Positions 1 to 64,000 of a stretch of DNA of 64,000 bases are shown in pieces. The notes under the pieces were generated by a model. That model was not told the DNA's origin, did not search any database, and saw only the letters and a list, made by a program, of their open reading frames with translations. The stretch covers positions 1 through 64,000 of the forward strand of contig NZ_CP076562.1 in NCBI RefSeq assembly GCF_022174665.1. The letters run 5' to 3'. Made by a program: the position numbers and the translations under genes. How positions within the stretch are numbered: the stretch's first letter is position 1; the number at the start of each line of letters is the position of its first letter. Origin of the DNA: Eubacterium sp. MSJ-33. GTDB lineage: Bacteria > Bacillota > Clostridia > Lachnospirales > Lachnospiraceae.

Positions 1-159
1 TGCGAATGTCAACACATACAATACGAAGCTTGTTGTATTTCCGAGCAGCATTGTAGCAAACAACATGCATGCGGTAAAGAAACCATTCTTCGAGGCAGAG
101 GAAGCAAAGCGTCAGGATGTGAAGATGAGCTTCTGATCAAAATAAAAATCTTAAAACAA

Positions 160-200
160 AAATCCGGAGCGTTCATGCAAATGAATTCTCCGGATTTTTT
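160..200. terminator. bidirectional rho-independent terminator hairpin (aaTCCGGAG...CTCCGGAtttttt)
   Basis: Perfect 8-bp stem flanked by A-run/T-run, downstream of the minus-strand MATE gene. Confidence 0.5.
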
Positions 201-288
201 ATGGCAACGAGGAAAATGCACGCATTATGCGGTGCATTTGACGATCGTTAATCGAAACGCAGCATGTCTCTGCGGGACTGTATATGTA

Positions 289-1680
289 CTAGGCTGCATC
301 TTGTATCTGACTGTCTCCAAGGCGCCCGTGTTTCTTCATCCATACAAATGCACCCACGCAGATAATAACCGAAAGCATGGATCCGGCAGGAGCCGCAAGC
401 CCCATCGGGAACAGGGTATCTGCGAAGAACTTCGAGGCGAGATACGAACCCGGTACACGCAGGCAGATGATCGCAATCATATTGTGGATGAATCCGATGT
501 AGGATTTGCCGTATGCACAGAAGTATCCGCTGAAACAGAAATGGATACCGGCTAATGCACAGTCGACGATATAGCCACGCAGGTATTGTGAGCCAAGCAC
601 AACAACCGCGGCGTCCTTCGTGAAGATACTGACGATACCTGCGGTAATCAGTTCCCCGATGATTGCAACCATTATCCCATAGGTAAATGTAATCAAGATG
701 GCATAGTTCAGCGTCTTCGATGCACGGTCATGCTTGCCGGCACCGATATTTTGTGCGGCAAGTGCAGAGACGGTTGCAAGCATCGAAGATGGCACGATGA
801 AGAGGGCACTGATCACCTTCTCGACGATACCGACAGCGGCGGCATCATTTAAGCCACGGCTGTTTGCGATAACCGTGATAATGATAAATGCAATCTGGAT
901 ACAGCCATCCTGAATCGCAACTGGGATACCGATTTTTAAGATCTCGCCGAGCACAGCACGGCTTGGGATGAAATCCTGTTTGCAAAGCTTGATGCCAAGC
1001 TTCTTTTTCTTTGTCATGAGCAATGAGATAATAACACTTAACGTCTGAGCGAGTGTCGTGCCAAGTGCGGCTCCGGCAGCACCCATATGGAGAACTCCCA
1101 TAAACATATAGTCGAGCGCGATATTTGCCGCGCAGGCAATCGCGATAAAATACATTGGACTTTTCGAATCACCCATACCACGGAAGATGGAAGCGATGAT
1201 ATTATAAGCTGTAATAAACGGAATTCCGATAAAGCAGATTGTCAGGTACCGGATCGAACCCTCGATTGCTTCGGACGGTGTCTGAATCAGTAACACGATC
1301 GGTCGTACAAGCAGCAACAGAACAATCGTCAATACGATGGAAAGTCCCATGAATAAGGTTACGGAGTTTCCAACTGTTTTTGCAATTTCATCCTTATGCT
1401 TAGCACCGACGGCGCGCCCGATCATGACGGTAGAACCCATCGCCAGACCGACGATCATGACGGTCAGCATGTGCATGACCTGACTGCCGTTTGCGACAGC
1501 GGTCGTGCTTTCCGTTCCGGCAAACTGCCCGATGATGAACAGATCCGCCATACCATATAATGTCTGTAAAAAGTAAGAGAACAGATATGGAAGCGCAAAA
1601 TATAAAATCGTCTTGAACACGCTTCCGGTTGTCAGATTTTTTTCCATAGTAAATAAAGCCTCCTGCGAAGTCTTTTTCAA
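289..1680 (-). CDS. MATE family multidrug/oligosaccharide efflux transporter
   Basis: 463-aa polytopic membrane protein with 12 TM-like segments and MATE-type repeats; RBS-like GGAGG upstream on minus strand. Confidence 0.85.
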   Translation of the reverse strand: MKKTSQEALFTMEKNLTTGSVFKTILYFALPYLFSYFLQTLYGMADLFIIGQFAGTESTTAVANGSQVMHMLTVMIVGLAMGSTVMIGRAVGAKHKDEIAKTVGNSVTLFMGLSIVLTIVLLLLVRPIVLLIQTPSEAIEGSIRYLTICFIGIPFITAYNIIASIFRGMGDSKSPMYFIAIACAANIALDYMFMGVLHMGAAGAALGTTLAQTLSVIISLLMTKKKKLGIKLCKQDFIPSRAVLGEILKIGIPVAIQDGCIQIAFIIITVIANSRGLNDAAAVGIVEKVISALFIVPSSMLATVSALAAQNIGAGKHDRASKTLNYAILITFTYGIMVAIIGELITAGIVSIFTKDAAVVVLGSQYLRGYIVDCALAGIHFCFSGYFCAYGKSYIGFIHNMIAIICLRVPGSYLASKFFADTLFPMGLAAPAGSMLSVIICVGAFVWMKKHGRLGDSQIQDAA

Positions 1681-1867
1681 CCCCGCATCCTATATTAAAC
1701 CCTACAACAATTGTAAGGTCAATGTTTGTTATGCATAAAATTAGAAAAAAATAAGCTCTTTATACATAAAAATGTATTGTATTGCAAAAAAAACGCATCT
1801 TTCGTTGCATTTTTTGCTGTAGGATGCTATATTAAATCGTAAATGTGAAGAAAGGAAGTAAAATATT

Positions 1868-2728
1868 ATGAAACTTAAGAAGTTAGTAGCAATTACATTG
1901 TCCGCAGTTATGTGCATGGCAGCACTGACAGGATGTGGTGGAAAGAGCGATTCTGCAAAGAAAACTGCCAAGGTTATCGAAGTAGATCTGACTGACGAGC
2001 AGTATGCGTTCGGCGTAGATAAGGACCAGCCAGATTTATTAAAGGAAGTAAATCAGTTCGTTGCAGATATGAAGTCTGACGGAACATTTGATGAGATCTG
2101 CAACCGTTATTTTGGTGATGGTACTCCGGTACCTGTGAAGTCTGCTGCTTATGACGAGAGCAAGGATCAGTTAGTAGTAGCAACAAACGCAGCATTTGAG
2201 CCATTTGAGTACATGGATGGCGAGAACTATGTTGGTATTGATATGGAGATCGCAAAGGCACTTGCTGATAAGCTTGGCAAGGAGCTTGTAATCCAGAACA
2301 TGGATTTCGATGCTGTATGTCTCTCTGTTGGTCAGCACAAGTGTGACGTTGCCATGGCAGGTCTTACAATCAAGCCGGACCGTGAGGAGTATGTAGCATT
2401 CTCTGATCCATATTACAGCGCATCACAGAAGCTTATCACATTGTCTACAGATACAGAGTTCGATGATTGCAAGACAGCCGATGACGTAAACAAGATTCTT
2501 GAGGCAAAGGGCTCCGATTTAAAGATCGGTTTCCAGAACGGTACAACCGGTCAGTTCTACTGTGAAGGTGATGATGATTGGGGATTCCCGGGACTGAAGA
2601 TGGAGTCTAAGGGTTACAAGAATGGTTCCCTTGCAGTACAGGATCTGTTAAATGGAAACATCAATTACGTAATCATCGATTCCGCTCCTGCTGAGAGCAT
2701 TACATCATCTATCAATAAGATGCAGTAA
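1868..2728 (+). CDS. amino-acid ABC transporter substrate-binding lipoprotein
   Basis: Lipoprotein signal MKLKKLVAITLSAVMCMAALTGCG; periplasmic binding protein family 3 signature; first gene of SBP-permease-ATPase operon. Confidence 0.8.
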   Translation: MKLKKLVAITLSAVMCMAALTGCGGKSDSAKKTAKVIEVDLTDEQYAFGVDKDQPDLLKEVNQFVADMKSDGTFDEICNRYFGDGTPVPVKSAAYDESKDQLVVATNAAFEPFEYMDGENYVGIDMEIAKALADKLGKELVIQNMDFDAVCLSVGQHKCDVAMAGLTIKPDREEYVAFSDPYYSASQKLITLSTDTEFDDCKTADDVNKILEAKGSDLKIGFQNGTTGQFYCEGDDDWGFPGLKMESKGYKNGSLAVQDLLNGNINYVIIDSAPAESITSSINKMQ

Positions 2729-2751
2729 TTTAAGGAACGAAAGGATATTTC

Positions 2752-3462
2752 ATGGGAGATATAGGAACTAAAATAGACAAATTCATAGAAATATTCATTA
2801 ATAACCGTGGGTATGTAAAAGTATTAGAGGGTTTGAAGAATACGCTGGTGATTGCCATCATCGGTCTCATTATCGGTGTTGTGATCGGTACATTGATCGC
2901 GACAGTACGTGTGATTCCGAAGTATAAGCGTCTGCCGCGTGTCTTGGATGCCATCTGCCGGTTTTACGTCGGATTGTTCCGTGGAACTCCTATGGTTGTA
3001 CAGCTGTTGGTATTTTATTATGTATTGCTGCCTCTGATGGATGCACATATGACAGGCGTGCAGGTATCAATGATGGTATTCGGCTTAAACAGTGGTGCAT
3101 ACATCTCCGAGATCATGCGAAGTGGTATCCTCTCCGTAGATCCGGGACAGATGGAAGGTGGACGTGCGATGGGCTTGAGCTTTGCGACAACGATGCGCAA
3201 GATCGTCATTCCGCAGGCAGTCAAGAATATCCTGCCAACACTTGGAAATGAATTTATATCGTTGATCAAGGAAACTTCCGTAGTCAGCTTTGTAGGTGCC
3301 TCAGATCTGTATGTGGCATTCAACTTTATCGGAAGCAACAGCTACGAGTTCATGATTCCATATCTGGTTATGGCAATCATTTACATCGTACTTGTACTGC
3401 TTATAAGTTTTGGAATTAAAATGATGGAAAGGAGCCTGAGAAAGAGTGATAGAAGTCATTGA
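2752..3462 (+). CDS. amino-acid ABC transporter permease (HisM/GlnP-like)
   Basis: 236-aa polytopic protein, EAA-like loop, 23 bp after SBP gene. Confidence 0.8.
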
Positions 3463-4273
3463 TCTTGAAAAACATTTTGGTGACAATGAAGTCTTGAAAG
3501 GCATCAACGTCACTGTGGACAAGGGCGACATTATGGTTGTCATCGGTCCTTCCGGCTCCGGTAAGAGTACATTTTTGCGCTGCCTGAACTGTATGGAAGA
3601 TCCAACAGGCGGACAGATTATCTTCAATGGTGTCGATATTGCAGATCCAAAGGTCGATATCAATATCCACCGCCGCCGTATGGGAATGGTGTTCCAGCAT
3701 TTTAATCTGTACAATAACAAGACAGTCATCCAGAACATCATGCTTGCACCGGTCTATGTACAGTGCCAGGATCTGAAGAAGGCGAAACGCCACAACCGGT
3801 TCCTGCCGATCACAAACCTGTTCCGCAAGGAAAAACAGGAGAAAATTGAAATCACAACAACCAAGGCAAAGATCGTAGCGGAAGCAAAAGAAAAAGCAGA
3901 AGATCTGCTGAAGAGAATCGGACTGTTAGACAAGGCAGACGTATATCCGTCTACACTTTCCGGCGGACAGAAGCAGCGTGTGGCAATCGTGCGTGCACTT
4001 GCAATGAATCCGGATGTGATCCTGTTCGATGAGCCAACCTCCGCACTTGATCCGGAGATGGTAGGCGAGGTATTGGATTTGATGAAGGCAGTTGCGAAGG
4101 ACGGCATGACGATGATTATCGTTACCCACGAGATGGGATTTGCAAAGGAAGTTGCAAACAAAGTCTTATTCATCGACGACGGTCAGATCTTGGAGTCCGG
4201 CACACCGGAAGAGTTCTTCGGCAATCCAAAGAATCCGAGACTCAAAGAATTCCTGTCGAAGGTGTTGTCGTAA
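3446..4273 (+). CDS. amino-acid ABC transporter ATP-binding protein (GlnQ-like) with ~35-40 aa Lys/Glu-rich insertion
   Basis: Walker [10 protein letters not shown], signature LSGGQKQR, Walker [13 protein letters not shown]-loop; extra segment [14 protein letters not shown]...AEAKEK between Q-loop and signature. Confidence 0.85.
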
Positions 4274-4290
4274 TTATAATTTTAGAAAAA

Positions 4291-4331
4291 ATACATCGAC
4301 ATCGAAAAATAAGATGTCGGTGTATTTTTTT
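4291..4331 (+). terminator. rho-independent terminator
   Basis: atacatcgacatcg / gatgtcggtgtat stem followed by tttttttg just after ATPase stop. Confidence 0.55.
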
Positions 4332-4454
4332 GCTAAAATATATATAGAAGACACATGGTATGTGTATGATAAAGAAAAAAGTAACTATGAAATTGGCTAT
4401 TTACGATATCATATATTTCATATTTGTTTTATGGATATATACGATATGTATGGA

Positions 4455-4600
4455 GCTTAGAAGTTCTTAATGTTCTGTAATTATATCAGCCATGTTTGAA
4501 CACGATGTTCAAACAAGCCGCCACTGAGCCATGGATGGCGAATTGGCGGCGGTGGCGGATGGTGTGAATATGTAAATCAGAACATTTAGAACTTCTTAGC
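4455..4600. mobile_element. MITE-like structured repeat, copy A (~146 bp, ~22-bp terminal inverted repeats, central TGTTTGAAC..GTTCAAACA palindrome)
   Basis: Intergenic, non-coding. TIRs gcttagaagttcttaatgttctg / cagaacatttagaacttcttagc. A 62-bp core is identical to the reverse complement of 12619-12763 except 1 mismatch. Confidence 0.6.
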
Positions 4601-4679
4601 TACAATACATTGTATATATCCATGAAACCAAATTGAAATATATGTAGAGCCAATGCCAATTAGAAAAAGGGGAGAACTT

Positions 4680-5357
4680 ATGTACCAGATACTTTTAGTG
4701 GAGGACGACAAATCCATACGGGAGGTCATCGCCGACTACATCGACGAGAAGGGAAAAGATACGATGCGCCTGACACTCGCCGAGGACGGAAAAGCCTGTG
4801 AGGGCGCACTCGAACGCCAGACATTTGACCTGATCCTGCTCGATGTGATGCTTCCGGATACCGATGGGTTTACGCTCTGCAGGATGATACGAAAAAAGAA
4901 TATGGTTCCGATCGTCTTTCTGACCGCAAAGGGAAGTGAGGAAGATATTCTCTGGGGCTACGGACTTGGCTGCGACGATTATATCGTGAAACCATTTTCG
5001 CTGGCGACACTCTATGTGAAGATGCTGGCGATTCTCCGGCGTACCAAAAAAGAAAATCTGAAAATGATACTTACTTGCGGGAAAATCCGTCTGGATAAGG
5101 AGCGCTGTCAGGTGTTTGTGAAAGACGAGGAGATAAAACTGCAGAATAAGCAATATGAGATTCTGCGGTTCCTGCTGGGACATAAAAATGTTGTATGGTC
5201 GAGGGATGCCCTGCTAAATCACATCTGGGGCTATGATTACATCGGCGTCGACCGCGTGGTGGACAACCAGATCAAGAAGCTTCGAAAAGCACTTGGAGAG
5301 GAAGGAAAACGGATTCAGACGGTGGTAGGCAGGGGATATAAAATATCGGACGTGTAG
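4680..5357 (+). CDS. OmpR-family response regulator
   Basis: MYQILLVEDD receiver with phospho-acceptor Asp (LILLDVMLPD), C-terminal winged-helix trans_reg_C (RLRKKL-like KKLRKAL); RBS aaaaaggggag 8 nt upstream. Confidence 0.85.
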   Translation: MYQILLVEDDKSIREVIADYIDEKGKDTMRLTLAEDGKACEGALERQTFDLILLDVMLPDTDGFTLCRMIRKKNMVPIVFLTAKGSEEDILWGYGLGCDDYIVKPFSLATLYVKMLAILRRTKKENLKMILTCGKIRLDKERCQVFVKDEEIKLQNKQYEILRFLLGHKNVVWSRDALLNHIWGYDYIGVDRVVDNQIKKLRKALGEEGKRIQTVVGRGYKISDV

Positions 5358-5448
5358 CTATGTGTGAAAACAGAAAAATTATAGTTGGTATTATATCTGA
5401 TGTGTGTTCAGGCAAAACAGACGCAGATAAGAAAATGGAGGGATGCAT

Positions 5449-7236
5449 ATGAAGTTTTCGATATTACCGGATTTTGCAGCACGAAAAAAAGAGCGGGTGG
5501 TGCGCAGGCAGAAGCGTACACAGCGAAAAGAGATACGGCAAGGCCGGAAGAACTACCGGTATCTGAAGCGGAAGAAGTTCTGGCAGGTGTGGCTGGAGCG
5601 GTTTGTCCTTGTGTTTCTGATTCTTGGAATGGGTGGTGCATGGTATTTTAGAACCGTGGTGCAGGATACAGAGGATAATGCGGAATTTGAGATGGATCAA
5701 AGTCAGGAAATCATACAGACTTACATCCAAAGGCGGTATGAAGAACTGACTGCGATGGGAATGAAGCCCGGAAAAGAGTTCGACGATCAGATGGGTGCGT
5801 ATATGTACCGTATGATCCCGAGCAGATTGATGGGCGCGTATGGCGTATCTGCAGCGGCAGCGGCAATCTATAATGAAAATGGAGAACTCCTAACCGACAG
5901 CAGTCCACGGTTTTATCTGTACTGTGACCGGTATGAGCCGGTGGGAGACGAGAAAGATCATACGATAAATCTATACCAGTCTTATTATACATGTGCACAG
6001 GAACTGTCGGATGAATTCCTTCAGGATTATAACGACTATTTTCTCTATGGGAATATCGAAAATGGAGAGCGGATGGAATTCGGAGAACTATATGTAGATG
6101 AAGAGAAACGACAGTTTTATTTCAGTACCGTTTCCTGTTTAGAGCAAGGGGAAGTAGTGAAAACCTATGATTTCACACCGGAGCATGTAGAGGGTATGGA
6201 AAAAGTACAGGAAACATATGACTACTGGACGAGAGAAGGAACACGCTGGTACCCGGTTCTTGGAATACGGTCGGCAGAGATTTCGGAGCTTCTGCAGTTT
6301 GCATACGATGTGTATGATGATTACAAGGATGACAAACAGTTAAAAGGTGCCGGTGTGACAGCGGAACGGGGATACTTCGCAAAGACATATGCACAATATA
6401 ATGTGATAGAAATCGGTGATCAAAGTAATGGAAATCCGGAATATACGGTTGTGTTCGCGTATAACTATGATTTCTTTCAGGCAAATCGTGGCTTTGTGGA
6501 GAAGTTCGTAATCTGTTTCATCCTTGCAATCCTGATCATCAGCTTTCTATGGTCGCGGTTTACCTACGTGCGGCTTAAGGCAAGGTATGAGCTTGAAGAT
6601 TATCAGAGAAATCTGACAAATGCAATGGCGCATGATCTGAAAAGTCCATTGATGATCCTTTCCGGCATGGCAGAGAATCTGAAAGAAAATGTACATACGG
6701 AAAAACGGGAATATTACGCAGAGGAAATGCTGAAAAACATTGCGGACATGAACCGTATGATCGAGCAGTCTCTTGGATTCTCGAAGCTTAGCCAGACAGG
6801 CAGGGTTGGCAGGAAGATAGAGGTTGATATGCGTGCACAGACGGATGCATTGATCGGAAAATACAAGGAGCTTGCTGAGTCACGAGGACAGCATATTTCC
6901 GTGACAGGCGAGGGGCAGATGCGCGGAAATGAGGCGATGCTCCGGCAGATGATCGATAATCTGCTGCAAAATGCCATCCTGCACGGAGAAGAAGATGGAC
7001 AGATTGAGATCAACATTGGAAACGGTACATACCGGATTCGAAACACATACACGGGCTCCCTTACGACGGAGGATGCGAAGAAGCTTCTAAAACCATATGC
7101 CAAGGAGGAAGACCGGAAACGGACAGGCGGACATGGGCTGGGACTATCCATTGTGCATGAGATCGTGAAGCTGCATGGAGGAAAGCTGGAGCTGAACGTG
7201 GAGGATGCGGTATTTGAGGTAAGTGTCAGGCTGTAA
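5449..7236 (+). CDS. sensor histidine kinase (two TM segments, large extracytoplasmic domain)
   Basis: H-box AHDLKSPL, N-box/ATP lid (HGGKLEL, GGHGLGLSIV); start chosen at ATG 5449 for GGAGGG spacing (ORF track starts 5443). Confidence 0.8.
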   Translation: MKFSILPDFAARKKERVVRRQKRTQRKEIRQGRKNYRYLKRKKFWQVWLERFVLVFLILGMGGAWYFRTVVQDTEDNAEFEMDQSQEIIQTYIQRRYEELTAMGMKPGKEFDDQMGAYMYRMIPSRLMGAYGVSAAAAAIYNENGELLTDSSPRFYLYCDRYEPVGDEKDHTINLYQSYYTCAQELSDEFLQDYNDYFLYGNIENGERMEFGELYVDEEKRQFYFSTVSCLEQGEVVKTYDFTPEHVEGMEKVQETYDYWTREGTRWYPVLGIRSAEISELLQFAYDVYDDYKDDKQLKGAGVTAERGYFAKTYAQYNVIEIGDQSNGNPEYTVVFAYNYDFFQANRGFVEKFVICFILAILIISFLWSRFTYVRLKARYELEDYQRNLTNAMAHDLKSPLMILSGMAENLKENVHTEKREYYAEEMLKNIADMNRMIEQSLGFSKLSQTGRVGRKIEVDMRAQTDALIGKYKELAESRGQHISVTGEGQMRGNEAMLRQMIDNLLQNAILHGEEDGQIEINIGNGTYRIRNTYTGSLTTEDAKKLLKPYAKEEDRKRTGGHGLGLSIVHEIVKLHGGKLELNVEDAVFEVSVRL

Positions 7237-7390
7237 AGGGAGTGGATTTTTCCAAATCCTGATAAATATTATCATATGAATAACTTTTCATGTATCAAAA
7301 ATGGTGCTATAATCGGCGGTGGTTAGCGAATGCTAACTGTCGCCGATTTTTGGCGTAGTAAAAGAATAAAAAGAGATGGAGGATACATGT

Positions 7391-8110
7391 ATGAGTGACA
7401 CAGGGAAAAAGACGATCGTTGAATTTCAGGATGTCGTAAAAACCTATGGAGAGGGCGAGGCACTGCAGTATGCCAACAACCATGTGAGCTTTACGATCGA
7501 GGAAGGCGAGTTTGTAGTCATTCTCGGTCAGTCCGGTGCCGGAAAATCCACCGTGTTAAATATGCTTGGCGGCATGGATCTGCCGACATCGGGAAAGGTT
7601 CTGATCGATGGGGAGGAAGTATCCGCCATGAACGATAAACAGCTGTCGGATTTCCGGGCACGCAAGATCGGATTTATCTTTCAGTTTTATAATCTGATTC
7701 CAAGCCTGACGGTACGGGAGAATGTTGCACTGACAAAGAGCATCGTAAAGGATGCCGCGGATCCGGATCAGATGCTTTCCGCGGTTGGACTTGCCGATCA
7801 TAAAGATAAGTTCCCTTCCCAGTTATCGGGTGGCGAACAGCAGCGTGTCTCTATCGCGCGGGCACTTTCCAAGAAGCCGCGTATTATCCTTGGAGATGAG
7901 CCGACCGGTGCGTTGGATTCCGAAACCGGTGTGATCGTCTTGTCGTTATTGCAGAAGCAGAGCCGCGAGGGAAAGAATACGGTTATTCTCGTAACGCACA
8001 ATGCAGATATCGCAAAATGCGCCGATAAAGTGATCCGTATGAAGAACGGAAAGATTCGGGAAGTGATTACGAACGAACACCCACTTGCAGTTGAGGAGGT
8101 GGAGTGGTAA
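7391..8110 (+). CDS. ABC transporter ATP-binding protein (MacB/LolD/FtsE-like)
   Basis: Walker A GQSGAGKST, LSGGEQQR, ILGDEPTGALD; start moved to ATG 7391 (GGAGGA 7 nt upstream). Confidence 0.85.
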   Translation: MSDTGKKTIVEFQDVVKTYGEGEALQYANNHVSFTIEEGEFVVILGQSGAGKSTVLNMLGGMDLPTSGKVLIDGEEVSAMNDKQLSDFRARKIGFIFQFYNLIPSLTVRENVALTKSIVKDAADPDQMLSAVGLADHKDKFPSQLSGGEQQRVSIARALSKKPRIILGDEPTGALDSETGVIVLSLLQKQSREGKNTVILVTHNADIAKCADKVIRMKNGKIREVITNEHPLAVEEVEW

Positions 8111-10587
8111 TGCTGTTTCGAAAGATGTTGCGGGAACTCAAATCGAACTTCGGTTCCTTCTTCTCTGTGTTTGTTCTTGCCGTCATCGCGATGATGATGT
8201 TTATCATGATGGAAGGACACGTTGTCTCCCAGAATGCCGCGCGGAGCAAATATCATGATGCCTGCAATCTATCGGATATCTGGATGTACGGCGAAGGATT
8301 TTCCAGTGAGGATTTGGAGACAGTCCGCAATCTGGATTTTGTAAAGCAGGCACAGCTTCGCATGCAGGTGACTGCGAGTGCGCCCGAGCAGTATGGGGCA
8401 CAGGTGGATTTGTTCCTGATGAAAGAAAATGAAGTGAACACACCATATCTGATCGAAGGAGAGGATTTCAACCCGGACGATACGGATGGTGTCTGGATTG
8501 CGAATGCATTTGCCGAAAAACGGAATCTGCATGTTGGCGATGCATTTACGATCGAATACAATGGTGTGACATTTACAAAGACAATCCGCGGACTGGTCGA
8601 GTCCGTAGAATATGAATACAGACAGGCGGACGGAGATGCGGACATGTTTCTGGAGAACATCACGATGGCATATATGTCCTACGATGCGTTTCCAATCCGG
8701 GAGTATATGACACACCTGATCAAGCAGGAGAAGATTACGGCGGCGGATATCAGGAAGCACGCAGATACCTATCAGACAGTGCTCGATAAGCTGGACGAAT
8801 ATGGCATGAATGTGGATGATCTGTCGCAGGATATGCTTCTGACACTGGTTGAGAAGATGAGCGACGAGAAGCTTGTGAAGATGATGCCGTATACACAGAT
8901 GATCATTCAGACGACCGATGGAAAGGCGCTGGCACATGAGAGTGCGATCGCGGAAGCCATCAACCACAAATATTCTGCGATGATCGACCGGAAATCCGTA
9001 CCGGGGCTGGCACGACTTGACAGTGAGCTGGAGCAGCACCAGACATTTTCCTATGCGTTTATGATCATCTTTGTAGGAATTGCAATCCTTGTGATCGCAA
9101 CCTCCATGAAACGTATGGTGGACAGACAGCGGACAGAGATCGGAACGATGAATGCGCTCGGTATGAAGAAGAGGAAGATTTTGTTTCATTACCTTAGCTT
9201 CAGCTTATTCATTTCTCTGCTTGGTGTGATCGTGGGAATCCTGTTGGGCGTATTCTGGGCATGCCCTTGGCTGATTGGTCTGTTTGAAACCTATTATATT
9301 GTGCCGGGGCTGCATTCCATCTTCCATCCGATCTATCTGATCGTCGGGGTTGCAATCGTTGCAGCGTGTGTACTGGCAGATTTTTTAAGCTGTAAGAAGC
9401 TTTTGAAGATCCGTCCGGCGGAGGCACTTCGTCCGGCACCGCCGAAGCAGGGAAAACGATGCCTGTTTGAACACCTGCCGTTTTGGGACAAATTGTCTTT
9501 TCAGGCACAGTACAATCTGCGGGACGTCTCACGTTCGAAGCTGCGTGCTTTCATGTCGATTGTTGGAACCGCGGTTGGTATGCTTTTGATGCTGTATGGT
9601 GTCGGCTGCAACGAGCTTGTGCCGCAGATGGAAGATTTGATGTTTGAGAAATCAACCGTCTCTGAATATCAGGTGAAGCTTTCGGCGGATGCCTCCAAGA
9701 CGGAGGTGGATGCGATGCAGCAGGAACTTGGAGGGGAACTTGTCATGGTCGATCAGATCGAGGTATCGAAGGTGAAAAATCCGACGACAGACGAGAAGAA
9801 GAAACAGACCATTACCGTACTTGAGGGCAAAGGTCTGTACAATATCCTCGATGTGAACAATAAGATCACATCGGTGAAACCGGGGACGGTCAGTGTCAGC
9901 CGTAAGCTTTCAGAGACGATGGATATCCGGGTCGGTGACACGATTTACTGGCATCTGTACAGCAAGAATACATGGTATGAAGCGAAGGTTGGCGCCATCT
10001 ACCGAAGCTCTGAGACGCAGGGAATCGCGTTTTTGAGAGAGGACTATGAGAAGACCGGAGCTTCCTATACACCGACCTTGCTTATGACGGACAACAAAGC
10101 CGCCGAGAGCAAAAAAACACTCGCTTATGTAAGCGGTGTGAACAGTAAATCGGAAATGAAAGCTGCCTATGAGAAGGGCATGGAAGTGATGAGTATTATG
10201 ATTTTTGCCATGATCATATTCTCCGCCGTGCTGGTTGTAACGGTATTGTATAATTCCGGTTCGCTCTCCTTTAACGAGCGTATCAAGGAGTTTGCGACAT
10301 TGAAGGTGCTTGGCATGCAGTCTGCGAAGATTCGCGGCATGCTTTCCAGACAGAACTTCTGGCTGTCAATCATCGGCATCCTGCTTGGCGCACCGCTCGG
10401 AAATCTGACATTAAATGCGATGATAAACAGCAACGGGGAAAACTACGACTACATGCTGAAGGTTCCGGCGATGGATTATATTTTATCCGGTATCTTTGTG
10501 CTGATCATCTCCGTTCTTGTCAGCTTCCTGTTCGCAAAGCGGATCAAGAAGCTTGACATGATCGAAGTATTAAAAGGGGTAGAGTAA
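8110..10587 (+). CDS. ABC transporter permease, FtsX-like (two FtsX/MacB repeats, ~825 aa)
   Basis: N- and C-terminal 4-TM FtsX-type bundles with large extracytoplasmic domains; ATG overlaps stop of ATPase (taATG), GAGGAGG upstream. Confidence 0.8.
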   Translation: MLFRKMLRELKSNFGSFFSVFVLAVIAMMMFIMMEGHVVSQNAARSKYHDACNLSDIWMYGEGFSSEDLETVRNLDFVKQAQLRMQVTASAPEQYGAQVDLFLMKENEVNTPYLIEGEDFNPDDTDGVWIANAFAEKRNLHVGDAFTIEYNGVTFTKTIRGLVESVEYEYRQADGDADMFLENITMAYMSYDAFPIREYMTHLIKQEKITAADIRKHADTYQTVLDKLDEYGMNVDDLSQDMLLTLVEKMSDEKLVKMMPYTQMIIQTTDGKALAHESAIAEAINHKYSAMIDRKSVPGLARLDSELEQHQTFSYAFMIIFVGIAILVIATSMKRMVDRQRTEIGTMNALGMKKRKILFHYLSFSLFISLLGVIVGILLGVFWACPWLIGLFETYYIVPGLHSIFHPIYLIVGVAIVAACVLADFLSCKKLLKIRPAEALRPAPPKQGKRCLFEHLPFWDKLSFQAQYNLRDVSRSKLRAFMSIVGTAVGMLLMLYGVGCNELVPQMEDLMFEKSTVSEYQVKLSADASKTEVDAMQQELGGELVMVDQIEVSKVKNPTTDEKKKQTITVLEGKGLYNILDVNNKITSVKPGTVSVSRKLSETMDIRVGDTIYWHLYSKNTWYEAKVGAIYRSSETQGIAFLREDYEKTGASYTPTLLMTDNKAAESKKTLAYVSGVNSKSEMKAAYEKGMEVMSIMIFAMIIFSAVLVVTVLYNSGSLSFNERIKEFATLKVLGMQSAKIRGMLSRQNFWLSIIGILLGAPLGNLTLNAMINSNGENYDYMLKVPAMDYILSGIFVLIISVLVSFLFAKRIKKLDMIEVLKGVE

Positions 10588-10596
10588 TCCGGCAAT

Positions 10597-12168
10597 CTAA
10601 CCTCTGCCGAAAATCGTATCCATATCCTGCTCCGGCGCTGTAAGTGGCTGGAGCTGGTAGGTATCAACTAAGAATTTGACAACGGTCTCGGACATGAATG
10701 CCGGGAGCGTCGGGCCAAGGTATATCTTTTTGACACCGAGCGAAAGCAGGGTGAGCAGGATGCAGACAGCCTTCTGTTCGTACCACGATAAGACGAGGGT
10801 AAGCGGAAGCTCGTTGATGCTGCACGAAAATGCATCTGCAAGTGCGAGGGCAACCTTGATGGCACTGTAAGAGTCGTTGCATTGCCCCATGTCTAAGATA
10901 CGTGGAATCCCGTCAATTTCCCCAAGATCGATATCGTTAAAACGGTATTTGCCGCAGGCGAGTGTCAGGACGAGGGAATCCATCGGTGTCTGCTTTACAA
11001 ATTCTGTATAATAATTTCGTCCCGGATGGGCACCGTCACAGCCGCCGACAAGAAAGATGTGTTTGATCGCACCACTCTTGATGGCGGCTATGATTTTGTC
11101 TGCGTGGGATAAAACTGCACCATGTGCAAAACCGGTCGTTACAATATGACCGCCGTTAATACCGCTCATGCTGTGGTCGTGCTCATAACCGCCTAAGCGT
11201 TTGGCGTGTGCAATCAATTCGCTGAAATCCTTGTGTCCGTCTTTATCTCCGGTGATGTGCTTCATTCCGGCATAACCGACAACGGATGTCGTGTAAATGC
11301 GGTCAGCGTAGCTTGGACGCGGCGGCATCAGACAGTTTGTCGTGAAAAGCACAGGGGCAGGGATATTCTCGAATTCCGTCTGCTGACTCTGCCAGCTGGT
11401 TCCGAAATTCCCGGCAAGCTGTTTATATTTCGCAAGCTCCGGATAGCCATGTGCCGGAAGCATCTCGCAGTGTGTGTAGACATTGACACCGGTTCCTTCT
11501 GTCTGCGCGAGCAGTTCTGCCATATCTTTTAGGTCATGACCGGACACGACGATAAATGGTCCCTTCCGGATGTCAGTGTGTACGCGTCGCGGCTCCGGAG
11601 TGCCGAAGGATTTTGTATTTGCCGTATCAAGCAATTCCATACATTTGAAATTAATCTGCCCAAATTCCATGATCAGGGTAATCCATTCTTCCACAGTGTG
11701 TTCCCGATTGACCTCGCATAAGCCCTTGTAAAACCATCGGTTGACGTCCTCGTTCTCATAGCTTAAGTTGCGGGCGTGATGCGCGTAGGCGGACATACCC
11801 TTCAGTCCGAAGAGCAGGGTGGAGCGAAGCGATACGATATCGTTTGCACCATCCCACAGAGAGATAACCGGAACAGGTGTGGAACCGATGCGTTCCCGCT
11901 CCGCAATGACACGATGGATAAAATCCCGGATCGCATCGTTATCAAAATTCACATTGGTCAAGGTTGTGAAAAGTCCGTCGATGATCAGACGGCAGGATTC
12001 GGACGTGAAATTCTGCTCCTTCGTAGCTGCCTCGGCCAGCTGGATCAGCTCGCATACGAGCTCGTCTTGCAGATTAGAGGTTTCTGGCTGTTTGCCACAG
12101 ACACCGGTTGTCACACAGGCTTTGTTGCCTGCGGTCTGCTGACATTGAAAACAAAACATTTCTGACAT
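10597..12168 (-). CDS. hcp: hydroxylamine reductase (hybrid-cluster protein)
   Basis: N-terminal MFCFQCQQTAGNKACVTTGVCGK Cys cluster diagnostic of Hcp; 523 aa; RBS aaaggag on minus strand. Confidence 0.9.
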   Translation of the reverse strand: MSEMFCFQCQQTAGNKACVTTGVCGKQPETSNLQDELVCELIQLAEAATKEQNFTSESCRLIIDGLFTTLTNVNFDNDAIRDFIHRVIAERERIGSTPVPVISLWDGANDIVSLRSTLLFGLKGMSAYAHHARNLSYENEDVNRWFYKGLCEVNREHTVEEWITLIMEFGQINFKCMELLDTANTKSFGTPEPRRVHTDIRKGPFIVVSGHDLKDMAELLAQTEGTGVNVYTHCEMLPAHGYPELAKYKQLAGNFGTSWQSQQTEFENIPAPVLFTTNCLMPPRPSYADRIYTTSVVGYAGMKHITGDKDGHKDFSELIAHAKRLGGYEHDHSMSGINGGHIVTTGFAHGAVLSHADKIIAAIKSGAIKHIFLVGGCDGAHPGRNYYTEFVKQTPMDSLVLTLACGKYRFNDIDLGEIDGIPRILDMGQCNDSYSAIKVALALADAFSCSINELPLTLVLSWYEQKAVCILLTLLSLGVKKIYLGPTLPAFMSETVVKFLVDTYQLQPLTAPEQDMDTIFGRG

Positions 12169-12240
12169 GATTGTACTCCTTTGAAAATAGATTCTTACGA
12201 AAGTATGAACCGGAGAATCAAAATTTATTCAAAAATCGGG

Positions 12241-12269
12241 TTGTCAAACAAAAATCCTGTGGTATAATA
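12241..12269 (+). promoter_or_regulatory. sigma-A type promoter (TTGTCA-17-TGgTATAAT)
   Basis: Near-consensus -35/-10 with extended TG, reads into the T-box leader. Confidence 0.5.
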
Positions 12270-12274
12270 CCCAT

Positions 12275-12535
12275 GTATATAGGAAAAAGCATTGACGGAA
12301 AGAGTAGTGCATGGGCACCATCCAGAGAGAACGACATAAGCTGGAAGCCGTTTATGGAAGAAATGTATGAAAACCATTCCCGAGCTGTGCGTAGAAGATG
12401 ACCGGACACCCGGTTGTTGAAGCGTCACCGTAAGGCATGCGTTAAAGCCAAATGAAGTGAAACACTAAGGTGGAACCGTGTGAAAGCACCCTTAGGTACA
12501 AGGTTAAGGCATTGTATCTCAAGGTGCTTTTTTGT
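12275..12535 (+). promoter_or_regulatory. T-box riboswitch leader (probable Thr-specific) with terminator
   Basis: T-box-like cactAAGGTGGAACCGTG at 12463-12480 overlapping the 5' side of terminator gcacc...ggtgcTTTTTT (12486-12533); AGAGAG-containing stem I region; ACC triplet at plausible specifier position; upstream of thrS. Confidence 0.5.
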
Positions 12536-12618
12536 TGGTGATTTATAGGCGTTGTAAATCATGACGTAATTTGTGCATATATGTTGTATCAGATTCTAGT
12601 AATATAAGATGTATTGAA

Positions 12619-12763
12619 ACTAAGAAGTACTAGATGTTCTGATATATGTGTTGTTAATGTACGCAACCGCCGCCAATTCGCCGTCCATGGCTCAGTGGCG
12701 GCTTGTTTGAACATCGTGTTCAAACATTGCTGTGGGGCAACAGAACATCAAGAACTTCTAAGT
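12619..12763. mobile_element. MITE-like structured repeat, copy B (inverted relative to copy A)
   Basis: Reverse complement matches 4455-4600: TIRs conserved, 62-bp core with 1 mismatch, internal variable spacers diverged. Confidence 0.6.
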
Positions 12764-12869
12764 TCCAAACATATTTATATTACTAGAATTTGATACAGAC
12801 ATAAATATACACAAATTACTGTATGATGGACAAAACCTACACAATGTAATAAGAAAAAGGAGAACGAAA

Positions 12870-14633
12870 ATGGTAAATTTCAAAGAAGACGAGCAGTTAA
12901 AAACATTGAACCACTCTTGTGCACATTTGATGGCGCAGGCAATCAAGCACCTGTACCCACAGGCAAAATTCTGGGTAGGACCGGTTGTTGCAGAAGGCTT
13001 CTACTATGACGTAGACCTCGGCGATGACGTAATCCGCGATGAGGATATCGCAGCAATCGAGAAGGAAATGAAGAAGGTTGCAAAGTCCGGCAAGAAGATC
13101 ATCCGCAAGGAGATCTCCAAAGAAGAAGCAATGGAGATGTTCAAGGATGATGAGTACAAGCTGGATCTGATCTCCAATCTGGAAGATGGAACGATTTCCT
13201 GCTATGAGCAGGGCGACTTTACAGACCTCTGCCGTGGACCTCACGTAGATAATGTAAAGCTCTGCCGTAACTTCAAGCTGCTCCGTCACTCTGGCGCTTA
13301 TTGGAAGGGCGACAGTAACAACAAGGTATTGCAGAGAATCTATGGTGTCTGCTTCCCGACAGCAGAAGAGCTGGAGGCACATCTGAAGCTTCTCGAAGAG
13401 GCAAAGGAGAGAGACCACAGAAAGATTGGTAAGGACATGCAGTTGTTCATGGTAGACGATCTCGTTGGACGTGGACTTCCGATGTTCCTTCCAAAGGGCT
13501 ATACAATCTGGCAGGAGCTGGAGAACTACATCAAGGACAAGGAGCGTAAGCTTGGTTACCTGCACGTTATGACACCATGTGTTGGTACGGTAAATCTGTA
13601 CAAAACATCCGGTCACTGGGATCACTACAAGGAAAACATGTTCCCGGCCATGGACGTAGAGGGTGAGTCTTTCGTTCTTCGTCCGATGAACTGCCCACAT
13701 CATATGATGATTTATGCAAACCGTATGCATTCTTATAAAGACCTCCCAATCCGTATTGGTGAGATCGCACACGACTTCCGTTTCGAGGCGAGTGGTACTT
13801 TGAAGGGTATCGAGCGAGGCAGACACTTCTGTCAGAACGATGCGCATTTGTTCGTGACACCGGAGCAGATCGAGGATGAATTCTCAAAGGTTGTTGACCT
13901 GATCTTCAGCACCTATAAGGATTTCGGTATCACAGATTACCGCTGCGTCCTGTCACTGCGTGATCCGGAGAACAAGGTAAAATACCATGATGATGACGAG
14001 ATGTGGAACACAGCTGAAGATGCACTTCGTAAGGTATTGAACGACCTTGGTATCGAGTATACAGAGGAGATCGGTGAGGCTGCTTTCTACGGACCGAAGC
14101 TTGATGTAAATGTAAAGCCGGCTGTCGGAAATGAATATACACTTTCTACCTGCCAGCTTGACTTCTGCCTGCCAGCGAAGTTCCAGCTTACTTATATTGA
14201 CAAGGACGGCGAGAAGAAGACACCGGTTGTATTGCACAGAGCAATCCTCGGTTCTCTGGATCGTTTCATGGCATACATTCTGGAGGAGACAAAGGGTAAC
14301 CTTCCAACATGGTTAGCGCCGGTTCAGGTAAAGGTTATGCCGGTTAAGACAGACAACGAAGAACTGATGGCATATGCACATAAGGTTGTGGATGCACTGG
14401 ATGCAAAGAATGTTCGTGTCGAGTTAGACGACAGAGCAGAGAAGCTTGGCTACCGTATGCGTGAAGGTCAGGTGGAGAAGGTTCCATATCTTCTGGTTCT
14501 TGGATTCAATGAGGTAGAGAATAACACGGTATCTTACAGACTGCATGGTCAGGCAGATACAACTGTTGTTGGTCTGGATGAATTTGTTGCGAAGATTGAG
14601 GAAGAGATCAAGACAAAGGCGAAAAACAGATAA
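12870..14633 (+). CDS. thrS: threonine--tRNA ligase (short form lacking N-terminal TGS/editing extension)
   Basis: HxxxH-like SCAHLMAQA, class II motifs (FRFEASG, GPKLD), C-terminal anticodon-binding domain; RBS aaaaaggag. Confidence 0.9.
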   Translation: MVNFKEDEQLKTLNHSCAHLMAQAIKHLYPQAKFWVGPVVAEGFYYDVDLGDDVIRDEDIAAIEKEMKKVAKSGKKIIRKEISKEEAMEMFKDDEYKLDLISNLEDGTISCYEQGDFTDLCRGPHVDNVKLCRNFKLLRHSGAYWKGDSNNKVLQRIYGVCFPTAEELEAHLKLLEEAKERDHRKIGKDMQLFMVDDLVGRGLPMFLPKGYTIWQELENYIKDKERKLGYLHVMTPCVGTVNLYKTSGHWDHYKENMFPAMDVEGESFVLRPMNCPHHMMIYANRMHSYKDLPIRIGEIAHDFRFEASGTLKGIERGRHFCQNDAHLFVTPEQIEDEFSKVVDLIFSTYKDFGITDYRCVLSLRDPENKVKYHDDDEMWNTAEDALRKVLNDLGIEYTEEIGEAAFYGPKLDVNVKPAVGNEYTLSTCQLDFCLPAKFQLTYIDKDGEKKTPVVLHRAILGSLDRFMAYILEETKGNLPTWLAPVQVKVMPVKTDNEELMAYAHKVVDALDAKNVRVELDDRAEKLGYRMREGQVEKVPYLLVLGFNEVENNTVSYRLHGQADTTVVGLDEFVAKIEEEIKTKAKNR

Positions 14634-14636
14634 TCA

Positions 14637-16070
14637 ATGAGGAAACATCGAGTGCTTAGAGTGATCGGTTGCGTCGTTGGCGCAATCGTGATCATTCTGC
14701 TATATGAAATGATTGGAATATTTGCTGCATACAAGAAGCAGCCGGAGCTCTCGGAAGAGACGAAGCAGAGCCTGCATCCCGAAGATATCTATACGGATGC
14801 AACAGTTGAAGAACGCGCCTGTATTATTGAAGAAAATGGTAATGCGTTATTGCAGCGTGTCCGCCTGATTGAACAGGCGAAGGAAGAAATCGTCTTATCC
14901 ACGTTCGCATTTCACGATGATGACAGCGGACAGATCATGATGGGCGCTTTGCTTCGGGCAGCGGAGCGGAATGTGCACATCCGTATCTTAGTAGATGGAT
15001 TCGAGAGCTGGACGGCGATGGAAGGAAATGCACATTTCTATGCGATGTCGTCGCATCCGAATATCGAGATCAAGGTGTATAACCGTGCGAATCCGTTAAA
15101 ACCTTGGGAGATGATGGGGCGCATGCATGACAAATATCTGATCGCAGATGGGAAGACATATATCCTTGGCGGACGAAATACATACAATTATTTCTTGGGT
15201 GAATTTCCGGGACATAAAAATTACGACCGCGATGTGCTGGTCATCTGCGAGAATCCGCAGGCGGATAGCTCCGTGAACCAGCTGCTTGCTTATTTTGAGA
15301 CGATCTGGAGCCAGAAGGATTGTAAATATTTCCATGACAAAGAGAAGCTTGCCGACCGGAAATCTGTCAAGCAGGCAAAGGAAGATGTGCAGACGGCATT
15401 TGCCAATTATTACGATGCACAAAAAGATACAATCACAGACACGGACTTTGAGAAAGATACGGTTGTAACTGACAAGATCATGTTGATCTCGAATCCAATC
15501 CATACCGGGGCGAAGGAGCCGACAGCATGGTATGAGATGGGTGTCCTGATGAAGCAGGCGAAGAAACGTGTGAAGATCCACACACCGTACATCATTTGCA
15601 ATGATATGATGTATGACACATGGGCGGACGTTGCCGCAAATGTACCGGAATTTACCGTTATGACAAACTCTGTCGCGAATAACGGCAACCCGTTTGGTTC
15701 CGCAGATTATCAGAAGAACCGTGACAAAATCAGTAGTACCGGAGTCACAATCTGGGAGTATGAAGGCGGATATTCATATCATGGAAAGAGTATTTTGATC
15801 GATGATGATATATCCATCATTGGTTCTTTCAATATGGATATGCGCAGTGTCTACTTGGATACAGAGCTGATGCTTGTAATCCGAAGCAAGGAGATCAACG
15901 CTCAGTTGGAATCAGCCATGATGAAATATGAACAGGGCGCAAGACAGGTGCTTGCTGACGGACAGTATGCGAATCCATATCATGTGGAGCCAATCGCATT
16001 CACACCGAAACGCCGCCGTAGAGTATTTGTTGTACGATATCTGCTTGGATGGTTACGGTTTTTGTTTTAG
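14637..16070 (+). CDS. cls: cardiolipin synthase / phospholipase D family protein
   Basis: N-terminal TM, two HKD motifs (HDKYLIADG ; HGKSILIDD). Confidence 0.8.
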   Translation: MRKHRVLRVIGCVVGAIVIILLYEMIGIFAAYKKQPELSEETKQSLHPEDIYTDATVEERACIIEENGNALLQRVRLIEQAKEEIVLSTFAFHDDDSGQIMMGALLRAAERNVHIRILVDGFESWTAMEGNAHFYAMSSHPNIEIKVYNRANPLKPWEMMGRMHDKYLIADGKTYILGGRNTYNYFLGEFPGHKNYDRDVLVICENPQADSSVNQLLAYFETIWSQKDCKYFHDKEKLADRKSVKQAKEDVQTAFANYYDAQKDTITDTDFEKDTVVTDKIMLISNPIHTGAKEPTAWYEMGVLMKQAKKRVKIHTPYIICNDMMYDTWADVAANVPEFTVMTNSVANNGNPFGSADYQKNRDKISSTGVTIWEYEGGYSYHGKSILIDDDISIIGSFNMDMRSVYLDTELMLVIRSKEINAQLESAMMKYEQGARQVLADGQYANPYHVEPIAFTPKRRRRVFVVRYLLGWLRFLF

Positions 16071-16100
16071 AGATTTTTATTCTGTAGTAGGTAATGGATT

Positions 16101-16259
16101 ATGATAATGGAAAATGATGAATTTGTAATTCCAGAACAGTATCGGAAAATGTCCGTTACTGAATTAGATGCAGAAGCAAATAAAATGTTAAAAGAGATAC
16201 AACAAGGGAAACGAATAATTCGAGATAAGAAAAAAGCTGCACAGGGAAGAATGAAATAG
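16101..16259 (+). CDS. hypothetical small protein (52 aa), doubtful
   Basis: ORF MIMENDEFVIPEQYRKMSVTELDAEANKMLKEIQQGKRIIRDKKKAAQGRMK between cls and a terminator; weak RBS. Confidence 0.2.
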   Translation: MIMENDEFVIPEQYRKMSVTELDAEANKMLKEIQQGKRIIRDKKKAAQGRMK

Positions 16260-16272
16260 TTTTCTATGTTGA

Positions 16273-16980
<708 letters not shown>

Positions 16981-16982
16981 AA

Positions 16983-16998
16983 GTGCCATAAAGTATAC
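16983..16998. repeat. 16-bp repeat GTGCCATAAAGTATAC, centred on GTATAC within a 20-bp near-palindrome
   Basis: ccataaagtatactttttgg is 18/20 self-complementary; direct repeat of 17128-17143. Confidence 0.4.
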
Positions 16999-17082
16999 TT
17001 TTTGGTATTTTTGAATCTGGAAAAAATTGTTACATTATGCATTTCGATTTATCAAAATCTTGTCATAAATTGTGTAATTATG

Positions 17083-17111
17083 TTGATAAATATAGATGCA
17101 TATGCTAGAAT
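17083..17111 (+). promoter_or_regulatory. candidate promoter TTGATA-17-TAGAAT for island operon
   Basis: Between the two GTATAC repeats, ~55 nt upstream of RHH gene. Confidence 0.4.
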
Positions 17112-17127
17112 ACAATTGTAATTTTAG

Positions 17128-17143
17128 GTGCCATTAAGTATAC
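17128..17143. repeat. 16-bp repeat GTGCCATTAAGTATAC (second copy, direct)
   Basis: 15/16 identical to 16983-16998; sits just upstream of the RHH gene RBS. Confidence 0.4.
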
Positions 17144-17165
17144 ATTATGAAAAAGGGTGATGAAC

Positions 17166-17357
17166 ATGGCGGAAAAAGTTTTAAGAATCGAGGCGAAAAG
17201 ATATAGAGAGGACTCGGTCGTGATGTCTGCGCGCATACCAAAAGATATGTTACAGGATATTGATTTTGTAGCAAAGGAGTCCGGCAGAACACGGAACGAG
17301 ATTGTAACTATGTTTTTAGACTTCGCATTAAAAAATACAGAGATAATAGAAAAATAA
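17166..17357 (+). CDS. ribbon-helix-helix (CopG/Arc/MetJ-like) DNA-binding protein
   Basis: 63 aa; ...RIPKDMLQDIDFVAKESGRTRNEIV... RHH beta-strand + two helices pattern; start chosen at ATG 17166 for RBS spacing. Confidence 0.6.
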   Translation: MAEKVLRIEAKRYREDSVVMSARIPKDMLQDIDFVAKESGRTRNEIVTMFLDFALKNTEIIEK

Positions 17358-17377
17358 TAAAGGAGAGGTATTGGGGT

Positions 17378-19246
17378 ATGTCAAAATTTGCGATAGCATG
17401 TCCAAACTGTGGAAAAAGTGTAGAAGCAAGTACAAAGTTATTTGCTAAAAAGAAAATAAAGTGCACATGCGGATATAGAATTAATGTTCATACGGACAGA
17501 ATGATGACGACAAAATGTTCACATTGTGGTAATCAGGTTGTATTTGATCAATCAAAAGGAAAAAGAGCAGTTTGCCCAGTATGTAGACAAAAAATTAATA
17601 CGGTAAATGATACAGTTGAGGAGTTCGCATGTGAACAATGTGGCATTCGCCTTATCACAGCAAGGAATGCATCGACCTATGTCTGCCCGGTTTGTGATTA
17701 TGAGAATAACGTGCAGGAGCGCGTGATGGCAGAGAAAATCAAGACAGATGGACTGGCAAGTATCATAAAATACGAGGGCGATAATAACACATTTATCTGG
17801 AAGCATCCAATCGAAGATTTTAATTTCGGTTCCCAGTTGATTGTACATGAGAGTCAGGAGGCAATCTTCTTTAAGGATGGGCAGGCTCTCGATCTGTTCG
17901 GGCCCGGGCGTTATACGTTGGAGACACAGCAGCTTCCACTTTTGGAGAAAGTGTATTCGTTACCGACTGACACACAGGGGACATTTCATTCCGAGGTTTA
18001 TTTCATCAACAAGACCGTCCAGATGTCTATCAAATGGGGAACCCCGGATAAGGTTCGGTTCATTGATCCGTTAACAGGAACGCCGCTTGCACTTGGTGCT
18101 TCTGGTGAGATGAATATTCAGGTGTCAAACTCCAGAAAATTATTGTTGAAATTAATAGGCACTATGAAAGGTATTTCGTGGGAAGAAGGACCGGGATTTA
18201 CGAAGTCCCTGCAGGCGTCCTTCCGTCCGCTGATTGCAAATGCGGTCAAGACCAATCTTTCTTCTGTTATCAAGAATGAAGCGATTGATATTCTGGAAAT
18301 CGATGAGAAGCTGGATTTGATATCGGATAATCTGCGAGAAAAAATCCTTCCGGGATTCGAGGAATATGGTTTGACGATACCGCAGTTTTATGTGACCAGT
18401 GTTGTTCTGCCGGAGGATGATCCGAATTTCAAGCGTATTCGGGAATTGCATACAATCACACTTCAGACACGGGTCATTCAGGCAGAAGCAACTGTGAAAA
18501 CTGCACAAGCACAGAGCGAAACACAATATCGGACTGCACAGGAGCAGAGCAAAGCCGCAATCGAGGTAGCACGACGAGAAGCAGAATTGCAGCGTCAGAC
18601 AACAGAGACAGAAATTGCAAAAAGAGCGGCAGAACGCCGCGTAATCGAAGCGCAGGCAGAAGCACAGGCACAACGGATGGCAGGATTGACGGAAGCTGAA
18701 ATCATGAAGGCAAAAGGCTATTCGCAGAAGGATGTACTTCAGGCAGATGTTCAGAAAGCATATGCCGAAGGCATCGGCAACATGGGACCGGCTATTTCTG
18801 CCGGCGGTGGAAGTGGCGTGTTGGGAGACATGCTTGGTTTAGGTGTTGGTATGGCTGCGGCAAGTGCGATTGCTCCACAGATTGGAGGGATGATGCAGGG
18901 CTTTGCAAATCCATCTATGATGCAGGGAGGTGTAACCAACCAGACGATCACACAGGCAGATGCTGATAATCAGGCAGCTTTCTTGTCAAGAAATACGTGG
19001 GATTGTACATGCGGACAGACAGGGAATACAGGAAACTTTTGCAGCAACTGTGGGGCGAAGAAACCGCAGGCAGAACAACCGGACACATGGGATTGTGCAT
19101 GTGGGAAGACAGGAAATACCGGTAAATTCTGTAGTAATTGTGGAGCAAAAAAAACGGAAGCAGAAACAAGCTGGGATTGCACATGTGGACAGACAGGAAA
19201 TACAGGTAACTTCTGTAATAACTGTGGAAAGAAGCGGGGTGAATAG
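17378..19246 (+). CDS. SPFH/band-7 (COG4260-like) protein with N-terminal triple Zn-ribbons and C-terminal triple Zn-ribbon repeats
   Basis: N-term CPNCG..CTCG, CSHCG..CPVC, CEQCG..CPVCDYEN. Core IKYEGDNNTFIWKHPIEDFNFGSQLIVHESQEAIFFKDGQALDLFGPGRYTLETQQLP typical of COG4260 SPFH proteins. Ala/Gln/Glu coiled coil. Gly/Met-rich linker. 3x TWDC[TA]CG[QK]TGNTG[NK]FC[SN]NCG[AK]KK. Confidence 0.7.
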   Translation: MSKFAIACPNCGKSVEASTKLFAKKKIKCTCGYRINVHTDRMMTTKCSHCGNQVVFDQSKGKRAVCPVCRQKINTVNDTVEEFACEQCGIRLITARNASTYVCPVCDYENNVQERVMAEKIKTDGLASIIKYEGDNNTFIWKHPIEDFNFGSQLIVHESQEAIFFKDGQALDLFGPGRYTLETQQLPLLEKVYSLPTDTQGTFHSEVYFINKTVQMSIKWGTPDKVRFIDPLTGTPLALGASGEMNIQVSNSRKLLLKLIGTMKGISWEEGPGFTKSLQASFRPLIANAVKTNLSSVIKNEAIDILEIDEKLDLISDNLREKILPGFEEYGLTIPQFYVTSVVLPEDDPNFKRIRELHTITLQTRVIQAEATVKTAQAQSETQYRTAQEQSKAAIEVARREAELQRQTTETEIAKRAAERRVIEAQAEAQAQRMAGLTEAEIMKAKGYSQKDVLQADVQKAYAEGIGNMGPAISAGGGSGVLGDMLGLGVGMAAASAIAPQIGGMMQGFANPSMMQGGVTNQTITQADADNQAAFLSRNTWDCTCGQTGNTGNFCSNCGAKKPQAEQPDTWDCACGKTGNTGKFCSNCGAKKTEAETSWDCTCGQTGNTGNFCNNCGKKRGE

Positions 19247-19248
19247 GT

Positions 19249-19938
19249 ATGAACAAAAAAGATCAGAGAGGATACATCGTCCTTGGAATTATATTTGTAG
19301 TATTTACTGTAGTTGCATTTGCAGTACCTTTTTCTAAGAAGGCAGGATTCTGGCTTGGGTATGTATTTGGAATAATAGCGATTGCGTTCCAATTATATAT
19401 TTTCAAAATTTCTTTTGCGCAGGGAGAGGATGTAAAGAGTAAGTTTTACGGATTCCCAATCGCACGTATTGGCGTGATTTATCTGGGTGCACAAATGTTA
19501 TTCAGCATATTGGAGATGGCAACAGCAAAATTCCTTTTACCATGGGTGGCAGTCCTTGTGAATATAGTCATGTTAGCGTTTGCTCTCGTTGGATGCATCG
19601 CTGCAGATATCATGCGGGATGAAATCGTGCGACAGGATGTAAAGCTGGAAAAAGATGTAACCAATATGCGCAGACTCCAATCGTTGTCAGCGTCTCTGGT
19701 AGGACTCTGCCAGGATGAAAATGCAAAGAAAACACTGCAGGATATAGCGGATGAATTCAAGTACAGTGATCCGGTATCATCCGAACAGACAAAGGAAATG
19801 GAAGAGGATATGAAGATGCAGTTAGAGGAACTGCAAAATGCAGTATTGGAAGGGGATGTAAGCAATGTTCTAATGCTATGTGTAAACCTGAAAAATCGCC
19901 TGAATGAGAGAAATCAAATGTGTGCGATGAGTAAGTGA
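19249..19938 (+). CDS. membrane protein, 4 TM + cytoplasmic helical tail (unknown family)
   Basis: Four hydrophobic helices in first 120 aa; 2-bp gap from SPFH gene (translational coupling). Confidence 0.6.
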   Translation: MNKKDQRGYIVLGIIFVVFTVVAFAVPFSKKAGFWLGYVFGIIAIAFQLYIFKISFAQGEDVKSKFYGFPIARIGVIYLGAQMLFSILEMATAKFLLPWVAVLVNIVMLAFALVGCIAADIMRDEIVRQDVKLEKDVTNMRRLQSLSASLVGLCQDENAKKTLQDIADEFKYSDPVSSEQTKEMEEDMKMQLEELQNAVLEGDVSNVLMLCVNLKNRLNERNQMCAMSK

Positions 19939-19982
19939 TTGAAAAAAATGAGAAAAATTTAAGAATGGGAGAGCAATGAATT

Positions 19983-21527
19983 ATGGCACAGATGATAACA
20001 TTTAAATGCAAAATATGTGGAGGTAATCTTACTGTTTCACCGGGTGAGTATTTAGCTGAGTGCGAATATTGTGGAACAACAATGACTATTCCGAATATAG
20101 ACTCTGAAAGAAAAGCACGTATGTTTGATCGTGCAAATCAATATAGAATTAATTGTGAATTTGATAAGGCGTATGAGTCGTTTAAGGTTATTGCGGATGA
20201 GGATGAAACAGAGGCTGAAGCATATTGGGGAATGGTTCTATCAGAGTATGGAATTGAATATGTAGAAGACCCGGAAACACATAGGAGGAAACCGACATGT
20301 CATAGGGCACATTTAGAGTCCATAAAAAAATGCGTTAATTTTCAAATGGCCTGTAAATATGCGGAAAAAGAAAATGTAGTCTGGTATCAAGAAGAAGCGG
20401 AGATAATAGATAATATTTCTAAAAGAATAGCAGGTATCGGAGCAAAGGAAGAACCGTACGATATTTTTATATGTTACAAAGAGACAGATGATATTACAAA
20501 TGAACGAACAGAAGATAGCGTATTGGCTCAATCAATTTATGATGAATTGGTAAAAAGAAACTATCGAGTATTTTTTTCAAGGATATCGTTAGAAGAAAAG
20601 CTGGGTAAAGATTATGAGCCATATATTTATTCTGCATTGGTGAGCGCACCAGTTATGATAGTTGTGACTACTAGCAACGAACATTGTCAGGCTGTTTGGG
20701 TAAAAAATGAGTGGTCAAGATATATTGGATTTATGCATGAGGATGATTCAAAAACCATAATTCCGGTCTACAAGAAAATGTCGCCATATGATTTACCAGA
20801 AGAATTATCAAGATTTCAGGCTCAGGACATGGACAAAATTGGAGCCATCCAGGATTTGGTGCATGCAGTAGAGAAGCTGCTGGGAAATGCAAAAAATAAT
20901 GATTCAGAATCTGTAAAAAATCTTAGAAATGAAATAGAAACACGAAATAGGAAAACAAAGAAAATCATTGTAATTGGTACAATTGCAATCATGTTAGGTG
21001 CTCTTGCTATTGGTATAATTTGGAAAGTTAGAAATAAAAAAATAAACTCAACTACAGACAGCCAGTATGTCATGACTGAACAAGATGAAATAGAGCAGTA
21101 TTATTCAGTAATGCAGGAAGCTTATAAAAATGGAGATTATAACGATGCTGTTTCACAGTGGCTTGAAGCAACGGTTGTTTTGAATGAATATGGGGGAGTT
21201 CAGGGAAAGGAGTATAAGGAGACTAAAGAAATTAAGGAAACAGAAGTGAGATTGTTTGATGAATACATGAAGGAACAGAAAGAAGAATATATGAGTAGAA
21301 ATAGCGATGAGTATTATTACTCTAATTTATATGATGTTTTATATTGTCTATCATACCACAAGCATGTGTTAGACGAATCAGAAATTTTTAATGGTGATGA
21401 AAATGAGAAAAATTTCTATATTAAGATTTTGAAAAAAGCGGCTCAAGAGGAAATTGAAGGTTACAAATATGATTCGCAACAAAGGCAACCATACCAGGAT
21501 ATATATGACTATTTAGACAATATGTAA
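19983..21527 (+). CDS. Zn-ribbon + helical module + TIR domain + single TM + C-terminal extracytoplasmic domain protein
   Basis: N-term FKCKICGG...CEYCG Zn-ribbon. TIR signature at aa 157-285: YDIFICYKETDD..., ...SALVSAPVMIVVTT, ...AVWVKNEWSRY with conserved Glu. TM KIIVIGTIAIMLGALAIGIIWKV at aa 327-349. Confidence 0.7.
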   Translation: MAQMITFKCKICGGNLTVSPGEYLAECEYCGTTMTIPNIDSERKARMFDRANQYRINCEFDKAYESFKVIADEDETEAEAYWGMVLSEYGIEYVEDPETHRRKPTCHRAHLESIKKCVNFQMACKYAEKENVVWYQEEAEIIDNISKRIAGIGAKEEPYDIFICYKETDDITNERTEDSVLAQSIYDELVKRNYRVFFSRISLEEKLGKDYEPYIYSALVSAPVMIVVTTSNEHCQAVWVKNEWSRYIGFMHEDDSKTIIPVYKKMSPYDLPEELSRFQAQDMDKIGAIQDLVHAVEKLLGNAKNNDSESVKNLRNEIETRNRKTKKIIVIGTIAIMLGALAIGIIWKVRNKKINSTTDSQYVMTEQDEIEQYYSVMQEAYKNGDYNDAVSQWLEATVVLNEYGGVQGKEYKETKEIKETEVRLFDEYMKEQKEEYMSRNSDEYYYSNLYDVLYCLSYHKHVLDESEIFNGDENEKNFYIKILKKAAQEEIEGYKYDSQQRQPYQDIYDYLDNM

Positions 21528-21561
21528 TCGATAAAATCATTTCTTTGCGGAGGGGAAAAAC

Positions 21562-23994
21562 ATGGCAAATTATTGTATTTATGAAGTAAAAGTAATTGGA
21601 AGTGAAAAGGCATGTTTAATGGTGTTTGAATCAATGCCATATATGGATTATAACCAGATAGAGACTAAGAATCAGAAGAATGAATTAACAGAGCTTATGT
21701 TTGCAGGCAACTGTAAGTGGTCCGTTAATTTTAAAGTGAGAGATGTATTGTCAAAGGTGGATGTTGATTCTTTTGATGAAACATTAATTCAGGAAAAAGC
21801 TTCTGATTATTACCAATATTCATTAAGAGCAAAGTCTGAAGCATTTGAATGTGAAATATTGGTACATTATTGGTCTGAGGAATCTGGGTTTGATCAGTTT
21901 GACCATTATAAAAATGGAGAAATTATAAAAAAGAGAAAAATAAAATTCAACTCTAAGAAACAAAATCGATTTGACTGGAACAAGACAGAATTCGTCGGAC
22001 ACGAAGGAGAATATGATGAGTCTGTGGATGGTGAGGAACAAGATGAAAAATATGTAAAATTTATAACGGATACTATTAATAAATTGGCTGGAAAGACAGA
22101 TGTGTCAATTGATACAAAAAGAGATAAAAATATGAGTACAGACATGGAAAAAGTAGAAAATGCTATGTATCAATGGACGTTTACACAAGGAAATACAGTG
22201 AACTTGAATGAATGGACGATAGGAATTCCGGATGGATTTATGAAAATAAATTCAGAAGAGATGATACCTACAACACACAAAAAAAGACCATTTGAATTGG
22301 TACCTATCAAAGACAAAGAAAATCCTGAATGTGCGACGGTGCGTATTTTGCCAGGTCTTATGAAAAGCGTAGGAAATATAGGAGTTTCAGATATGTACCA
22401 TCCGCTTGCAAAATTGGGTATTGCAGCAATTGTAGCGTCTAATGGTGCTAAAGACTATTTGAAATCTATGGGTGTTGCTTCAAGAGTATTTTATACAGCT
22501 TGGGATAATTCTTATGCATATATACTTGTTCAAGATGCGTTATTTGATACAGTTGATTATCATTGCACGGTATTGGCAAATGGAAAGATCCAAATCTTGG
22601 GCGTGAGGACAGGCGTTAGCGATGTAGATGATTTTGATGAAGATAGAAAAAAACAGTTAGAGCAGTCAATTATTGAATGGTTACATACAATGCAATCTAA
22701 TAAATGTTCAGTGACTGTTCCAACAGTAAAATTTGAAGATGATGATTGTTTTGATGAGGTTATGAAAGGGAAAAGCCTGAAAAAATTTGAAACTGCTGTA
22801 CAACAAGCGCATGAGGAATATCGTGTAGCAATGTTAGGAAAAATGCATGTTGTAAAGTATGAGTTTGAAAGTGGGGTTGGAGTCGGAAAACAAAATGTAA
22901 AGGAAACGACAAAAGAAGTTCTATTGGAAGGAATGAAGGTACGGGAGTTTTATGCAGAAAAGGCAAATGATTTCGTGCAAAGAATACAGCAAGCGGAGAT
23001 AACGGGGGATACTTTTATAAAAATTCTAAAAAAATTGTTGGAATTAAAGAAGGATGATGAGCTAGCAAAAGTAACAATCGATAATCGTGTGGTTAAGGTG
23101 GATGTTCCAGACAGAGTAAAAGAAATAGAAAAAGAATGGGAGAAGATACTTCGTTCTGAGGAAGAGAAAAAGACAAGGGAACTTCAAAAAAAGAGAGAAA
23201 TAGAGGAAGCGAAAAGAAAAACTGCTTTGGAAAAAGAAGCTGCTGAAAAGAAAGCCAGAATGGAAAAAGAAGTAGCCGCGTGGACGGAAGAGGTTGAGAA
23301 AATAAAGAAAGATCGCGAAGCAAATCGTATAGAGAAAATAGCATCATATGAAGATGTGGCCAAAATTAGAAAGCAACATGCAGAGGAAGTTCGAACAACA
23401 CAACTGGATAGCACAAACGGCATGATTCAGGATTTGAAGAACCGTTTATCTTTGGATACTATAGAACTTGGACAATTGGGAGTGTTAAAGTTTCACAGAA
23501 GAAAAGAATTGCAAAATTCTATTGAACAATTGACAAGAGAATTGCAGGAAAAAGAACATGTCCTTATAACAATTGAAAAGGAATATGAAAAGGAAATAAA
23601 AAATGCTGATGAAGAATACACCCGGAAAGTAAATGGCCTTTCCGCGTATCTGGATGAAAAGTATCAAGTGCCAGAAAGTCCAATGGTGGTTGAAGAAAGA
23701 AAGCAAAGAGAAGAAGAAAAAGAAAAAAAAGAACGAAAAATAAAAGAGGATCCTAATTACGAAATAAAGTTAGAGATAATAGAACTTTTGGAGAGCGGTG
23801 AACCGATGATGTGTACTGAAGTGGCCAAAGAACTTGATATCTCTATAAATAAAGCAGTTGCTCTCATGTCGCAGCTTGCTGGTTCGGCGGATATGGAAAA
23901 ACGAGAACCGGGAAAGATATATCCGCTCATTCGTTTTGCAGATGGAAAGAGGATTAAATTTAAGATTAATCCGGAGTGGGATTCAGAGTTATAA
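21562..23994 (+). CDS. large coiled-coil protein (810 aa) with C-terminal winged-helix
   Basis: ~250-aa Glu/Lys-rich heptad region; C-terminal LEIIELLESGEPMMCTEVAKELDISINKAVALMSQL wHTH-like; unknown N-terminal globular domains. Confidence 0.6.
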   Translation: MANYCIYEVKVIGSEKACLMVFESMPYMDYNQIETKNQKNELTELMFAGNCKWSVNFKVRDVLSKVDVDSFDETLIQEKASDYYQYSLRAKSEAFECEILVHYWSEESGFDQFDHYKNGEIIKKRKIKFNSKKQNRFDWNKTEFVGHEGEYDESVDGEEQDEKYVKFITDTINKLAGKTDVSIDTKRDKNMSTDMEKVENAMYQWTFTQGNTVNLNEWTIGIPDGFMKINSEEMIPTTHKKRPFELVPIKDKENPECATVRILPGLMKSVGNIGVSDMYHPLAKLGIAAIVASNGAKDYLKSMGVASRVFYTAWDNSYAYILVQDALFDTVDYHCTVLANGKIQILGVRTGVSDVDDFDEDRKKQLEQSIIEWLHTMQSNKCSVTVPTVKFEDDDCFDEVMKGKSLKKFETAVQQAHEEYRVAMLGKMHVVKYEFESGVGVGKQNVKETTKEVLLEGMKVREFYAEKANDFVQRIQQAEITGDTFIKILKKLLELKKDDELAKVTIDNRVVKVDVPDRVKEIEKEWEKILRSEEEKKTRELQKKREIEEAKRKTALEKEAAEKKARMEKEVAAWTEEVEKIKKDREANRIEKIASYEDVAKIRKQHAEEVRTTQLDSTNGMIQDLKNRLSLDTIELGQLGVLKFHRRKELQNSIEQLTRELQEKEHVLITIEKEYEKEIKNADEEYTRKVNGLSAYLDEKYQVPESPMVVEERKQREEEKEKKERKIKEDPNYEIKLEIIELLESGEPMMCTEVAKELDISINKAVALMSQLAGSADMEKREPGKIYPLIRFADGKRIKFKINPEWDSEL

Positions 23995-24026
23995 ATATAG
24001 TGAAGGATATGGGAGGCGAAAAGCAA

Positions 24027-24145
24027 TGAGTTGTCCAAGATGTGGTGGAAAAATGGATAGTGGTATTTGCGAGGAATGTGGGTTCCCCATTACTCGTATT
24101 TGGGAACATGAAAATTATTATATGCTTTTATTTAGTGAAATATAA
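24027..24145 (+). CDS. 39-aa zinc-ribbon mini-protein
   Basis: MSCPRCGGKMDSGICEECGFPITRIWEHENYYMLLFSEI; strong RBS gggaggcgaaaagcaATG; the longer 23858 track ORF overlaps the preceding gene. Confidence 0.4.
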
Positions 24146-24165
24146 TTGTACGGGAGAGATTTATT

Positions 24166-27100
24166 ATGAAAATTAGAACGGATTTTGTGACAAATTCAAG
24201 TAGTAGTTCTTTTGTTGTTGAAATTTCTTTTACTTTGAAGGATGGCAGGGTGTTGAGGCGTTGTGAAGTAGGAGGGGAGGATGGAAGAGATTTATATGTG
24301 TGTGCGAGTCCAAGACAACTTGGTCTCTGTAAGAATGTTGAGGAAATGATTACGCTGTTAAATGATAGCGTAAAAGTCGAGGAGCGCTTTGATGACTGTA
24401 ATAGAAAGAAATTTGTTGATACAAATTTTATACAGCAACTTGAGTCAATAAAAGAAATGAGCGAAATTGAAAAAATTACAATTTCGGGAAATGAACTAAA
24501 TTATGAAGAGTATGAGAGAATTTATAGATATAATCTTGATACAGAAGAGTATACCTGCGAAATTTTTGGAGAGGAATTTGAAAGTGAAGGATCAGGAGGA
24601 AATCTGGAATTTTGTGACGGATTTTTGGCAACACGTCAGGATGGATATGATGATGGGGAGTTTTTGCGTGTTGAAGATTTACCAATAATTGTTCCGTTGG
24701 AAGAAAGTAGTGATAAAGAACAGGTAAGTTTATTGGAAAATGTCAGAGAAGGTGAAAAACTTATTCTGAAAAATGAATTTACGGATGATTTATTTGACCC
24801 TGTAAAAATAGGCGTTTTTAATAAAAAAAATCAGCTGCTAGGGTATCTTTGCGAATTGGACTATTCGTTAATAGCAATAGCAAGAGCATTAGAAGATGTT
24901 GATGCTTGTGTCGATTCTGTCGCACCATTATCTGGTAGAAAGAAAAATGAAGAATATTCTTTAATGGATGTGAGAATTACATCAAAGGAAGGAAATAACC
25001 CATTTGCAGAAGGTTATAAAATAAAATTTGATGTAAGTGAATTATCTGAAGATGAGAAAAAGTTATTTAATGAAATGATAGAGCACTGGAGAAATCAGTA
25101 TGACAAAGAAGAAGTAACTATGAGCTGGATTTTTAAAATAAATCCACCAGAGTATTTTGTGACTTGTGATGAATTTGATGAAAAAACAGCAGAAGAAACA
25201 AAAAGATTTTTACAAGAAGCAGGTAGCAGAAGTAGCTTAAAAAAGTTACATGCAACATTTTGGGGAAATCTGAATTTTGAAAAAAGAAAATTTCGGCAGT
25301 ATAACTATCTGCTGGATAGAGGATTCTTAGATTGTGAAAAAACAATAGAAGAAAAGAAAGATGAATGCATTACTAATCAGTCATCTTCGTTGGAAGAAAA
25401 AATAGAAAAAGCAGTCGAGAAAGTGAGCAACTTGAAAAAAATGTCTAATACCATGTTTTATGATAGTAGGCATAGTGTGAATATGGATTTTCAAAAAGGA
25501 AAGATTGTTGAATTTGGTAATTATAGACAAGGAAAAAATGGAGTAGTTAAACCTTTACAATGGGTTGTTTTGGAGCGAAAGGGGAATGGTGCAAAACTTC
25601 TTTCATTAAAAGGAATTGAAACCTTGCCATACAATGTCAAAGATGGAAAAACAAGCTGGGAGAAATGCTTTCTTCGTTCGTGGTTGAACACAGAATTTTA
25701 TAATGCTGCATTTTCTTCTGAAGAGGCAGAAAGCATTATTTTATCGGATGTGGTTGCGGTTAGGCACCCCCAATATTTAACTTCACCAGGAAATGATACG
25801 AAAGATAAAATTTTTCTTTTAAATTATCAGGAGGCTGAGAACGTTGGGAAAAGGTGGAAAAAAACATATTTAACGGAATGGGCAGTTCAAAATGATGACT
25901 TGTTTAAAAAAAATTATGGCATAAATAATTATGCACTGTGGTGGTTGAGAACTCCGGCTAGTGCAACGAAAAGAAGTTGTGTGATGGGAAAATATATTTC
26001 TGGGATAGATGTTCGAGATGTTGATGGTATAGCGGTTAGACCTGCGATTTGGATAAATCTTAATTCAGAATATTTTGGTGGATCATTTGAAGTAATGGTA
26101 AAGGATGCTGAGAAAGAATTGTCTGTTGATGAGGTAATTGAAAAAATAAAAGAAAAATACAATACGAAAACAAAACCGACATCTACAATAGAATTTGATA
26201 TTCAAAATGTAGAATACACTAAGCAATTAAATGAATTAAAAAAGAAATGTGAAAATGAATTAGAAATTACATACAGAAATTATTTAATTCAAATGGGAGT
26301 TTTAGGAGACAAGGTAAAATTAATTGATACATACGATCCGTCAGAAATGATCAAGACCTTAAAAGAAAAATATAACAACAGTGAATTAAAACCGAAAACA
26401 TTTGTTGAGTTGATGGATAAAAATCCGGAATTCCGCGAAGAATTAAATACTTTACGTTCTGTATCTCAAAAAAAGTATGGAGATACAGCTGTTGACTATT
26501 TGAAAAAACAGGGGATAATTGCAACTTCGGAGGAAATAGCAGCTATCAGACAAGAAAAAATTAAAAAAATAGTGGTGGAAACAGCAGAACGGAAAGCAGA
26601 AATAAGAAGAAAGGAACGATTAAGGAAAGTTGATAGGATACAAATACAAGATGCAAAATTGCAAAATAAAGTAGATAAATTAATTTATGGCCTGAATGAA
26701 TTATATCCTGAGCATAAAGTATTTTCTTTGGATAGTTTGGATGGCACTCTGCGGGAAAATTTATCAAAGTATGCAAAACAAATAGGATATTTATCTGCTG
26801 ACGATATGCTTTTGGCATATGATTTTGTGAAGATTGATGCTGATGAGGTTAAAGAAATCCGCCCTAATGTATTACATAAACCGGGAAATGAACCAGAAAT
26901 AATCAAGGGTAAGGTGCAAAGTATATTAAGACGATTAGAAGAATATTATCCGGATAAAAAAATAGAGAGGAGTATTCAGTTGGATCATAAAAAACTAAGC
27001 CAAAGTATTACTGGGGCATATCTTTGGCTTGGATATAACAATCAAGGGGAATTCCTGAAGGCTTACGGATATGAAAATAATATAAAATATAATGAAAATG

Positions 27101-27318
27101 GGCGTGGTGGAGGAAGACCATCTTCGACAAATGTAGAAGAGCTTATTATGGAATTAAAGAAAAGAAGTGGAGGAAATCCATATTCTGGATTTAAGGAATT
27201 AAAAGAGAAGAATCCGGATCTGGCAGGAAAGTTAAAAACTATATCTAACAAAGCAAATAGTTTGTTAGGAATGCCGTTCGTAAAGTATTTAAAGCAAGAG
27301 GGAATCGTGCGTGATTAA
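24166..27318 (+). CDS. 1050-aa protein: Ser-run N-terminal module (MKIRTDFVTNSSSSSF), HIRAN-like segment, DUF6273-like domain, long helical C-terminus
   Basis: DUF6273-like block GKIVEFGNYRQ...PLQWVVLE...LLSLKGIETLPYN...SWEKCFLRSWLNTEFYNAAFSSEE...YALWWLRTPAS...VRPAIWINL; HIRAN-like GEKLILKNEFTDDLFDPVKIGVFNKKNQLLGYL. Confidence 0.65.
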   Translation: MKIRTDFVTNSSSSSFVVEISFTLKDGRVLRRCEVGGEDGRDLYVCASPRQLGLCKNVEEMITLLNDSVKVEERFDDCNRKKFVDTNFIQQLESIKEMSEIEKITISGNELNYEEYERIYRYNLDTEEYTCEIFGEEFESEGSGGNLEFCDGFLATRQDGYDDGEFLRVEDLPIIVPLEESSDKEQVSLLENVREGEKLILKNEFTDDLFDPVKIGVFNKKNQLLGYLCELDYSLIAIARALEDVDACVDSVAPLSGRKKNEEYSLMDVRITSKEGNNPFAEGYKIKFDVSELSEDEKKLFNEMIEHWRNQYDKEEVTMSWIFKINPPEYFVTCDEFDEKTAEETKRFLQEAGSRSSLKKLHATFWGNLNFEKRKFRQYNYLLDRGFLDCEKTIEEKKDECITNQSSSLEEKIEKAVEKVSNLKKMSNTMFYDSRHSVNMDFQKGKIVEFGNYRQGKNGVVKPLQWVVLERKGNGAKLLSLKGIETLPYNVKDGKTSWEKCFLRSWLNTEFYNAAFSSEEAESIILSDVVAVRHPQYLTSPGNDTKDKIFLLNYQEAENVGKRWKKTYLTEWAVQNDDLFKKNYGINNYALWWLRTPASATKRSCVMGKYISGIDVRDVDGIAVRPAIWINLNSEYFGGSFEVMVKDAEKELSVDEVIEKIKEKYNTKTKPTSTIEFDIQNVEYTKQLNELKKKCENELEITYRNYLIQMGVLGDKVKLIDTYDPSEMIKTLKEKYNNSELKPKTFVELMDKNPEFREELNTLRSVSQKKYGDTAVDYLKKQGIIATSEEIAAIRQEKIKKIVVETAERKAEIRRKERLRKVDRIQIQDAKLQNKVDKLIYGLNELYPEHKVFSLDSLDGTLRENLSKYAKQIGYLSADDMLLAYDFVKIDADEVKEIRPNVLHKPGNEPEIIKGKVQSILRRLEEYYPDKKIERSIQLDHKKLSQSITGAYLWLGYNNQGEFLKAYGYENNIKYNENGRGGGRPSSTNVEELIMELKKRSGGNPYSGFKELKEKNPDLAGKLKTISNKANSLLGMPFVKYLKQEGIVRD

Positions 27319-27353
27319 TCGTCTGGAGTTTTGGCAAAGAGAGAGGTAAATGT

Positions 27354-28451
27354 GTGAAATATATAATCAGGGATAAAAAATATCGTTTTAAATCAGCGTT
27401 TGATATGGAAACAGGTGCATATGTAAGAACCGGTATTTTAGATGAAAATGGGGAGGATACAGGGGTAGATCCTTTTATGGCGTCTTTTCCGCATCTTATT
27501 GATGTGGGTGTAATGGGACATTGCACTCATGGAAAAACAGGTTTGTGTGCAAGAGCAGGTATAGGCTGTTATCAGAATGGTTTGTATATCAATCAACCCA
27601 ATATGAGTGTAGAAGATTTCCGATGGATTGCGGAACAGTGTAAGGGTAGATGTAATCAATTAGCGCTTGGGGGACGTGGGGATCCAGACCAACATGAACA
27701 ATTTGAAGAACTACTAATGATTAGTAGAGAAAATATGTTAGTTCCTAATTTTACAACTTCTGGTTATGGAATGACAACACAGATTGCGTCCTTGTGTAAA
27801 AAGTATTGTGGCGCGGTTGCTGTTAGTTGGTATAGGAATGAGTATACAATAGAGGCAATAAATATGTTGTTGGAAGCGGGTGTTAAAACAAATATACATT
27901 ATGTGTTGGGAAATAATAGTATTAACGAGGCAATTGAGAGGTTATCAACTGATGATTTCCCGAAAGGTATTAATGCAGTTATTTTTCTTTTACATAAGCC
28001 CGCAGGGCAGGGAACGAAAGATAACATGTTGGCTGTTGGGGATCCGCGAGTAAAGCGTTTTTTTGAGCAGATTGAAAAAAAACATCCGTTTAAGGTAGGA
28101 ATGGATAGCTGCAATGTGCCGGGAGCAATTAATTTTTGTAATAAAATCATTCCGGAATCGTTAGACACATGCGAGGGAGGCCGATATAGCTGCTATATTG
28201 GTGCAGATATGATTATGGTTCCGTGTAGCTTTGATCAACAGAAAATATATGGGGTGTCTCTAAGAAAAATGGATATAACAGATGCTTGGAATAGCATACA
28301 ATTCAAAAACTTTAGAGACAAAATGAAAAATGTCTGTCCGGACTGCAATAAAAAAGCGTTGTGCATGGGAGGATGTCCCCTTATGCCGGAAATTGTATTT
28401 TGCAACAGAAAGGAAAGAAAATTGTATAAAGGAGAAGACAATGAAAATTAG
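27354..28451 (+). CDS. radical SAM/SPASM-like Fe-S protein with non-canonical N-terminal Cys motif (CX7CX6C)
   Basis: GTG start with RBS agagagg. GHCTHGKTGLCARAGIGC where CX3CX2C is expected. GGRGDP at GGE-motif position. NFTTSGYG at ribose-motif position. C-terminal Cys clusters CNVPG..FCNK..C.GG..C and CPDCNKKALCMGGCP typical of SPASM/twitch. Confidence 0.45.
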   Translation: MKYIIRDKKYRFKSAFDMETGAYVRTGILDENGEDTGVDPFMASFPHLIDVGVMGHCTHGKTGLCARAGIGCYQNGLYINQPNMSVEDFRWIAEQCKGRCNQLALGGRGDPDQHEQFEELLMISRENMLVPNFTTSGYGMTTQIASLCKKYCGAVAVSWYRNEYTIEAINMLLEAGVKTNIHYVLGNNSINEAIERLSTDDFPKGINAVIFLLHKPAGQGTKDNMLAVGDPRVKRFFEQIEKKHPFKVGMDSCNVPGAINFCNKIIPESLDTCEGGRYSCYIGADMIMVPCSFDQQKIYGVSLRKMDITDAWNSIQFKNFRDKMKNVCPDCNKKALCMGGCPLMPEIVFCNRKERKLYKGEDNEN

Positions 28452-28515
28452 AACAGAGTTTGTAACTAATTCAAGTAGTAGCAGTTTTAGTGTTATGCAG
28501 ATGTTGAGGAAGTAG
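28441..28515 (+). CDS. orphan 24-codon ORF duplicating the N-terminal module of the 24166 gene (MKIRTEFVTNSSSSSFSVMQMLRK)
   Basis: Strong RBS aaggagaag; first ~50 nt near-identical to 24166-24215; overlaps the 3' end of the rSAM-like gene by 11 nt; may be a precursor-like peptide or a gene-start remnant. Confidence 0.35.
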   Translation: MKIRTEFVTNSSSSSFSVMQMLRK

Positions 28516-28647
28516 ATATAACTACTAAAAAAATTAGAAATTTTAAAAGGTATTATTTGCAACAAAGGGATATTAGATTTGGTTGGAGCATGGAGTGATC
28601 GTCATATAGAATTATGATTTTGCATAAGGAAAGATGAGGAATGGAAG

Positions 28648-30378
28648 ATGCAGGAAAATTATGAGTTAGTACAACGAGGTTTTCGAAAACTGGTAGTTAC
28701 GTTTTCTGGTTATATTGGAAGGGAATTCAGTAAAAAATATAAAAATGCATGGTGGGACGAAGTGTTAGAGGCATTATCAGACCAGCATGATTTGCCAAGT
28801 GATGGTGAATATGGATATCTGATAGATTCATTAGATATTTTAAATTGTATTCGCTTATTAGAACGCAGGTGGAAAGAAGTTTTTCAAGATGAGTTACCTT
28901 TGAACTGTCGTACATGGGCAAAAGAACTTAAGGGGATTAGGAATAAAGTCGCTCATATTGGTCAGCAGGATTTGGATCAGCCCATAGCAGAACGTGCACT
29001 TGACACGATGCGTTTGCTATGTAAAGAATTGGATTCGGATGATGCGGCAGAAATTGAAAAAATATATGAAGAGGTTAGAAAAAGAGCAAATGATTATCGA
29101 CCGGTGACGCGTATTTTTGAGGGAGTAGAGCAACCGGCTTCAGAATCTAATCGCGGTGAATTGATGAAAGATAGTCTTCTTCAGCTTGTCGGAACGGATG
29201 TGGTTCAGAAAACAACGTTGACAAGGAAGGTAACATATGGAGGGAAAACAGTTATTTACCCGGTGTATCGGATTCGCTTAGACTATCTTTTTTATAATGA
29301 TCAGAATGATCGAATAGCAACCTGGATTACCCGATATCAGGCTGAAAATGGCGAAGATTCTTTGCTTGAGCTAGGGAGAGAAGAATACAATAATGTTATT
29401 GAAACATTTATATATGAAAGCAATCCGGATGCAATATCAAAAACACAAAAAAATATTTTGTTGGTCGGACAACGTGAGCCGGGAGTTACTTTATCAGATG
29501 GGCGTATTGTGGATGGAAACCGAAGATACACTTGTTTGCGAAGAATTCAACGTGAGAAAATAGGACCTGTTTATTTTGAAACAGTAATTATGGATATGGA
29601 TATCCGGGAAGACAAGAAACAGATAAAATTATTGGAACTTGCAATACAGCACGGAGAAGAAAAAAAGGTAGACTATGATTTGATTGATTATGCGATTGGT
29701 ACATATAGGGATATTGTGCAGACAAAGCTGCTTACATTGGACGAATACGCAACAGGGACAAATGAAAAACCGGCAGATGTAAAAAATCGAATTGAAATTG
29801 CAGAAATTATTAGTGAGTTCCTAAAGTATATAAAGCTTCCGGAGCAATATCACATTGCGAGGGAATATCAGGTTTATAGTTTGTTTCAGGAGATGATGGC
29901 TCCGCTTAAAAAGTTGAATGAATCAGAAAAGGCGCAACTAAAGAAAATAACATTTAATAATGCTATGATGAAAGTTATACCTGACCAGAGAAAATTTATA
30001 CGAGATATTAAAGGACTGGTTAAAAATGGCACCTATGAATCATATTTTGAAGAACAAATGAATTGGATTAATGTGATTCGGGACAAGTTTGATATGTGCG
30101 AAGTTCATTCTAAAAGTGATATAGACAAGTTTGCAGAAGAAAATGCGAAGATTGCAGAGGAATTGCAAATATCGATGGAAAGAGCTCTGCAAAAATCCCG
30201 GTCAATAATATTAAAAAATAAACCGGTAGAAAATGTGTCAAAAAGTATTACTCTTTTAACAGAGGTGGATTCCAGACTGTTTGGAAGGTTGGAAGAGGAA
30301 GAGAAAAAGCAATTAAAAGACGAATTGGATGAACTTGCAAGAATTGTAGATGTGTTTCGGGAAAAACTTGTGAGGTAG
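28648..30378 (+). CDS. HEPN (Swt1-like, Rx4H) N-terminal domain fused to ParB/Srx-like (DUF262/DGQHR-type) domain
   Basis: GIRNKVAH at 28939-28956 at the end of a ~110-aa helical domain with conserved W/R pattern; downstream IVDGNRRYTCLRRI matches the ParB/DUF262 DG(Q/N)(Q/H)R motif. Confidence 0.5.
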   Translation: MQENYELVQRGFRKLVVTFSGYIGREFSKKYKNAWWDEVLEALSDQHDLPSDGEYGYLIDSLDILNCIRLLERRWKEVFQDELPLNCRTWAKELKGIRNKVAHIGQQDLDQPIAERALDTMRLLCKELDSDDAAEIEKIYEEVRKRANDYRPVTRIFEGVEQPASESNRGELMKDSLLQLVGTDVVQKTTLTRKVTYGGKTVIYPVYRIRLDYLFYNDQNDRIATWITRYQAENGEDSLLELGREEYNNVIETFIYESNPDAISKTQKNILLVGQREPGVTLSDGRIVDGNRRYTCLRRIQREKIGPVYFETVIMDMDIREDKKQIKLLELAIQHGEEKKVDYDLIDYAIGTYRDIVQTKLLTLDEYATGTNEKPADVKNRIEIAEIISEFLKYIKLPEQYHIAREYQVYSLFQEMMAPLKKLNESEKAQLKKITFNNAMMKVIPDQRKFIRDIKGLVKNGTYESYFEEQMNWINVIRDKFDMCEVHSKSDIDKFAEENAKIAEELQISMERALQKSRSIILKNKPVENVSKSITLLTEVDSRLFGRLEEEEKKQLKDELDELARIVDVFREKLVR

Positions 30379-30383
30379 GGGTT

Positions 30384-33302
30384 ATGAATATAAAAATATT
30401 ATCAATTGATGAAATAGGTTTGTCAAATCGTTCTGTGAATGCACTACATAGGGTGGAAATATATACAGTTGGGGAGATGATAGAATTAAACGAAGAATTT
30501 TTGCATAAGATTAGAAATATTGGAGAAAAATCAATTGAAGAAATTTGTAAGAAAATACAGGAATATAAAATATTGGAAACAAATTCGAATATTGAAGTTC
30601 CGGAAGATTTTGATGAATGGATTTTGGTTGAATCCAACCAGCAATTTGTAATAACGTGGTTAAGAGATAATAAGATAAAAATCGACGAATTAGAATTATT
30701 ATCGGTACGGGCATATAATTTGCTGATATTTTCAGGGTATGAGTATTTGTATCAGGTGGCTTTTCTTACAGAAAAAGATTTGATGCAGATTCCCAGAATG
30801 GACAGCTCATCTGCATTAGAAATTGTTCGGTATGTATCAAGATATATTGCGGAACAACAAGAACAAATTATTGCGTCAATTGTTCAGATGCAGTCTAAGG
30901 AGACACCATTAAATCAGGTGTCAGTTTTTGATATACTTGATAAAATTGAATATCATGATGTGATATTGGACTTTGTGAAATTGCATGATATTTTGCTTGA
31001 TGGAATGAATATTTCCAATCGGGCAAAAAATAGCTTGAGTATAAGCGGGTATTATTATCTTAGTGATATAGTATTTATGACATATACGCAGCTGAAAAAT
31101 ATACCATCTATGGGAGCTGGAACGGCAAAAGAAGTTATAGATAAAATAAATGAATATCTAAGTAAATATGAAGCGAGAATTTTGGCATTCGTTAGTGGTG
31201 ATGTGTCTGGGTTATGGGATGACACAGAAATACAACAGAGGATTTGGAATCAGTTTCGTGATATTGGATTTCAAGGACTTAGTCTGAATGAAATAGTAGA
31301 ACGGATGAAGCTTCCGGAACAAGTGACGATAGAGCGAATAAAGAAAAATATAGGTCAGCTGATTGTTGATAAAAAATTAGAATATGTAGATTATCGATGT
31401 TACCGTGTGTATGCGCGGTTTGCGGATTATTTGGAGCAATGTGATGTTATTGATGAAAGATCAAAAAATATTTTAAGAAAACGATTGCAATCTATGACAT
31501 TAGAAGAGATTGGACAAGAAGAAGGGATAACCAGAGAACGGGTACGTCAAATCCTGAAGAAAGGGATTGTCCAAATTAAAAAAATATATAAGTCAAGGGA
31601 AGGTACCAATTTATTTGATGAGGATTATTATCGATATTTGTATGAAAATTATGATTTTGATAAAAAGGATGGAACGGAATGGCTTGGAATTCCCGTATAC
31701 GTATGGAAATATCTTGAGTTAAATGATGTAAAACAGGGAAAGAAAGAGTTGCAGTCGGCGAGGGAAGATCAACAGGGACTTGATCTTGGAATGCGTTTGA
31801 AAATAAAAAACTATCTTAATAGAAATAAACTTTTTGTGGATGGTAGATGGATTGAAAAGGAGCGTGCGGAATTAGAAAAGGTTGTTATTAGAAAATTTTG
31901 TCAGGAAGATGTATCGTTTGGGAAGTTTTGCCAGATATATAATCAGTTTTTGTTACAGGAAGAAATACCATATGATGAAGATATCTATTATACAGAGACA
32001 GTGTATCGGACAAGAAAAAATCGTATTCGTGATTTAAGATACTTGCTTTGGAAACAGCACGAACAAATAAGATATTATGATATTGATGGACGTGATTATG
32101 ATGAACTTTTGGATACATTAAATCTGGATGCTTATGAGAATATTGAATTGTCGACAGAAAAATTCATGAGAGATTATCCGGAAATTATGAAGAAATATGA
32201 TATCCGGGATAAGTATGAATTACATAATTTATTAAGGAAAATCATACCGGAAGGAAGTTATCATGAGTTTTTCTGTGAACGTACGCCAAATATCAGATTT
32301 GGACACTTTGATCGTGATGCTGCAGTATTGGACATTTTGATTGATAATGCGCCAATAGCTCAGGATGATTTAGCGGATCTAATAAGTGAGGAATATGGAT
32401 TTGATGCGGATGGAATAAAATCTAATTATTTGAAGCCGGTTTCAGAGTATTTACATCAACGTACATATTCGATTGATCAGAAATCCATGTCTGTTGAAAA
32501 TCGAGAATTATTACATGAAGCACTTACAGATGATTTCTATTTTATGGATGAGATTCGACAGATTTATGATAGGTTAATTCCAGGGGCAGATAGAGAAGAG
32601 ATTAATCCGTATAATTTGAAGGTGATGGGATTCCATGTTTATTCAAGATATGCAATTCAAAACCATTCGTCTGTTGATGCGTATTTTGATGACTTATTAA
32701 CGCGGGAAGATATTATAGATATTACAGCGTATAAAAAAAGATATGCATATGTGCAGATGTTTTCGCAGAAGTTGATGGAATTAAAACGAGATTTAACAGT
32801 AATTGAATTTGAAAAAAATCAGATTATTAATTTTAGAAAATTGGAGCAATCAGGTGTTACGAAAAATATGATTCAGGAATTTTGTGATAATGTTTATAAC
32901 TTTATTACAGATGGAACATATTTTAGTATTCAATCCTTGATACAGGATGGCTTTCAGTCTGACTTGCATGAGCTGGGATTTTCTGATTGGTTTTATGCGA
33001 ATTTGTTAATATCTGATGAACGTTTTTCAGCTGCTATGATGTTTGGAAATTTGATTTTTTATAAGGGAAAAGCGTCAATAACGATTAAGATGTTTGAAAA
33101 AGATATTATTTGTAAGTATCAAAGTATGGATACATATGATCTTGTGGATGAACTTACCGATCGGTATGGATGTAAGGTTCCGGATAAATATGATGTTATC
33201 TATAAAGTTCAGGATACAGAGGTGTATTATGATAAAATCTTAGATCGTCTGTATGCCAACATGAATGTATATGATGAAGAATGCGCGAGAGGAGGGTTTT
33301 AA
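30384..33302 (+). CDS. 972-aa protein: 3x RNA-polymerase alpha-CTD-like HhH repeats + sigma-70 region-4-like HTH + ~600-aa unknown C-terminal region
   Basis: LSIDEIGLSNRSVNALHRVEIYTVGEMIELNEEFLHKIRNIGEKSIEEI (alpha-CTD pattern) repeated at aa ~100 and ~200; MTLEEIGQEEGITRERVRQILKKG (sigma r4.2 pattern). Confidence 0.55.
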   Translation: MNIKILSIDEIGLSNRSVNALHRVEIYTVGEMIELNEEFLHKIRNIGEKSIEEICKKIQEYKILETNSNIEVPEDFDEWILVESNQQFVITWLRDNKIKIDELELLSVRAYNLLIFSGYEYLYQVAFLTEKDLMQIPRMDSSSALEIVRYVSRYIAEQQEQIIASIVQMQSKETPLNQVSVFDILDKIEYHDVILDFVKLHDILLDGMNISNRAKNSLSISGYYYLSDIVFMTYTQLKNIPSMGAGTAKEVIDKINEYLSKYEARILAFVSGDVSGLWDDTEIQQRIWNQFRDIGFQGLSLNEIVERMKLPEQVTIERIKKNIGQLIVDKKLEYVDYRCYRVYARFADYLEQCDVIDERSKNILRKRLQSMTLEEIGQEEGITRERVRQILKKGIVQIKKIYKSREGTNLFDEDYYRYLYENYDFDKKDGTEWLGIPVYVWKYLELNDVKQGKKELQSAREDQQGLDLGMRLKIKNYLNRNKLFVDGRWIEKERAELEKVVIRKFCQEDVSFGKFCQIYNQFLLQEEIPYDEDIYYTETVYRTRKNRIRDLRYLLWKQHEQIRYYDIDGRDYDELLDTLNLDAYENIELSTEKFMRDYPEIMKKYDIRDKYELHNLLRKIIPEGSYHEFFCERTPNIRFGHFDRDAAVLDILIDNAPIAQDDLADLISEEYGFDADGIKSNYLKPVSEYLHQRTYSIDQKSMSVENRELLHEALTDDFYFMDEIRQIYDRLIPGADREEINPYNLKVMGFHVYSRYAIQNHSSVDAYFDDLLTREDIIDITAYKKRYAYVQMFSQKLMELKRDLTVIEFEKNQIINFRKLEQSGVTKNMIQEFCDNVYNFITDGTYFSIQSLIQDGFQSDLHELGFSDWFYANLLISDERFSAAMMFGNLIFYKGKASITIKMFEKDIICKYQSMDTYDLVDELTDRYGCKVPDKYDVIYKVQDTEVYYDKILDRLYANMNVYDEECARGGF

Positions 33303-33307
33303 TTATA

Positions 33308-33808
33308 ATGGTTCAGGCAAAAAAACAGTTTCTTGATGAAGTAGAAAAACTTCATGAAAGAAATGAACTATCCAAGAAAGTAGAAGCAACATATTTTGAA
33401 CCGGGAATGATGGAGTATCTGGAACAATCAGAAGGTATATATGAAGAGGGTACAGGGAATGTTATTCTTCGTTTTGAAGTTATGGGAACACGTTATGATG
33501 GTCGGACAGAGCAGATTGAAAAGTTAAAACCGGGGGACTTGATACAAATAGTCAGAGAAAAAGAAAATCCTTACAACTCTAATAATTTTACTTTGCTGAC
33601 AAAACGAGGACAAAATGTGGGGAATATGCCGGCTAATTTATGTAACGCGATTGCACCATTGTATGATGAAGGAAATTTAAAAATCATGGATGCCTCTGTT
33701 AGCTATGTGGAACCTATTTCCAAGAGAAATCGTCATGCCAAGCAAGCTATCTTATTTGTGGAATTAAAGGCAAAACTGAATTCCGCCCTGAATTCCGCCC
33801 CATGCTAG
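33308..33808 (+). CDS. HIRAN domain protein
   Basis: FEVMGTRYDGRTEQIEKLKPGDLIQIVREKENPYNSNNFTLLTKRGQNVGNMPANLCNAIAPLYDEG matches HIRAN (3'-DNA-end binding) pattern; C-terminal 12-bp tandem duplication ctgaattccgcc x2 (LNSALNSA). Confidence 0.55.
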   Translation: MVQAKKQFLDEVEKLHERNELSKKVEATYFEPGMMEYLEQSEGIYEEGTGNVILRFEVMGTRYDGRTEQIEKLKPGDLIQIVREKENPYNSNNFTLLTKRGQNVGNMPANLCNAIAPLYDEGNLKIMDASVSYVEPISKRNRHAKQAILFVELKAKLNSALNSAPC

Positions 33809-33839
33809 CAAATCTTTTTATTTTATGATATGCTAGCAT
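33802..33839. promoter_or_regulatory. operator-like pair of TGCTAGCA palindromes spaced ~20 bp
   Basis: aTGCTAGCAaatctttttattttatgataTGCTAGCAt overlapping stop of HIRAN gene, 27 bp upstream of HipA-like start. Confidence 0.4.
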
Positions 33840-33865
33840 TATCAAAATGAAAGGGCGGACGTAGT

Positions 33866-35002
33866 GTGGGATATATCTTAAAATTATTCGATACAGATCT
33901 TTTGAAGTTTGATGTGATTGAGAACTTGGCAGATCCTGTACTTAAGATAACATGGATGGATGAATCGCGGAAGGCACTGTTTCCACTTGGAATGGAAGTG
34001 TCAGACGACGGAATTGCAAGTTTTATTCGGCATCGTTGTATACCGAAGAACCGGGCATATGTGAATGCGTTTCTGGCAAAAAATGGACTTAGTGCAAATC
34101 GCCCTATGGATGTGATTACGGTATGTAAAGGCCTTTCTCTGAATGATTCGTATTGGATTACAGAAGAGGATTCGGTGCAGAGTTTTGCATCCAGCAACCT
34201 GTACGAGAATCGTTTCAGTCGTTTGCTTGCGTGGACGGCATTTACCGGATATGGCAGTAGTGTGCGGGCAACGTTTTTATCTTCACCGGAATTTACGACG
34301 AATGGTATGCTGCCGAAATGCTGGCGCAGAATGGAGAATAAAATATATCTCTATAAAGGAGCGACTTCCGGTGCAGCCAATACTGGAATGGAACCGTATT
34401 CCGAATTGTATGCGTATGAGATTGGTGCGCATGCCGGATTTTCGGTAATCCCTTATAAAATAAGCGTATGGAAGGGAAATGTATGCTCTGTATGTGAGCT
34501 TTTTACAAGCAAAGATCTGGCATATGTTCCGGCTGGGTATATTATAAAAAAAGGTGGCATGGACGCTGTCCGTAAGTTTTATGGAACATTAGGTGCAGAA
34601 TTTGTGGATGCGTTGGATGAGATGTTGGTATTTGATGCGATTGTCTGCAATACAGATCGCCATTTCGGAAACTTTGGCGTGCTTGTGGACAGTCACACAA
34701 ATCAGATTGCAGCACCGGCGCCATTGTTTGATCATGGCAATGCACTTTTTAATTTGGCGGGTGAAGAAAACTGGGAGAATGAGAACATATTGCAGGCGTA
34801 TATAGACACGTTATTTCCTTGTGTCTATGATGATTTTATGGAGGAAGCGAAGCGTGTGTTGAAACCATCAATTCGGGAAAAGGTAAAAAAGCTTTTAACA
34901 TTCGAAGTGAAAAAGATGGGAAGAACGAATTATGACAGTAAAAAATTGAAGCTTATGACAAAGATTATTCAGAAGCGCGCAAGAGCACTTTTGGAATCAT
35001 AA
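33866..35002 (+). CDS. HipA-like Ser/Thr kinase domain protein (no adjacent HipB-type HTH gene)
   Basis: HipA_C motifs VFDAIVCNTDRHFGNFGVL and APLFDHGNAL; GTG start. Confidence 0.6.
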   Translation: MGYILKLFDTDLLKFDVIENLADPVLKITWMDESRKALFPLGMEVSDDGIASFIRHRCIPKNRAYVNAFLAKNGLSANRPMDVITVCKGLSLNDSYWITEEDSVQSFASSNLYENRFSRLLAWTAFTGYGSSVRATFLSSPEFTTNGMLPKCWRRMENKIYLYKGATSGAANTGMEPYSELYAYEIGAHAGFSVIPYKISVWKGNVCSVCELFTSKDLAYVPAGYIIKKGGMDAVRKFYGTLGAEFVDALDEMLVFDAIVCNTDRHFGNFGVLVDSHTNQIAAPAPLFDHGNALFNLAGEENWENENILQAYIDTLFPCVYDDFMEEAKRVLKPSIREKVKKLLTFEVKKMGRTNYDSKKLKLMTKIIQKRARALLES

Positions 35003-35010
35003 TGAAAAAT

Positions 35011-35050
35011 GACTCTCTGGAATCATAAATGATTTCAGAGAGTTTTTTAT
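35011..35050 (+). terminator. rho-independent terminator, right edge of island
   Basis: gactctctggaatcat / atgatttcagagagtt stem + ttttttat. Confidence 0.5.
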
Positions 35051-35235
35051 AACATGAACAACCTATAAAATCGACACATTCCCCTATAAAAATCCCCTAT
35101 TATCCGATATAATAATATGTGAAAATAATAGTAGTTAATTGTGTGATACAGGAAACGTGTTTACACGTGTGAAGTCACCGGGCGGTGTCCGGTGACTTTC
35201 CTGTAAATGAGCAAAAACGCGAAGGAGAATAATCT

Positions 35236-36540
35236 ATGATTCGAATGGAGATTGCGCTGATACTGATTCTGGCGTTTGTGGCAGGAATCTATTTCTCGGC
35301 GAGGCGGAGACAGACTGCGTTACATAAGACATTTTCGGCACTTTTGATCGTGGTGATCGTGCATCTGATGTTTGATGCTGCGACGATTTATACGGTCAAC
35401 CACCTTGATCGCATACTGCTTGTGTTGAACGATGTTTTGCACCGGCTGTTTGTCGGTACGATGGCATTGGTGTTGTTCTTTTTCTATCAGTACATCGCGA
35501 TACTGGTGGAGGAAGAGACCGGAAAGAAGCGGACACTGGATCTGCCGGCACGGATATTTCTTGTGATTTCAGAAGTCGGGGCGATGATACTCCCGATTAC
35601 TTACACCGAGACACCGGATGGAAATTACTCAGCAGGACTTTACGCATATGTTAGCTATGTCAGTGTGGCGGTGTATCTCATACTTTGTTCATGGCTGCTG
35701 CTTGCGAACTGGAAGAGGATGAACAACAAGAAGAAATTCGCCATCGGTATGGCGCTGATCTTCGAGTTCACTATCTGCTTCCTGCAGGGACTGCATCATA
35801 CATGGCTTATCAGCGGAATGGGAATCACGCTTATGACGCTCGCGTTCTATCTGACGCTGGAGAACCCGGACGCTCTGCGTGCGGAGCTTACGGAACAGAA
35901 GATGTCAATGCTCTATCTGAAAAGTCAGGTCAATCCACATTTCTTATATAATACGCTCGATACGATCCGGATTCAGGCGGAATTGGATGGAGATAAGAAG
36001 GTTGCGAAGCTTCTGATGCGGCTCGTGGATTTCTTTCGGCTGAGTGTCAAGGTCGACCGTTCGATGGTCACGCTCGATGATGAGCTCGAACTTGTGGAAG
36101 CATATATGGAGCTGATGTGTTACCGGTATCCGGAGCTCTTCTGCGATTATGATATCGATCCGGACTTAGGGGCAGTGCAGGTACCGAACTTTATCTTACA
36201 GCCGCTGGTGGAGAACAGTCTGCTGCATGGAATGAAGAACCGCGGATACCGGGGCGAAATCGAGATATCCGTAAAACGCGCAGGCGCAGATATGGAGATC
36301 TGCATCAAAGACAGTGGCAGCGGATTTGAAGAGGGGATGAAAGCGCAGATTGACAAGATGTTACTGCACTACAACAAGCAGGAGGCAAAGCTGGATGGAA
36401 ACAGTATCGGGATCCTGAATGTGCAGAAGCGGATCAAATATCTGTGCGGCAGAAAATATGGACTATCCTATGAGGAAAACAGCGCGGGAGGTGTGACAGC
36501 GCGGTTGCTATTGCCGGTTAGTAAGGAGGAAGCATCATGA
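35236..36540 (+). CDS. sensor histidine kinase, YesM/LytS-type (His_kinase PF06580-like)
   Basis: Polytopic N-terminus, NPHFLYNTLDTI H-box, HATPase C-terminus. Confidence 0.85.
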   Translation: MIRMEIALILILAFVAGIYFSARRRQTALHKTFSALLIVVIVHLMFDAATIYTVNHLDRILLVLNDVLHRLFVGTMALVLFFFYQYIAILVEEETGKKRTLDLPARIFLVISEVGAMILPITYTETPDGNYSAGLYAYVSYVSVAVYLILCSWLLLANWKRMNNKKKFAIGMALIFEFTICFLQGLHHTWLISGMGITLMTLAFYLTLENPDALRAELTEQKMSMLYLKSQVNPHFLYNTLDTIRIQAELDGDKKVAKLLMRLVDFFRLSVKVDRSMVTLDDELELVEAYMELMCYRYPELFCDYDIDPDLGAVQVPNFILQPLVENSLLHGMKNRGYRGEIEISVKRAGADMEICIKDSGSGFEEGMKAQIDKMLLHYNKQEAKLDGNSIGILNVQKRIKYLCGRKYGLSYEENSAGGVTARLLLPVSKEEAS

Positions 36541-37268
36541 GGAAATTACGCGTCGTATTAGTCGACGATGAGATTATGATACGTGAGGGATTCAAGAAAT
36601 TATTTGACTGGGGCGCACATGACTGTGAAGTCGTGGGCGAGGCAGCGGATGGTGTCGAGGCGCTTGGGGTAATCGACAGTCTGGTGCCGGATATCGTGAT
36701 CATGGATATCAATATCCCGATTATGAACGGCCTGAAGGTCATCCAGACCAGCCGCCTGAAATACCCGGATATGGCATTTATCGTTGTATCGGGATACGAT
36801 GATTTTTCTTATTGCAGGGAAGCATTGCGGTTGCAGATTACGGACTACATCCTGAAACCGGTCGACTATGAGGAGTTCGGGAACACGATCGATCATTTGA
36901 AGATATCGATATTCGAGAAGCAGACGAAGGATGTGACACCCGGCAGTGAAGCGTCAACGATTGTTGGAATTGTACGGTATATGCAGGAGCATCTGGCAGA
37001 AGAAATCAGCTTGAATGTTCTCGCGGAAACATTTCATCTGAGCGCACAGTATATCAGCCAGCTCTTCAAGAATGAGATCGGTGTGAATTTCCTTGCTTAT
37101 CTGACGACAATCCGTATGGAGTGTGCGAAGAAGCTGCTCGTCTCGACACAGTTATCCGTTGCGGAGATTTCTGAGCGGTGCGGCTATGCCGATTACCGGG
37201 TGTTTACCAAGGTATTCAAGAAGACGGAGGGCAGTACACCGTCGCAGTATCGCAGAGATTTTTTGTAA
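36537..37268 (+). CDS. response regulator with AraC-type HTH (YesN-like)
   Basis: Receiver MRKLRVVLVDDE...DIVIMDINIP; C-terminal AraC HTH; 4-bp overlap with kinase gene. Confidence 0.85.
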   Translation: MRKLRVVLVDDEIMIREGFKKLFDWGAHDCEVVGEAADGVEALGVIDSLVPDIVIMDINIPIMNGLKVIQTSRLKYPDMAFIVVSGYDDFSYCREALRLQITDYILKPVDYEEFGNTIDHLKISIFEKQTKDVTPGSEASTIVGIVRYMQEHLAEEISLNVLAETFHLSAQYISQLFKNEIGVNFLAYLTTIRMECAKKLLVSTQLSVAEISERCGYADYRVFTKVFKKTEGSTPSQYRRDFL

Positions 37269-37441
37269 AAGATATAAATCTGTAACAAGAATGATGCAGA
37301 AATGATGCATGCCGGATGTATGATTTAGGTTATAAAAAGAAAAACGGAAAATATCTGAAGAATTGACACATTTAGATAGAAAAAAAGCCTATTTTCTTTT
37401 TATATCAATCGTTATAATACAACCGAAAGAAGGAAAGAACT

Positions 37442-37912
37442 ATGAGAAAGAAAGCATGGATTTTATGTACGGCAATGGTAGTGGCTTTGGCGGGATGCAG
37501 CAATGTGAGTGATAATAATACGACCGATATCATCCAGGTGAGCAGCGAGACGGTGACTACAACGGAAGCAGCAACGGAAGTTACGACAACCACCGAAAAT
37601 GAAACTACGACCGAATCTGTTACGGAGAGCAATACCCCGGACAGCACATTACAGTCAGAAGGTTCAAATACAGGGAAGACGGAACCCGCTGCGACAGAAG
37701 CTAAGACGACGGAATCCCAGTCACAGGAAGGCGAGCCATCCGATGATTCGTGGAAGGAAGAATTTGAGAAGACGCTGTATGAGGAGTATGGTGTGGTGCC
37801 GGATCATTACGAATATATCGGAAATGATGTCTATCAGGTCTATGTGAAAATCGATGGGAAGATCGTGCCTTATGTGGCAGTGAATTGGAAGACGGGAGAT
37901 TTCCATGGATAG
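37442..37912 (+). CDS. Thr/Glu-rich lipoprotein
   Basis: Lipobox LAGCS, low-complexity T/E-rich linker. Confidence 0.5.
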   Translation: MRKKAWILCTAMVVALAGCSNVSDNNTTDIIQVSSETVTTTEAATEVTTTTENETTTESVTESNTPDSTLQSEGSNTGKTEPAATEAKTTESQSQEGEPSDDSWKEEFEKTLYEEYGVVPDHYEYIGNDVYQVYVKIDGKIVPYVAVNWKTGDFHG

Positions 37913-37930
37913 AAGAAAGGATAAAGACGG

Positions 37931-38290
37931 GTGAAAGAAATGGGCGATGCAAACAAAATCACAGGATATGGAGAACATAGAGAATTATATCGGATTTCAA
38001 CGGATGAAATCCTGTATTTTGAGGCGGTAGGAGAGAAAGTGTTTGCCTATACGGAACAGGAAATTTATGAGATAAAGAATCGCCTTTACCAGATTGAAGA
38101 GAAGGTAAATGCGTATGATTTTACCCGGGCATCCAAATCCATGCTTGTAAATACAGACAGAATCTCAAGTATTGCTTCGATTTCAGGCAGCCGTGGGAAG
38201 ATTATGATGGATAACGGTGAGGCTGTTATTGCAAGCCGCATGTACTACAAACCATTGCTTTCATCCATGAAATGGAAGAAAATCAGTTAA
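37931..38290 (+). CDS. LytTR-family DNA-binding domain protein (stand-alone)
   Basis: ISTDEILYFEAVGEKVFAYT...YEIKNRLYQIEEKV...FTRASKSMLVNTDRI pattern of LytTR. Confidence 0.55.
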   Translation: MKEMGDANKITGYGEHRELYRISTDEILYFEAVGEKVFAYTEQEIYEIKNRLYQIEEKVNAYDFTRASKSMLVNTDRISSIASISGSRGKIMMDNGEAVIASRMYYKPLLSSMKWKKIS

Positions 38291-38372
38291 TACTTTTTGT
38301 GTTTTTTTCTGACAGAAAATATGCTATGATGAAATGCGAATTGGCATAAAGGTTAGAAAAAGGAGACACAAA

Positions 38373-39197
38373 ATGAGCAAGAAATTACTTTTGATCAACG
38401 ACATGGCTGGCTATGGAAAGGTTGCGTTATCCGCGATGATTCCGGTGCTTTCCCATATGAAATACGAGGTATTTAACCTGCCGACGGCAATCGTATCGAA
38501 CACACTTGATTACGGTAAGTTCGACATCCTGGATACAACCGATTACATGAAAAATGCAATCGCTGTCTGGGAACAGTTGGGCTTTGAATTCGATGCGATC
38601 TCAACCGGATTTATCGTGTCGAAGGAGCAGACCGAGCTTGTGATCGAGTTCTGTAAGGCACGGGCGGAGAAAGGCGTGACGATCTTCACAGATCCGATCA
38701 TGGGAGATGAGGGAAAACTCTATAACGGAATCACAGAGGAGACGATTGATTTGATGCGTGAACTGATTTCGGTTGCGGACTATATCGTACCGAACTATAC
38801 CGAGGCGGCATATCTGACCGAGTTTCCATATAAGGAAGATGGCATGACAGAGGAAGAGTATCATACGATGATCGACAAGCTTCGTGCATTCGGTGCGAAA
38901 TCGATTGTGATCACAAGTGCGAAGATCGCGGGCACAGATTGCAGATCGGTTGTCGGTTACGACCACAAGAAGGAAGAATATTTTAAGGTTGATTTCGAAG
39001 AGATTCCGGTACATTTCCCGGGAACGGGAGATATTTTCTCCGCCGTATTTACCGGAAAGCTTATGAGCGGTAAGGATCTGCAGACGGCAACCGCAGAGGC
39101 GATGGATGCCGTGAAGAGCATGATCGGCAAAAATGCAGATAACGTGGATAAATATAAGGGAATTCCGCTGGAAACCTGTATGGAGGTGCTTGACTGA
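38373..39197 (+). CDS. pdxK: pyridoxal/pyridoxine/pyridoxamine kinase (ribokinase/PfkB superfamily)
   Basis: PdxK/ThiD-like fold markers, GTGDIFSAVFTGKLMSG anion-hole motif. Confidence 0.65.
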   Translation: MSKKLLLINDMAGYGKVALSAMIPVLSHMKYEVFNLPTAIVSNTLDYGKFDILDTTDYMKNAIAVWEQLGFEFDAISTGFIVSKEQTELVIEFCKARAEKGVTIFTDPIMGDEGKLYNGITEETIDLMRELISVADYIVPNYTEAAYLTEFPYKEDGMTEEEYHTMIDKLRAFGAKSIVITSAKIAGTDCRSVVGYDHKKEEYFKVDFEEIPVHFPGTGDIFSAVFTGKLMSGKDLQTATAEAMDAVKSMIGKNADNVDKYKGIPLETCMEVLD

Positions 39198-39460
39198 TGG
39201 CAAGACCGAGGATTCGGATCACACTGATTGATCAGAAGGGTGAAAAGGGATGTCACAGAGGTCATAAGATCGGTGATTCCTATGATTTTGATACGGAGCG
39301 GGGGAAGCTGTGTCCGATGGCAATGCACGTTGCATTTCCGTACGTGGATATCCTGCGGTATGGCGGTGAGATACCGGGACAGGAGAAGGGCACCGCTGTT
39401 TTTGCATGTCCGGATGTGGATACGCTGAATGTATTTAAAATCGAGCGGATAGACAGTTGA
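39197..39460 (+). CDS. small Cys-containing protein (TIGR04076-like)
   Basis: 87 aa, start overlaps pdxK stop (tgATG); CHRGHKIGD...CP...C pattern. Confidence 0.45.
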   Translation: MARPRIRITLIDQKGEKGCHRGHKIGDSYDFDTERGKLCPMAMHVAFPYVDILRYGGEIPGQEKGTAVFACPDVDTLNVFKIERIDS

Positions 39461-39497
39461 TGTACGAAAAGAAAAACAATAAAAACAATAAGGATTA

Positions 39498-39526
39498 TTG
39501 ATTTTATTTGAAACATTTTGTATAAT
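39498..39526 (+). promoter_or_regulatory. promoter TTGATT-17-TGtTATAAT for pflB
   Basis: Near-consensus elements 65 nt upstream of pflB start. Confidence 0.45.
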
Positions 39527-39592
39527 ACAGTCAGAGTTTATATTACATCTAATATAAAACATAATATAAATAATTTGAAAGGAGAAACTATT

Positions 39593-41869
39593 ATGTTACA
39601 GAACCAGGAATGGGAATCATTCACAGGTAGACTCTGGAAGGAAGAGTGCAACGTAAGAGACTTCATCCAGAACAACTACACACCTTATGATGGAGACGAG
39701 AGCTTCCTTGCAGGACCAACAGATGCTACGAACAAGCTCTGGGATAAGCTTCAGGCTCTTCAGAAGGCAGAGAGAGACAACGGTGGTGTATTGAAGGAGG
39801 ACGCAGATGTTGTATCCAGCATTACAGCATATGGTCCTGGTTACATTGATCCAGAGACAAAGGATCTTGAGCAGATCGTAGGTCTTCAGACAGACGAGCC
39901 ACTTAAGAGAGCATTTATGCCTTACGGTGGTATCAAGATGGCAGAGGAAGCACTCGAGATGTACGGATACAAGCCAAACGAGAACTTCCACAAGATCTTC
40001 ACAGATTATCACAAGACACATAATCAGGCAGTATTTGATGCTTATACACCAGAGATGATGGCAGCTCGTCATACACATATCGTAACAGGTTTGCCAGATA
40101 CTTATGGTCGTGGTCGTATCGTTGGTGATTACAGAAGAGTCGCTCTTTACGGTATTGATCAGCTGATCGCTTGGAAGCAGGAAGATAAGGCTAACTGTGG
40201 CGATGGTAATATGTACGATGACGTTATTCGTCAGAGAGAAGAGTTGACAGAGCAGATCAGACGTCTTCAGGAAATGAAGGTTATGGCTCAGTCATACGGC
40301 TATGATATTTCTAAGCCAGCTTCAAGCGCGAAGGAAGCTGTTCAGTGGTTATACTTCGGATACCTTGCAGCTATCAAGACACAGAATGGTGCTGCTATGT
40401 CCGTAGGACGTGTATCTACATTCCTTGATATCTATATCGAGAGAGATATTAAGGCTGGTAAGCTTACAGAGGCTCAGGCTCAGGAGCTTATCGATCACTT
40501 CACAATGAAGCTTCGTATGGTTAAGTTCGCAAGAATTAAGTCATACAACGAGTTGTTCTCAGGTGACCCTGTATGGGCTACACTTGAAGTCGGTGGTATT
40601 GGTATGGACGGACGTTCAATGGTTACAAAGAACGACTACAGATTCCTTCATACTCTTGAGGATATGGGACCTGCTCCAGAGCCAAACCTTACAGTACTTT
40701 ACTCTTCAGCATTGCCTAACAACTTCAAGACATATGCTGCTAAGATCTCTGTAAGAACAAGCTCAATCCAGTACGAGAACGATGATGTAATGAAGCCAAT
40801 CTGGGGCGATGATTACTCAATCTGCTGTTGTGTATCTGCTACACAGACAGGTAAGGAAATGCAGTTCTTCGGAGCTCGTGCAAACCTTGCTAAGTGTCTC
40901 CTGTACGCTATCAACGGTGGTAAGGATGAGAAGTTCCTTGATAAGAAGACAGGTAAGCCAATGCAGGTAGGTCCTGACTACGCTCCTATTACTTCTGAGT
41001 ACCTTGACTATGATGAAGTACTTGCTAAGTACAAGCAGATGCTTGACTGGTTAGCAGGACTTTATGTAAATATCCTGAACCTGATTCAGTACATGCATGA
41101 CAAGTACTACTATGAATCAGCAGAGATGGCATTGATCGATACAGATGTACGTCGTACATTTGCTACAGGTATTGCCGGATTCTCACACGTTATCGATTCC
41201 CTTTCAGCTATCAAGTATGCTAAGGTTAAGGTTATCCGTAACGCAGAGACAGGACTTGCAGAAGACTTCGAGATCGAAGGCGAGTTCCCTAAGTATGGTA
41301 ATGATGATGACAGAGCAGATAATATCGGTGTATGGCTGCTTCATGAGTTCCTTATGGACATCAAGAAGAGACACACATACCGTGATTCAGAGCCTACAAC
41401 ATCTATCCTTACAATCACATCTAACGTAGTATATGGTAAGTTCACAGGTAACCTTCCAGATGGTAGACGTGCTTGGACACCATTTGCTCCAGGTGCTAAC
41501 CCAAGCTACGGTGCTGAGACATCAGGACTTCTTGCATCTCTGAACTCAGTTGCTAAGATTCCTTATGAGTGGTCTTTGGATGGTATCTCAAATACTCAGA
41601 CAATGAACCCATCTGCACTTGGTCATGATGAGGCCGAGAGAGCTGAGAAGCTTGTAAGCGCTATGGATGGTTACTTCGATCAGGGCGCTCACCACTTGAA
41701 CGTAAACGTATTCGGTAAGGATAAGCTCCTGGATGCTATGGAGAACCCAGATAAGCCAGAGTACGCTAACTTCACAATCCGTGTATCTGGATACGCTGTT
41801 AAGTTTATCTCTCTTACACGTGAGCAGCAGCTCGATGTTATCAACAGAACATTCCATGACTCACTTTAA
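39593..41869 (+). CDS. pflB: formate C-acetyltransferase (pyruvate formate-lyase)
   Basis: 758 aa; glycyl-radical motif RVSGYAV near C-terminus; active-site CC (ICCCVSA); RBS aaaggag. Confidence 0.92.
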
Positions 41870-41974
41870 TTAGAAGTTTGTCAAAAATGTTTTTGATAGA
41901 TAAGTAATTCACTGGAGTCCCGGAGATACTATCTCCGGGACTTTTTATAAAAATAAAATTGTTAGAGGTGGAAC

Positions 41975-42823
41975 ATGCCGGAGAAGAAACAGATTTTAGG
42001 TTATATTCATTCAACAGAGAGCTTTGGAGCCGTAGATGGACCAGGTATCCGATTTGTAGTATTTTTGCAAGGCTGTAAGATGCGTTGTAAATACTGTCAT
42101 AACCCGGAGACGTGGAATCTGGTAACCGATTACACAAAGCTCTATGCAGACACAACGGATGATAAAGAACGAGAAGAACTCGAAAAGAAAATTGAAGAGA
42201 ACACAAAACTGCTGCTAGATAAAGGCGTCAAGGTTGAAGCGAGAACTCCGGAAGATCTGCTCAAGCAGGCACTTCGTTATAAGCCTTATTGGAAGGGCGA
42301 TGGAGGAATAACCGTCAGCGGAGGCGAAGCGCTTCTGCAGATGGACTTTTTGATTGAATTCTTCAAGCTTGCAAAAGCACAGGGGATTCACACAACGATT
42401 GATACAGCGGGCAATCCATTTACAAGAGAGGAGCCTTTCTTCTCGAAGTTCAATGAACTGATGGCACTCACTGATTTGTTCCTGCTTGATATCAAGCAGA
42501 TTGAGGACGACAAACACCGGGAGCTGACAGGGTTCTCGAATAAGAATATATTAGACCTGGCACAGTATCTCTCCGATCAGGGAAAGCATATGTGGATTCG
42601 ACATGTCCTTGTGCCGGGCGTAACAACCGACGAAGCAGACTTGAAGAAGACGGCTGAGTTTATCAAGACTTTGAAGACGGTTGACCGTGTGGAGGTATTG
42701 CCATACCATAAGCTTGGAATCCAGGAGTGGGAGCGCCTTGGAATCCCTTATAAGCTGGAAGGAATCGATCCTCCAACGGACGAACAGCAAAAAATTGCAA
42801 GAGAGATTTTGGATGCAAAGTAA
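41975..42823 (+). CDS. pflA: pyruvate formate-lyase activating enzyme (radical SAM) with ~35-aa acidic/Lys insertion
   Basis: CKMRCKYCHNPETW CX3CX2C; GGEALL; insertion DTTDDKEREELEKKIEENTKLLLDKGVKVEARTPEDL. Confidence 0.9.
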   Translation: MPEKKQILGYIHSTESFGAVDGPGIRFVVFLQGCKMRCKYCHNPETWNLVTDYTKLYADTTDDKEREELEKKIEENTKLLLDKGVKVEARTPEDLLKQALRYKPYWKGDGGITVSGGEALLQMDFLIEFFKLAKAQGIHTTIDTAGNPFTREEPFFSKFNELMALTDLFLLDIKQIEDDKHRELTGFSNKNILDLAQYLSDQGKHMWIRHVLVPGVTTDEADLKKTAEFIKTLKTVDRVEVLPYHKLGIQEWERLGIPYKLEGIDPPTDEQQKIAREILDAK

Positions 42824-42866
42824 TTTTGCTTATAGAATCAGAATAAGACAATATAAGAAAACGAAT

Positions 42867-42913
42867 GAGACTGCACAATATTCAGAAAGATGAGTATTGT
42901 GCAGTCTTATTTT
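42867..42913 (+). terminator. rho-independent terminator
   Basis: agactgcacaata / tattgtgcagtct 13-bp stem + T-run. Confidence 0.55.
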
Positions 42914-43028
42914 ATTTTAGAAATGGAATAAAAATAGAGATTTGGAATAGAAAAGTAGGCTGTAACGTGCTATGATTTCATACAGTTAGTCGTGACAAAC
43001 AAACGTTGCATATGGAGAGAATCAAGAT

Positions 43029-44063
43029 ATGAATAAGAGATTACAGACAATTATTAAGCGGAGTAAGTATCTGGAAGCGCTGATAGGAAGAATTCCGCCA
43101 GAGATGTTATCCTTCTTCTTAGACAAATTGCAGATTGAAATATCGGAGCTGTCCAGGGAGGTAACACATTTAAAAATGGGACAAGATGATGAGTATATGA
43201 ATTTTGTCACACCGCTGGAGGGAATTGAGATTCTGGAATACTACATGGCAGGAATGGATCAGGTGCCGGGACATGAACAGGCACAGGCAATGGATAATAC
43301 CACTGTGATTCATTATTGTAACCGGGGACAGGCAGAAATCCGGGTACAGGATGGCAGGTATGCGTATATGAAGCCGGGAGAATTCTGTATTGAGTGGCAC
43401 CAGCAGGTCGGGAAGCAGTTTAATTTCTACAATGAATCCTATGGTGGATTAGAGATTATAATGACGCTGGATGGTATCAGTGATGAGGATGAAGCATTGC
43501 TCCGGCGGTTTGGAATCGATCTGGACTTGATACAGGAAGCGTATGACCGGAATGATGATTACTTTATCGGACGGTGTACGGACAGATTCCAGGCAGCTTT
43601 CGAGGTTTTGGCGGAGAGCATACAGGATGGCAGGAGTGAGAAAAGCACATATCTGATCTCTACACTGTATGTGTTGAATCTGATTCAGACGGAGGCGATT
43701 CCGAAGTTAGAACAACAGTTTTATCTGACGAAGGGACAGCGGAAGATCGTGCAGGAGATCCACGACCGTATCGTGCAGAATCTGGCGGAGGATATCTCTA
43801 TGACAGAGCTTGAAGCGAGTTATCCGGTCAGCACCGTTTCGCTGAACAAATATTTTGAGATCGTATATGGAAGCACAGTCAAACGGTATATGCAGAATCT
43901 CCGGATGCAGGAGGCGGCGAAAAAGCTTGTGACTGGAACAGATTCGATTGCGGATATCGCACTCGCAGTCGGGTATGAGAGCCAGAGCAAATTCGGTACC
44001 GTTTTTAAGCGGAAATATGGACATACACCATTGGAATATAGAAGATTATATGGAGGAAAATAA
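43029..44063 (+). CDS. AraC-family transcriptional regulator
   Basis: C-terminal double HTH (AraC signature), N-terminal sensing domain. Confidence 0.75.
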   Translation: MNKRLQTIIKRSKYLEALIGRIPPEMLSFFLDKLQIEISELSREVTHLKMGQDDEYMNFVTPLEGIEILEYYMAGMDQVPGHEQAQAMDNTTVIHYCNRGQAEIRVQDGRYAYMKPGEFCIEWHQQVGKQFNFYNESYGGLEIIMTLDGISDEDEALLRRFGIDLDLIQEAYDRNDDYFIGRCTDRFQAAFEVLAESIQDGRSEKSTYLISTLYVLNLIQTEAIPKLEQQFYLTKGQRKIVQEIHDRIVQNLAEDISMTELEASYPVSTVSLNKYFEIVYGSTVKRYMQNLRMQEAAKKLVTGTDSIADIALAVGYESQSKFGTVFKRKYGHTPLEYRRLYGGK

Positions 44064-44075
44064 GATGTTTATTCA

Positions 44076-44763
44076 GATGCAGCATGCAAAGAAAAGCTAT
44101 GGAAAGGGAGAAAGGGAAGTACACGCATTGGATGATACGGAGCTTGCTTTAGAGCAGGGCAAGATCTATGTGATCTTAGGACCATCCGGTTCCGGAAAAA
44201 GTACGATGTTAAATATGCTTGGCGGTCTGGATTCGCTCGATTCTGGAAGTATCACTGTGGATGGAAAGGAGATTTCCAAACTGAAATCAGGCGAGCTTAC
44301 GAAGTACCGTCGGTCCGATGTCGGATTTGTATTCCAGTTTTATAATCTGATTCCAGATCTGACAGTGAAGGAAAATATACAGGTCGTATCGGACATCGCA
44401 AAAGAACCATTGCCATTGGACGAAGTGATGCAGGCAGTGGATATCGGGAAATATAAGGATCGTTTTCCAAATGAACTTTCCGGTGGACAGCAGCAGAGAG
44501 TTGCAATCGCACGTGCGATCATCAAGAATCCGAAGCTTCTGCTGTGTGATGAGCTGACCGGAGCACTTGATTCCAAGACATCTAAGAATGTGTTGAAGTT
44601 CGTGGAGAAGGTCAATGCGCAGTTTGGCACGACTGTCGCAATCATCACCCACAATGAGATGATCGCGGGTATGGCAGATGGTGTGATCCGGATCAAGGAT
44701 GGCAAGGTTGTCGCAAACAAAGTAAATGAGACGAAGATTCCAGCAGATAAGCTGGAGCTGTAA
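44076..44763 (+). CDS. ABC transporter ATP-binding protein (MacB/FtsE-like), paralog of 7391-8110
   Basis: [28 protein letters not shown]. Confidence 0.85.
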
Positions 44764-44774
44764 GGGGTGGCGAC

Positions 44775-47051
44775 ATGACATTAAATAAGAGATACATACG
44801 AAATATCAAACAGAATCTGTCCTTTTATATATGCGTGATGCTCCTGACAGCGGCTGCGATTATTTTATATGTTGCATGTAGCGGCGCCAGCCGTGGCGAG
44901 GGTGATTATCTGGACAAATTTTTCGAGGAAAATCACGTGGAGGACGCACAGTTTGCAACATATCAGAGCATTGACAAGGATGCACAGCAGACACTTTCAG
45001 AAAAGTATGATGTGACGATCGAAGAACAATCATACGCAGATTTTGATGTGGATGATCCAGACTGTGATGTGCGGGTTGGAAGTGATATTGCGGAGGAATA
45101 TACGATCCGTGTATTTGATCCTACTGAGAAGATTGATACCTATGAGGTATTAGATGGTAATGACGTGCAGGCGGGGGATGAAATCCTGCTGACACCGAGA
45201 ATGATGTCGTTACGGGGATTTGAGATCGGAGATACGATTGAGCTTGGTGAAAAACGTTATACGATCGTTGGTTCGATGGCACGCCCGGATTATTTATCTC
45301 CATATATAAATAATTCAGATAATATGTTCCAGTTCGATGTATTTGGCTGTGCGATTGTCAGCAAGACGGCATATGAGGAGATAGAGCCGGCAAAGAAAAA
45401 CACCTATTACAGTGTGATCTATGGAGAAAATTCCGACGAGAAAGCATTTCGGAAGGCGGTTCATGAGGACTATTACATTCTCTCATATATAGCAGCCACG
45501 TCCAATATGCGAATCCGGACGTCTAGAAACGAGATCAAGACACTGGATATGTACACAGGCATGATTCTGCCGGTTATGGTGCTGTTCATCGTGCTTTTAA
45601 TCGCAATCGTGCTCGGTAGAAAGATCAAGTCCGAAGCAAAACAGATTGGAGTGCTGAGCGCACTTGGCTATGGCAAAGGACGGCTGGCACTGCATTACGG
45701 AATATTTGGACTGATTCCGGGCGTTGGCGGCGCGTTGCTTGGAAGCCTCTCTGCAATTCCACTTCGGGATGCAATGATAGAAATGATGTTTGGTAACAAG
45801 ATAGAGAAGCTGCCGGTTGATTACAGCTCTTCTATACAGCAGATGATATATGTGTGCCTGATTCCGGTCGTTGCATATGTGCTGGTTGCGATGCTTGCGG
45901 CACTTCGGGTTCTTCGGTTAAAGACGGTGGATCTTCTGCATGGAAATGGCGGTGTGAAGCGGCATAACCGGATGCGCATGGCGAAATCAAAGCTGAAATT
46001 CACGACGAAGTTTAAGCTTCGGGCATTGATTGGAAACTGGTCAAGAAGTCTGGTCGTAATTTTCGGTGTTGCGGTTGGCGGAATCCTGATGATATTCTGT
46101 TATGCATGCGTGGATTCACTGGAGAATTTCTGTGACAAGTCCGTGCATGAAGTCGGAAGCTATGAGTACGAATATTTCCTGACCGATATCCGCACAGAGC
46201 CTGTGACCGATGCGACTCCGATCATGATCGGAAATTTCGGTGTGGAAGGCAGCGAGACAAACATGTTGTATATGGGTATGGATAATAATCCATATATGGG
46301 ACTGAAAAACACGCAGGGCGAGGAGCTGACGCTGATGAAGGGAAAGCATTACATATCGGCGATGGCGTCCATGCTCTATAATGTGACGAAGGGGGAAACA
46401 CTTCGGTTCTACAATCTGGCAACGATGGAGGAATACTCGGTCACGATTGATGATGTGATACAGAATGACTGTCAGAGTATCCTGTATGGAAACTGGGCGG
46501 ATGCCTGTGCATTTATGGATGTTCCAGAGGGAAGCTATAATGCGCTGATGTCAGACAAAAAGCTGGATCTTGAAGAATCCGAATATCTGTCTTGTTTGTC
46601 AAAACAGGCGTTGTCCGATCAGATCAATGAGATCACGGTTAGTATGAAACAGCTTATCAATATCAGTCTTGTCTTTGCTGCCGTGATTATCGTAATCAGT
46701 ATCTATCTGATGGTGAACATGCTGATCAACGAGAACGCATCGTCCATCTCGATGCTGAAGGTGCTTGGATATGAAGACAAGGAAATTAACCGGATGATCA
46801 TTCATATATATCATATTCTGATTCCAATTGGATTTGTGATGAGTGCGGTTGGCGGTGTGGTATTGTGCCGGATGAATTTTGAGGCGAGCGTCAGTGCCTA
46901 CAATACTTATATCGAAACGGTTTACAAACCGCAGGGATTCATAATATTCGCAGTCTTGCTGGTTGCAAGCTATGTTGTATCCCTGTTGTTGCTTGGTCGG
47001 AAAGTGAAGCGGGCGGATATGATCGAGAGTCTGAAGGATAACCGGGAGTAG
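44775..47051 (+). CDS. ABC transporter permease, FtsX-like two-repeat (758 aa), paralog of 8110-10587
   Basis: Two FtsX 4-TM bundles, large extracytoplasmic domains. Confidence 0.8.
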   Translation: MTLNKRYIRNIKQNLSFYICVMLLTAAAIILYVACSGASRGEGDYLDKFFEENHVEDAQFATYQSIDKDAQQTLSEKYDVTIEEQSYADFDVDDPDCDVRVGSDIAEEYTIRVFDPTEKIDTYEVLDGNDVQAGDEILLTPRMMSLRGFEIGDTIELGEKRYTIVGSMARPDYLSPYINNSDNMFQFDVFGCAIVSKTAYEEIEPAKKNTYYSVIYGENSDEKAFRKAVHEDYYILSYIAATSNMRIRTSRNEIKTLDMYTGMILPVMVLFIVLLIAIVLGRKIKSEAKQIGVLSALGYGKGRLALHYGIFGLIPGVGGALLGSLSAIPLRDAMIEMMFGNKIEKLPVDYSSSIQQMIYVCLIPVVAYVLVAMLAALRVLRLKTVDLLHGNGGVKRHNRMRMAKSKLKFTTKFKLRALIGNWSRSLVVIFGVAVGGILMIFCYACVDSLENFCDKSVHEVGSYEYEYFLTDIRTEPVTDATPIMIGNFGVEGSETNMLYMGMDNNPYMGLKNTQGEELTLMKGKHYISAMASMLYNVTKGETLRFYNLATMEEYSVTIDDVIQNDCQSILYGNWADACAFMDVPEGSYNALMSDKKLDLEESEYLSCLSKQALSDQINEITVSMKQLINISLVFAAVIIVISIYLMVNMLINENASSISMLKVLGYEDKEINRMIIHIYHILIPIGFVMSAVGGVVLCRMNFEASVSAYNTYIETVYKPQGFIIFAVLLVASYVVSLLLLGRKVKRADMIESLKDNRE

Positions 47052-47074
47052 GAATATTTTCTATAATTAATTAA

Positions 47075-47108
47075 GAAGCTGTATCTGTAATGGGTGCAGC
47101 TTTTTTGA
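47075..47108 (+). terminator. rho-independent terminator
   Basis: gaagctg...cagctt stem + tttttt. Confidence 0.55.
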
Positions 47109-47158
47109 TATAGGAAAAGATTATAACAAACCATCATTTTTATGTATGACTGTCTGTA

Positions 47159-47187
47159 TTGACATAACAGAGGAAGCACGTTATAAT
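47159..47187 (+). promoter_or_regulatory. consensus sigma-A promoter TTGACA-17-TATAAT for metNIQ
   Basis: Perfect hexamers with 17-bp spacer 83 nt upstream of metN. Confidence 0.55.
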
Positions 47188-47269
47188 CTGAAACCATGAA
47201 AGAGAAACAAATAGAATATCAGATAGGAAAAGTAGGGTATAAAACCTGCGTGGGAAAGGAAGTACGTCT

Positions 47270-48316
47270 ATGGCAATCATCCAGATACAAGATGTATCCA
47301 AAAAATTTCAGACAAAAGACGGCGAGATCGACGCGTTGAAGCATGTGACGCTCGACATTGAAGCCGGAGACATATATGGTATCATCGGTATGTCCGGTGC
47401 AGGAAAGAGTACACTCGTACGATGTATCAACCATATCGAGGTTCCGACTGAGGGAACGGTGATCGTGCAGGATAAGGATCTGAGCAAACTTTCCGAGAAA
47501 GAGCTTCGCAAGCAGCGGGAACATATCGGCATGATCTTCCAGCATTTCAATTTGTTGATGCAGAAGTCCGTATTGGAGAATGTATGCTTCCCATTGTTTA
47601 TTCAGGGGAAGTCGAAGGCAGAGGCAAAGAAGAAAGCTTATGAGCTTCTGGATATCGTAGGTCTGAAGGATCGTGCCAAAGCGTATCCATCTCAGTTATC
47701 CGGTGGGCAGAAACAGCGTGTGGCGATTGCGAGAGCCTTAGCTTCCGATCCTCAGATTCTTCTGTGTGATGAGGCAACGAGTGCGTTAGACCCACAGACA
47801 ACTTCTTCGATTCTCGCTTTGTTGAAGGATATCAATAAAAGGTTTGGTATCACAATCGTTGTGATCACACACCAGATGGCAGTTGTCCGGGAGATTTGTA
47901 ACAGGGTAGCAATTATGAAGGATGGACAGGTGGTCGAGAACGGATGTACTGTAGAGATCTTCAATCATCCAAAGTCAGAGGTGGCAAGAGAGCTGCTCAG
48001 AAAGGACGATGGTGGAGATACCACCGGTGACGATCAGCAGACAGCGAACCAGATTCAGGACGGAACGAAGATACGAATCGTATTTACAGAAAACTCTGCA
48101 TTTGAACCGGTCATTGCAAATATGATACTGACATTTAAGGAGCCAATCAACATCCTGAAAGCTGCAACTAAGAATGTTGGCGGCGTGGCAAAGGGAGAGA
48201 TGATATTAGAGATTCCGAATGGTTCCACGAATGTGAAAGCGATGGAACAGTATCTGATTGACCGGGGACTTGAGATAGAAGAGTTGTCGGAGACAAAGAC
48301 AGGAGGTGCGTTCTAA
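47270..48316 (+). CDS. metN: methionine ABC transporter ATP-binding protein (with C-terminal NIL domain)
   Basis: Walker [19 protein letters not shown]-terminal ~100-aa NIL-type regulatory domain. Confidence 0.85.
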   Translation: MAIIQIQDVSKKFQTKDGEIDALKHVTLDIEAGDIYGIIGMSGAGKSTLVRCINHIEVPTEGTVIVQDKDLSKLSEKELRKQREHIGMIFQHFNLLMQKSVLENVCFPLFIQGKSKAEAKKKAYELLDIVGLKDRAKAYPSQLSGGQKQRVAIARALASDPQILLCDEATSALDPQTTSSILALLKDINKRFGITIVVITHQMAVVREICNRVAIMKDGQVVENGCTVEIFNHPKSEVARELLRKDDGGDTTGDDQQTANQIQDGTKIRIVFTENSAFEPVIANMILTFKEPINILKAATKNVGGVAKGEMILEIPNGSTNVKAMEQYLIDRGLEIEELSETKTGGAF

Positions 48317-48975
48317 TGTGGACAGAACAGGTTTGTTCCATGATTGGAACAGGTATTCTTGAGACGTTATACATGACAGTTGTTTCAACTGTATTTGGAT
48401 ATTTATTTGGACTGCCGATGGGAATTCTCCTCTGCATCACAGATAAAGAGGGATTGAAGCCAAATAAGGTGATATATAAGATTCTGGATGTAATCGCGAA
48501 CATCGTGCGAAGCATACCGTTTTTGATCTTGTTGATCCTGCTGATTCCATTTACAAGATTGTTGCTTGGAAAAAGTTATGGTTCGACTGCAACGATCGTC
48601 CCACTGACGGCAGCGGCGATTCCGTTTATCGCAAGAATGGTAGAGTCTTCACTGAAGGAAGTCGATTACGGAGTCATCGAAGCAGCGAAAGCGATGGGTG
48701 CAAGCAACAGCAGAATCATCTTCAGGGTATTGCTTGTTGAGGCGAGAACTTCCCTGATCACGGGTGCAACGATTGCAATCGGAACGATCCTTGGATATTC
48801 CGCAATGGCAGGTGCAGTCGGCGGTGGCGGACTTGGAGATATCGCAGTCCGTTACGGATATTACCGGTATCAGACAGATATTATGCTTGTTACGGTGGCG
48901 TTACTGATTGTGATTGTACAGGTATTTCAGTCGATTGGTATGTTCGTTGCAAACCGTCTGGATCGTAGAAAATAA
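48316..48975 (+). CDS. metI: methionine ABC transporter permease
   Basis: 5-TM MetI-type permease, start overlaps metN stop. Confidence 0.85.
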   Translation: MWTEQVCSMIGTGILETLYMTVVSTVFGYLFGLPMGILLCITDKEGLKPNKVIYKILDVIANIVRSIPFLILLILLIPFTRLLLGKSYGSTATIVPLTAAAIPFIARMVESSLKEVDYGVIEAAKAMGASNSRIIFRVLLVEARTSLITGATIAIGTILGYSAMAGAVGGGGLGDIAVRYGYYRYQTDIMLVTVALLIVIVQVFQSIGMFVANRLDRRK

Positions 48976-49093
48976 TTTGCAATATATGCGGGAATCGGAA
49001 TGTGCACACCGAAACCTGCTTATATATAAAGTAATGGATCATTGGATAAAAGTTTTCAAGGATCACAAAAACAGGAAAGAGAGGACATGAATT

Positions 49094-49921
49094 ATGAAGA
49101 AATCAATTAAGAAATTACTCGCACTGACACTGACAGGTGCATTTTTGGTAGGAGCACTCACAGGCTGCGGAAAGGGCGGCAAGGACGATAAGACAATCAC
49201 AGTTGCAGCATCTGCAACACCACACGCTGAGATTTTGGAGTATGCAAAGGATAAGCTCAAGGAGCAGGGATATGATCTGCAGGTAACTGTCTTTGATGAC
49301 TATGTAAAGCCAAACGAGGTTGTAGAAAGCGGTGACTTTGATGCCAACTACTTCCAGCATGTACCATATCTGGAAAGCTTCAATGAGGAGAAGGGTACAC
49401 ACCTTGCGGTAGCAGGTAAGATTCACTACGAGCCATTCGGCATCTATCCGGGAACAAAGAAGAGTTTAGATGAGATCGCAGACGGCGATTCTATCGCAGT
49501 ACCAAACGATACAACAAATGAGGCAAGAGCATTGCTTCTTCTTCAGGATAATGGGATCATAACATTGAAGGATGGTGCAGGTATCAACGCAACTGTCAAT
49601 GACATCGCTGAGAATCCTCACAATGTAAAGATTGTTGAGCTTGAGGCTGCACAGGTAGCCAGAGTTGTTGAAGAGACAGCCTTTGTCGTATTGAATGGTA
49701 ACTATGCACTTGCTGCTGGTTTCTCTGTTGGAAAGGATGCACTTGCTTATGAGAAGAGTGATTCTGAAGCTGCCAAGACTTATGTAAATGTAATCGCAGT
49801 AAAGGAAGGAAACGAGGACAGCGCAAAGATCAAGGCACTTGTAGATGTATTGAAGTCTGACGATGTGAAGAAGTACATCAATGATACCTACGATGGAGCG
49901 GTTCTTCCTTACGAGGAGTAA
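49094..49921 (+). CDS. metQ: MetQ/NlpA-family methionine-binding lipoprotein
   Basis: Lipobox LTGCGK; NlpA family pattern. Confidence 0.85.
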   Translation: MKKSIKKLLALTLTGAFLVGALTGCGKGGKDDKTITVAASATPHAEILEYAKDKLKEQGYDLQVTVFDDYVKPNEVVESGDFDANYFQHVPYLESFNEEKGTHLAVAGKIHYEPFGIYPGTKKSLDEIADGDSIAVPNDTTNEARALLLLQDNGIITLKDGAGINATVNDIAENPHNVKIVELEAAQVARVVEETAFVVLNGNYALAAGFSVGKDALAYEKSDSEAAKTYVNVIAVKEGNEDSAKIKALVDVLKSDDVKKYINDTYDGAVLPYEE

Positions 49922-49985
49922 TAGGATTAAGTGGAACCAATAAGAATTTGTTATATACAAAATAAAAACATATAAACCACAGATA

Positions 49986-50030
49986 AACGCTCTGCTGTAT
50001 GGGATGTATTCCATATGGCAGGGCGTTTTG
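49986..50030 (+). terminator. rho-independent terminator
   Basis: acgctctgctgtatgg / ccatatggcagggcgt stem (G-U pairs) + tttt. Confidence 0.5.
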
Positions 50031-50265
50031 TCGCTGCAGGAAGGTATAAATGAAATGAATAGGATATATAATCTGCTATGAACACATGGAAATTGCTAAA
50101 AACAAAAAAATCTAAAGTAAATACCATGAATATAGAGAAAAAATATAGAAAAATATCATTTTAACTCTTGTTTTTTGCGGGAAATGTCTATAGAATAGTA
50201 AACAGACGGTTTAAATGCATGATTTATACAATGCAAATAAATGTGAAAGGTATAAGGTAGCTGAA

Positions 50266-51549
50266 ATGAAGAAATACAAGGATATGAGTAAAGACGAGTT
50301 ATTGACATTAAAAGCCGCTCTTATGGAGGAATACAAGGAAGAACAGGCAAAAGGTCTCAGCCTGAATATGGCAAGAGGAAAACCTGGATTTGCCCAGTTG
50401 GCACTTTCCATGGGGATGTTAGATGAGATTAATAGCAAATCTGATATGCGTACCTTGCTTGGAAATGATACAAGAAACTATGGCGATCTGGATGGTATCG
50501 GAGAGTGCCGTCAGCTTATGGCAGACATGATGGAAGTCAAGAAGGAGAATATCATCGTATATGGTAATTCCAGTCTGAATGTCATGTATGATACCGTTTC
50601 CCGTTCGATGACACATGGTGTCAATGGTTCGACTCCTTGGTGCAAGCTGGATAAGGTTAAGTTCCTCTGCCCGGTACCTGGATATGACAGACATTTTAAG
50701 ATTACAGAGTTCTTCGGTATTGAGATGATCAACATCCCGATGAATTCCGATGGACCGGATATGGATCTGGTTGAGAAATATGTAAATAACGATGCCGCAG
50801 TGAAGGGTATCTGGTGTGTGCCGAAATATTCAAATCCAACCGGAATCGTATATTCCGATGAGGTGGTAAGAAGATTTGCAACATTAAAGCCGGCAGCCGA
50901 AGACTTCCGTATCTTCTGGGATAATGCATACTGCATCCATCATCTGTATAAGGATCAGCAGGCAGAAATCCCGAATATCTTAGAGGAGTGTGAGAAGGCC
51001 GGGAATCCGGACATGGCATATATGTTTGCTTCGACATCGAAGATTACATTCCCTGGTTCCGGTGTTTCTGCAATCGCAACTTCTACAACAAATGTAGAGT
51101 TTATCAAGCAGCAGTTGACTGTACAGACAATCGGTCATGATAAGATCAATCAGCTTCGTCATACAAGATTCTTCAAGAATATTGATGGACTGAAGGCACA
51201 TATGGAGAAACATGCAGATATCTTACGTCCAAAGTTCGAGGCAGTTTTAAATGCATTTGATAAAGAACTTGCGGGCTTGGAGATCGGTTCGTGGGTAAAG
51301 CCGCTCGGTGGATATTTCATTTCTTTTGATGCACTCGAGGGCTGTGCAAAGAAGATCGTAGCAATGTGTAAGGATGCAGGCGTGGTACTGACAGGTGCCG
51401 GTGCAACCTATCCATATGGCAAAGATCCAAAAGACAGCAATATCCGTATTGCTCCTTCGTTCCCATCTGTGGAAGAGATGGAAGCTGCATCGAAGATTTT
51501 TGTGCTTTGCGTAAAGCTTGCAAGTGTTGATAAATATTTAGAGTCATAA
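50266..51549 (+). CDS. class I/II aminotransferase-fold PLP-dependent enzyme
   Basis: SxSK PLP-lysine motif (ASTSKITFPGSG), fold-type-I layout; 427 aa. Confidence 0.7.
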   Translation: MKKYKDMSKDELLTLKAALMEEYKEEQAKGLSLNMARGKPGFAQLALSMGMLDEINSKSDMRTLLGNDTRNYGDLDGIGECRQLMADMMEVKKENIIVYGNSSLNVMYDTVSRSMTHGVNGSTPWCKLDKVKFLCPVPGYDRHFKITEFFGIEMINIPMNSDGPDMDLVEKYVNNDAAVKGIWCVPKYSNPTGIVYSDEVVRRFATLKPAAEDFRIFWDNAYCIHHLYKDQQAEIPNILEECEKAGNPDMAYMFASTSKITFPGSGVSAIATSTTNVEFIKQQLTVQTIGHDKINQLRHTRFFKNIDGLKAHMEKHADILRPKFEAVLNAFDKELAGLEIGSWVKPLGGYFISFDALEGCAKKIVAMCKDAGVVLTGAGATYPYGKDPKDSNIRIAPSFPSVEEMEAASKIFVLCVKLASVDKYLES

Positions 51550-51567
51550 GAGTAAAGGAAGTTAGAA

Positions 51568-52218
51568 ATGCCAAATATTTCGGGAAATTTTGACACATAT
51601 AAGGAAGAAAAAGACTCTGTGCGTTATTTCTTAAAAAAGATGGGGTGTGACATGAACACCGTTTTGGTTGAGAAATATGGTGGAGACAATGTCAGCGATC
51701 GCGCGATGATGGATGAAGCGGACGTGATTGCACGGTTTCCGGATGGAAAAACACTGCTGTTTGAAGTCAAACAGGAATCAACGGCACGGTTTTCAAAATG
51801 GGGTCAGCTTGGATTTGATATGATTTCTCAATTTCAATTTAAAGAAGGAAGAACCTTTGATAAAAGGGTACATCATCCAAGGGACTTTGAAAGGTTTATG
51901 TCTTGCGTGGATAAGGAACGACCGGATTTCAAGTGGGGGAAGGTCAGATATTCCGGGTCTGATATCTGGCTTTTCTATGTCAAGGACGAAGCGGGGCAGT
52001 ATGTTTTTTGCGAAGGTTATGATTTTGCAAAGATGAAAGAAAATACGATTATGGCATATCTGAGTTATAATTGTCCATTTGCGGTCAATAGTAAGAACAG
52101 CAGGCAGATGTCACATGAGGATACCTGGCAGTCTGCAACCTTCTTTGTATATCCAAGACAGATTGAACAGTATAAGATTACACCCGAATCTTTCCTTGAT
52201 TTATTGAATAGAGATTGA
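51568..52218 (+). CDS. putative type II restriction endonuclease (PD-(D/E)xK-like)
   Basis: D...LLFEVKQE motif; immediately upstream and co-directional with a DNA methyltransferase. Confidence 0.4.
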   Translation: MPNISGNFDTYKEEKDSVRYFLKKMGCDMNTVLVEKYGGDNVSDRAMMDEADVIARFPDGKTLLFEVKQESTARFSKWGQLGFDMISQFQFKEGRTFDKRVHHPRDFERFMSCVDKERPDFKWGKVRYSGSDIWLFYVKDEAGQYVFCEGYDFAKMKENTIMAYLSYNCPFAVNSKNSRQMSHEDTWQSATFFVYPRQIEQYKITPESFLDLLNRD

Positions 52219-52235
52219 AAAGGAACCCAATAGAT

Positions 52236-52952
52236 ATGAATACATGTAAGATCTATCAGGCAGATGCTTACGAGAAGATAAATGATTTGATAGAGGCGGG
52301 GATTACCGTAAATCACATTATTACTGATCCACCGTACAATATTTCAAAAGATAACAATTTTTCAACGATGAAGCATCCGCGGGCAGGTGTTGATTTTGGA
52401 AATTGGGATCGTGGAGAATTTGATTTGTACTCCTGGATACCGAAATATGCGAGGATACTTGATAAGAATGGTTCCATGATTATTTTTTGCTCGTACCGGT
52501 TTATCAGCTATATTATTGATGTGCTCGAATCCGAGGATGCAGATATGGTCGTGAAGGATATCCTGGTATGGCAGAAATCAAATCCGATGCCACGTAATAT
52601 CAAACGAAGATATGTACAGGATATGGAGTTTGCAATATGGGCTGTGAAGAAAAAGGCAAAGTGGGTATTCAATAAGCCCGATGACAAACCATATTTGCGT
52701 GGATTTTTTACGACATCTCTTGTGAGTGGAAGTGAGAAGCTCGGTCATCCGACACAAAAGAGTTTGAAGCTTATGGAGGATATTATTTCTATTCACACGA
52801 ATCCCGGAGATTTGATTTTGGATCCATTTATGGGAAGTGGTTCCACCGGGGAAGCAGCTTTGAAACAGGGACGGTGTTTTCTTGGAATTGAATATGATCA
52901 GACGTATTTTAATATAGCAAAAAAACGTCTGGAACTTATGAAAGATAAATAA
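52236..52952 (+). CDS. DNA methyltransferase, beta-class amino-MTase (N4-cytosine or N6-adenine)
   Basis: Motif IV IITDPPYN precedes motif I ILDPFMGSGSTG (beta-group order). Confidence 0.8.
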   Translation: MNTCKIYQADAYEKINDLIEAGITVNHIITDPPYNISKDNNFSTMKHPRAGVDFGNWDRGEFDLYSWIPKYARILDKNGSMIIFCSYRFISYIIDVLESEDADMVVKDILVWQKSNPMPRNIKRRYVQDMEFAIWAVKKKAKWVFNKPDDKPYLRGFFTTSLVSGSEKLGHPTQKSLKLMEDIISIHTNPGDLILDPFMGSGSTGEAALKQGRCFLGIEYDQTYFNIAKKRLELMKDK

Positions 52953-53139
52953 GCGAAACGGGAAATCAGAAAATTTCCCGTTTTTTAATGTGTGTTTTTT
53001 GGGATGATTTATGTTGAAAAAGACATACTAATTCCAGAATGCTGAATCCGAAATACGAGAATAATCAGACATTTGATATACCAGAAATGGCAGAAGTAAT
53101 TCTCGTATTTTTGATTCGTGAATAAATGGAGGAATTCGT

Positions 53140-54354
53140 ATGAAGGATCGAATCGAGACATTGAAGGAATATTTGAAGCGCCTTGGAGATGGAGAGCCGC
53201 TGGAAGCAGTAAGAAAAGACTTCGTGGAAGTATTTAAGGATGTTGATCCTGCGGAAATCATGAAGGCGGAACAGGAGATGCTTGCGGAGGGAACACCGCT
53301 TTCTGATGTGCAGAAGCTGTGTGATGTACATGCCGCACTCTTTCATGGAAAGACGCGGGAGGAACAGATTGCGAATGCGGAAAAGGCAGTGCATGCGTCG
53401 GTGTTACGGGAGGAGCGGGAGACAAAGACGCGGGAGCTGGCACAGACCAAAGGACATCCGCTGTGGCTGTTTGCAAATGAGAATGGTGCTCTTGCTATGC
53501 TATTGGAGCAGGCAGAGGAGAAGATCAAGGATGGCAGTGCGAATAAGAAAACGTTGGAATCATTGCGTGGCCTCTCGATTCACTATGCGAAGAAGGGAGA
53601 TCTCCTGTACCCGGTTTTGAATGTGCGGTATGGGATATCCGGACCGGCAAGTGTGATGTGGACGGTTGATGATGAAATCCGGGATGAAATCTCATTTCTT
53701 GCGAAGATGAATGATAAAGAATCCGAATGGCAGGAGCGGTTTGCAACGGTAGTAGCACGGGCACAGGAGATGATCTACAAAGAGGCAAATATTTTGTTCC
53801 CAAACTGTGCGGCAAATTTCACGGAGGAAGAGTGGATCGGTATCTACCATGACCAGAAGGATTATGCGGTCTGTTTTGGTGTGGAACCGGAGATCTGGCA
53901 GCAGGCGGAAGAATGTAAGTCTGGAACGGAAATTGTGTTATCGGACGCAGAAATCCGCATGCCGGGTGGACATCTGACGATCGAACAGCTAACGGCGATG
54001 TTAAACACGATGCCAATGGAAATTACATTTGTAGATGAGAACAATCTCAACCGGTTCTTCAACGAGGGACCGAAGGATTTCAAACGTCCGGGTATGGCAA
54101 TCGGCAGGGAAGTGTTCTCCTGTCACCCGCCGAAGATTGAAGTAAAAGTGCGTCGCATCATTGAAGAATTCCGTGCGGGAACTCTGGACGAAGTACCGGT
54201 CTGGATGGACAAAAACGGAAAATGTATGCTTGTCAGATACATGGCGGTACGGGATAAAGCGGGAAAGTATCTCGGTACGCTGGAACTGGTACAGGATATG
54301 GGATTTGCAAAGGAATATTTTCAGAAGAAGGAAGAGAAAGCGGAGCTGTGGTAA
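53140..54354 (+). CDS. DUF438/hemerythrin-like domain protein
   Basis: N-terminal DUF438-like MKDRIETLKEYLKRLGDGE...; HHE-type His/Glu positions. Confidence 0.5.
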   Translation: MKDRIETLKEYLKRLGDGEPLEAVRKDFVEVFKDVDPAEIMKAEQEMLAEGTPLSDVQKLCDVHAALFHGKTREEQIANAEKAVHASVLREERETKTRELAQTKGHPLWLFANENGALAMLLEQAEEKIKDGSANKKTLESLRGLSIHYAKKGDLLYPVLNVRYGISGPASVMWTVDDEIRDEISFLAKMNDKESEWQERFATVVARAQEMIYKEANILFPNCAANFTEEEWIGIYHDQKDYAVCFGVEPEIWQQAEECKSGTEIVLSDAEIRMPGGHLTIEQLTAMLNTMPMEITFVDENNLNRFFNEGPKDFKRPGMAIGREVFSCHPPKIEVKVRRIIEEFRAGTLDEVPVWMDKNGKCMLVRYMAVRDKAGKYLGTLELVQDMGFAKEYFQKKEEKAELW

Positions 54355-54382
54355 GTGGAGAAATAGCAGATACAGAGAGTAA

Positions 54383-54416
54383 GATCTCCCGGAAGTTATA
54401 TTCCGGGAGATTTTTG
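54383..54416 (+). terminator. rho-independent terminator
   Basis: atctcccgga...tccgggagat + ttttt. Confidence 0.5.
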
Positions 54417-54572
54417 CATGGGACAGTTATATTCGTAGATGGACTTTTGCCTGCAGATATGGTAATTTAGGGATAAGTTTAGAATAGATATAGCCATTTA
54501 TAAAATGGTACAGCGTAAAATAGAGAAAATATAGTACAGGAAGTTGGAAGACTGACGATGTGAGGCAGACAG

Positions 54573-55370
54573 ATGAACAAGATCGAGGAATATTATAATA
54601 AATTCAATGAGGAAAAACGATTAAATTCAAGACATGGGCAGATCGAGTACCGCATCACGATGAAATATATTCATAAATATCTGGATGTGCGGATGCAAGA
54701 GTTACAGGTTATGAACCGGGAAGATATCAGGATTCTTGATATCGGTGCAGGAACCGGACGTTACAGCGTGGCACTCTGTGAGGAAGGCTACGATGTGACG
54801 GCAGTGGAGCTGGTGAAGCATAATTTAGGTATATTGAAGCAGAAAAACAGCAACGTGCATGCGATGCAGGGAAATGCGCTGCATCTGAAAAAGCTAGAAG
54901 ACAATACCTACGATCTGACGCTTCTCTTCGGACCGATGTATCATCTGATGACGAAGGAGGAGAAGATTCAGGCACTCTCCGAAGCGAAGCGTGTGACGAA
55001 GCCGGGCGGAATTATATTGGTCGCCTATGTAATGAACGAGTATGCCGTGGTCGTATATGGTATTCAGGAGAACCATCTGGAGGAAAGTGTGAAGAATGGA
55101 ACATTGGATGCGTCATATCATACGGTACCTGCGGAGGATAGTCTGTATGCATTTGAACGGATTGAGGACATCGACAGCTACAATGAAGCGGTTGGATTGA
55201 AGCGGGAGAAGATTTTGTCACCGGATGGACCGGCAAATTATATCCGCCCATTTGTGAATCAGTTAAGTGAAGAGAGTTACGAGCTTTTCGTGGCATATCA
55301 GTTGAAGGTATGTGAGCGGCCGGATCTGATTGGCGCAGGGGCACATACGGTGGATATACTGAGGAAGTAG
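54573..55370 (+). CDS. class I SAM-dependent methyltransferase
   Basis: ILDIGAGTGRYS motif I, acidic residue after beta2 (DVTAVE). Confidence 0.7.
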   Translation: MNKIEEYYNKFNEEKRLNSRHGQIEYRITMKYIHKYLDVRMQELQVMNREDIRILDIGAGTGRYSVALCEEGYDVTAVELVKHNLGILKQKNSNVHAMQGNALHLKKLEDNTYDLTLLFGPMYHLMTKEEKIQALSEAKRVTKPGGIILVAYVMNEYAVVVYGIQENHLEESVKNGTLDASYHTVPAEDSLYAFERIEDIDSYNEAVGLKREKILSPDGPANYIRPFVNQLSEESYELFVAYQLKVCERPDLIGAGAHTVDILRK

Positions 55371-55383
55371 AGGAGAAGAAAGA

Positions 55384-56343
55384 ATGGAACAAGGAAGCTT
55401 GCCGGAGCGCTATCTGTCGCGTTCGGTGATTAAACATATACGAAGATTGAATCCGAAGCTTTCGGTATCGGCAGCAGTCGGAAACGATTATGCAAACCTG
55501 CATGGAAATATGAGTGCAGATGGTATCGGCGATACACCGTGGATCGCGTGGGTAAAGGCGATGAATAATTTTGCGTGCTCCGGCGGTCAGATTGAGGGTG
55601 CACGCCTTACGATGCTTTTTCCACAGAATGTAAAGGAGTCATGGATCAAAGGTTATATGGCAGATTTTAATTCCTATGCAGAAGCAAAGGGCATACAGAT
55701 CTTAGGCGGTCATACACAGGTGTCTGAAGTGTTTGCGCGGGCGCAGTTTGTTGTGACAATGCTTGGAACAGCATGCGATTACTGTGCAAATAAAAAGAAG
55801 ATCAAGCCGGGCTATGATATTGTGATGGTCGGGCAGGCAGGCTTGATGGGCGCGGATATAATCCTAAAGGAAAAGCGGGAAGAACTGCATACGCGGTTCC
55901 CGAATTTTTATCTGGATATGGCGTGTGTGGAAGAAAGTATGTATAGTATTACGGATGCAGCTCGCATGATTGTAGATTCTGGCGTGGATATCTGCTATAT
56001 GCACGATGGCTCGTCCGGCGGTGTCTATGGTGCCCTGTGGCAGATGGGTGTCTGGATGGATAAAGGCTTTGAGGTACAGCATGTGGATATACCAATCCGG
56101 CAGGAGACGATTGAAATCTGCGAGTTCTTCAATATCAATCCGTATCTCTTAGATGCAACCGGTTGCCTGTTTGTAGTTGTGGAAGATGGAGAGAAGCTGG
56201 TGGAATATCTGGCAGAGCAGGAAATGGAAGCCGCCGTGATCGGTGTTGTGACAGAGAAAAAAGAGAAGATGATCGTGGTAAATGAACTGGAACACCGGTG
56301 TCTGTCTCCGGTAAATGGAGATGAGATACATAAGGTGGTGTGA
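55384..56343 (+). CDS. AIR-synthase-related (PurM/HypE/ThiL-like) family protein
   Basis: PurM-like N- and C-domain pattern, GGHTQVSE. Confidence 0.55.
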   Translation: MEQGSLPERYLSRSVIKHIRRLNPKLSVSAAVGNDYANLHGNMSADGIGDTPWIAWVKAMNNFACSGGQIEGARLTMLFPQNVKESWIKGYMADFNSYAEAKGIQILGGHTQVSEVFARAQFVVTMLGTACDYCANKKKIKPGYDIVMVGQAGLMGADIILKEKREELHTRFPNFYLDMACVEESMYSITDAARMIVDSGVDICYMHDGSSGGVYGALWQMGVWMDKGFEVQHVDIPIRQETIEICEFFNINPYLLDATGCLFVVVEDGEKLVEYLAEQEMEAAVIGVVTEKKEKMIVVNELEHRCLSPVNGDEIHKVV

Positions 56344-56365
56344 ATGTGAACAGGTGAACTTACAA

Positions 56366-57049
56366 ATGAGTAACAAAAGAGGGAAACAACTGAATAAATA
56401 TGTACCGGACTATGTGCTATTTGATTTGGAGACAACTGGTATTTCTGCAAATTACGATGAAGTAATCGAAATCTCTGCTGTGAAGGTACGTGGCGGTAAA
56501 ATCGTGGATGAATTCAGCACACTTGTCAATCCGGGAAGAACGATTCCGTATGGAGCAAGCGCGGTCAATCACATCTATGATGAGATGGTGGCAGATGCAC
56601 CGGAGTTTGAAGAAGTGTTACCATTGTTCCTTGCATTTATCGGAAATGATATTCTGGTTGGACATAATATTGCGGCGTTTGATATGAAGTTTCTGTATCG
56701 GGACTTCGAGAAATATATGGGAGTGATACTTCCAAATGATTTCGTGGATACATTGCGCCTTGCAAAGATCGTATTCCCGGATTGGAAGCATCGGAGACTG
56801 GGGGATCTTGCGAACTATTATGGCATTTCTACGGTGGGCGCACATCGCGCATTGACAGATTGTAAGATGAACCAGAAGGTATTTGAATTACTTGGAAAAG
56901 AATTGTCCGGGGAAGGAACGATGGATGTATGGCAGAATGTCAAGACATGTCCGAAATGTGGAATGATGATGGTAAAACGAAAAGGAAAATTCGGCGAGTT
57001 CTGGGGGTGCAAGGGATTCCCGGATTGTCGGTATACGGAGAATATCTAA
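56366..57049 (+). CDS. DnaQ-like 3'-5' exonuclease (DEDDh) with C-terminal topoisomerase-type C4 zinc ribbon
   Basis: Exo I FDLETTG, Exo II HNIAAFDMKFL, Exo III HRALTD; C-term CPKCG...CKGFPDC. Confidence 0.7.
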   Translation: MSNKRGKQLNKYVPDYVLFDLETTGISANYDEVIEISAVKVRGGKIVDEFSTLVNPGRTIPYGASAVNHIYDEMVADAPEFEEVLPLFLAFIGNDILVGHNIAAFDMKFLYRDFEKYMGVILPNDFVDTLRLAKIVFPDWKHRRLGDLANYYGISTVGAHRALTDCKMNQKVFELLGKELSGEGTMDVWQNVKTCPKCGMMMVKRKGKFGEFWGCKGFPDCRYTENI

Positions 57050-57128
57050 GGTGCGGATAAGGGGAAACAGCAGGTTGCTTTTATCGTAAGCGGTTGTCTG
57101 CTAAGATAACATCATGGAGGTGAACGTG

Positions 57129-57893
57129 ATGGAAACAAAAAATGTGATTTTGGAACTTCGCACAAAGCGGGGATTATCACAGGATGAATTAGCCGAGAAA
57201 ATCATGGTGACAAGGCAGGCCGTATCGCGCTGGGAGAACGGCGAAACCGTGCCGAATACGGATACATTAAAGCTGCTGTCGAAAGTATTTGATGTATCGA
57301 TCAATACGCTGCTTGGACAACCGAGAAGACTGATCTGTCAGTGCTGTGGCATGCCGCTCGAGGATGAGATTATCGGGCATGACCGGGATGGGGCAATGAA
57401 TGAATCGTATTGCAAATGGTGCTATGCAGATGGCATGTACACATACAGTAATATGGATGATCTGATCGATGTTGCAGTCAAGCACATGGTGACGGATGAA
57501 TTTTCGGAGGAACAGGCGCGCGCTTATATGAAGGATCTGCTTCCGAAGTTAGACTACTGGAAGCGGTACGATGAACTGAGCGATGGCGGACAGTTCGATG
57601 AATTCAAACATCAGTTGATAAAAGAGATTAACGATCTTCGCATCGAAGGATTGCCGAAAGTGGAGAAGCTGAATGCACTCGTCGGTCAGTATGTGAATCT
57701 GGCATATCCACTACCGAGTGGGGAGACAGTAAAATTCTTAGATGACAAAAAAACCTATCTTGGCAATCAGTTGGAATGTGAGTTTGGTGGAGACCGGTAT
57801 TTCGGTGTGCTTGCAGGCATGGATTTCATTTTGGTGAGTACCTATGATGCGAGTGGTGAGAATCCGGAACTGGTCGTATATAAGAAACGGTAA
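57129..57893 (+). CDS. XRE-family HTH transcriptional regulator with Cys-rich middle region
   Basis: LRTKRGLSQDELAEKIMVTRQAVSRWENGETVP HTH_3 pattern. Confidence 0.65.
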   Translation: METKNVILELRTKRGLSQDELAEKIMVTRQAVSRWENGETVPNTDTLKLLSKVFDVSINTLLGQPRRLICQCCGMPLEDEIIGHDRDGAMNESYCKWCYADGMYTYSNMDDLIDVAVKHMVTDEFSEEQARAYMKDLLPKLDYWKRYDELSDGGQFDEFKHQLIKEINDLRIEGLPKVEKLNALVGQYVNLAYPLPSGETVKFLDDKKTYLGNQLECEFGGDRYFGVLAGMDFILVSTYDASGENPELVVYKKR

Positions 57894-57914
57894 TGATGAA
57901 TAGAAGCGTTAGTG

Positions 57915-57940
57915 AAGAGCCGAGTGATCGGCTCTTTTTT
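57915..57940 (+). terminator. rho-independent terminator
   Basis: agagccgag..tcggctct + tttttt. Confidence 0.5.
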
Positions 57941-58098
57941 GCATTTCGTCTGAAAAAGATAGAATTACGATTCAATCCGGTGTATAATTTAAAGATAAAT
58001 AAAATGCAGGAATATGTATGAACATGATACGGGGTAAAAGGCAGATTTCATGCATCCGATATCAGAGAAGCGAATGAAGAATCAGGGAGGGATTACAG

Positions 58099-59340
58099 AT
58101 GAAGAAGAAATTACTGACTGTAATGATGGCTGTGATGATGGCATTTTCGTTATCCGGCTGTGGCAATGACGTCATCGTGGATGTCGTGACGAACGATGTA
58201 GAAAACGGAAGCAATCAGGCAGATACTTCTAACGCAGGAACAGCGCAGGGAGAGCAGACAGCATCGGCACAAGTGGCAGAGACCAATCCGGCAGGGCTTA
58301 AGACGATTCCGTTAGAGGATGTCAAGATCGGTGTGTTGTATATCGGCAGTGCATCAGATACATCGGGATATACGTATGCACACGAGCTTGGAATTCAGGG
58401 TATGGTTTCAAATCTCGGACTTAAGGAAGATCAGGTTGTACGCAAGGAATCGATAGACGATGGCGATGATGTGGCAATCAAAAAAGCATTGGATGAATGT
58501 ATGGATGAAGGCTGCAACATTGTATTTACAACGAGCTGGGGTTACATGGAGGAGACCGCGGCATATGCGGAGAAATATCCGGATGTTTATTTTGCACACG
58601 GAACCGGATATATGAGCAATGGAAGCAATTTTACAAACTATTTCGGAAGAATCTATCAGGCGAGATATCTGTCCGGTCTGGTAGCAGGCATGAAGACAAA
58701 AAGTAATTTGATCGGGTATGTATCTGCGATGGGCAGCGACAACAGTGAGTGTACCGGTGGTATTGATGCATTTGCGATGGGTGTTGAGGAAGTCAATCCG
58801 GATGCGAAGGTGCTGGTGGCAGTGACGAACTCCTGGTTTTCTCCGGAAGACGAGCAGGAGGCTTCCGATGCATTGATTGGCAAGGGCTGCGATGTGCTGG
58901 CACAGCATGTAGATACGACAGCTCCCCAGACTGCATCCGAGGAAAACGGAACATGGGCGATCGGATATAATTCTGATATGAGTAAAGAAACACCGGATGC
59001 GACGCTGACATCGGTTATCTGGAACTGGAGTGCGTATTACACTTCCTATGTAAACAGTATCGTCAATGCGACATATGACGGTTCGAATTATTATGGTGGT
59101 ATGGACGAAAGTCTGGTCGGACTGACAGGATTATCTTCTCTGTGTGAGGATGGAACACAGGAGAAAGTAAATGAGATGCAACAGAAGATTTTGTCCGGCG
59201 AATTCGGCGTGTTTGACGGAGAAATCCTTACCAACGATGGAACTGTGATCGGAGAAGAGGGCAAGACATTGGACGATGCGACGATTACCGGTAAGATCAA
59301 CTGGTATTATCACAATGTGGAAGTCGTAGACTGGAAATAG
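58099..59340 (+). CDS. BMP-family (PnrA/Med-like) ABC transporter substrate-binding lipoprotein
   Basis: Lipobox LSGCGN; BMP family layout. Confidence 0.8.
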
Positions 59341-59351
59341 GGGGGATAGCC

Positions 59352-61067
59352 GTGAAAATATTTCGCAATTTGAAGCTGCAGTACAAGATGCTTATACTGG
59401 CTATCATTCCGGTACTCGTCATGGGTATTGTAGCGATTCTCATTAGTAATACCGTTGTTAAAAATAAATTGCTGGATGATGCGAAGCAGAAACTGAAAGC
59501 GACATCCAACGCGGTGCTTGCGGCGTATGATCAGAATGCCGGAGATTATTTTGTGAATGCGACCGGGGATGTGTGGAAGGGTGCTTACAACGTATCGCTG
59601 TCTACGCCTTTTATCGATGATATTGCTGCAAAAACCGGGATTGCGGTTACATTCTTTTACAACGACACGCGACTTGTGACATCGTTAAAGGATGCGGACG
59701 GGAAGCGGATCCTTGGTTCCAAGGCAGGCGATTTCCTGGTGGAAAATGTCCTGCAGGATGGCAATGAGGTGTTTACCAATCGTGTGCTGGTAGATGGTAC
59801 TTTCTATTTTGGATATTATGTGCCGGTGCACCAGAATAACAGTGATGAGATCATCGGTATGGTTTTCGCCGGAATGCCGGTCAAGGAGATATATGCGAGC
59901 CTGAATTTGATTACCATGATTTTTACAGTTGCGATTGTTGTTATACTGGTAATCGCGGTCATCGGATGTCTGCTTGTTTCCAGGGGAATCGCAAAGAGTA
60001 TCCGGAGCAGTATGGACGTGGTAAAACAGATTTCGGAAGGCAATCTGAATGTTGAGATCGAGCAGAGTATGTTGGATAGAAAAGATGAGGCGGGAGCTTT
60101 GTCATGTAATACGCAGACACTTATCGACAACTTATCTGCGATGATTGGCAAGATCAGCAACAATACCATGACCTTGAATGCATCTTCCGAGGAGATGAAT
60201 GCGGCTGCCGGACAGGCAGGCAATGCGGTTGGAAATATCAACGATGATCTGCACAATATGCTGACCGGAGCTGTCGAGCAGACCGGCAACGCACAGAATA
60301 TCAAGAACAGCATTCACAATATGAATATCCATCTGGAAAAGACGCTCGGGGAAGTGGATCACCTTTCCGATGAGACAAAAGCGATGCTTGACGCCAGAAA
60401 TGATGTGGATAAATCGTTGAACCAGCTTGATGCTTCGAACCAGGATGTTATGACTGAAGTTGAGAACATCCAGAAGCAGACGCAGCAGAATAATGAATCT
60501 GTGGAAAAGATCATTGCTGCAGTCACTTATATTTCCGACATTGCGGCTCAGACAAATCTCTTATCCCTGAATGCGTCGATTGAAGCAGCCAGAGCAGGGG
60601 AAAGCGGCAGAGGTTTTGCTGTAGTAGCGGAAGAAATCGGTAAGCTTGCTAATCAGAGTAACGAAGCATCTACAGAAATATCCGGTCTGGTGAATCTGTT
60701 AAGTTATAATTCCAGTCAGACGATGGAGATTATGGACAGTGTACAGGATGCGATGAATGACCAGACGAAGAAATTAGTTGACACTGCCCAAATTTTCAAG
60801 CAGTTACAGGAGCATGTATCCCATGTTGCAGATGGTGTGGATATCATTCGTGATGCAACGGTACAGTTAGGCAAAGAGACGGACGAGATCGGAAAAGATA
60901 TCAAGAACTTAAGTGATATCGCACAGAGAAATGAGGATACGGTTAAGGGAACGATTTCCTTTAGTGATGAGGTGCTTGGCACAGTAAACAGCGTGACCGA
61001 GATGTCGACGGAAGTCAGCTCATCCGCCAATGATATGGCAGGCGTGGTTTCACATTTCCGTATGTAG
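59352..61067 (+). CDS. methyl-accepting chemotaxis protein (periplasmic Cache-like sensor, HAMP, MCP signalling domain)
   Basis: Two TM segments, highly conserved MCP motif [28 protein letters not shown]; GTG start. Confidence 0.85.
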
Positions 61068-61092
61068 GATTTATATAATAGAAAAAATGAAG

Positions 61093-61128
61093 AAGCGTTG
61101 GTTCAAAATGATGAACCAGCGCTTTTTT
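61093..61128 (+). terminator. rho-independent terminator
   Basis: agcgttggttca / tgaaccagcgct + tttttt. Confidence 0.55.
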
Positions 61129-61401
61129 GTGTGTTGAGCTGGAATGCAGAAATTGTGCTTGCACAGATTTGTATATGATGGCTGATATTCATTGAGATCA
61201 TAAGTGAGATGCCGTAATGAGCTGGAAGAAATTTGACTTAGATTTTACATGGTTTCCACAGAAACATGATAGTAGGGTGTTGTATTCCAATTTTATAATA
61301 GAGCAGAAATTAGAGGGAGCATCAGGAACAATGTGAATGATCCCAAATGCGACCGACACTCTGCCACCGAGTGGCAATATATTCAAAGTGAGGGAAAGAA
61401 T

Positions 61402-62214
61402 ATGCCATCTACGTATGCACATTACCGTATGGGGCAGGAAGTGATGGAACAGGTTTCCAGCCCTGCCCGCAACATCATTATGAAACATAAACAGCTCTAT
61501 GATATAGGTCTGCATGGACCAGATATTCTGTTTTACTATCATCCGTTAGTAACGAATCCAGTCAATGCAATCGGGTATGGGCTGCACGATCATTCTGGAA
61601 AATATTTCTTTGCCAAGGCGGCTGAGATCATAGAGATGGTATCGAATAAGGAAGCAGCACTTGCCTATATCTATGGATTCATCTGTCATTTTGCCTTGGA
61701 TTCCACCTGTCATGGATACATCGACGAGAAGATTGCGCAGAGCGGTGTATCCCATACAGAGATTGAAGTGGAATTTGACCGGAGTCTGATGATTGAAGAT
61801 GGGAAAGATCCGGTTCGTCAGGATCTGACAAAGCACATCATCCCATCCCTAGAAAATGCAGAAGTGATTGCTCCATTCTTTCAAGGAGCCAGTCCCAAAC
61901 AGGTAAAGAAAGCGTTGAAAGGAATGATCTGGTACAATCATTTGCTGCTCGCACCTTCCAAATTAAAAAGATCGCTGATTTATACCATACTTCGGCTGTC
62001 TGGAAATTATAAAGAAATGCATGGATTGCTGGTGAATTTTAAAGCAAATCCGGCATGTGAGGACAGCACAGTGAAGCTGCATCAGTTGTACGCTGTGGCC
62101 AAGAGCCGGGCAGTTACGTTGATTGATGAGTACGTAAAGCATCTGTCGGAGAAAGAGGCGTTGAATGCACTCTATAATTATACATTCAGCGGCAAAGAGA
62201 AGGAGGCACAGTAA
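61402..62214 (+). CDS. zinc-dependent phospholipase C-like family protein
   Basis: N-terminal MPSTYAHY...GLHGPD pattern resembling Firmicute Zn-PLC-like family. Confidence 0.45.
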   Translation: MPSTYAHYRMGQEVMEQVSSPARNIIMKHKQLYDIGLHGPDILFYYHPLVTNPVNAIGYGLHDHSGKYFFAKAAEIIEMVSNKEAALAYIYGFICHFALDSTCHGYIDEKIAQSGVSHTEIEVEFDRSLMIEDGKDPVRQDLTKHIIPSLENAEVIAPFFQGASPKQVKKALKGMIWYNHLLLAPSKLKRSLIYTILRLSGNYKEMHGLLVNFKANPACEDSTVKLHQLYAVAKSRAVTLIDEYVKHLSEKEALNALYNYTFSGKEKEAQ

Positions 62215-62230
62215 CGTGAAGACGAAAATG

Positions 62231-63499
62231 TCAAAGGCTGAGAGAAACTGGGTGTTGTACGACGTGGGAAATTCTGCATTTGTATTGCTTGTGTCAACGA
62301 TCATGCCAATCTATTTTAATTACCTGGCTGGAAATGCAGGACTCTCATCGGTCGATTATCTTGCGTATTGGGGATATGCGACATCGGCGGCAACGATCAT
62401 TGTAGCATTGCTCGGACCGGTATTTGGAACATTAGCAGACACAAAAGGCTTGAAGAAACCAATCTTTACCGCAACGATGCTGATTGGTGGAATCGGATGT
62501 CTGGCACTTGGATTCGCAAGACAGTGGATGGTCTTTCTGCTCATCTATATTATTGCGAAGACTGGATTCTCCGGCAGCCTGATCTTCTATGATTCGATGC
62601 TTGGCGATATCACGACCGAAGACCGGATGGATAATGTATCTTCACAGGGCTATGCCTGGGGCTATATTGGAAGCTGTGTGCCGTTTGTCTTATGTCTGGG
62701 AATTGTGCTCGGTGCAGGGAAGATTGGAATCAGTATGGAGCTTGCGATGATGATTTCATTTGCAATCGTTGCGGTCTGGTGGATCGGCGCGACAATTCCG
62801 CTTCTTAAGATCTATAAGCAGAAACATTATGTGGAACGGCAGCCGAGGGCAATTCGGAACAGCTTCAAGCGCCTCGGTGTCACTCTGAAAAATGTAAGAA
62901 ACGAGAAGAAAATATTTCTGTTCCTGCTGGCATTTTTCTTTTACATTGATGGTGTCTACACGATCATTGATATGGCAACCGCCTATGGAACTGCGCTCGG
63001 ATTTGACAGTACGAAACTGCTTCTGGCACTGCTTGTCACACAGATCGTAGCATTTCCTTTTGCAATCATATTCGGCAGATTATCTACCCGCTATAAAACA
63101 GAACGACTCATTACGATCTGTATTGCCGCGTATCTAGGCATCGCTGTATTCGCAATCTTCCTGAAGGAGCAGTGGCAGTTTTGGATTCTGGCGATTCTGG
63201 TTGGCATGTTCCAGGGCGGAATTCAGGCGTTGTCCAGATCGTATTTCGCCAAGGTCATCCCACCAGAAAAATCGGGCGAATATTTCGGATTGATGGACAT
63301 ATGCGGAAAAGGCGCATCCTTCCTTGGAACAACCGTGATCAGCCTGATCTCACAGGTTACCGGCAAGGTAAATATCGGCGTAGGCGCGATTTCCGTGTTC
63401 TTTGTCCTTGGAATGATCGTGTTCCGAATGGCAACCGCGGAGGAGAAGGGAGAAGTAAGGAACGTGGAGATGAGATTGGGGGAAGATGGGGTGTCTTGA
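62231..63499 (+). CDS. MFS transporter
   Basis: 12 predicted TM segments, MFS-type loop motifs. Confidence 0.65.
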   Translation, partial: SKAERNWVLYDVGNSAFVLLVSTIMPIYFNYLAGNAGLSSVDYLAYWGYATSAATIIVALLGPVFGTLADTKGLKKPIFTATMLIGGIGCLALGFARQWMVFLLIYIIAKTGFSGSLIFYDSMLGDITTEDRMDNVSSQGYAWGYIGSCVPFVLCLGIVLGAGKIGISMELAMMISFAIVAVWWIGATIPLLKIYKQKHYVERQPRAIRNSFKRLGVTLKNVRNEKKIFLFLLAFFFYIDGVYTIIDMATAYGTALGFDSTKLLLALLVTQIVAFPFAIIFGRLSTRYKTERLITICIAAYLGIAVFAIFLKEQWQFWILAILVGMFQGGIQALSRSYFAKVIPPEKSGEYFGLMDICGKGASFLGTTVISLISQVTGKVNIGVGAISVFFVLGMIVFRMATAEEKGEVRNVEMRLGEDGVS

Positions 63500-63641
63500 G
63501 GGGGGAGGGGAAGAGAATATTTTGTAGGGATGGTTACAGGGAGTCGAGAAATCTCACATTATCTAACTTTTTATAATCAATACAAACGTATTGAAACAGT
63601 AATGACATAGCATTATAATAAAGAAAATAAATGGAAGTGAG

Positions 63642-63932
63642 GTGCGGAATATGGCTAGTATAATTCAGGTTAGAGTAGAAGACGAGTTAAAAAGCAAATC
63701 AGATGCTTTGTTTAAAGATTTGGGTACAGATACTACAACAGCAATCAGAATGTTTTTAACACAGGCTGTTGCAACAAACGGATTTCCTTTTGAAATAAAA
63801 AGGCAAACAAATCCATATGCACCGATGACCGAGAAAGAGATGCTTGCAAAGTTGGAAAAGTCAAGAGAGCAGGGAATGTTCAGGGATGCAGATTGTGTGA
63901 TTTCTGATATGAGGGCAAAGTATGGATTATAA
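63642..63932 (+). CDS. RelB/DinJ-family type II antitoxin
   Basis: IQVRVEDELKSKSDALFKDLGTDTTTAIRMFLTQAV RHH-type DinJ pattern. Confidence 0.75.
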   Translation: MRNMASIIQVRVEDELKSKSDALFKDLGTDTTTAIRMFLTQAVATNGFPFEIKRQTNPYAPMTEKEMLAKLEKSREQGMFRDADCVISDMRAKYGL

Positions 63933-64000
63933 GATAGTTTTGATGCGGGATGCAGAGGAAGATCTTGATAGATTCATCACATATCTTTTGTTTGAAAAGA
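63925..64000 (+). CDS. RelE/YafQ/ParE-like toxin, 5' fragment (runs off window)
   Basis: ATG overlaps antitoxin stop (ATGGATTATAA); MDYKIVLMRDAEEDLDRFI typical toxin N-terminus. Confidence 0.4.

What the first reader, a model, noticed from the sequence alone, without database searches (positions are those of the whole stretch)
27354..28451. rSAM/SPASM-like enzyme lacking the canonical CX3CX2C motif (CX7CX6C in its place)
The fold-level landmarks of radical SAM enzymes are present in order: a GGxxP-like GGRGDP, an NFTTSGYG ribose-motif-like segment, and two C-terminal Cys clusters resembling SPASM/twitch. The SAM-cluster motif itself reads GHC-THGKTGL-C-ARAGIG-C. Either this is a divergent cluster ligation, a degenerate non-radical relative, or a misassignment.
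Basis: seen in the sequence. Interest (0 to 1): 0.55.

Follow-up and report, generated by a model that had tools for sequence, protein, structure and literature searches.

The report
Variant radical-SAM enzyme with tagged partner proteins
This gene encodes a genuine radical-SAM/SPASM enzyme whose iron-sulfur loop is stretched to CX7CX6C, and it always sits beside proteins that share an invariant 16-residue N-terminal tail, an undescribed enzyme-plus-tagged-protein module common in phages and bacterial defence islands.

Summary
ORF 27354-28451 (+, 365 aa) carries C57-X7-C65-X6-C72, GGRGDP, NFTTSGYG and a complete SPASM cysteine set.

It is not a misassignment:
- The AlphaFold model (pLDDT 93.7) matches SuiB, anSME and PqqE.
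- The family profile hits solved rSAM/SPASM enzymes at E 1.8e-15.
- All three loop cysteines are conserved down to about 31% identity.

Sister clades, 41% identical (hhalign E 3e-105), carry the canonical CX3CX2C. Intermediates exist (CX4-5CX2C, CX5CX3C, CX7CX3C). The motif is therefore a stepwise 8-residue loop expansion, not a loss.

Beyond the finding, the enzyme is half of a two-gene module. Its neighbours all begin M-K-[IVF]-[RK]-x-D-F-V-T-N-S-S-S-S-S-[FY] and are otherwise unrelated (LRR, BRCT, TIR, beta-propeller, DUF6273, or small acidic proteins). Here the neighbours are the 1050-aa gene at 24166-27318 and a 24-aa relic at 28441-28515. Phage contigs carry arrays of 3-8 such genes.

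The tail is modelled as a disordered N-terminal extension. It is most likely the enzyme's substrate, but the chemistry is unknown. Neither half is named in Pfam, NCBIfam, PADLOC or PHROGs, and my literature searches found no description.

The parts
27354..28451 (+). Radical-SAM/SPASM enzyme, 365 aa, GTG start
   Evidence: ORF. AF2 model has pLDDT 93.7. Foldseek top hits are SuiB, anSME and PqqE. The family has 4320 homologues.
27354..27491 (+). Family-specific N-terminal extension (residues 1-46) with three short beta-strands before barrel strand beta1. It is a candidate peptide-docking element (inference).
   Evidence: Strands E3-7, E12-16 and E23-25 in the model. F16, G21, R25 and P46 are conserved. 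No RRE/PqqD Pfam hit.
27522..27569 (+). Expanded SAM-cluster loop C57-X7-C65-X6-C72, directly after strand beta1 (residues 48-54)
   Evidence: Cys conservation. hhalign shows an 8-residue insertion relative to the canonical clade. Spacing census.
27669..27686 (+). GGRGDP, a GGE-motif variant with one inserted residue
   Evidence: G106, G107 and G109 are invariant. GGxG[DN]P also occurs with canonical loops in phage relatives.
27747..27770 (+). NFTTSGYG, counterpart of the TNG ribose-binding segment of SPASM rSAM enzymes
   Evidence: P131, T134 and G137 are conserved. Canonical relatives read NYTTNG at this position.
28110..28403 (+). SPASM domain with eight conserved Cys (253, 273, 291, 328, 331, 337, 341, 350), enough for two auxiliary [4Fe-4S] clusters
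   Evidence: Pfam PF13186 scores 28.2 bits. The region aligns to the anSME and SuiB auxiliary-cluster cysteines. Conservation.
24166..27318 (+). Partner protein, 1050 aa. Invariant tail MKIRTDFVTNSSSSSF, then a ~150-aa N-domain, DUF6273 (residues 479-631) and a C-terminal region.
   Evidence: N-domain homology. AF2 model.
24166..24213 (+). Invariant 16-residue N-terminal tail, the proposed recognition or modification site
   Evidence: Positions 1, 2, 4, 6, 8 and 10-12 are invariant, and 7, 9 and 13-15 nearly so, in 76 unique N-termini. Residues 1-14 are coil in the model; mean pLDDT is 53 for residues 1-10 and 82 for 11-20.
28441..28515 (+). 24-aa ORF MKIRTEFVTNSSSSSFSVMQMLRK. It overlaps the enzyme stop by 11 nt and has AAGGAG upstream. 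It is a truncated relic of a downstream partner gene.
   Evidence: Only the first ~24 residues match partners, and D6 is replaced by E. In most loci a full partner starts -16 to +38 nt from the enzyme stop.

Best explanation
The ORF encodes a functional member of the radical-SAM/SPASM superfamily. Its SAM-cluster loop was lengthened by eight residues, from CX3CX2C to CX7CX6C, while keeping three cysteine ligands. It also keeps eight further cysteines for two SPASM auxiliary clusters. It is the catalytic half of a mobile two-gene module. The other half is one or more proteins that share only an invariant, disordered N-terminal tail, M-K-[IVF]-[RK]-x-D-F-V-T-N-S-S-S-S-S-[FY], fused to unrelated bodies. 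The enzyme most likely binds that tail, threads it into the barrel, and modifies a residue within D6-F16 by 5'-deoxyadenosyl-radical hydrogen abstraction. S11, S12 and N10 are invariant. The auxiliary clusters would handle the redox step. By analogy the candidate chemistries are Ser-to-formylglycine oxidation (as in anSME), a side-chain cross-link (as in SuiB) or epimerisation. Shown here: fold, conservation, origin of the motif, gene pairing, and disorder of the tail. Inferred: cluster binding, SAM cleavage, the tail as substrate, and the chemistry.
For: Fold and superfamily:
- AF2 model has pLDDT 93.7 and pTM 0.92.
- Foldseek top hits are SuiB (E 3e-11), anSME, PqqE, TigE and SkfB.
- The family profile hits SuiB at 1.8e-15, and also SkfB, anSME, BtrN and PqqE.

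Motif:
- The three loop Cys and the SPASM Cys are conserved.
- The canonical-motif sister clade aligns at probability 100, E 3e-105, 41% identity. It differs mainly by an 8-residue loop insertion and +1 residue in the GGE motif.
- Intermediates CX4CX2C, CX5CX2C, CX5CX3C and CX7CX3C exist.

Pairing:
- 94 tail-bearing ORFs were found in the first 85 loci, and 91 of them have the motif at the extreme N-terminus.
- About 74 of 81 species-representative genome loci have a partner once the motif is relaxed.
- 47 of 51 first downstream partners start -16 to +38 nt from the enzyme stop.
- No other gene recurs in more than 5 loci.
- The pairing also holds for canonical-motif members in Agrobacterium plasmids and metagenomes.
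- It holds in phage contigs, with 3-8 tailed genes per array.

Tail:
- Residues 1-14 are coil in the model; mean pLDDT is 53 for residues 1-10 and 82 for 11-20. The fold starts at residue 15, and the whole domain model scores 86.8.
- Tail residue 4 tracks the enzyme clade: K with canonical loops, R with expanded loops.

Precedent: rSAM enzymes HxsB/HxsC mature the protein effector HxsA in an antiphage system (PMC13128918).
Against: - No biochemical data exist for any family member.
- The aromatic residue that normally precedes the third Cys (CxΦC) is replaced by G/Q/E in the CX7CX6C clade, and the GGE motif carries an insertion. SAM binding may therefore differ.
- Pfam Radical_SAM is below threshold for this protein.
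- No enzyme-tail complex could be modelled.
- Tail invariance is equally compatible with pure docking.
- In one phage partner class, conserved E/D/H residues and a C-terminal HH suggest the tail could be part of a metal site rather than a free peptide.
- The K4/R4 co-variation may be shared ancestry only.
Confidence: 0.55

Rival explanations
1. Adaptor model. The invariant tail is only a docking handle, analogous to an F-box. The variable bodies (LRR, BRCT, beta-propeller and others) recruit third-party targets such as phage or host proteins or nucleic acids. The enzyme then modifies those targets, or the partners regulate the enzyme.
For: Partner bodies are typical recognition domains: LRR_5 in 9 partners, BRCT in 5, PQQ_2 propeller in 2. 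One enzyme serves 1-8 different partners. Cellular copies lie among defence genes. The tail itself shows no variation that would indicate different modification outcomes.
Against: SPASM enzymes with solved structures act on the peptide that enters the barrel, and these are the best fold matches. Many partners are small acidic proteins with no recognisable binding domain. The strict invariance of small polar residues (N10, S11, S12) is more typical of a reaction site than of a docking strand.
Confidence: 0.2
2. Degenerate relative. The expanded loop still binds a cluster or another metal, but the protein no longer cleaves SAM. It would act as a redox, structural or chaperone partner of the tailed proteins.
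For: Pfam Radical_SAM scores 17 bits, below its cut-off of 29.5. The aromatic residue before the third Cys is lost and the GGE motif has an insertion. His56 and His59 are conserved in the loop of this clade and could fill the open iron site.
Against: H59 is not invariant within the clade; A, Y and S occur at that position. All other SAM-site landmarks are kept at the same level as in canonical sisters. GGRGDP also occurs with a canonical CX3CX2C loop in phage relatives, so it does not mark decay. The same partner type is kept across canonical and expanded clades, which argues for an unchanged job. Working enzymes with non-canonical spacings are known: HmdB CX5CX2C, QueE CX14CX2C and ThiC CX2CX4C (PMC4389238).
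Confidence: 0.12
3. Classical RiPP pathway. The tail is a leader peptide, the variable region is the core, and the product is a processed, exported peptide.
For: A conserved N-terminal segment followed by hypervariable sequence, with several precursor-like genes beside one rSAM/SPASM maturase, resembles RiPP loci. Short tailed ORFs of 35-78 aa exist.
Against: No protease, transporter or RRE gene recurs in 81 loci. Partners are mostly 95-1062 aa and carry intracellular folded domains (BRCT, TIR, LRR). The only residues conserved enough to be modification sites lie in the tail itself. The 24-aa ORF here looks like a truncation, not a precursor.
Confidence: 0.08

Closest known systems
Anaerobic sulfatase-maturating enzymes (anSME/AtsB) acting on sulfatases
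   Same: rSAM barrel plus a full SPASM domain with two auxiliary clusters, and no RRE. The substrate is a short motif in a large folded protein encoded nearby. Serine can be the target residue (Ser to formylglycine). anSME is among the best structural matches.
   Different: TIGR03942 scores 14.5 bits against a cut-off of 349. The substrate motif C/S-x-P-x-R is absent. The partners are not sulfatases. The cluster loop is CX7CX6C. This family also has its own 46-residue N-terminal extension.
SuiB (streptide Lys-Trp cyclase) and other SPASM RiPP maturases (SkfB, CteB, PqqE, TigE)
   Same: Best fold match (5v1s, E 3e-11, TM 0.64) and best profile match (E 1.8e-15). One maturase is encoded next to its peptide substrate.
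   Different: About 17% identity. No RRE domain. No protease or exporter in the locus. The putative substrates are whole proteins with an N-terminal tag rather than short precursors.
HXS antiphage system (HxsB/HxsC rSAM enzymes maturing the effector HxsA; PMC13128918)
   Same: An rSAM enzyme modifies a protein, not a small peptide, that functions in phage-host conflict. The target carries a short repeated or invariant Ser-containing motif.
   Different: No NCBIfam Hxs model matched. HxsA has His-Xaa-Ser repeats, a signal peptide and a peptidoglycan-binding domain. This module has two genes, its tail is N-terminal and unique, and it is at least as common in phages as in cells.
Radical-SAM enzymes with non-canonical cluster motifs (HmdB CX5CX2C, QueE CX14CX2C, ThiC CX2CX4C, PhnJ CX2CX21CX5C; listed in PMC4389238)
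   Same: Three Cys with non-standard spacing ligate the SAM cluster. Motif-based tools miss or under-score these proteins.
   Different: In HmdB and QueE only the first interval is lengthened and CX2C is kept. Here both intervals are lengthened (X3 to X7, X2 to X6). The change can be followed through living intermediates within one orthologous family that keeps the same partner.

Membership tests
Radical SAM superfamily (PF04055) | Partial or full (beta/alpha) TIM-barrel core with the cluster loop after strand beta1 | tested here: met
   The AF2 model's top Foldseek hits are all rSAM enzymes. The loop follows strand E48-54.
Radical SAM superfamily (PF04055) | CX3CX2C cluster-binding motif | tested here: not met
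   The spacing is CX7CX6C. Three conserved Cys are present and correspond to the canonical ones, with an 8-residue insertion.
Radical SAM superfamily (PF04055) | Score above the curated Pfam gathering threshold | tested here: not met
   17 bits against 29.5. Canonical-loop family members are recorded with PF04055. The family profile hits solved rSAM enzymes at E 1.8e-15.
Radical SAM superfamily (PF04055) | GGE and ribose (TNG-like) SAM-binding motifs | tested here: inconclusive
   GGRGDP has one extra residue and D in place of E. TTSG replaces TNG. Both are conserved.
Radical SAM superfamily (PF04055) | [4Fe-4S]-dependent reductive cleavage of SAM | not testable with these tools
   Needs anaerobic reconstitution, EPR and 5'-deoxyadenosine assays.
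SPASM domain (PF13186 / TIGR04085) | Cys pattern C-x(9-15)-G-x4-C, gap, CX2CX5CX3C, gap, C, and the profile score | tested here: met
   PF13186 scores 28.2 against a cut-off of 21.5. TIGR04085 scores 25, just under its cut-off of 27. C273...C291, C328-X2-C331-X5-C337-X3-C341 and C350 are conserved, plus C253. The spacing C273-X17-C291 is longer than the textbook X9-15-G-X4.
Anaerobic sulfatase maturase (TIGR03942) | Equivalog score of at least 349, and a sulfatase substrate with C/S-x-P-x-R | tested here: not met
   14.5 bits. No sulfatase or SxPxR partner in the loci.
Tungsten-cofactor oxidoreductase rSAM maturase (TIGR04317), the best NCBIfam hit | Equivalog score of at least 380 | tested here: not met
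   35.2 bits, covering only residues 64-159.
RRE-dependent RiPP maturases | PqqD-like RRE domain fused to or encoded beside the enzyme, plus a protease or exporter | tested here: not met
   No PqqD/RRE Pfam hit in the enzyme. No recurring third gene in 81 loci.
Known anti-phage defence systems (PADLOC-DB 2.0) | Match to any PADLOC protein model | tested here: not met
   No hit for the enzyme or the partner at E <= 1.
PHROGs phrog_7293 (enzyme) and phrog_7397 (partner N-terminus) | Profile match | tested here: met
   The enzyme matches phrog_7293 at E 4e-20 over residues 5-337. Partner N-termini match phrog_7397 at E 5e-5 to 7e-3. Both families are labelled 'unknown function'.

The most novel reading that the evidence does not exclude
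A previously unrecognised protein-tagging system of phage-host conflict. One radical-SAM/SPASM enzyme installs a new post-translational modification on an invariant 16-residue N-terminal tail. That tail is shared by hundreds of otherwise unrelated proteins. Phages carry batteries of 3-8 small acidic tailed proteins, possibly an anti-defence arsenal that needs activation. Bacterial islands carry tailed LRR, BRCT, TIR or propeller proteins. The enzyme's loop expansion to CX7CX6C would then be a natural experiment showing how far the rSAM cluster loop can stretch while staying active.
Probability: 0.4. Interest if true: 0.85.

Novelty: new variant of a known kind. Interest (0 to 1): 0.68.

Why it matters
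For radical-SAM enzymology, the family offers an orthologous series with the same partner and the same fold. Its cluster loop grows from CX3CX2C through CX5CX3C to CX7CX6C, lengthening the normally fixed CX2C interval as well. That makes it a natural test bed for what the loop geometry and the aromatic residue before the third Cys contribute to SAM binding and cleavage. It also shows why motif- and Pfam-based censuses miss such enzymes.

For phage biology, the module is abundant. It has 4320 hits at 90% clustering, at least 296 hits in species-representative genomes and 237 in IMG/VR. It spreads horizontally across phyla at 70% identity or more. It links one enzyme to a large, fast-diversifying set of proteins marked by an invariant tail. 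If the tail is modified, this would be a new kind of protein maturation used on both sides of phage-host conflict. The 16-mer would then be a ready bioinformatic handle for finding all its clients.

Tried and rejected
- **Relocated-cysteine reading.** Pfam's local alignment puts C65 on the first canonical Cys. That makes C72 the third Cys and suggests the middle Cys was lost and replaced by C57. I rejected this. C57 follows strand beta1 at the same offset as the canonical first Cys. hhalign places an 8-residue insertion between the first and third Cys. The intermediates CX5CX2C, CX5CX3C and CX7CX3C show both intervals growing.
- **EF-Tu resemblance.** 'GHCTHGKT' looks like the EF-Tu P-loop (PDB phmmer E 0.18). 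This is chance, because K61 and T62 are not conserved in the clade.
- **Partner census.** The 45-aa tail profile returned only proteins of 34-78 aa from 108 candidates, so it is not a census.
- The first genome scan, with the broad alignment, found no usable conserved stretch. AFDB50 was not available.
- **Cultured phages.** tblastn of a phage-type partner found nothing. T4-like phages (Miller, RB43, Lw1) carry a 26%-identical CX7CX2C homologue. Only the Miller locus was inspected, and it has no tailed gene within 5 kb.
- **Literature.** Searches for the tail strings, for CX7CX6C and for SPASM with phage or defence terms found no description of this module. The VMAP/FxSxx-peptide rSAM systems (PMC7159879) and Ophion (bioRxiv 2025.09.30.679545) are different systems.
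- **Zn-ribbon ORF.** The small Zn-ribbon ORF upstream of the partner is lineage-specific and not part of the module.
Full report
**1. The observation**

The window has one long ORF at 27354-28451 on the + strand. It has a GTG start, a GAGAGAGG ribosome-binding region upstream, and encodes 365 aa. Close homologues begin at the same position with ATG.

- C57-THGKTGL-C65-ARAGIG-C72, which is CX7CX6C.
- GGRGDP at residues 106-111.
- NFTTSGYG at residues 132-139.
- C-terminal cysteines C253, C273, C291, C328-X2-C331-X5-C337-X3-C341 and C350.

Pfam finds the SPASM domain above threshold (28.2 bits, cut-off 21.5). It finds Radical_SAM only below threshold (17 bits, cut-off 29.5). NCBIfam gives no family-level hit. 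Its best match is TIGR04317 at 35 bits against a cut-off of 380.

**2. It is a real rSAM/SPASM protein**

The gene belongs to a large family. It has 4320 proteins at E <= 1e-3 among 90% clusters and 1364 representatives of 50% clusters.

An AlphaFold model built on 40 diverse members is confident (pLDDT 93.7, pTM 0.92). Its best matches among solved structures are all rSAM enzymes, led by the SPASM group. These are SuiB (E 3e-11), anSME, PqqE, TigE, SkfB and CteB.

A profile of the family finds the same proteins by sequence: SuiB at 1.8e-15, SkfB at 2.8e-12 and anSME at 1.5e-10. The CX2CX5CX3C block and the 'PC[SD]F' cysteine align to the auxiliary-cluster ligands of anSME and SuiB. Misassignment is therefore excluded.

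**3. Where the odd motif comes from**

In 59 full-length homologues of 31-52% identity, C57, C65 and C72 are present in 54, 52 and 54 sequences. The eight SPASM cysteines are present in 44-58.

The family alignment is the key result:
- Distant members have the textbook motif, for example CTKGCPYC, CDRGCEFC and CTKGCTFC.
- Others have CX4CX2C, CX5CX2C, CX5CX3C, CX7CX3C or CX5CX6C.
- The query's clade has C-x-H-G-x-[ST]-G-L-C-x-K-[AS]-G-[IV]-x-C.

Among the 150 best 50%-cluster representatives I counted 40 CX7CX6C, 13 CX5CX3C and about 25 canonical. All 120 close homologues are CX7CX6C.

A profile-profile comparison of the CX7CX6C clade with the canonical clade gives probability 100, E 3e-105 and 41% identity over 343 columns. 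The only gaps of note are an 8-residue insertion between the first and third Cys and one extra residue in the GGE motif, GG-G[EN]P against GGRGDP.

C57 follows strand beta1 at the same offset as the canonical first Cys. I therefore read the three cysteines as the original ligands on a stretched loop, not as a relocated ligand.

The other SAM-site landmarks are kept in both clades. These are L105-G106-G107, G109, P111, H114, P131, T134, G137, S158, N180, H182 and K215. GGRGDP also occurs with a canonical loop in phage relatives, so it is not a sign of decay.

What has changed is the residue before the third Cys. It is aromatic in the canonical members and G, Q or E here.

Published non-canonical motifs lengthen the first interval only (HmdB CX5CX2C, QueE CX14CX2C) or lie in a different domain (ThiC, PhnJ) (PMC4389238). 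I found no report of CX7CX6C in a radical-SAM enzyme.

**4. The surroundings: a two-gene module**

The gene upstream (24166-27318, 1050 aa) begins MKIRTDFVTNSSSSSF. A 24-codon ORF that overlaps the enzyme's stop codon (28441-28515, AAGGAG upstream) begins MKIRTEFVTNSSSSSF.

This is systematic:
- In the first 85 loci (80 of them species-representative genomes fetched through the enzyme) I found 94 ORFs with this start. In 91 of them the motif is at the extreme N-terminus, and all but one are on the enzyme's strand.
- In 76 unique N-termini, positions M1, K2, R4, D6, V8, N10, S11 and S12 are invariant. F7, T9, S13, S14 and S15 are nearly so. Position 16 is F or Y. Everything after about residue 22 is unalignable across classes.
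- With a slightly relaxed motif, about 74 of 81 genome loci have at least one partner. The exceptions are contig ends or apparently decayed loci.
- 47 of 51 first downstream partners start -16 to +38 nt from the enzyme's stop.
- When all ORFs of these loci are clustered, only the enzyme (79 loci) and the partners (60 or more) recur. The next cluster is in 5 loci. There is no recurring protease, transporter or RRE protein.

Partner bodies range from 95 to 1062 aa. Where they are recognisable, they carry LRR_5 (9 of 59), LRR_8, BRCT (5), a PQQ-type beta-propeller (2), TIR (1) or DUF6273 (1, this window). They are acidic, with a median pI of 4.4-4.7.

The pairing predates the loop expansion. Canonical CX3CX2C members in metagenomes and on Agrobacterium tumefaciens pAt plasmids have a neighbour starting MKIRNDFVSNSSSVSY, MKIKLDFVSNSSSTSF, MKIRTDFVTNSSSVSY or MKIRWDFVTNSSTTSF.

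**5. Phages**

A scan of IMG/VR found 237 stretches encoding relatives.

In the 80 loci kept, many of them from contigs of 45-250 kb, the enzyme is followed by up to eight small genes that all start with the tail. Fifty-five of the 80 loci carry three or more. The genes are 95-235 aa, have no Pfam domain, and belong to recurrent paralogue types.

PHROGs holds both halves as families of unknown function. phrog_7293 matches the enzyme at E 4e-20. phrog_7397 matches the partner N-termini weakly.

Canonical-loop phage enzymes go with tails that have K at position 4 (38 of 41). Expanded-loop enzymes go with R (97 of 97). This is co-inheritance at least.

Cellular copies of the CX7CX6C clade are at least 70% identical across Clostridia, Bacteroidales, Coriobacteriia and Bacilli. 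That indicates recent horizontal spread.

In this window the module sits in a low-GC stretch (about 33-37% against about 45%, roughly 20-34 kb). That stretch also holds a TIR protein, a Swt1-like HEPN protein, a protein with three RNA-polymerase alpha-CTD repeats plus sigma-70 region 4, a HIRAN protein and a HipA_C-like protein. A resolvase lies just upstream. In another locus the module lies between a Fic/Phd pair and a Vsr, methylase, HpaII and DrmE block.

**6. The tail is a free peptide in the model**

The first ~155 residues of the window's partner form a domain shared at 33-44% identity with several partners, some of which consist of this domain alone. Modelled with 46 database homologues, it reaches pLDDT 86.8.

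Residues 1-14 are the most conserved part of the protein, yet they are coil. Mean pLDDT is 53 for residues 1-10 and 82 for residues 11-20. The fold starts at residue 15.

**7. Mechanism**

Shown here: the fold, the conserved ligands, the origin of the motif, the gene pairing, and the disordered invariant tail.

Inferred:
- The protein binds three [4Fe-4S] clusters and cleaves SAM.
- The tail is what enters the barrel. This rests on the fact that the characterised SPASM enzymes that best match it here (SuiB, SkfB, anSME, PqqE, CteB) act on peptides or protein segments. It also rests on the tail being the only element common to all neighbours.
- The enzyme's own 46-residue N-terminal beta-sheet, conserved in the family and absent from anSME and SuiB, may dock tail residues 2-9 as an added strand.

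The chemistry cannot be derived from sequence. Ser to formylglycine (anSME-like), a cross-link (SuiB-like) or epimerisation are the obvious candidates.

I put 0.55 on this account. The main rival is that the tail is only a docking handle and the variable bodies bring in third-party targets (0.2). Next is a non-radical, degenerate enzyme (0.12). A classical exported-RiPP pathway follows at 0.08.

The 24-aa ORF is best read as a truncated partner. Only its first 24 residues match partners, nothing downstream matches in any frame, and the otherwise invariant D6 is E.

**8. Comparison and novelty**

The closest functional analogues are anSME/AtsB with sulfatases and HxsB/HxsC with HxsA (PMC13128918). 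The closest structures are SuiB and anSME.

The protein meets the fold and SPASM criteria of the superfamily. It fails the literal CX3CX2C criterion and the Pfam Radical_SAM threshold. It matches no curated equivalog, no PADLOC model and no named PHROG.

I rate it a new variant of a known kind: an rSAM/SPASM protein maturase with its client. Two features appear undescribed. One is the doubly expanded cluster loop with living intermediates. The other is the invariant N-terminal tail shared by a very diverse client set in phages and defence islands.

My literature searches were limited to open-access text and preprints. A description elsewhere cannot be excluded.

Noticed in passing
window 19983-35002: A low-GC stretch (about 33-37% against about 45% in the flanks) holds the module. 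It also holds a TIR-domain protein (19983-21527), an 810-aa protein (21562-23994), a Swt1-like HEPN protein (28648-30378), and a 972-aa protein with three RNA-polymerase alpha-CTD repeats plus sigma-70 region 4 (30384-33302; weak PADLOC PglW hit). A HIRAN protein (33281-33808) and a HipA_C-like protein (33866-35002) follow. A resolvase (16318-16980) and an SPFH/Band-7 protein (17378-19246) lie just upstream. It looks like a mobile defence island.
   Followed up: partly
L099-L131 and other IMG/VR loci, e.g. L100:9295-9807 and L157:3469-3996: 43 of 216 phage partners end in [FYI]-[SND]-H-H at the very C-terminus. In that class (36 unique sequences, down to 20% identity) E..EY.DH and lEH..P motifs are also conserved, which looks like a metal site. 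None of 92 cellular partners ends in HH. The tail might contribute to an active site in this class.
   Followed up: partly
window 27510-27545 (residues 53-64): The loop sequence VMGHCTHGKTGL resembles the EF-Tu G1/P-loop (GHVDHGKT) and gives weak PDB hits to EF-Tu (E 0.18). K61 and T62 are not conserved in homologues, so this is a coincidence.
   Followed up: yes
window 24026-24145: A small Zn-ribbon ORF (MSCPRCGGKMDSGICEECG...) lies just upstream of the partner. In the 98%-identical loci L001-L003 it is 47 aa and overlaps the partner start. It was not found next to partners in any other locus.
   Followed up: yes
L001:6814-9965 and L003:2429-5580 against window 24166-27318: In two near-identical metagenome contigs the 1050-aa partner is called as two genes (778 + 272 aa), while it is intact here and in L002. 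This is either a frameshift or stop in those lineages or an assembly error.
   Followed up: no
L091 (Citrobacter phage Miller 91374-92528); also RB43, Lw1, Klebsiella phages Matisse and Miro: 170 cultured, mostly T4-like phages encode a 26%-identical homologue annotated 'radical SAM protein', 'SPASM domain-containing protein' or hypothetical. In phage Miller, the one locus inspected, the loop is CX7CX2C (CNGPAGKLCGFC), the GGE region is different, and no tailed gene lies within 5 kb.
   Followed up: partly
window 27807-27809 (C152): A further cysteine, C152 in YCGAVAVS at the start of strand beta4, is conserved in 51 of 59 homologues although it is in neither the cluster loop nor the SPASM domain. 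It could be a hydrogen-atom donor, as in rSAM epimerases, but this was not examined.
   Followed up: no
[not shown]
   Followed up: no

What the first reader, a model, noticed from the sequence alone, without database searches (positions are those of the whole stretch)
28648..30378. HEPN (Rx4H) - ParB/DUF262-like fusion protein
The N-terminal ~110 aa ends in GIRNKVAH, the Rx4-6H catalytic signature of HEPN RNases (Swt1-like flavour). The C-terminal half contains IVDGNRRYTCLRRI, matching the DG(Q/N)(Q/H)R motif of the ParB/Srx-like NTPase/nuclease domains found in GmrSD (DUF262) and DndB. Both domains are hallmark effectors of abortive-infection and restriction systems. Their fusion suggests a stand-alone nucleic-acid-targeting toxin or defence effector.
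Basis: inference. Interest (0 to 1): 0.6.

Follow-up and report, generated by a model that had tools for sequence, protein, structure and literature searches.

The report
HEPN–ParB subunit of AbiR-like defence
This gene encodes a predicted RNA-cutting domain (HEPN) fused to a ParB-like DNA/nucleotide switch protein, and it always sits next to a large RNA-polymerase-like DNA-binding protein and a small HIRAN protein, so the three genes look like an uncatalogued variant of the little-studied AbiR anti-phage system that is common in gut and rumen Clostridia.

Summary

The protein is not a stand-alone toxin. In 34 of 34 informative species-level loci it is followed directly by a ~970-aa non-enzymatic protein (three RNAP alpha-CTD copies, sigma region 4 and about eight winged helices). 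In 27 of 27 loci a small HIRAN protein comes next. The same ParB-like module and partner occur without HEPN beside an SNF2 or PLD-SNF2 helicase. That architecture matches the published description of lactococcal AbiR (AbiRa sigma-like, AbiRb ParB-like, AbiRc nuclease-SNF2). One relative carries TIR in place of HEPN.

Best reading: this is the effector-bearing AbiRb-like subunit of a HEPN/HIRAN variant of AbiR, which PADLOC does not recognise. It is a new variant of a known kind, of moderate interest. The mechanism is inferred, and identity to the original AbiR sequences could not be tested.

The parts
28648..30378 (+). ORF of 576 aa: the HEPN(Swt1)-ParB-like fusion protein, here interpreted as an AbiRb-like subunit carrying its own effector
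28675..29031 (+). Swt1-type HEPN domain (aa 10-128)
   Evidence: Pfam PF18731, E=6.2e-24
28939..28956 (+). HEPN catalytic motif R98-N99-K-V-A-H103
   Evidence: It is the only Rx4-6H match in the protein. It is conserved in 15 of 15 HEPN-bearing homologues down to 39% identity, and the RNx3-4H form is present in 166 of 167 type-A proteins.
29272..29664 (+). ParB/sulfiredoxin-fold N-domain (about aa 209-339). Invariant residues are N217, N220, R222 (NDQNDR, box-I-like), G285, D289-G-N-R-R293 (box-II-like) and E330, Q334 (box-III-like).
29512..29526 (+). DGNRR motif (aa 289-293)
   Evidence: Invariant in 167 of 167 type-A proteins. DG[NQ]RR is present in 226 of 234 other relatives.
29680..30375 (+). 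HTH-like region followed by a long helical C-terminal region (about aa 345-576)
30384..33302 (+). Conserved partner of 972 aa (AbiRa-like): three RNAP alpha-CTD copies, sigma-70 region 4 and about eight winged-helix domains, with no enzymatic fold. Its start codon lies 5 nt after the stop of the HEPN-ParB gene.
33281..33808 (+). Small HIRAN-domain protein of 175 aa, the third conserved gene. It overlaps the end of the partner gene by 22 nt.
   Evidence: Pfam HIRAN E=1e-12. It follows the partner directly in 27 of 27 loci with room.
35011..35044 (+). First strong intrinsic-terminator-like hairpin downstream of the operon, located after the window-specific HipA-like gene
   Evidence: 15-bp stem followed by a T-run. 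No terminator-like site lies between 28648 and 34552.

Best explanation
The ORF encodes the effector-carrying, ParB-like (AbiRb-like) subunit of a three-gene anti-phage module. Gene 1 is the HEPN-ParB-like protein (this ORF). Gene 2 is a large non-catalytic alpha-CTD x3 / sigma-region-4 / winged-helix-array protein (AbiRa-like). Gene 3 is a small HIRAN protein.

Shown by tool results: the domain identities, the strict gene linkage, the conservation of the HEPN catalytic residues and the ParB-box residues, the exchange of HEPN for TIR, SNF2 or PLD-SNF2 in relatives, and the location in a low-GC island with other defence genes.

Inferred mechanism: the partner and the HIRAN protein act as sensor and scaffold on nucleic acid. 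They would detect phage DNA ends, replication intermediates, or interference with transcription. The ParB-like module acts as a nucleotide-gated DNA-associated switch, as in ParB, KorB and Noc, where NTP binding closes the N-domains into a dimer. That closure would bring together the two HEPN domains fused directly to the N-domains. HEPN RNases need such a dimer to form their composite Rx4H active site. The active RNase would then cut RNA and arrest or kill the infected cell (abortive infection). The HEPN fusion together with the HIRAN protein occupies the position that the AbiRc nuclease-SNF2 helicase holds in classical AbiR.
For: 1. HEPN_Swt1 scores E=6e-24. RNx3-4H is present in 166 of 167 homologues.
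2. The ParB fold is supported by two methods on a pLDDT-90 model. Seven of 94 relatives give weak ddrB-ParB Pfam hits over the DGNRR region. UniRef and PGAP label some relatives 'ParB/Sulfiredoxin' or 'ParB N-terminal domain'.
3. N217, N220, R222, G285, N291, R292, R293, E330, Q334 and Y343 are invariant across 94 relatives of all architectures.
4. Linkage: the partner is directly downstream in 34 of 34 loci and HIRAN follows in 27 of 27. For the bare module, the partner is directly upstream in 29 of 29 loci and an SNF2 or PLD-SNF2 helicase is downstream in 24 of 26.
5. Effector swapping: P0123 carries TIR (E=4e-19) on the same module. L018 has a HIRAN+TIR protein. The PLD-SNF2 protein hits PbeA at E=5e-67.
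7. Context: the system lies in a low-GC island with a resolvase, a TIR protein and a HipA-like/PDC-M03 gene. Relatives sit among accessory genes on Enterococcus plasmids and at the end of a prophage.
8. The partner's alpha-CTD/sigma4 part is the fastest-evolving piece of the system: mean identity to the window's copy is 40%, against 64% for the ParB module.
Against: 1. No experiment exists for this variant.
2. No sequence profile places the C-terminal module in ParBc or DUF262 at a significant level, so NTP binding is only inferred from motif resemblance.
3. Homology to the original pKR223 AbiR proteins could not be tested because their sequences were not obtainable. The AbiR link therefore rests on matching architecture and a matching best structural hit.
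4. AbiR is reported to need a methylase, but no methyltransferase gene is present in the window's island. C5-methyltransferases are rare next to type-A and type-B loci.
5. PADLOC has no model that matches the ParB-like or partner proteins.
6. Activation of HEPN by dimerisation is pure inference.
Confidence: 0.6

Rival explanations
1. The protein is a stand-alone nucleic-acid-targeting toxin, or a GmrSD-like type IV restriction enzyme: a DUF262-type NTPase that regulates a nuclease within a single polypeptide.
For: HEPN-ParB/DUF262 fusions are a known theme (PMC3710099 Table 1; PMC3632139). One of 94 relatives weakly hits GmrSD_N at E=0.003.
Against: PF03235 does not hit this protein. There is no HNH/DUF1524 domain. 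The fold and domain order match ParB, KorB and pNOB8 ParB with an HTH. The gene is linked to the partner in 34 of 34 loci and to HIRAN in 27 of 27, with overlapping or abutting reading frames.
Confidence: 0.05
2. The ParB-like module is itself the main catalytic effector, acting as a DNA nickase or as an NTPase that depletes nucleotides, as reported for some ParB/Srx proteins. HEPN would then be only an added back-up suicide RNase.
For: Many bare-module systems pair it with a 620-aa SNF2 helicase in which no nuclease domain was detected (Pfam labels list only helicase families), so another catalytic activity may be needed there. ParB/Srx proteins with nuclease and NTPase activity are cited in PMC12839542 and PMC10853773. 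The box residues are invariant in all architectures.
Against: Strict conservation of HEPN Rx4H and the swap to TIR indicate that the N-terminal domain is a real effector. The closest structural neighbours include the clamps KorB and Spo0J as well as proteins labelled as nucleases, so the fold does not decide between the two roles.
Confidence: 0.15
3. This is a mobile-element maintenance or gene-control module, not immunity. A KorB/ParB-like DNA clamp plus a sigma/alpha-CTD-like transcription factor would regulate island genes, and HEPN would act as an addiction toxin.
Against: No ParA or centromere-like partner was seen. The swapping among HEPN, TIR, PLD-SNF2 and HIRAN is typical of immune effectors. 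The architecturally identical AbiR confers phage resistance. The system is embedded among other defence genes.
Confidence: 0.1

Closest known systems
AbiR abortive-infection system of Lactococcus lactis plasmid pKR223 (AbiRa/AbiRb/AbiRc; listed in DefenseFinder)
   Same: Both pair a sigma-70-like large protein (AbiRa, here the partner) with a ParB-like protein whose best PDB match is 5K5D (AbiRb, here the C-terminal 410 aa). Relatives of the window's module sit in exactly the AbiR gene order, followed by a PLD/endonuclease-SNF2 helicase.
   Different: In the window there is no AbiRc helicase-nuclease. Instead a Swt1-type HEPN domain is fused to the N-terminus of the ParB-like protein, the gene order is inverted (ParB-like first, partner second), and a HIRAN protein is the third gene. 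No methyltransferase is nearby. Sequence homology to the pKR223 proteins was not tested.
Canonical ParB-family CTP-dependent DNA clamps (ParB/Spo0J, Noc, KorB, PadC, pNOB8 ParB)
   Same: They share the Srx-like N-domain followed by an HTH and a helical C-terminal region. They also share an arginine-rich GxxRR-type motif and an acidic/Gln motif at equivalent positions (the motif equivalence is inferred).
   Different: There is no significant sequence-profile match. There is no ParA partner or parS context. Here the module is fused to an RNase domain and lies in a defence island.
GmrSD / BrxU / SspE (DUF262 ParB-like NTPase + DUF1524 HNH) and DndB (ParB-like + HEPN)
   Same: These are ParB-superfamily domains with a DGQQR/DGQHR-like motif, combined with a nuclease domain in defence systems. 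ParB-HEPN fusions were noted in PMC3632139 and PMC3710099.
   Different: PF03235 is not matched. There is no HNH domain. HEPN is N-terminal and of the Swt1 family. The motif is DGNRR. The protein needs two partner genes.
Swt1-family HEPN fused to DUF499 ATPase (Hma / type-1 BREX-related systems)
   Same: [quoted passage not shown]
   Different: The core there is a STAND/AAA+ ATPase accompanied by a methyltransferase and a helicase-nuclease. Here the core is a ParB-fold protein with an alpha-CTD/sigma4/winged-helix partner and a HIRAN protein.
PbeA (HKD nuclease-SF2 helicase of PbeABCD / CxC-ABC systems)
   Same: The PLD-SNF2 protein of the bare-module relatives hits PbeA models at E=5e-67, so the effector module is shared.
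   Different: PbeB, PbeC and PbeD (a small protein, a CxC ABC ATPase and DndE) have no counterpart here. The window has no PbeA-like gene.

Membership tests
HEPN superfamily, Swt1-like family (PF18731) | Profile match above the curated threshold over the whole domain | tested here: met
   E=6.2e-24, 84.9 bits against a 27.5-bit cut-off, profile positions 1-114 of 115
HEPN superfamily, Swt1-like family (PF18731) | Conserved Rx4-6H catalytic motif | tested here: met
   R98-x4-H103 is present. RNx3-4H is present in 166 of 167 homologues.
HEPN superfamily, Swt1-like family (PF18731) | RNase activity | not testable with these tools
   Needs biochemistry
ParB/sulfiredoxin superfamily | Srx-like N-domain fold | tested here: met
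ParB/sulfiredoxin superfamily | Significant sequence-profile match to ParBc or a related Pfam model | tested here: not met
   The window protein gives no hit. Relatives give only sub-threshold ddrB-ParB hits, with best E=0.0015 against a 27.6-bit cut-off. A profile search against PDB sequences finds no ParB.
ParB/sulfiredoxin superfamily | Arginine-rich nucleotide-binding motif (GxxRxxA / DGQQR type) | tested here: met
   DGNRR is invariant. Its equivalence to ParB box II is judged by position in the fold and is an inference.
ParB/sulfiredoxin superfamily | NTP binding or hydrolysis, or DNA clamping | not testable with these tools
   Needs biochemistry
DUF262 / GmrSD N-terminal domain (PF03235) | Profile match to PF03235 | tested here: not met
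   The window protein gives no hit. One of 94 relatives hits at E=0.0028.
DUF262 / GmrSD N-terminal domain (PF03235) | C-terminal DUF1524/HNH nuclease partner domain | tested here: not met
   The C-terminal part is an HTH followed by helices. There is no HNH hit.
AbiR system | Sigma-70-like large protein (AbiRa) encoded adjacent | tested here: met
   The partner has Sigma70_r4 (E=1.4e-9) plus alpha-CTD copies. It is adjacent in 34 of 34 type-A loci and 29 of 29 type-B loci.
AbiR system | ParB-like protein (AbiRb) whose best structural match is PDB 5K5D | tested here: met
AbiR system | Endonuclease + SNF2 helicase protein (AbiRc) | tested here: not met
   It is absent from the window. It is present next to bare-module relatives in 24 of 26 loci. 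In the window a HIRAN protein and the HEPN fusion take its place.
AbiR system | Sequence homology to the pKR223 AbiRa/b/c proteins | not testable with these tools
   The primary papers and the sequences are not held. The cluster look-up gave no link.
AbiR system | Dependence on a cognate DNA methylase | tested here: inconclusive
   No methyltransferase was found among the ORFs at 12.8-37.9 kb. A C5-methyltransferase is present in only 3 of 29 type-A loci and 1 of 28 type-B loci. Other methyltransferase families and functional dependence were not tested.
PADLOC candidate system PDC-M03 (HipA-like + HIRAN) | HIRAN protein (M03B) paired with a HipA-like kinase (M03A) | tested here: inconclusive
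   Both models hit in the window: M03B at 2e-11 on 33281-33808 and M03A at 2e-17 on 33866-35002. However, the kinase is absent from all other type-A loci, whereas HIRAN is always present. So the HIRAN gene belongs primarily to the HEPN-ParB trio.

The most novel reading that the evidence does not exclude
The partner protein is an integrated decoy of the host transcription machinery. Its three RNAP alpha-CTD copies and its sigma region 4 mimic the surfaces that phage takeover factors bind or modify, such as ADP-ribosyltransferases acting on alpha R265 and anti-sigma-4 proteins. Engagement of the decoy would license the ParB-like nucleotide switch to close, and that closure would assemble the HEPN (or TIR) effector. 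The system would then be a guard of RNA polymerase hijacking, built on a repurposed chromosome-segregation clamp. This is compatible with three observations. The alpha-CTD/sigma4 part is the fastest-evolving region. The alpha-CTD fold is retained almost perfectly (rmsd 1.5 A). The first alpha-CTD appears to retain the residues of the '265 determinant' (R16, N19, G47, K49, S50, equivalence judged by eye).
Probability: 0.15. Interest if true: 0.85.

Novelty: new variant of a known kind. Interest (0 to 1): 0.55.

Why it matters
[quoted passage not shown] This analysis shows that the AbiRa-like/AbiRb-like pair is the conserved core of a broad family. The ParB-like module has 859 clusters at 50% identity and more than 2,000 HEPN-bearing clusters at 90% identity. 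The family is found mainly in gut and rumen Clostridia, and also on Enterococcus plasmids. The core carries exchangeable effectors: PLD-SNF2, SNF2, HEPN with HIRAN, and TIR. That pattern points to the ParB-fold protein as a nucleotide-gated switch used in immunity, and to an RNA-polymerase-like protein as the sensor. The HEPN variant offers an easy read-out (RNA cleavage, R98/H103 mutants) for working out how the whole family is triggered. PADLOC's 2023 models do not detect this variant (DefenseFinder could not be run here), so defence censuses of gut microbiomes that rely on such model sets probably miss it.

Tried and rejected
1. Direct profile assignment of the C-terminal half failed. Pfam, NCBIfam, PADLOC and PHROGs give nothing on the protein.
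2. phmmer and profile searches against PDB sequences failed to find ParB, both with the whole module and with its N-terminal 240 aa alone. They returned only coiled-coil or chance hits.
3. The transitive route through PGAP-annotated 'ParB' relatives also failed. Pfam gives only sub-threshold ddrB-ParB hits for them.
4. I looked for a canonical ParB in the fetched loci, to use in a motif alignment. None was present.
5. I tested whether the system is PbeABCD. Only the PLD-SNF2 effector of relatives matches PbeA, and the other Pbe components are unrelated.
6. I tested a BREX/PglW or MzaA relationship for the partner. Only the generic alpha-CTD or sigma4 segments match, far below the family thresholds.
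7. I tested whether a C5-methyltransferase is a regular neighbour. It is not.
8. I tried to obtain AbiR sequences or accessions from the primary papers, the review's tables and supplements, and a cluster look-up. All attempts failed.
9. Literature searches for this gene trio under several term combinations found no description other than AbiR.
10. Model coordinates are not exposed to the sandbox, so I could not test whether the invariant residues cluster in space.

Full report
**Observation.** Window 28648..30378 (+) is a clean 576-aa ORF with a Shine-Dalgarno-like GAGGAA upstream. GIRNKVAH lies at aa 96-103 and is the only Rx4-6H match in the protein. DGNRR lies at aa 289-293. The identical protein is in NCBI as 'Swt1 family HEPN domain-containing protein [Eubacterium sp. 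MSJ-33]'. More than 2,000 clusters at 90% identity match the query, and all of the best 120 listed are full-length relatives of about 575 aa at 67-73% identity. The gene lies in a low-GC island. GC falls from about 0.45 to 0.31-0.37 between roughly 16 and 35 kb.

**N-terminal domain.** Pfam HEPN_Swt1 matches aa 10-128 end to end, with E=6.2e-24. R98, N99 and H103 are conserved in all 15 HEPN-bearing homologues aligned, down to 39% identity. The RNx3-4H form is present in 166 of 167 type-A proteins collected.

**C-terminal module: sequence evidence.** No library assigns it a family. An exhaustive phmmer search with aa 165-576 found 859 clusters at 50% identity. Most of the 150 best listed are stand-alone proteins of about 400 aa, so the region is an independent module. 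Across 94 diverse relatives the invariant residues are N217, N220, R222, G285, N291, R292, R293, E330, Q334 and Y343 in protein numbering. Seven of the 94 give sub-threshold hits to PF18763 (ddrB-like ParB) over the DGNRR region, and one hits GmrSD_N. Some relatives are labelled 'ParB/Sulfiredoxin' or 'ParB N-terminal domain' by UniRef or PGAP. Profile searches against PDB sequences find no ParB.

**Gene neighbourhood.** The next gene (30384..33302) starts 5 nt after the stop codon. The gene after that (33281..33808) overlaps it by 22 nt. No terminator-like site occurs until 35011, apart from two weak 6-bp stems at 34553-34573 inside the HipA-like gene. I surveyed 80 species-level loci with HMMs built from my own alignments.
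- HEPN-ParB of about 575 aa (38 loci): the partner is directly downstream in 34 of 34 loci with sequence available, and a small HIRAN protein follows in 27 of 27.
- Bare ~402-aa module (29 loci): the partner is directly upstream in 29 of 29, and an SNF2 (~620 aa) or PLD-SNF2 (~860 aa) helicase is directly downstream in 24 of 26.
- Module with a C-terminal beta-rich extension (9 loci): the partner is upstream in 8 of 8, and HIRAN is downstream in 4.
- One representative (P0123) carries a TIR domain (E=4e-19) where HEPN would be.
- One locus (L018) has a HIRAN+TIR protein.

Exchange among HEPN, TIR and PLD-SNF2 on a constant core is the signature of immune effectors.

**Relation to known systems.** PADLOC has no model for the ParB-like protein or the partner. 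The PLD-SNF2 neighbour of bare-module relatives matches PbeA at E=5e-67, but the other Pbe components are unrelated.

The decisive lead is the 2026 review of lactococcal Abi systems (PMC13064643). It describes AbiR as three genes:
- AbiRi/a, which resembles a sigma-70 factor.
- AbiRii/b, which resembles ParB, with best PDB match 5K5D and 196 residues aligned.
- AbiRiii/c, which has an N-terminal ATP-dependent endonuclease-like domain and a C-terminal SNF2 helicase.

The review also reports a confidently predicted ternary complex. According to the same review, AbiR reduces phage DNA replication, needs the LlaKR2I methylase, and is toxic without it. This matches the 'bare-module' architecture found here, including the same best PDB hit. 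AbiR is listed in DefenseFinder.

I could not obtain the pKR223 sequences. The AbiR relationship is therefore established at the level of architecture and fold, not by direct alignment. ParB-HEPN fusions as a general theme were already noted in 2013 (PMC3710099; PMC3632139).

**Distribution.** The family occurs mostly in Lachnospiraceae, Oscillospiraceae and Ruminococcus from gut and rumen. It also occurs in Erysipelotrichaceae, Paenibacillus, Vagococcus, Treponema and a few other bins. The bare version is on 82 plasmids, mainly Enterococcus, and at the end of Streptococcus prophage Javan191. Only 8 of 2.9 million viral contigs carry a relative, and one of these has the full HEPN trio. A simpler ParB-like + SNF2 pair without the sigma-like partner also exists, next to C5 methyltransferases or a type III R-M system. 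For the types with the partner, a C5-methyltransferase is rarely adjacent: 3 of 29 type-A loci and 1 of 28 type-B loci.

**Interpretation.** The following points are shown by tool results:
- The protein is an active-looking Swt1-type HEPN domain fused to a ParB-fold module.
- It is one gene of a strictly conserved trio.
- The trio is a variant of a family whose helicase-bearing form has the architecture of AbiR.

The following steps are inferred:
- The partner and the HIRAN protein sense phage nucleic-acid structures or interference with transcription.
- The ParB-like module is a nucleotide-gated dimerisation switch.
- Closure of its N-domains pairs the HEPN domains fused to them into an active RNase.
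- RNA cleavage aborts the infection.

The rival readings are a stand-alone toxin or GmrSD-like enzyme, the ParB module as the true catalytic effector, and a mobile-element regulator. They are weighed in the rival-explanations section. The first is contradicted by the gene linkage and by the fold. The other two are not excluded.

**Verdict.** I rate this a new variant of a known kind (an AbiR-like system with a HEPN-fused AbiRb and a HIRAN protein in place of AbiRc). Interest is moderate: there is no surprise at the level of domains, but the system-level picture is useful and apparently undescribed, and it yields a testable mechanism.

Noticed in passing
window 28441-28515 (+), compared with 24166-24220: A 24-codon ORF (MKIRTEFVTNSSSSSFSVMQMLRK) overlaps the 3' end of the radical-SAM/SPASM gene (27354-28451). 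It nearly repeats the N-terminus of the 1050-aa DUF6273 protein (MKIRTDFVTNSSSSSFVV). It could be a radical-SAM substrate or leader motif, or a gene fragment.
   Followed up: no
window 24166-28451; loci L020, L042, L043, L049, L064, L074, L076: A DUF6273 protein and/or a radical-SAM/SPASM protein (PHROG 7293, E=4e-20) recur beside AbiR-like loci in several unrelated genomes. The two genes are adjacent to each other in the window and in L042 and L043. They may form a separate island-borne module or an accessory to the system.
   Followed up: partly
window 33866-35002 (+): A HipA-like kinase (PADLOC PDC-M03A, E=2e-17) lies directly after the HIRAN gene, which itself hits PDC-M03B at 2e-11. It ends at a strong terminator at 35011-35044. 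The kinase is absent from all other type-A loci. So here a PDC-M03-like kinase appears to share or borrow the HIRAN gene of the HEPN-ParB trio.
   Followed up: partly
window 16318-23994: The rest of the low-GC island encodes a serine resolvase (16318-16980), an SPFH/Band-7 protein with a Cys-rich N-terminus (17378-19246), an unannotated 229-aa protein, a zinc-ribbon/TIR protein (19983-21527) and an 810-aa protein with only a weak HTH hit. This is probably further defence cargo.
   Followed up: partly
L046 7455-9569, L052 7455-9572, L047 7698-9569, L031 7476-9638: A longer HEPN-ParB form (623 aa as called in L047, 704-720 aa in the other three; a recognisable C-terminal extension only in L031) lacks the adjacent full alpha-CTD partner. 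In L046, L052 and L031 it is preceded by one or two C5 DNA methyltransferase genes. This looks like a methylase-linked subtype.
   Followed up: partly
L093 (Streptococcus phage Javan191, 1-6607), L094 (L. lactis plasmid), L095 (L. plantarum plasmid), L098-L102: A simpler ParB-like + SNF2 pair occurs without the sigma-like partner. It sits next to a REase-like gene with a C5 methyltransferase, a type III R-M system, or dcm/vsr/MutH-like genes. These may be R-M-coupled relatives of AbiRb/AbiRc.
   Followed up: partly
P0125, P0128, P0162, P0127 (C-terminal ~140 aa); L051-L063: Many relatives of the ParB-like module carry a C-terminal beta-rich domain of about 140 aa. It ends in a conserved F(A/S)xDF(D/A)F motif in three of the four sequences examined (P0127 ends differently) and has no Pfam match. 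Its function is unknown.
   Followed up: no
L073, L077, L079 (about 6019-8013): In Flavonifractor, Pseudoflavonifractor and Faecalibacterium loci, a second, shorter paralogue of the partner (~660 aa, matching only the C-terminal winged-helix part) lies between the full partner and the ParB-like gene.
   Followed up: no

Follow-up and report, generated by a model that had tools for sequence, protein, structure and literature searches.

PglW, of the type 2 BREX/Pgl system, has an RNA polymerase (RNAP) alpha-CTD-like helical domain and, after it, three winged-helix modules, which have been read as its nucleic-acid-binding part (PMC12839542). Besides kinase domains it has a STAND ATPase that is inactive, and it works in a methyltransferase/PglZ system. 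The MZA system includes MzaA, a large protein associated with defence that has a sigma-70 region 4 helix-turn-helix (HTH) at its C-terminus. GmrSD/BrxU, SspE and DndB link a ParB/Srx module to a nuclease effector and lie in restriction-modification (R-M)-type neighbourhoods, and a Swt1-type HEPN domain fused to ParB was recorded by Anantharaman et al. 2013 (PMC3710099).

We analysed a window of 64,000 nucleotides from Eubacterium sp. MSJ-33 (contig NZ_CP076562.1), in which features of these systems meet in three adjacent genes (Table 1). They encode a HEPN-ParB-like protein, a 972-aa protein with alpha-CTD, sigma region 4 and winged-helix modules, and a HIRAN-domain protein. In the searched literature, no description of this cassette was found. 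The likeness to PglW lies in repeat 1 of the 972-aa protein (aa 8-62), matched by PADLOC and NCBIfam PglW models, and in relatives of the system that adjoin BrxL or, in one case, have a ParB-like partner with a PglZ-C-terminus-like tail. However, the match to NF033442 reaches 22.3 bits (22-24 across models) against a cut-off of 990 and, unlike PglW, the protein combines three alpha-CTDs with a sigma region 4 and about eight winged helices, and is without an enzymatic domain. Likewise, only region 4 matches MzaA (25.4 bits, the cut-off being 800); in MzaA the HTH is C-terminal and the partner genes are different. The coupling of a ParB-like module to a nuclease effector and the R-M-type neighbourhoods are as in GmrSD/BrxU, SspE and DndB, but these systems and the HEPN-ParB fusions are without a sigma4/winged-helix partner and without HIRAN, and the ParB/Srx assignment here is sub-threshold. 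By profile, the polymerase-like modules have the same folds as the RpoA CTD and primary sigma region 4.2, with identical DNA-contact residues (R265, N268, G296, K298 and S299 of RpoA; R584, E585, R586, R588 and Q589 of sigma).

Modules of the 972-aa protein

The reading frame proposed for the central gene in the preliminary description was confirmed exactly. Its product has more than 498 full-length homologues, so its domain matches are not due to chance, and its family comprises 1288 clusters at 50% identity. The three alpha-CTD-like repeats that had been proposed were borne out by Pfam, in which RNA_pol_A_CTD (PF03118) matches three stretches above the curated threshold (E 1.3e-33, 115 bits against a gathering cut-off of 23.8). 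When aligned with E. coli K-12 RpoA, repeat 1 has R16, N19, G47, K49 and S50 at the positions of R265, N268, G296, K298 and S299. Among 28 homologues R16, N19, G47 and S50 are invariant, and K49 nearly so. Repeat 2 has the equivalents of R265 and N268 (R109 and N112) and is missing the G-K-S hairpin residues; S107 and N112 are invariant in the homologue alignment. Repeat 3 has equivalents of R265, N268 and G296 (R213, N216 and G244). The number of repeats ranges from 0 to 5 among relatives, and since they are missing in the Enterococcus variant, they are not essential to the core mechanism.

The sigma-70 region 4 segment was equally well founded, with Sigma70_r4 (PF04545) above its curated threshold (E 1.4e-9, 37.8 bits against a cut-off of 24.1). 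The peptide singled out earlier, MTLEEIGQEEGITRERVRQILKKG, corresponds to aa 371-394 (nt 31494-31565) and lies within the approximate range first given for it. The recognition helix T383-R-E-R-V-R-Q389 aligns to T583-R-E-R-I-R-Q589 of E. coli RpoD, and T372, L373, E374 and K393 correspond to T572, L573, E574 and K593, every -35-contacting residue of RpoD being kept in the alignment. R384, E385, R386, R388 and Q389 are invariant among the aligned homologues, and RERxRQ is kept in approximately 122 of 150 family representatives.

The NCBIfam rpoA and sigma models match solely these segments: the RpoA equivalog TIGR02027 scores 98.5 bits against a cut-off of 227.8, and only over model positions 236-293, while the sigma model TIGR02937 scores 30.3 bits against 42.9. 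Pfam gave no match to Sigma70_r2 at E≤1. Lacking the alpha N-terminal assembly domain and sigma regions 1-3, the protein is neither a polymerase subunit nor a sigma factor. Judging from its sequence, the conserved segment between repeat 3 and the sigma module may be a further winged helix. We looked for a hypervariable sensor region in the family and saw none, the variable part being the inter-repeat linkers only.

What had been left as an uncharacterised C-terminal region of about 600 aa can now be described as a tandem winged-helix array of about 570 aa. It was modelled with AlphaFold from a 69-sequence alignment of distant representatives (pLDDT 92), a version that replaced one built from 13 close homologues only (pLDDT 68.5). 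In the predicted structure, helix-helix-helix plus beta-hairpin units of the C-terminal 568 aa superpose on solved winged-helix domains, and no enzyme or catalytic fold was found in the predicted array. The module is strongly acidic, shows 55-76% pairwise identity among homologues and is the family-defining part. PDB sequence searches with this region returned nothing meaningful. The top structural matches were UFL1-DDRGK1, Dcc1, ESCRT-II, STK19 and SelB. Most of these tandem winged-helix proteins are protein-binding platforms. The TM-scores are low, at 0.1-0.3, with sequence identities of 8-14% and no sign of common descent or shared function.

Table 1. Features of the three-gene cassette, in positions of the window
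Feature	Position (nt)	Strand	Basis or remark
Gene 1, HEPN(Swt1)-ParB-like protein, 576 aa	28648..30378	+	Pfam HEPN_Swt1, homologue alignments
Gene 2, protein with three alpha-CTDs, sigma region 4 and a winged-helix array, 972 aa	30384..33302	+	ATG start; WP_238298499.1
alpha-CTD repeat 1, aa 7-60	30402..30563	+	Best Pfam stretch
alpha-CTD repeat 2, aa ~100-160	30681..30863	+	Pfam, alignment with E. coli RpoA
alpha-CTD repeat 3, aa ~206-262	30999..31169	+	Pfam, alignment with E. coli RpoA
Conserved segment, aa ~290-345 (GLSLNEIVERM...LEYVDYRCYRV)	31251..31418	+	Invariant block L332-E-Y-V-D-x-R338
Sigma-70 region 4 HTH, aa 356-400	31449..31583	+	Pfam Sigma70_r4 (PF04545)
C-terminal module, aa 405-972	31596..33299	+	~8 tandem winged-helix domains, net charge -33
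Gene 3, HIRAN-domain protein, 166 aa	33308..33808	+	Pfam HIRAN; NCBI start

Partner genes and distribution of the cassette

The HEPN-ParB label first given to the upstream gene holds for its HEPN half (HEPN_Swt1, aa 10-128, E 6e-24, 84.9 bits against 27.5), in which the Rx4H motif R98-N-x-V-x-H103 is invariant in 21 homologues. The ParB half is suggested at sub-threshold level. This conserved module spans about 400 aa (aa ~176-576) and contains an invariant D-G-N-R-R motif (aa 289-293), the invariant residues of the protein being taken from the 21-sequence alignment and from one across distant variants. At this motif, three relatives match ddrB-ParB with 15.8-18.5 bits against a Pfam cut-off of 27.6, and relatives with 31-37% identity are labelled 'ParB N-terminal domain-containing' by NCBI. 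The ParBc profile had no match in the gene 1 protein, and PDB searches with this protein and its two alignment profiles gave nothing meaningful. An hhalign comparison of the ParB-like profile with an approximate B. subtilis Spo0J sequence returned a probability of 0.2%, which neither supports nor refutes the assignment. For the downstream gene, HIRAN was found with an E-value of 1e-12 (48.2 bits against a cut-off of 24.7), and the start at 33308, which is NCBI's choice, is the position from which homologues align.

Gaps of 5 bp on both sides of the central gene had been reported and were found as such, the HEPN gene ending at 30378. The predicted linkage to the HEPN-ParB-like and HIRAN genes was kept in every informative locus: the triad is intact in all of the approximately 20 loci with enough flank, with intergenic gaps of 3-35 bp, and the flanks of different loci are unrelated. 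The alpha-CTD and sigma region 4 profiles hit, and the gene was not scattered in unrelated contexts. In all close loci, and also in two of the distant loci, HIRAN is the next gene 3' of the alpha-CTD gene. The regions upstream of the operon in 15 loci contain only ordinary promoters, unrelated to each other, and no conserved operator or TTGACA cluster was found in them.

The copy in the window sits in a low-GC island. Across loci the triad is often beside defence genes, and neighbours include TIR-like, NERD-UvrD, PIN, SbcCD, WYL and HipA-like genes. A search of genome contigs gave at least 16 loci, a sample that under-represents taxonomic breadth; among the matches listed, the spread is patchy across Clostridia, with at least one copy in Collinsella and some on plasmids. 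The family occurs commonly in Clostridia of the human gut and on plasmids of Enterococcus. A phage origin was considered and rejected, since 50,697 phage records are essentially free of the system: tblastn against them returned only alpha-CTD-sized fragments and four matches to the ParB-like partner, and PHROGs gave only a generic sigma match.

Among distant relatives (33-40% identity), the pair of sigma4-winged-helix protein and ParB-like protein is present in five of six loci; locus L032 has no adjacent ParB-like gene. These variants are without HEPN, and their accessory parts are swapped. One, with an SNF2 helicase, is found on 48-52 Enterococcus plasmids; other variants have BrxL and AAA ATPases alongside the pair, and the ParB-like and SNF2 pair is also found directly after Type III R-M genes. 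Enterococcus plasmids with the sigma4-winged-helix variant include conjugative and mobilizable ones.

Proposed role and competing explanations

The genes with which the system travels, for a HEPN RNase, BrxL, SNF2 helicases and Type III R-M, point to defence. In PADLOC-DB 2.0.0 the 972-aa protein has a local PglW match only, with no model over most of its length, the HEPN-ParB-like protein has no match, and the Enterococcus, Lactococcus and L026 relatives have nothing except the local PglZ-tail match. Since neither the 972-aa protein nor its ParB-like partner has a PADLOC model, the defence role is assigned by guilt by association. We propose, with moderate confidence, that the three genes form a conflict system, most likely one of anti-phage or anti-plasmid defence, in which the 972-aa protein is a subunit without enzymatic function that provides targeting and a scaffold.

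We infer a complex that would work as follows. The head of the protein (aa 1-404) would read promoter-like DNA, with A/T-rich, UP-like sequence next to a TTGACA-like hexamer, or might instead dock on RNAP. The acidic platform of about eight winged helices (aa 405-972) would hold the ParB-like partner and probably also the HIRAN protein. The ParB-like module may act as an NTP-gated switch, on the pattern of other ParB/Srx proteins, and its closure on DNA would bring the two N-terminal HEPN domains together; so paired, these would form a composite RNase site and shut the cell down. Judging by HLTF, HIRAN might signal free 3' ends, or forks, in the invader's DNA. Against promoter-like DNA as a mark of self and non-self, host promoters also have -35 and UP elements. 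The preliminary description had conceived of transcription hijacking, transcription sensing or DNA targeting: a part that targets DNA or the transcription machinery fits the intact DNA-contact residues, while transcription hijacking is unlikely, as the system resides in cells or on plasmids and phage genomes essentially lack it.

Both kinds of RNAP module present in the head are known phage targets, T4 AsiA acting on sigma region 4 and T4 Alt and ModA on R265 of alpha. The alpha-CTDs and sigma region 4 could be baits, displayed on the winged-helix scaffold, that mimic the RNAP surfaces attacked by phage takeover proteins (anti-sigma factors in the case of region 4, modifying enzymes in that of R265), forming an integrated decoy under guard and not a reader of DNA, which we consider unlikely. 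The co-occurrence of both phage-targeted modules in a non-polymerase protein would fit such a role, and so would the R265 equivalent found in three of three repeats, a repeat number of 0 to 5 as expected for bait arrays, and the acidic, protein-binding-type scaffold that makes up the remainder of the protein. The effector, an RNase of the abortive-infection type, would fit as well. On this unlikely reading, binding or modification of a bait by a takeover factor of the phage would close the ParB-like switch and set off the HEPN RNase fused to it. The residues conserved in these modules are exactly those that contact DNA, and DNA binding explains them equally well. Moreover, identity to the E. 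coli alpha-CTD is low, 34% for repeat 1 and 26% for repeats 2 and 3 (rpoA of the host itself lies outside the window), and the repeats are not singled out by fast evolution, as it is the linkers that vary.

The intact -35-reading helix and alpha-CTD DNA determinant are also compatible with a role in occluding promoters. The head would compete with RNAP for -35 and UP elements, and the ParB-like partner would spread or clamp, silencing foreign DNA. The outcome would be transcriptional silencing of foreign or mobile-element DNA and not the triggering of abortive infection, with spreading imagined on the model of KorB-type ParB; we regard both the occlusion and this outcome as improbable. The obligate pairing with a ParB-like protein and the frequent presence on conjugative or mobilizable Enterococcus plasmids speak for silencing. 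However, in the clade of the window, the ParB-like protein is fused to a HEPN RNase whose catalytic motif is intact, and the SNF2 helicase, BrxL, HIRAN and Type III R-M adjacency is typical of restriction-like systems, not of regulators. Furthermore, there was no sign of a ParA or partition context, nor of a conserved operator upstream of the operon in the 15 loci.

Lastly, the genes could be mere neighbours, the 972-aa protein being an independent DNA binder and HIRAN forming, with the HipA-like kinase next door, a toxin-antitoxin of the hipIN/PDC-M03 type; this is very improbable, even though the HIRAN protein falls under PDC-M03B and the kinase under PDC-M03A in PADLOC, HipS-HIRAN antitoxins have been described alongside HipI kinases (PMC8262856) and no terminator-like site was seen between the two genes. 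We rejected this pairing because none of the other triad loci has the kinase after HIRAN, whereas the triad itself is always intact; because the HIRAN protein covers only positions 121-227 of the 245 of the PDC-M03B profile and is without a HipS-like domain; because hipIN has its genes in the opposite order (PMC8262856); and because the GC content of the kinase gene (0.41-0.44) differs from that of the triad (0.32-0.39). The HipA-like kinase is outside the system.

The HEPN, SNF2, BrxL and HIRAN partners and the Type III R-M adjacency tie the family to BREX-like and restriction-like systems, in which the sensing steps are still poorly understood. If our proposal is true, bacteria have built the promoter-recognition parts of their own RNAP into an immune sensor. 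As one outcome, invaders would be recognised by promoter-like DNA, which to our knowledge is not a recognition pattern in any defence system. As the other, the system would stand guard over the polymerase surfaces that phages hijack; if these modules are decoys, they would be a prokaryotic counterpart of the integrated decoys of plant NLRs, guarding the transcription machinery. In either case the question is directly testable, since decades of research on RpoA and RpoD have established which residues to mutate.

RNA-polymerase-like modules in the N-terminal head

The 972-aa ORF proved real and exactly placed, and gaps of 5 bp separate it from the HEPN and HIRAN genes on either side, as the preliminary description had it. 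NCBI records the product as WP_238298499.1, 'DNA-directed RNA polymerase subunit alpha C-terminal domain-containing protein'. Three alpha-CTD-like repeats and a sigma-70 region 4 HTH had also been proposed, and Pfam recovered both: RNA_pol_A_CTD in three separate stretches (115 bits vs a gathering score of 23.8; E 1.3e-33) and Sigma70_r4 at aa 356-400 (E 1.4e-9). The rpoA and sigma models of NCBIfam match no more than these short segments and score far under their whole-protein cut-offs. Profile searches found neither an alpha N-terminal domain nor sigma region 2, and we therefore ruled out that the protein is a polymerase subunit or a sigma factor.

The head was aligned with the products of the rpoA and rpoD genes fetched from E. 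coli K-12. In RpoA, residues R265, N268, G296, K298 and S299 make up the full '265 determinant' for DNA binding; all three repeats keep counterparts of the first two, and repeat 1 additionally keeps those of G296, K298 and S299. The sigma segment (T-L-E-E-I-G...T-R-E-R-V-R-Q-I-L-K-K) aligns with RpoD T572-L-E-E-V-G...T583-R-E-R-I-R-Q-I-E-A-K593. RpoD contacts the -35 hexamer through R584, E585, R586, R588 and Q589, plus L573, E574 and K593, and the 972-aa protein is identical to it at every one of these positions, which do not vary among 28 homologues; RERxRQ is present in about 122/150 family representatives. The sigma module is basic (+5), and the linkers between the alpha-CTDs are the least conserved part of the protein.

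An acidic winged-helix array

PDB and Pfam sequence searches with the C-terminal 570 residues gave no match. When 1.84 billion representatives were searched exhaustively, the family came to 1288 clusters, 584 of them at E<=1e-30. The module is C-terminal in nearly all matches listed, and the N-terminal parts, where checked, carry two to five alpha-CTDs and sigma region 4, with occasional extras (e.g. LRR_5). The AlphaFold2 model, built from 69 aligned family sequences, is confident (pLDDT 92.2, pTM 0.82); its secondary-structure pattern shows about eight units of the winged-helix type, with no enzyme fold among them. Its best Foldseek matches are tandem winged-helix scaffolds (UFL1-DDRGK1, Dcc1, ESCRT-II, STK19, SelB and a Wadjet JetABC chain), and comparison with viral structures yielded no specific match. 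No other part of the protein is as well conserved as the array, which is strongly acidic (net charge -33; mean -32.7 over 28 homologues). We therefore read the N-terminus as a head reading nucleic acid (or RNAP) and infer that the C-terminus is a protein-binding platform.

The nearest described architecture is PglW of type 2 BREX, with an alpha-CTD-like domain and three winged helices (PMC12839542). The PglW match spans one repeat, and PglW itself carries a kinase. MzaA has only the sigma HTH in common with it. A 2013 catalogue lists Swt1-HEPN/ParB fusions but mentions no such partner (PMC3710099), no PADLOC 2.0.0 model covers the 972-aa protein or its ParB-like partner, and no description of the cassette was found in the literature searched.

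A conserved pair with modular additions

Among 24 loci compared by tblastn, the triad was intact wherever the contig was long enough. Identity to the window proteins is 38-60% for the 972-aa-type protein, 52-73% for its HEPN neighbour and 57-70% for the HIRAN protein. The order HEPN_Swt1 protein (574-577 aa), 972-aa-type protein, HIRAN protein (162-165 aa) recurs between unrelated flanks in four independent metagenomic contexts. Hosts among the matches listed are Lachnospiraceae, Oscillospiraceae, Ruminococcaceae, Enterocloster, Butyrivibrio and one Collinsella. Many of the copies carry a canonical promoter of their own; a conserved upstream operator was looked for across loci and not found. 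One locus (L023) holds a degraded remnant, so decay is one way in which the system is lost.

Features of the window and of loci carrying relatives of the cassette (L handles)
Feature	Position	Strand	Remarks
TwoAYGGAY RNA, full-length (Rfam RF01731)	4445..4610	+	
TwoAYGGAY RNA, full-length (Rfam RF01731)	12609..12773	-	just upstream of threonyl-tRNA synthetase-like gene on opposite strand
Serine recombinase	16318..16980		near low-GC island
622-aa protein	17378..19246	+	several N-terminal zinc ribbons
229-aa putative membrane protein	19249..19938		after 622-aa gene; judged from sequence
Low-GC island	~19800..33800		GC 0.30-0.39 vs ~0.45 outside
Zn-ribbon/TIR-like protein, 514 aa	19983..21527		in island; weak Thoeris ThcB4 match
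Coiled-coil protein, 810 aa	21562..23994		in island
DUF6273 protein, 1050 aa	24166..27318		in island
Radical-SAM/SPASM protein	27354..28451		in island
HEPN_Swt1 protein (Pfam)	28648..30378		upstream of 972-aa gene; long conserved C-terminal part
972-aa protein	30384..33302	+	ORF check
HIRAN protein (Pfam)	33308..33808		downstream of 972-aa gene
HipA-like kinase, 378 aa	33866..35002	+	directly 3' of HIRAN gene; NCBI name 'XRE family transcriptional regulator'; Pfam HipA_C weak, PADLOC PDC-M03A E 2e-17
Terminator-like hairpin, strong	35011-35044		follows kinase
L002	4009..7809		upstream of triad: second HIRAN protein (135 aa), WYL/WCX protein with FokI_D3-like domain, 740-aa protein (no Pfam match)
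L007	13535..22934		nine same-strand genes (313-400 aa) directly after triad
L023	7667..8387		~110 aa of HEPN gene, ~75 aa of winged-helix region
L025	7755..11091		winged-helix protein, ParB-like, BrxL
L026 (33% identity)	1841..11853		BrxL, two AAA ATPases, alpha-CTD/sigma4/winged-helix protein, 544-aa ParB-like without HEPN, HIRAN
L034	145..10183		BrxL, double AAA ATPase, separate alpha-CTD gene, sigma4-winged-helix protein, ParB-like, HIRAN
L033			LRR/alpha-CTD/sigma4/winged-helix protein, ParB-like; contig ends
L032			ParB-like gene not adjacent, one exception among distant loci
48-52 Enterococcus plasmids			sigma4-winged-helix protein without alpha-CTDs, ParB-like, SNF2 helicase
L028, L029 (Lactococcus, Lacticaseibacillus plasmids)	1002..9016, 1..7160		Type III R-M mod (methyltransferase) and res (endonuclease), then ParB-like and SNF2 helicase; no winged-helix protein

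Distant loci keep a sigma4/winged-helix protein with a ParB-like protein while other parts vary, and this pair is thus the conserved core, to which HEPN, HIRAN, SNF2, BrxL/AAA and alpha-CTD repeats are modular additions. The profile of the HEPN partner aligns over columns 185-579 with the ParB-like protein of L026 (probability 100%), whose last 100 aa bear a weak resemblance to the end of PglZ (E 2e-4). The ATPases beside the L025, L026 and L034 variants are single or fused double AAA (AAA_lid_6). BrxL, these ATPases and the PglZ-like tail point to a link with BREX. On the Lactococcus and Lacticaseibacillus plasmids, where the ParB-like protein is a homologue of the window's HEPN partner, the four-gene cluster suggests that this protein and the SNF2 helicase are together an accessory of Type III restriction.

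The upstream gene had been called HEPN-ParB; the HEPN_Swt1 half stood, while the ParB half was less firm. Pfam ParBc does not match the partner, and neither PDB profile searches nor hhalign against an approximate Spo0J sequence gave a match. ddrB-ParB matches three relatives below threshold, each time at an invariant D-G-N-R-R motif, and plasmid relatives 31-37% identical are labelled ParB N-terminal domain proteins by NCBI. Support for the ParB label is thus weak, and we treat the C-terminal part as probably ParB-like.

PADLOC has no match for the TIR-like, coiled-coil, DUF6273 or radical-SAM/SPASM proteins of the island. The 622-aa protein ends in three near-identical repeats, WDC(T/A)CG(Q/K)TGNTG(N/K)FC(S/N)NCG(A/K)K, and the TwoAYGGAY motifs score 126 and 128 bits vs a gathering score of 43. 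The L002 genes may form a separate HIRAN-containing module. The nine genes of L007, one with mTERF matches and the others with no Pfam match, may be paralogues, given their similar lengths.

A candidate defence system and its rivals

The cassette lies in variable regions: in the window within the low-GC island, next to TIR-like and HipA-like genes, and at other loci near NERD-UvrD, PIN, SbcCD and WYL genes. The HEPN Rx4H motif is invariant in the homologue alignment. Type III R-M genes and components of BREX accompany the cassette or its relatives, and the system is found on plasmids yet essentially absent from phage genomes. From the invariant motif, the variable location, these associations and this distribution we favour, at roughly even confidence, a non-enzymatic targeting and scaffold subunit of a defence/conflict system. 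The transcription-hijacking, transcription-sensing or DNA-targeting role conceived earlier for the protein is supported in part; the observation itself is confirmed.

In the most economical mechanism, drawn by analogy at each of its four steps, the N-terminal head would bind promoter-like DNA, the acidic array would hold the ParB-like protein, NTP-gated closure of that module would create an active RNase by pairing the HEPN domains fused to it, and HIRAN would report 3' DNA ends. Its weak points are self/non-self discrimination by promoter-like DNA and the dispensability of the alpha-CTDs in one clade (the Enterococcus plasmid variant).

An integrated decoy, its RNAP modules serving as baits for phage takeover factors, seems unlikely to us. 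We consider equally doubtful a promoter-occluding silencer acting with a clamp-like ParB, which fits poorly with the fusion to HEPN and with partners of restriction type. That HIRAN instead forms a hipIN/PDC-M03 module together with the HipA-like kinase is highly improbable: the kinase lies 3' of HIRAN in the window and never at other loci, its GC differs from that of the triad (0.41-0.44 vs 0.32-0.39), and the HipS domain is missing. Gene order also speaks against it: no HipS-HIRAN antitoxin gene follows this kinase, whereas one does in described hipIN modules.

We place the cassette among modular systems of the restriction/abortive-infection type, with a proposed sensor subunit that is unprecedented. 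It matters chiefly because both promoter-reading surfaces are preserved exactly in a protein of immune context, and because the family is large.
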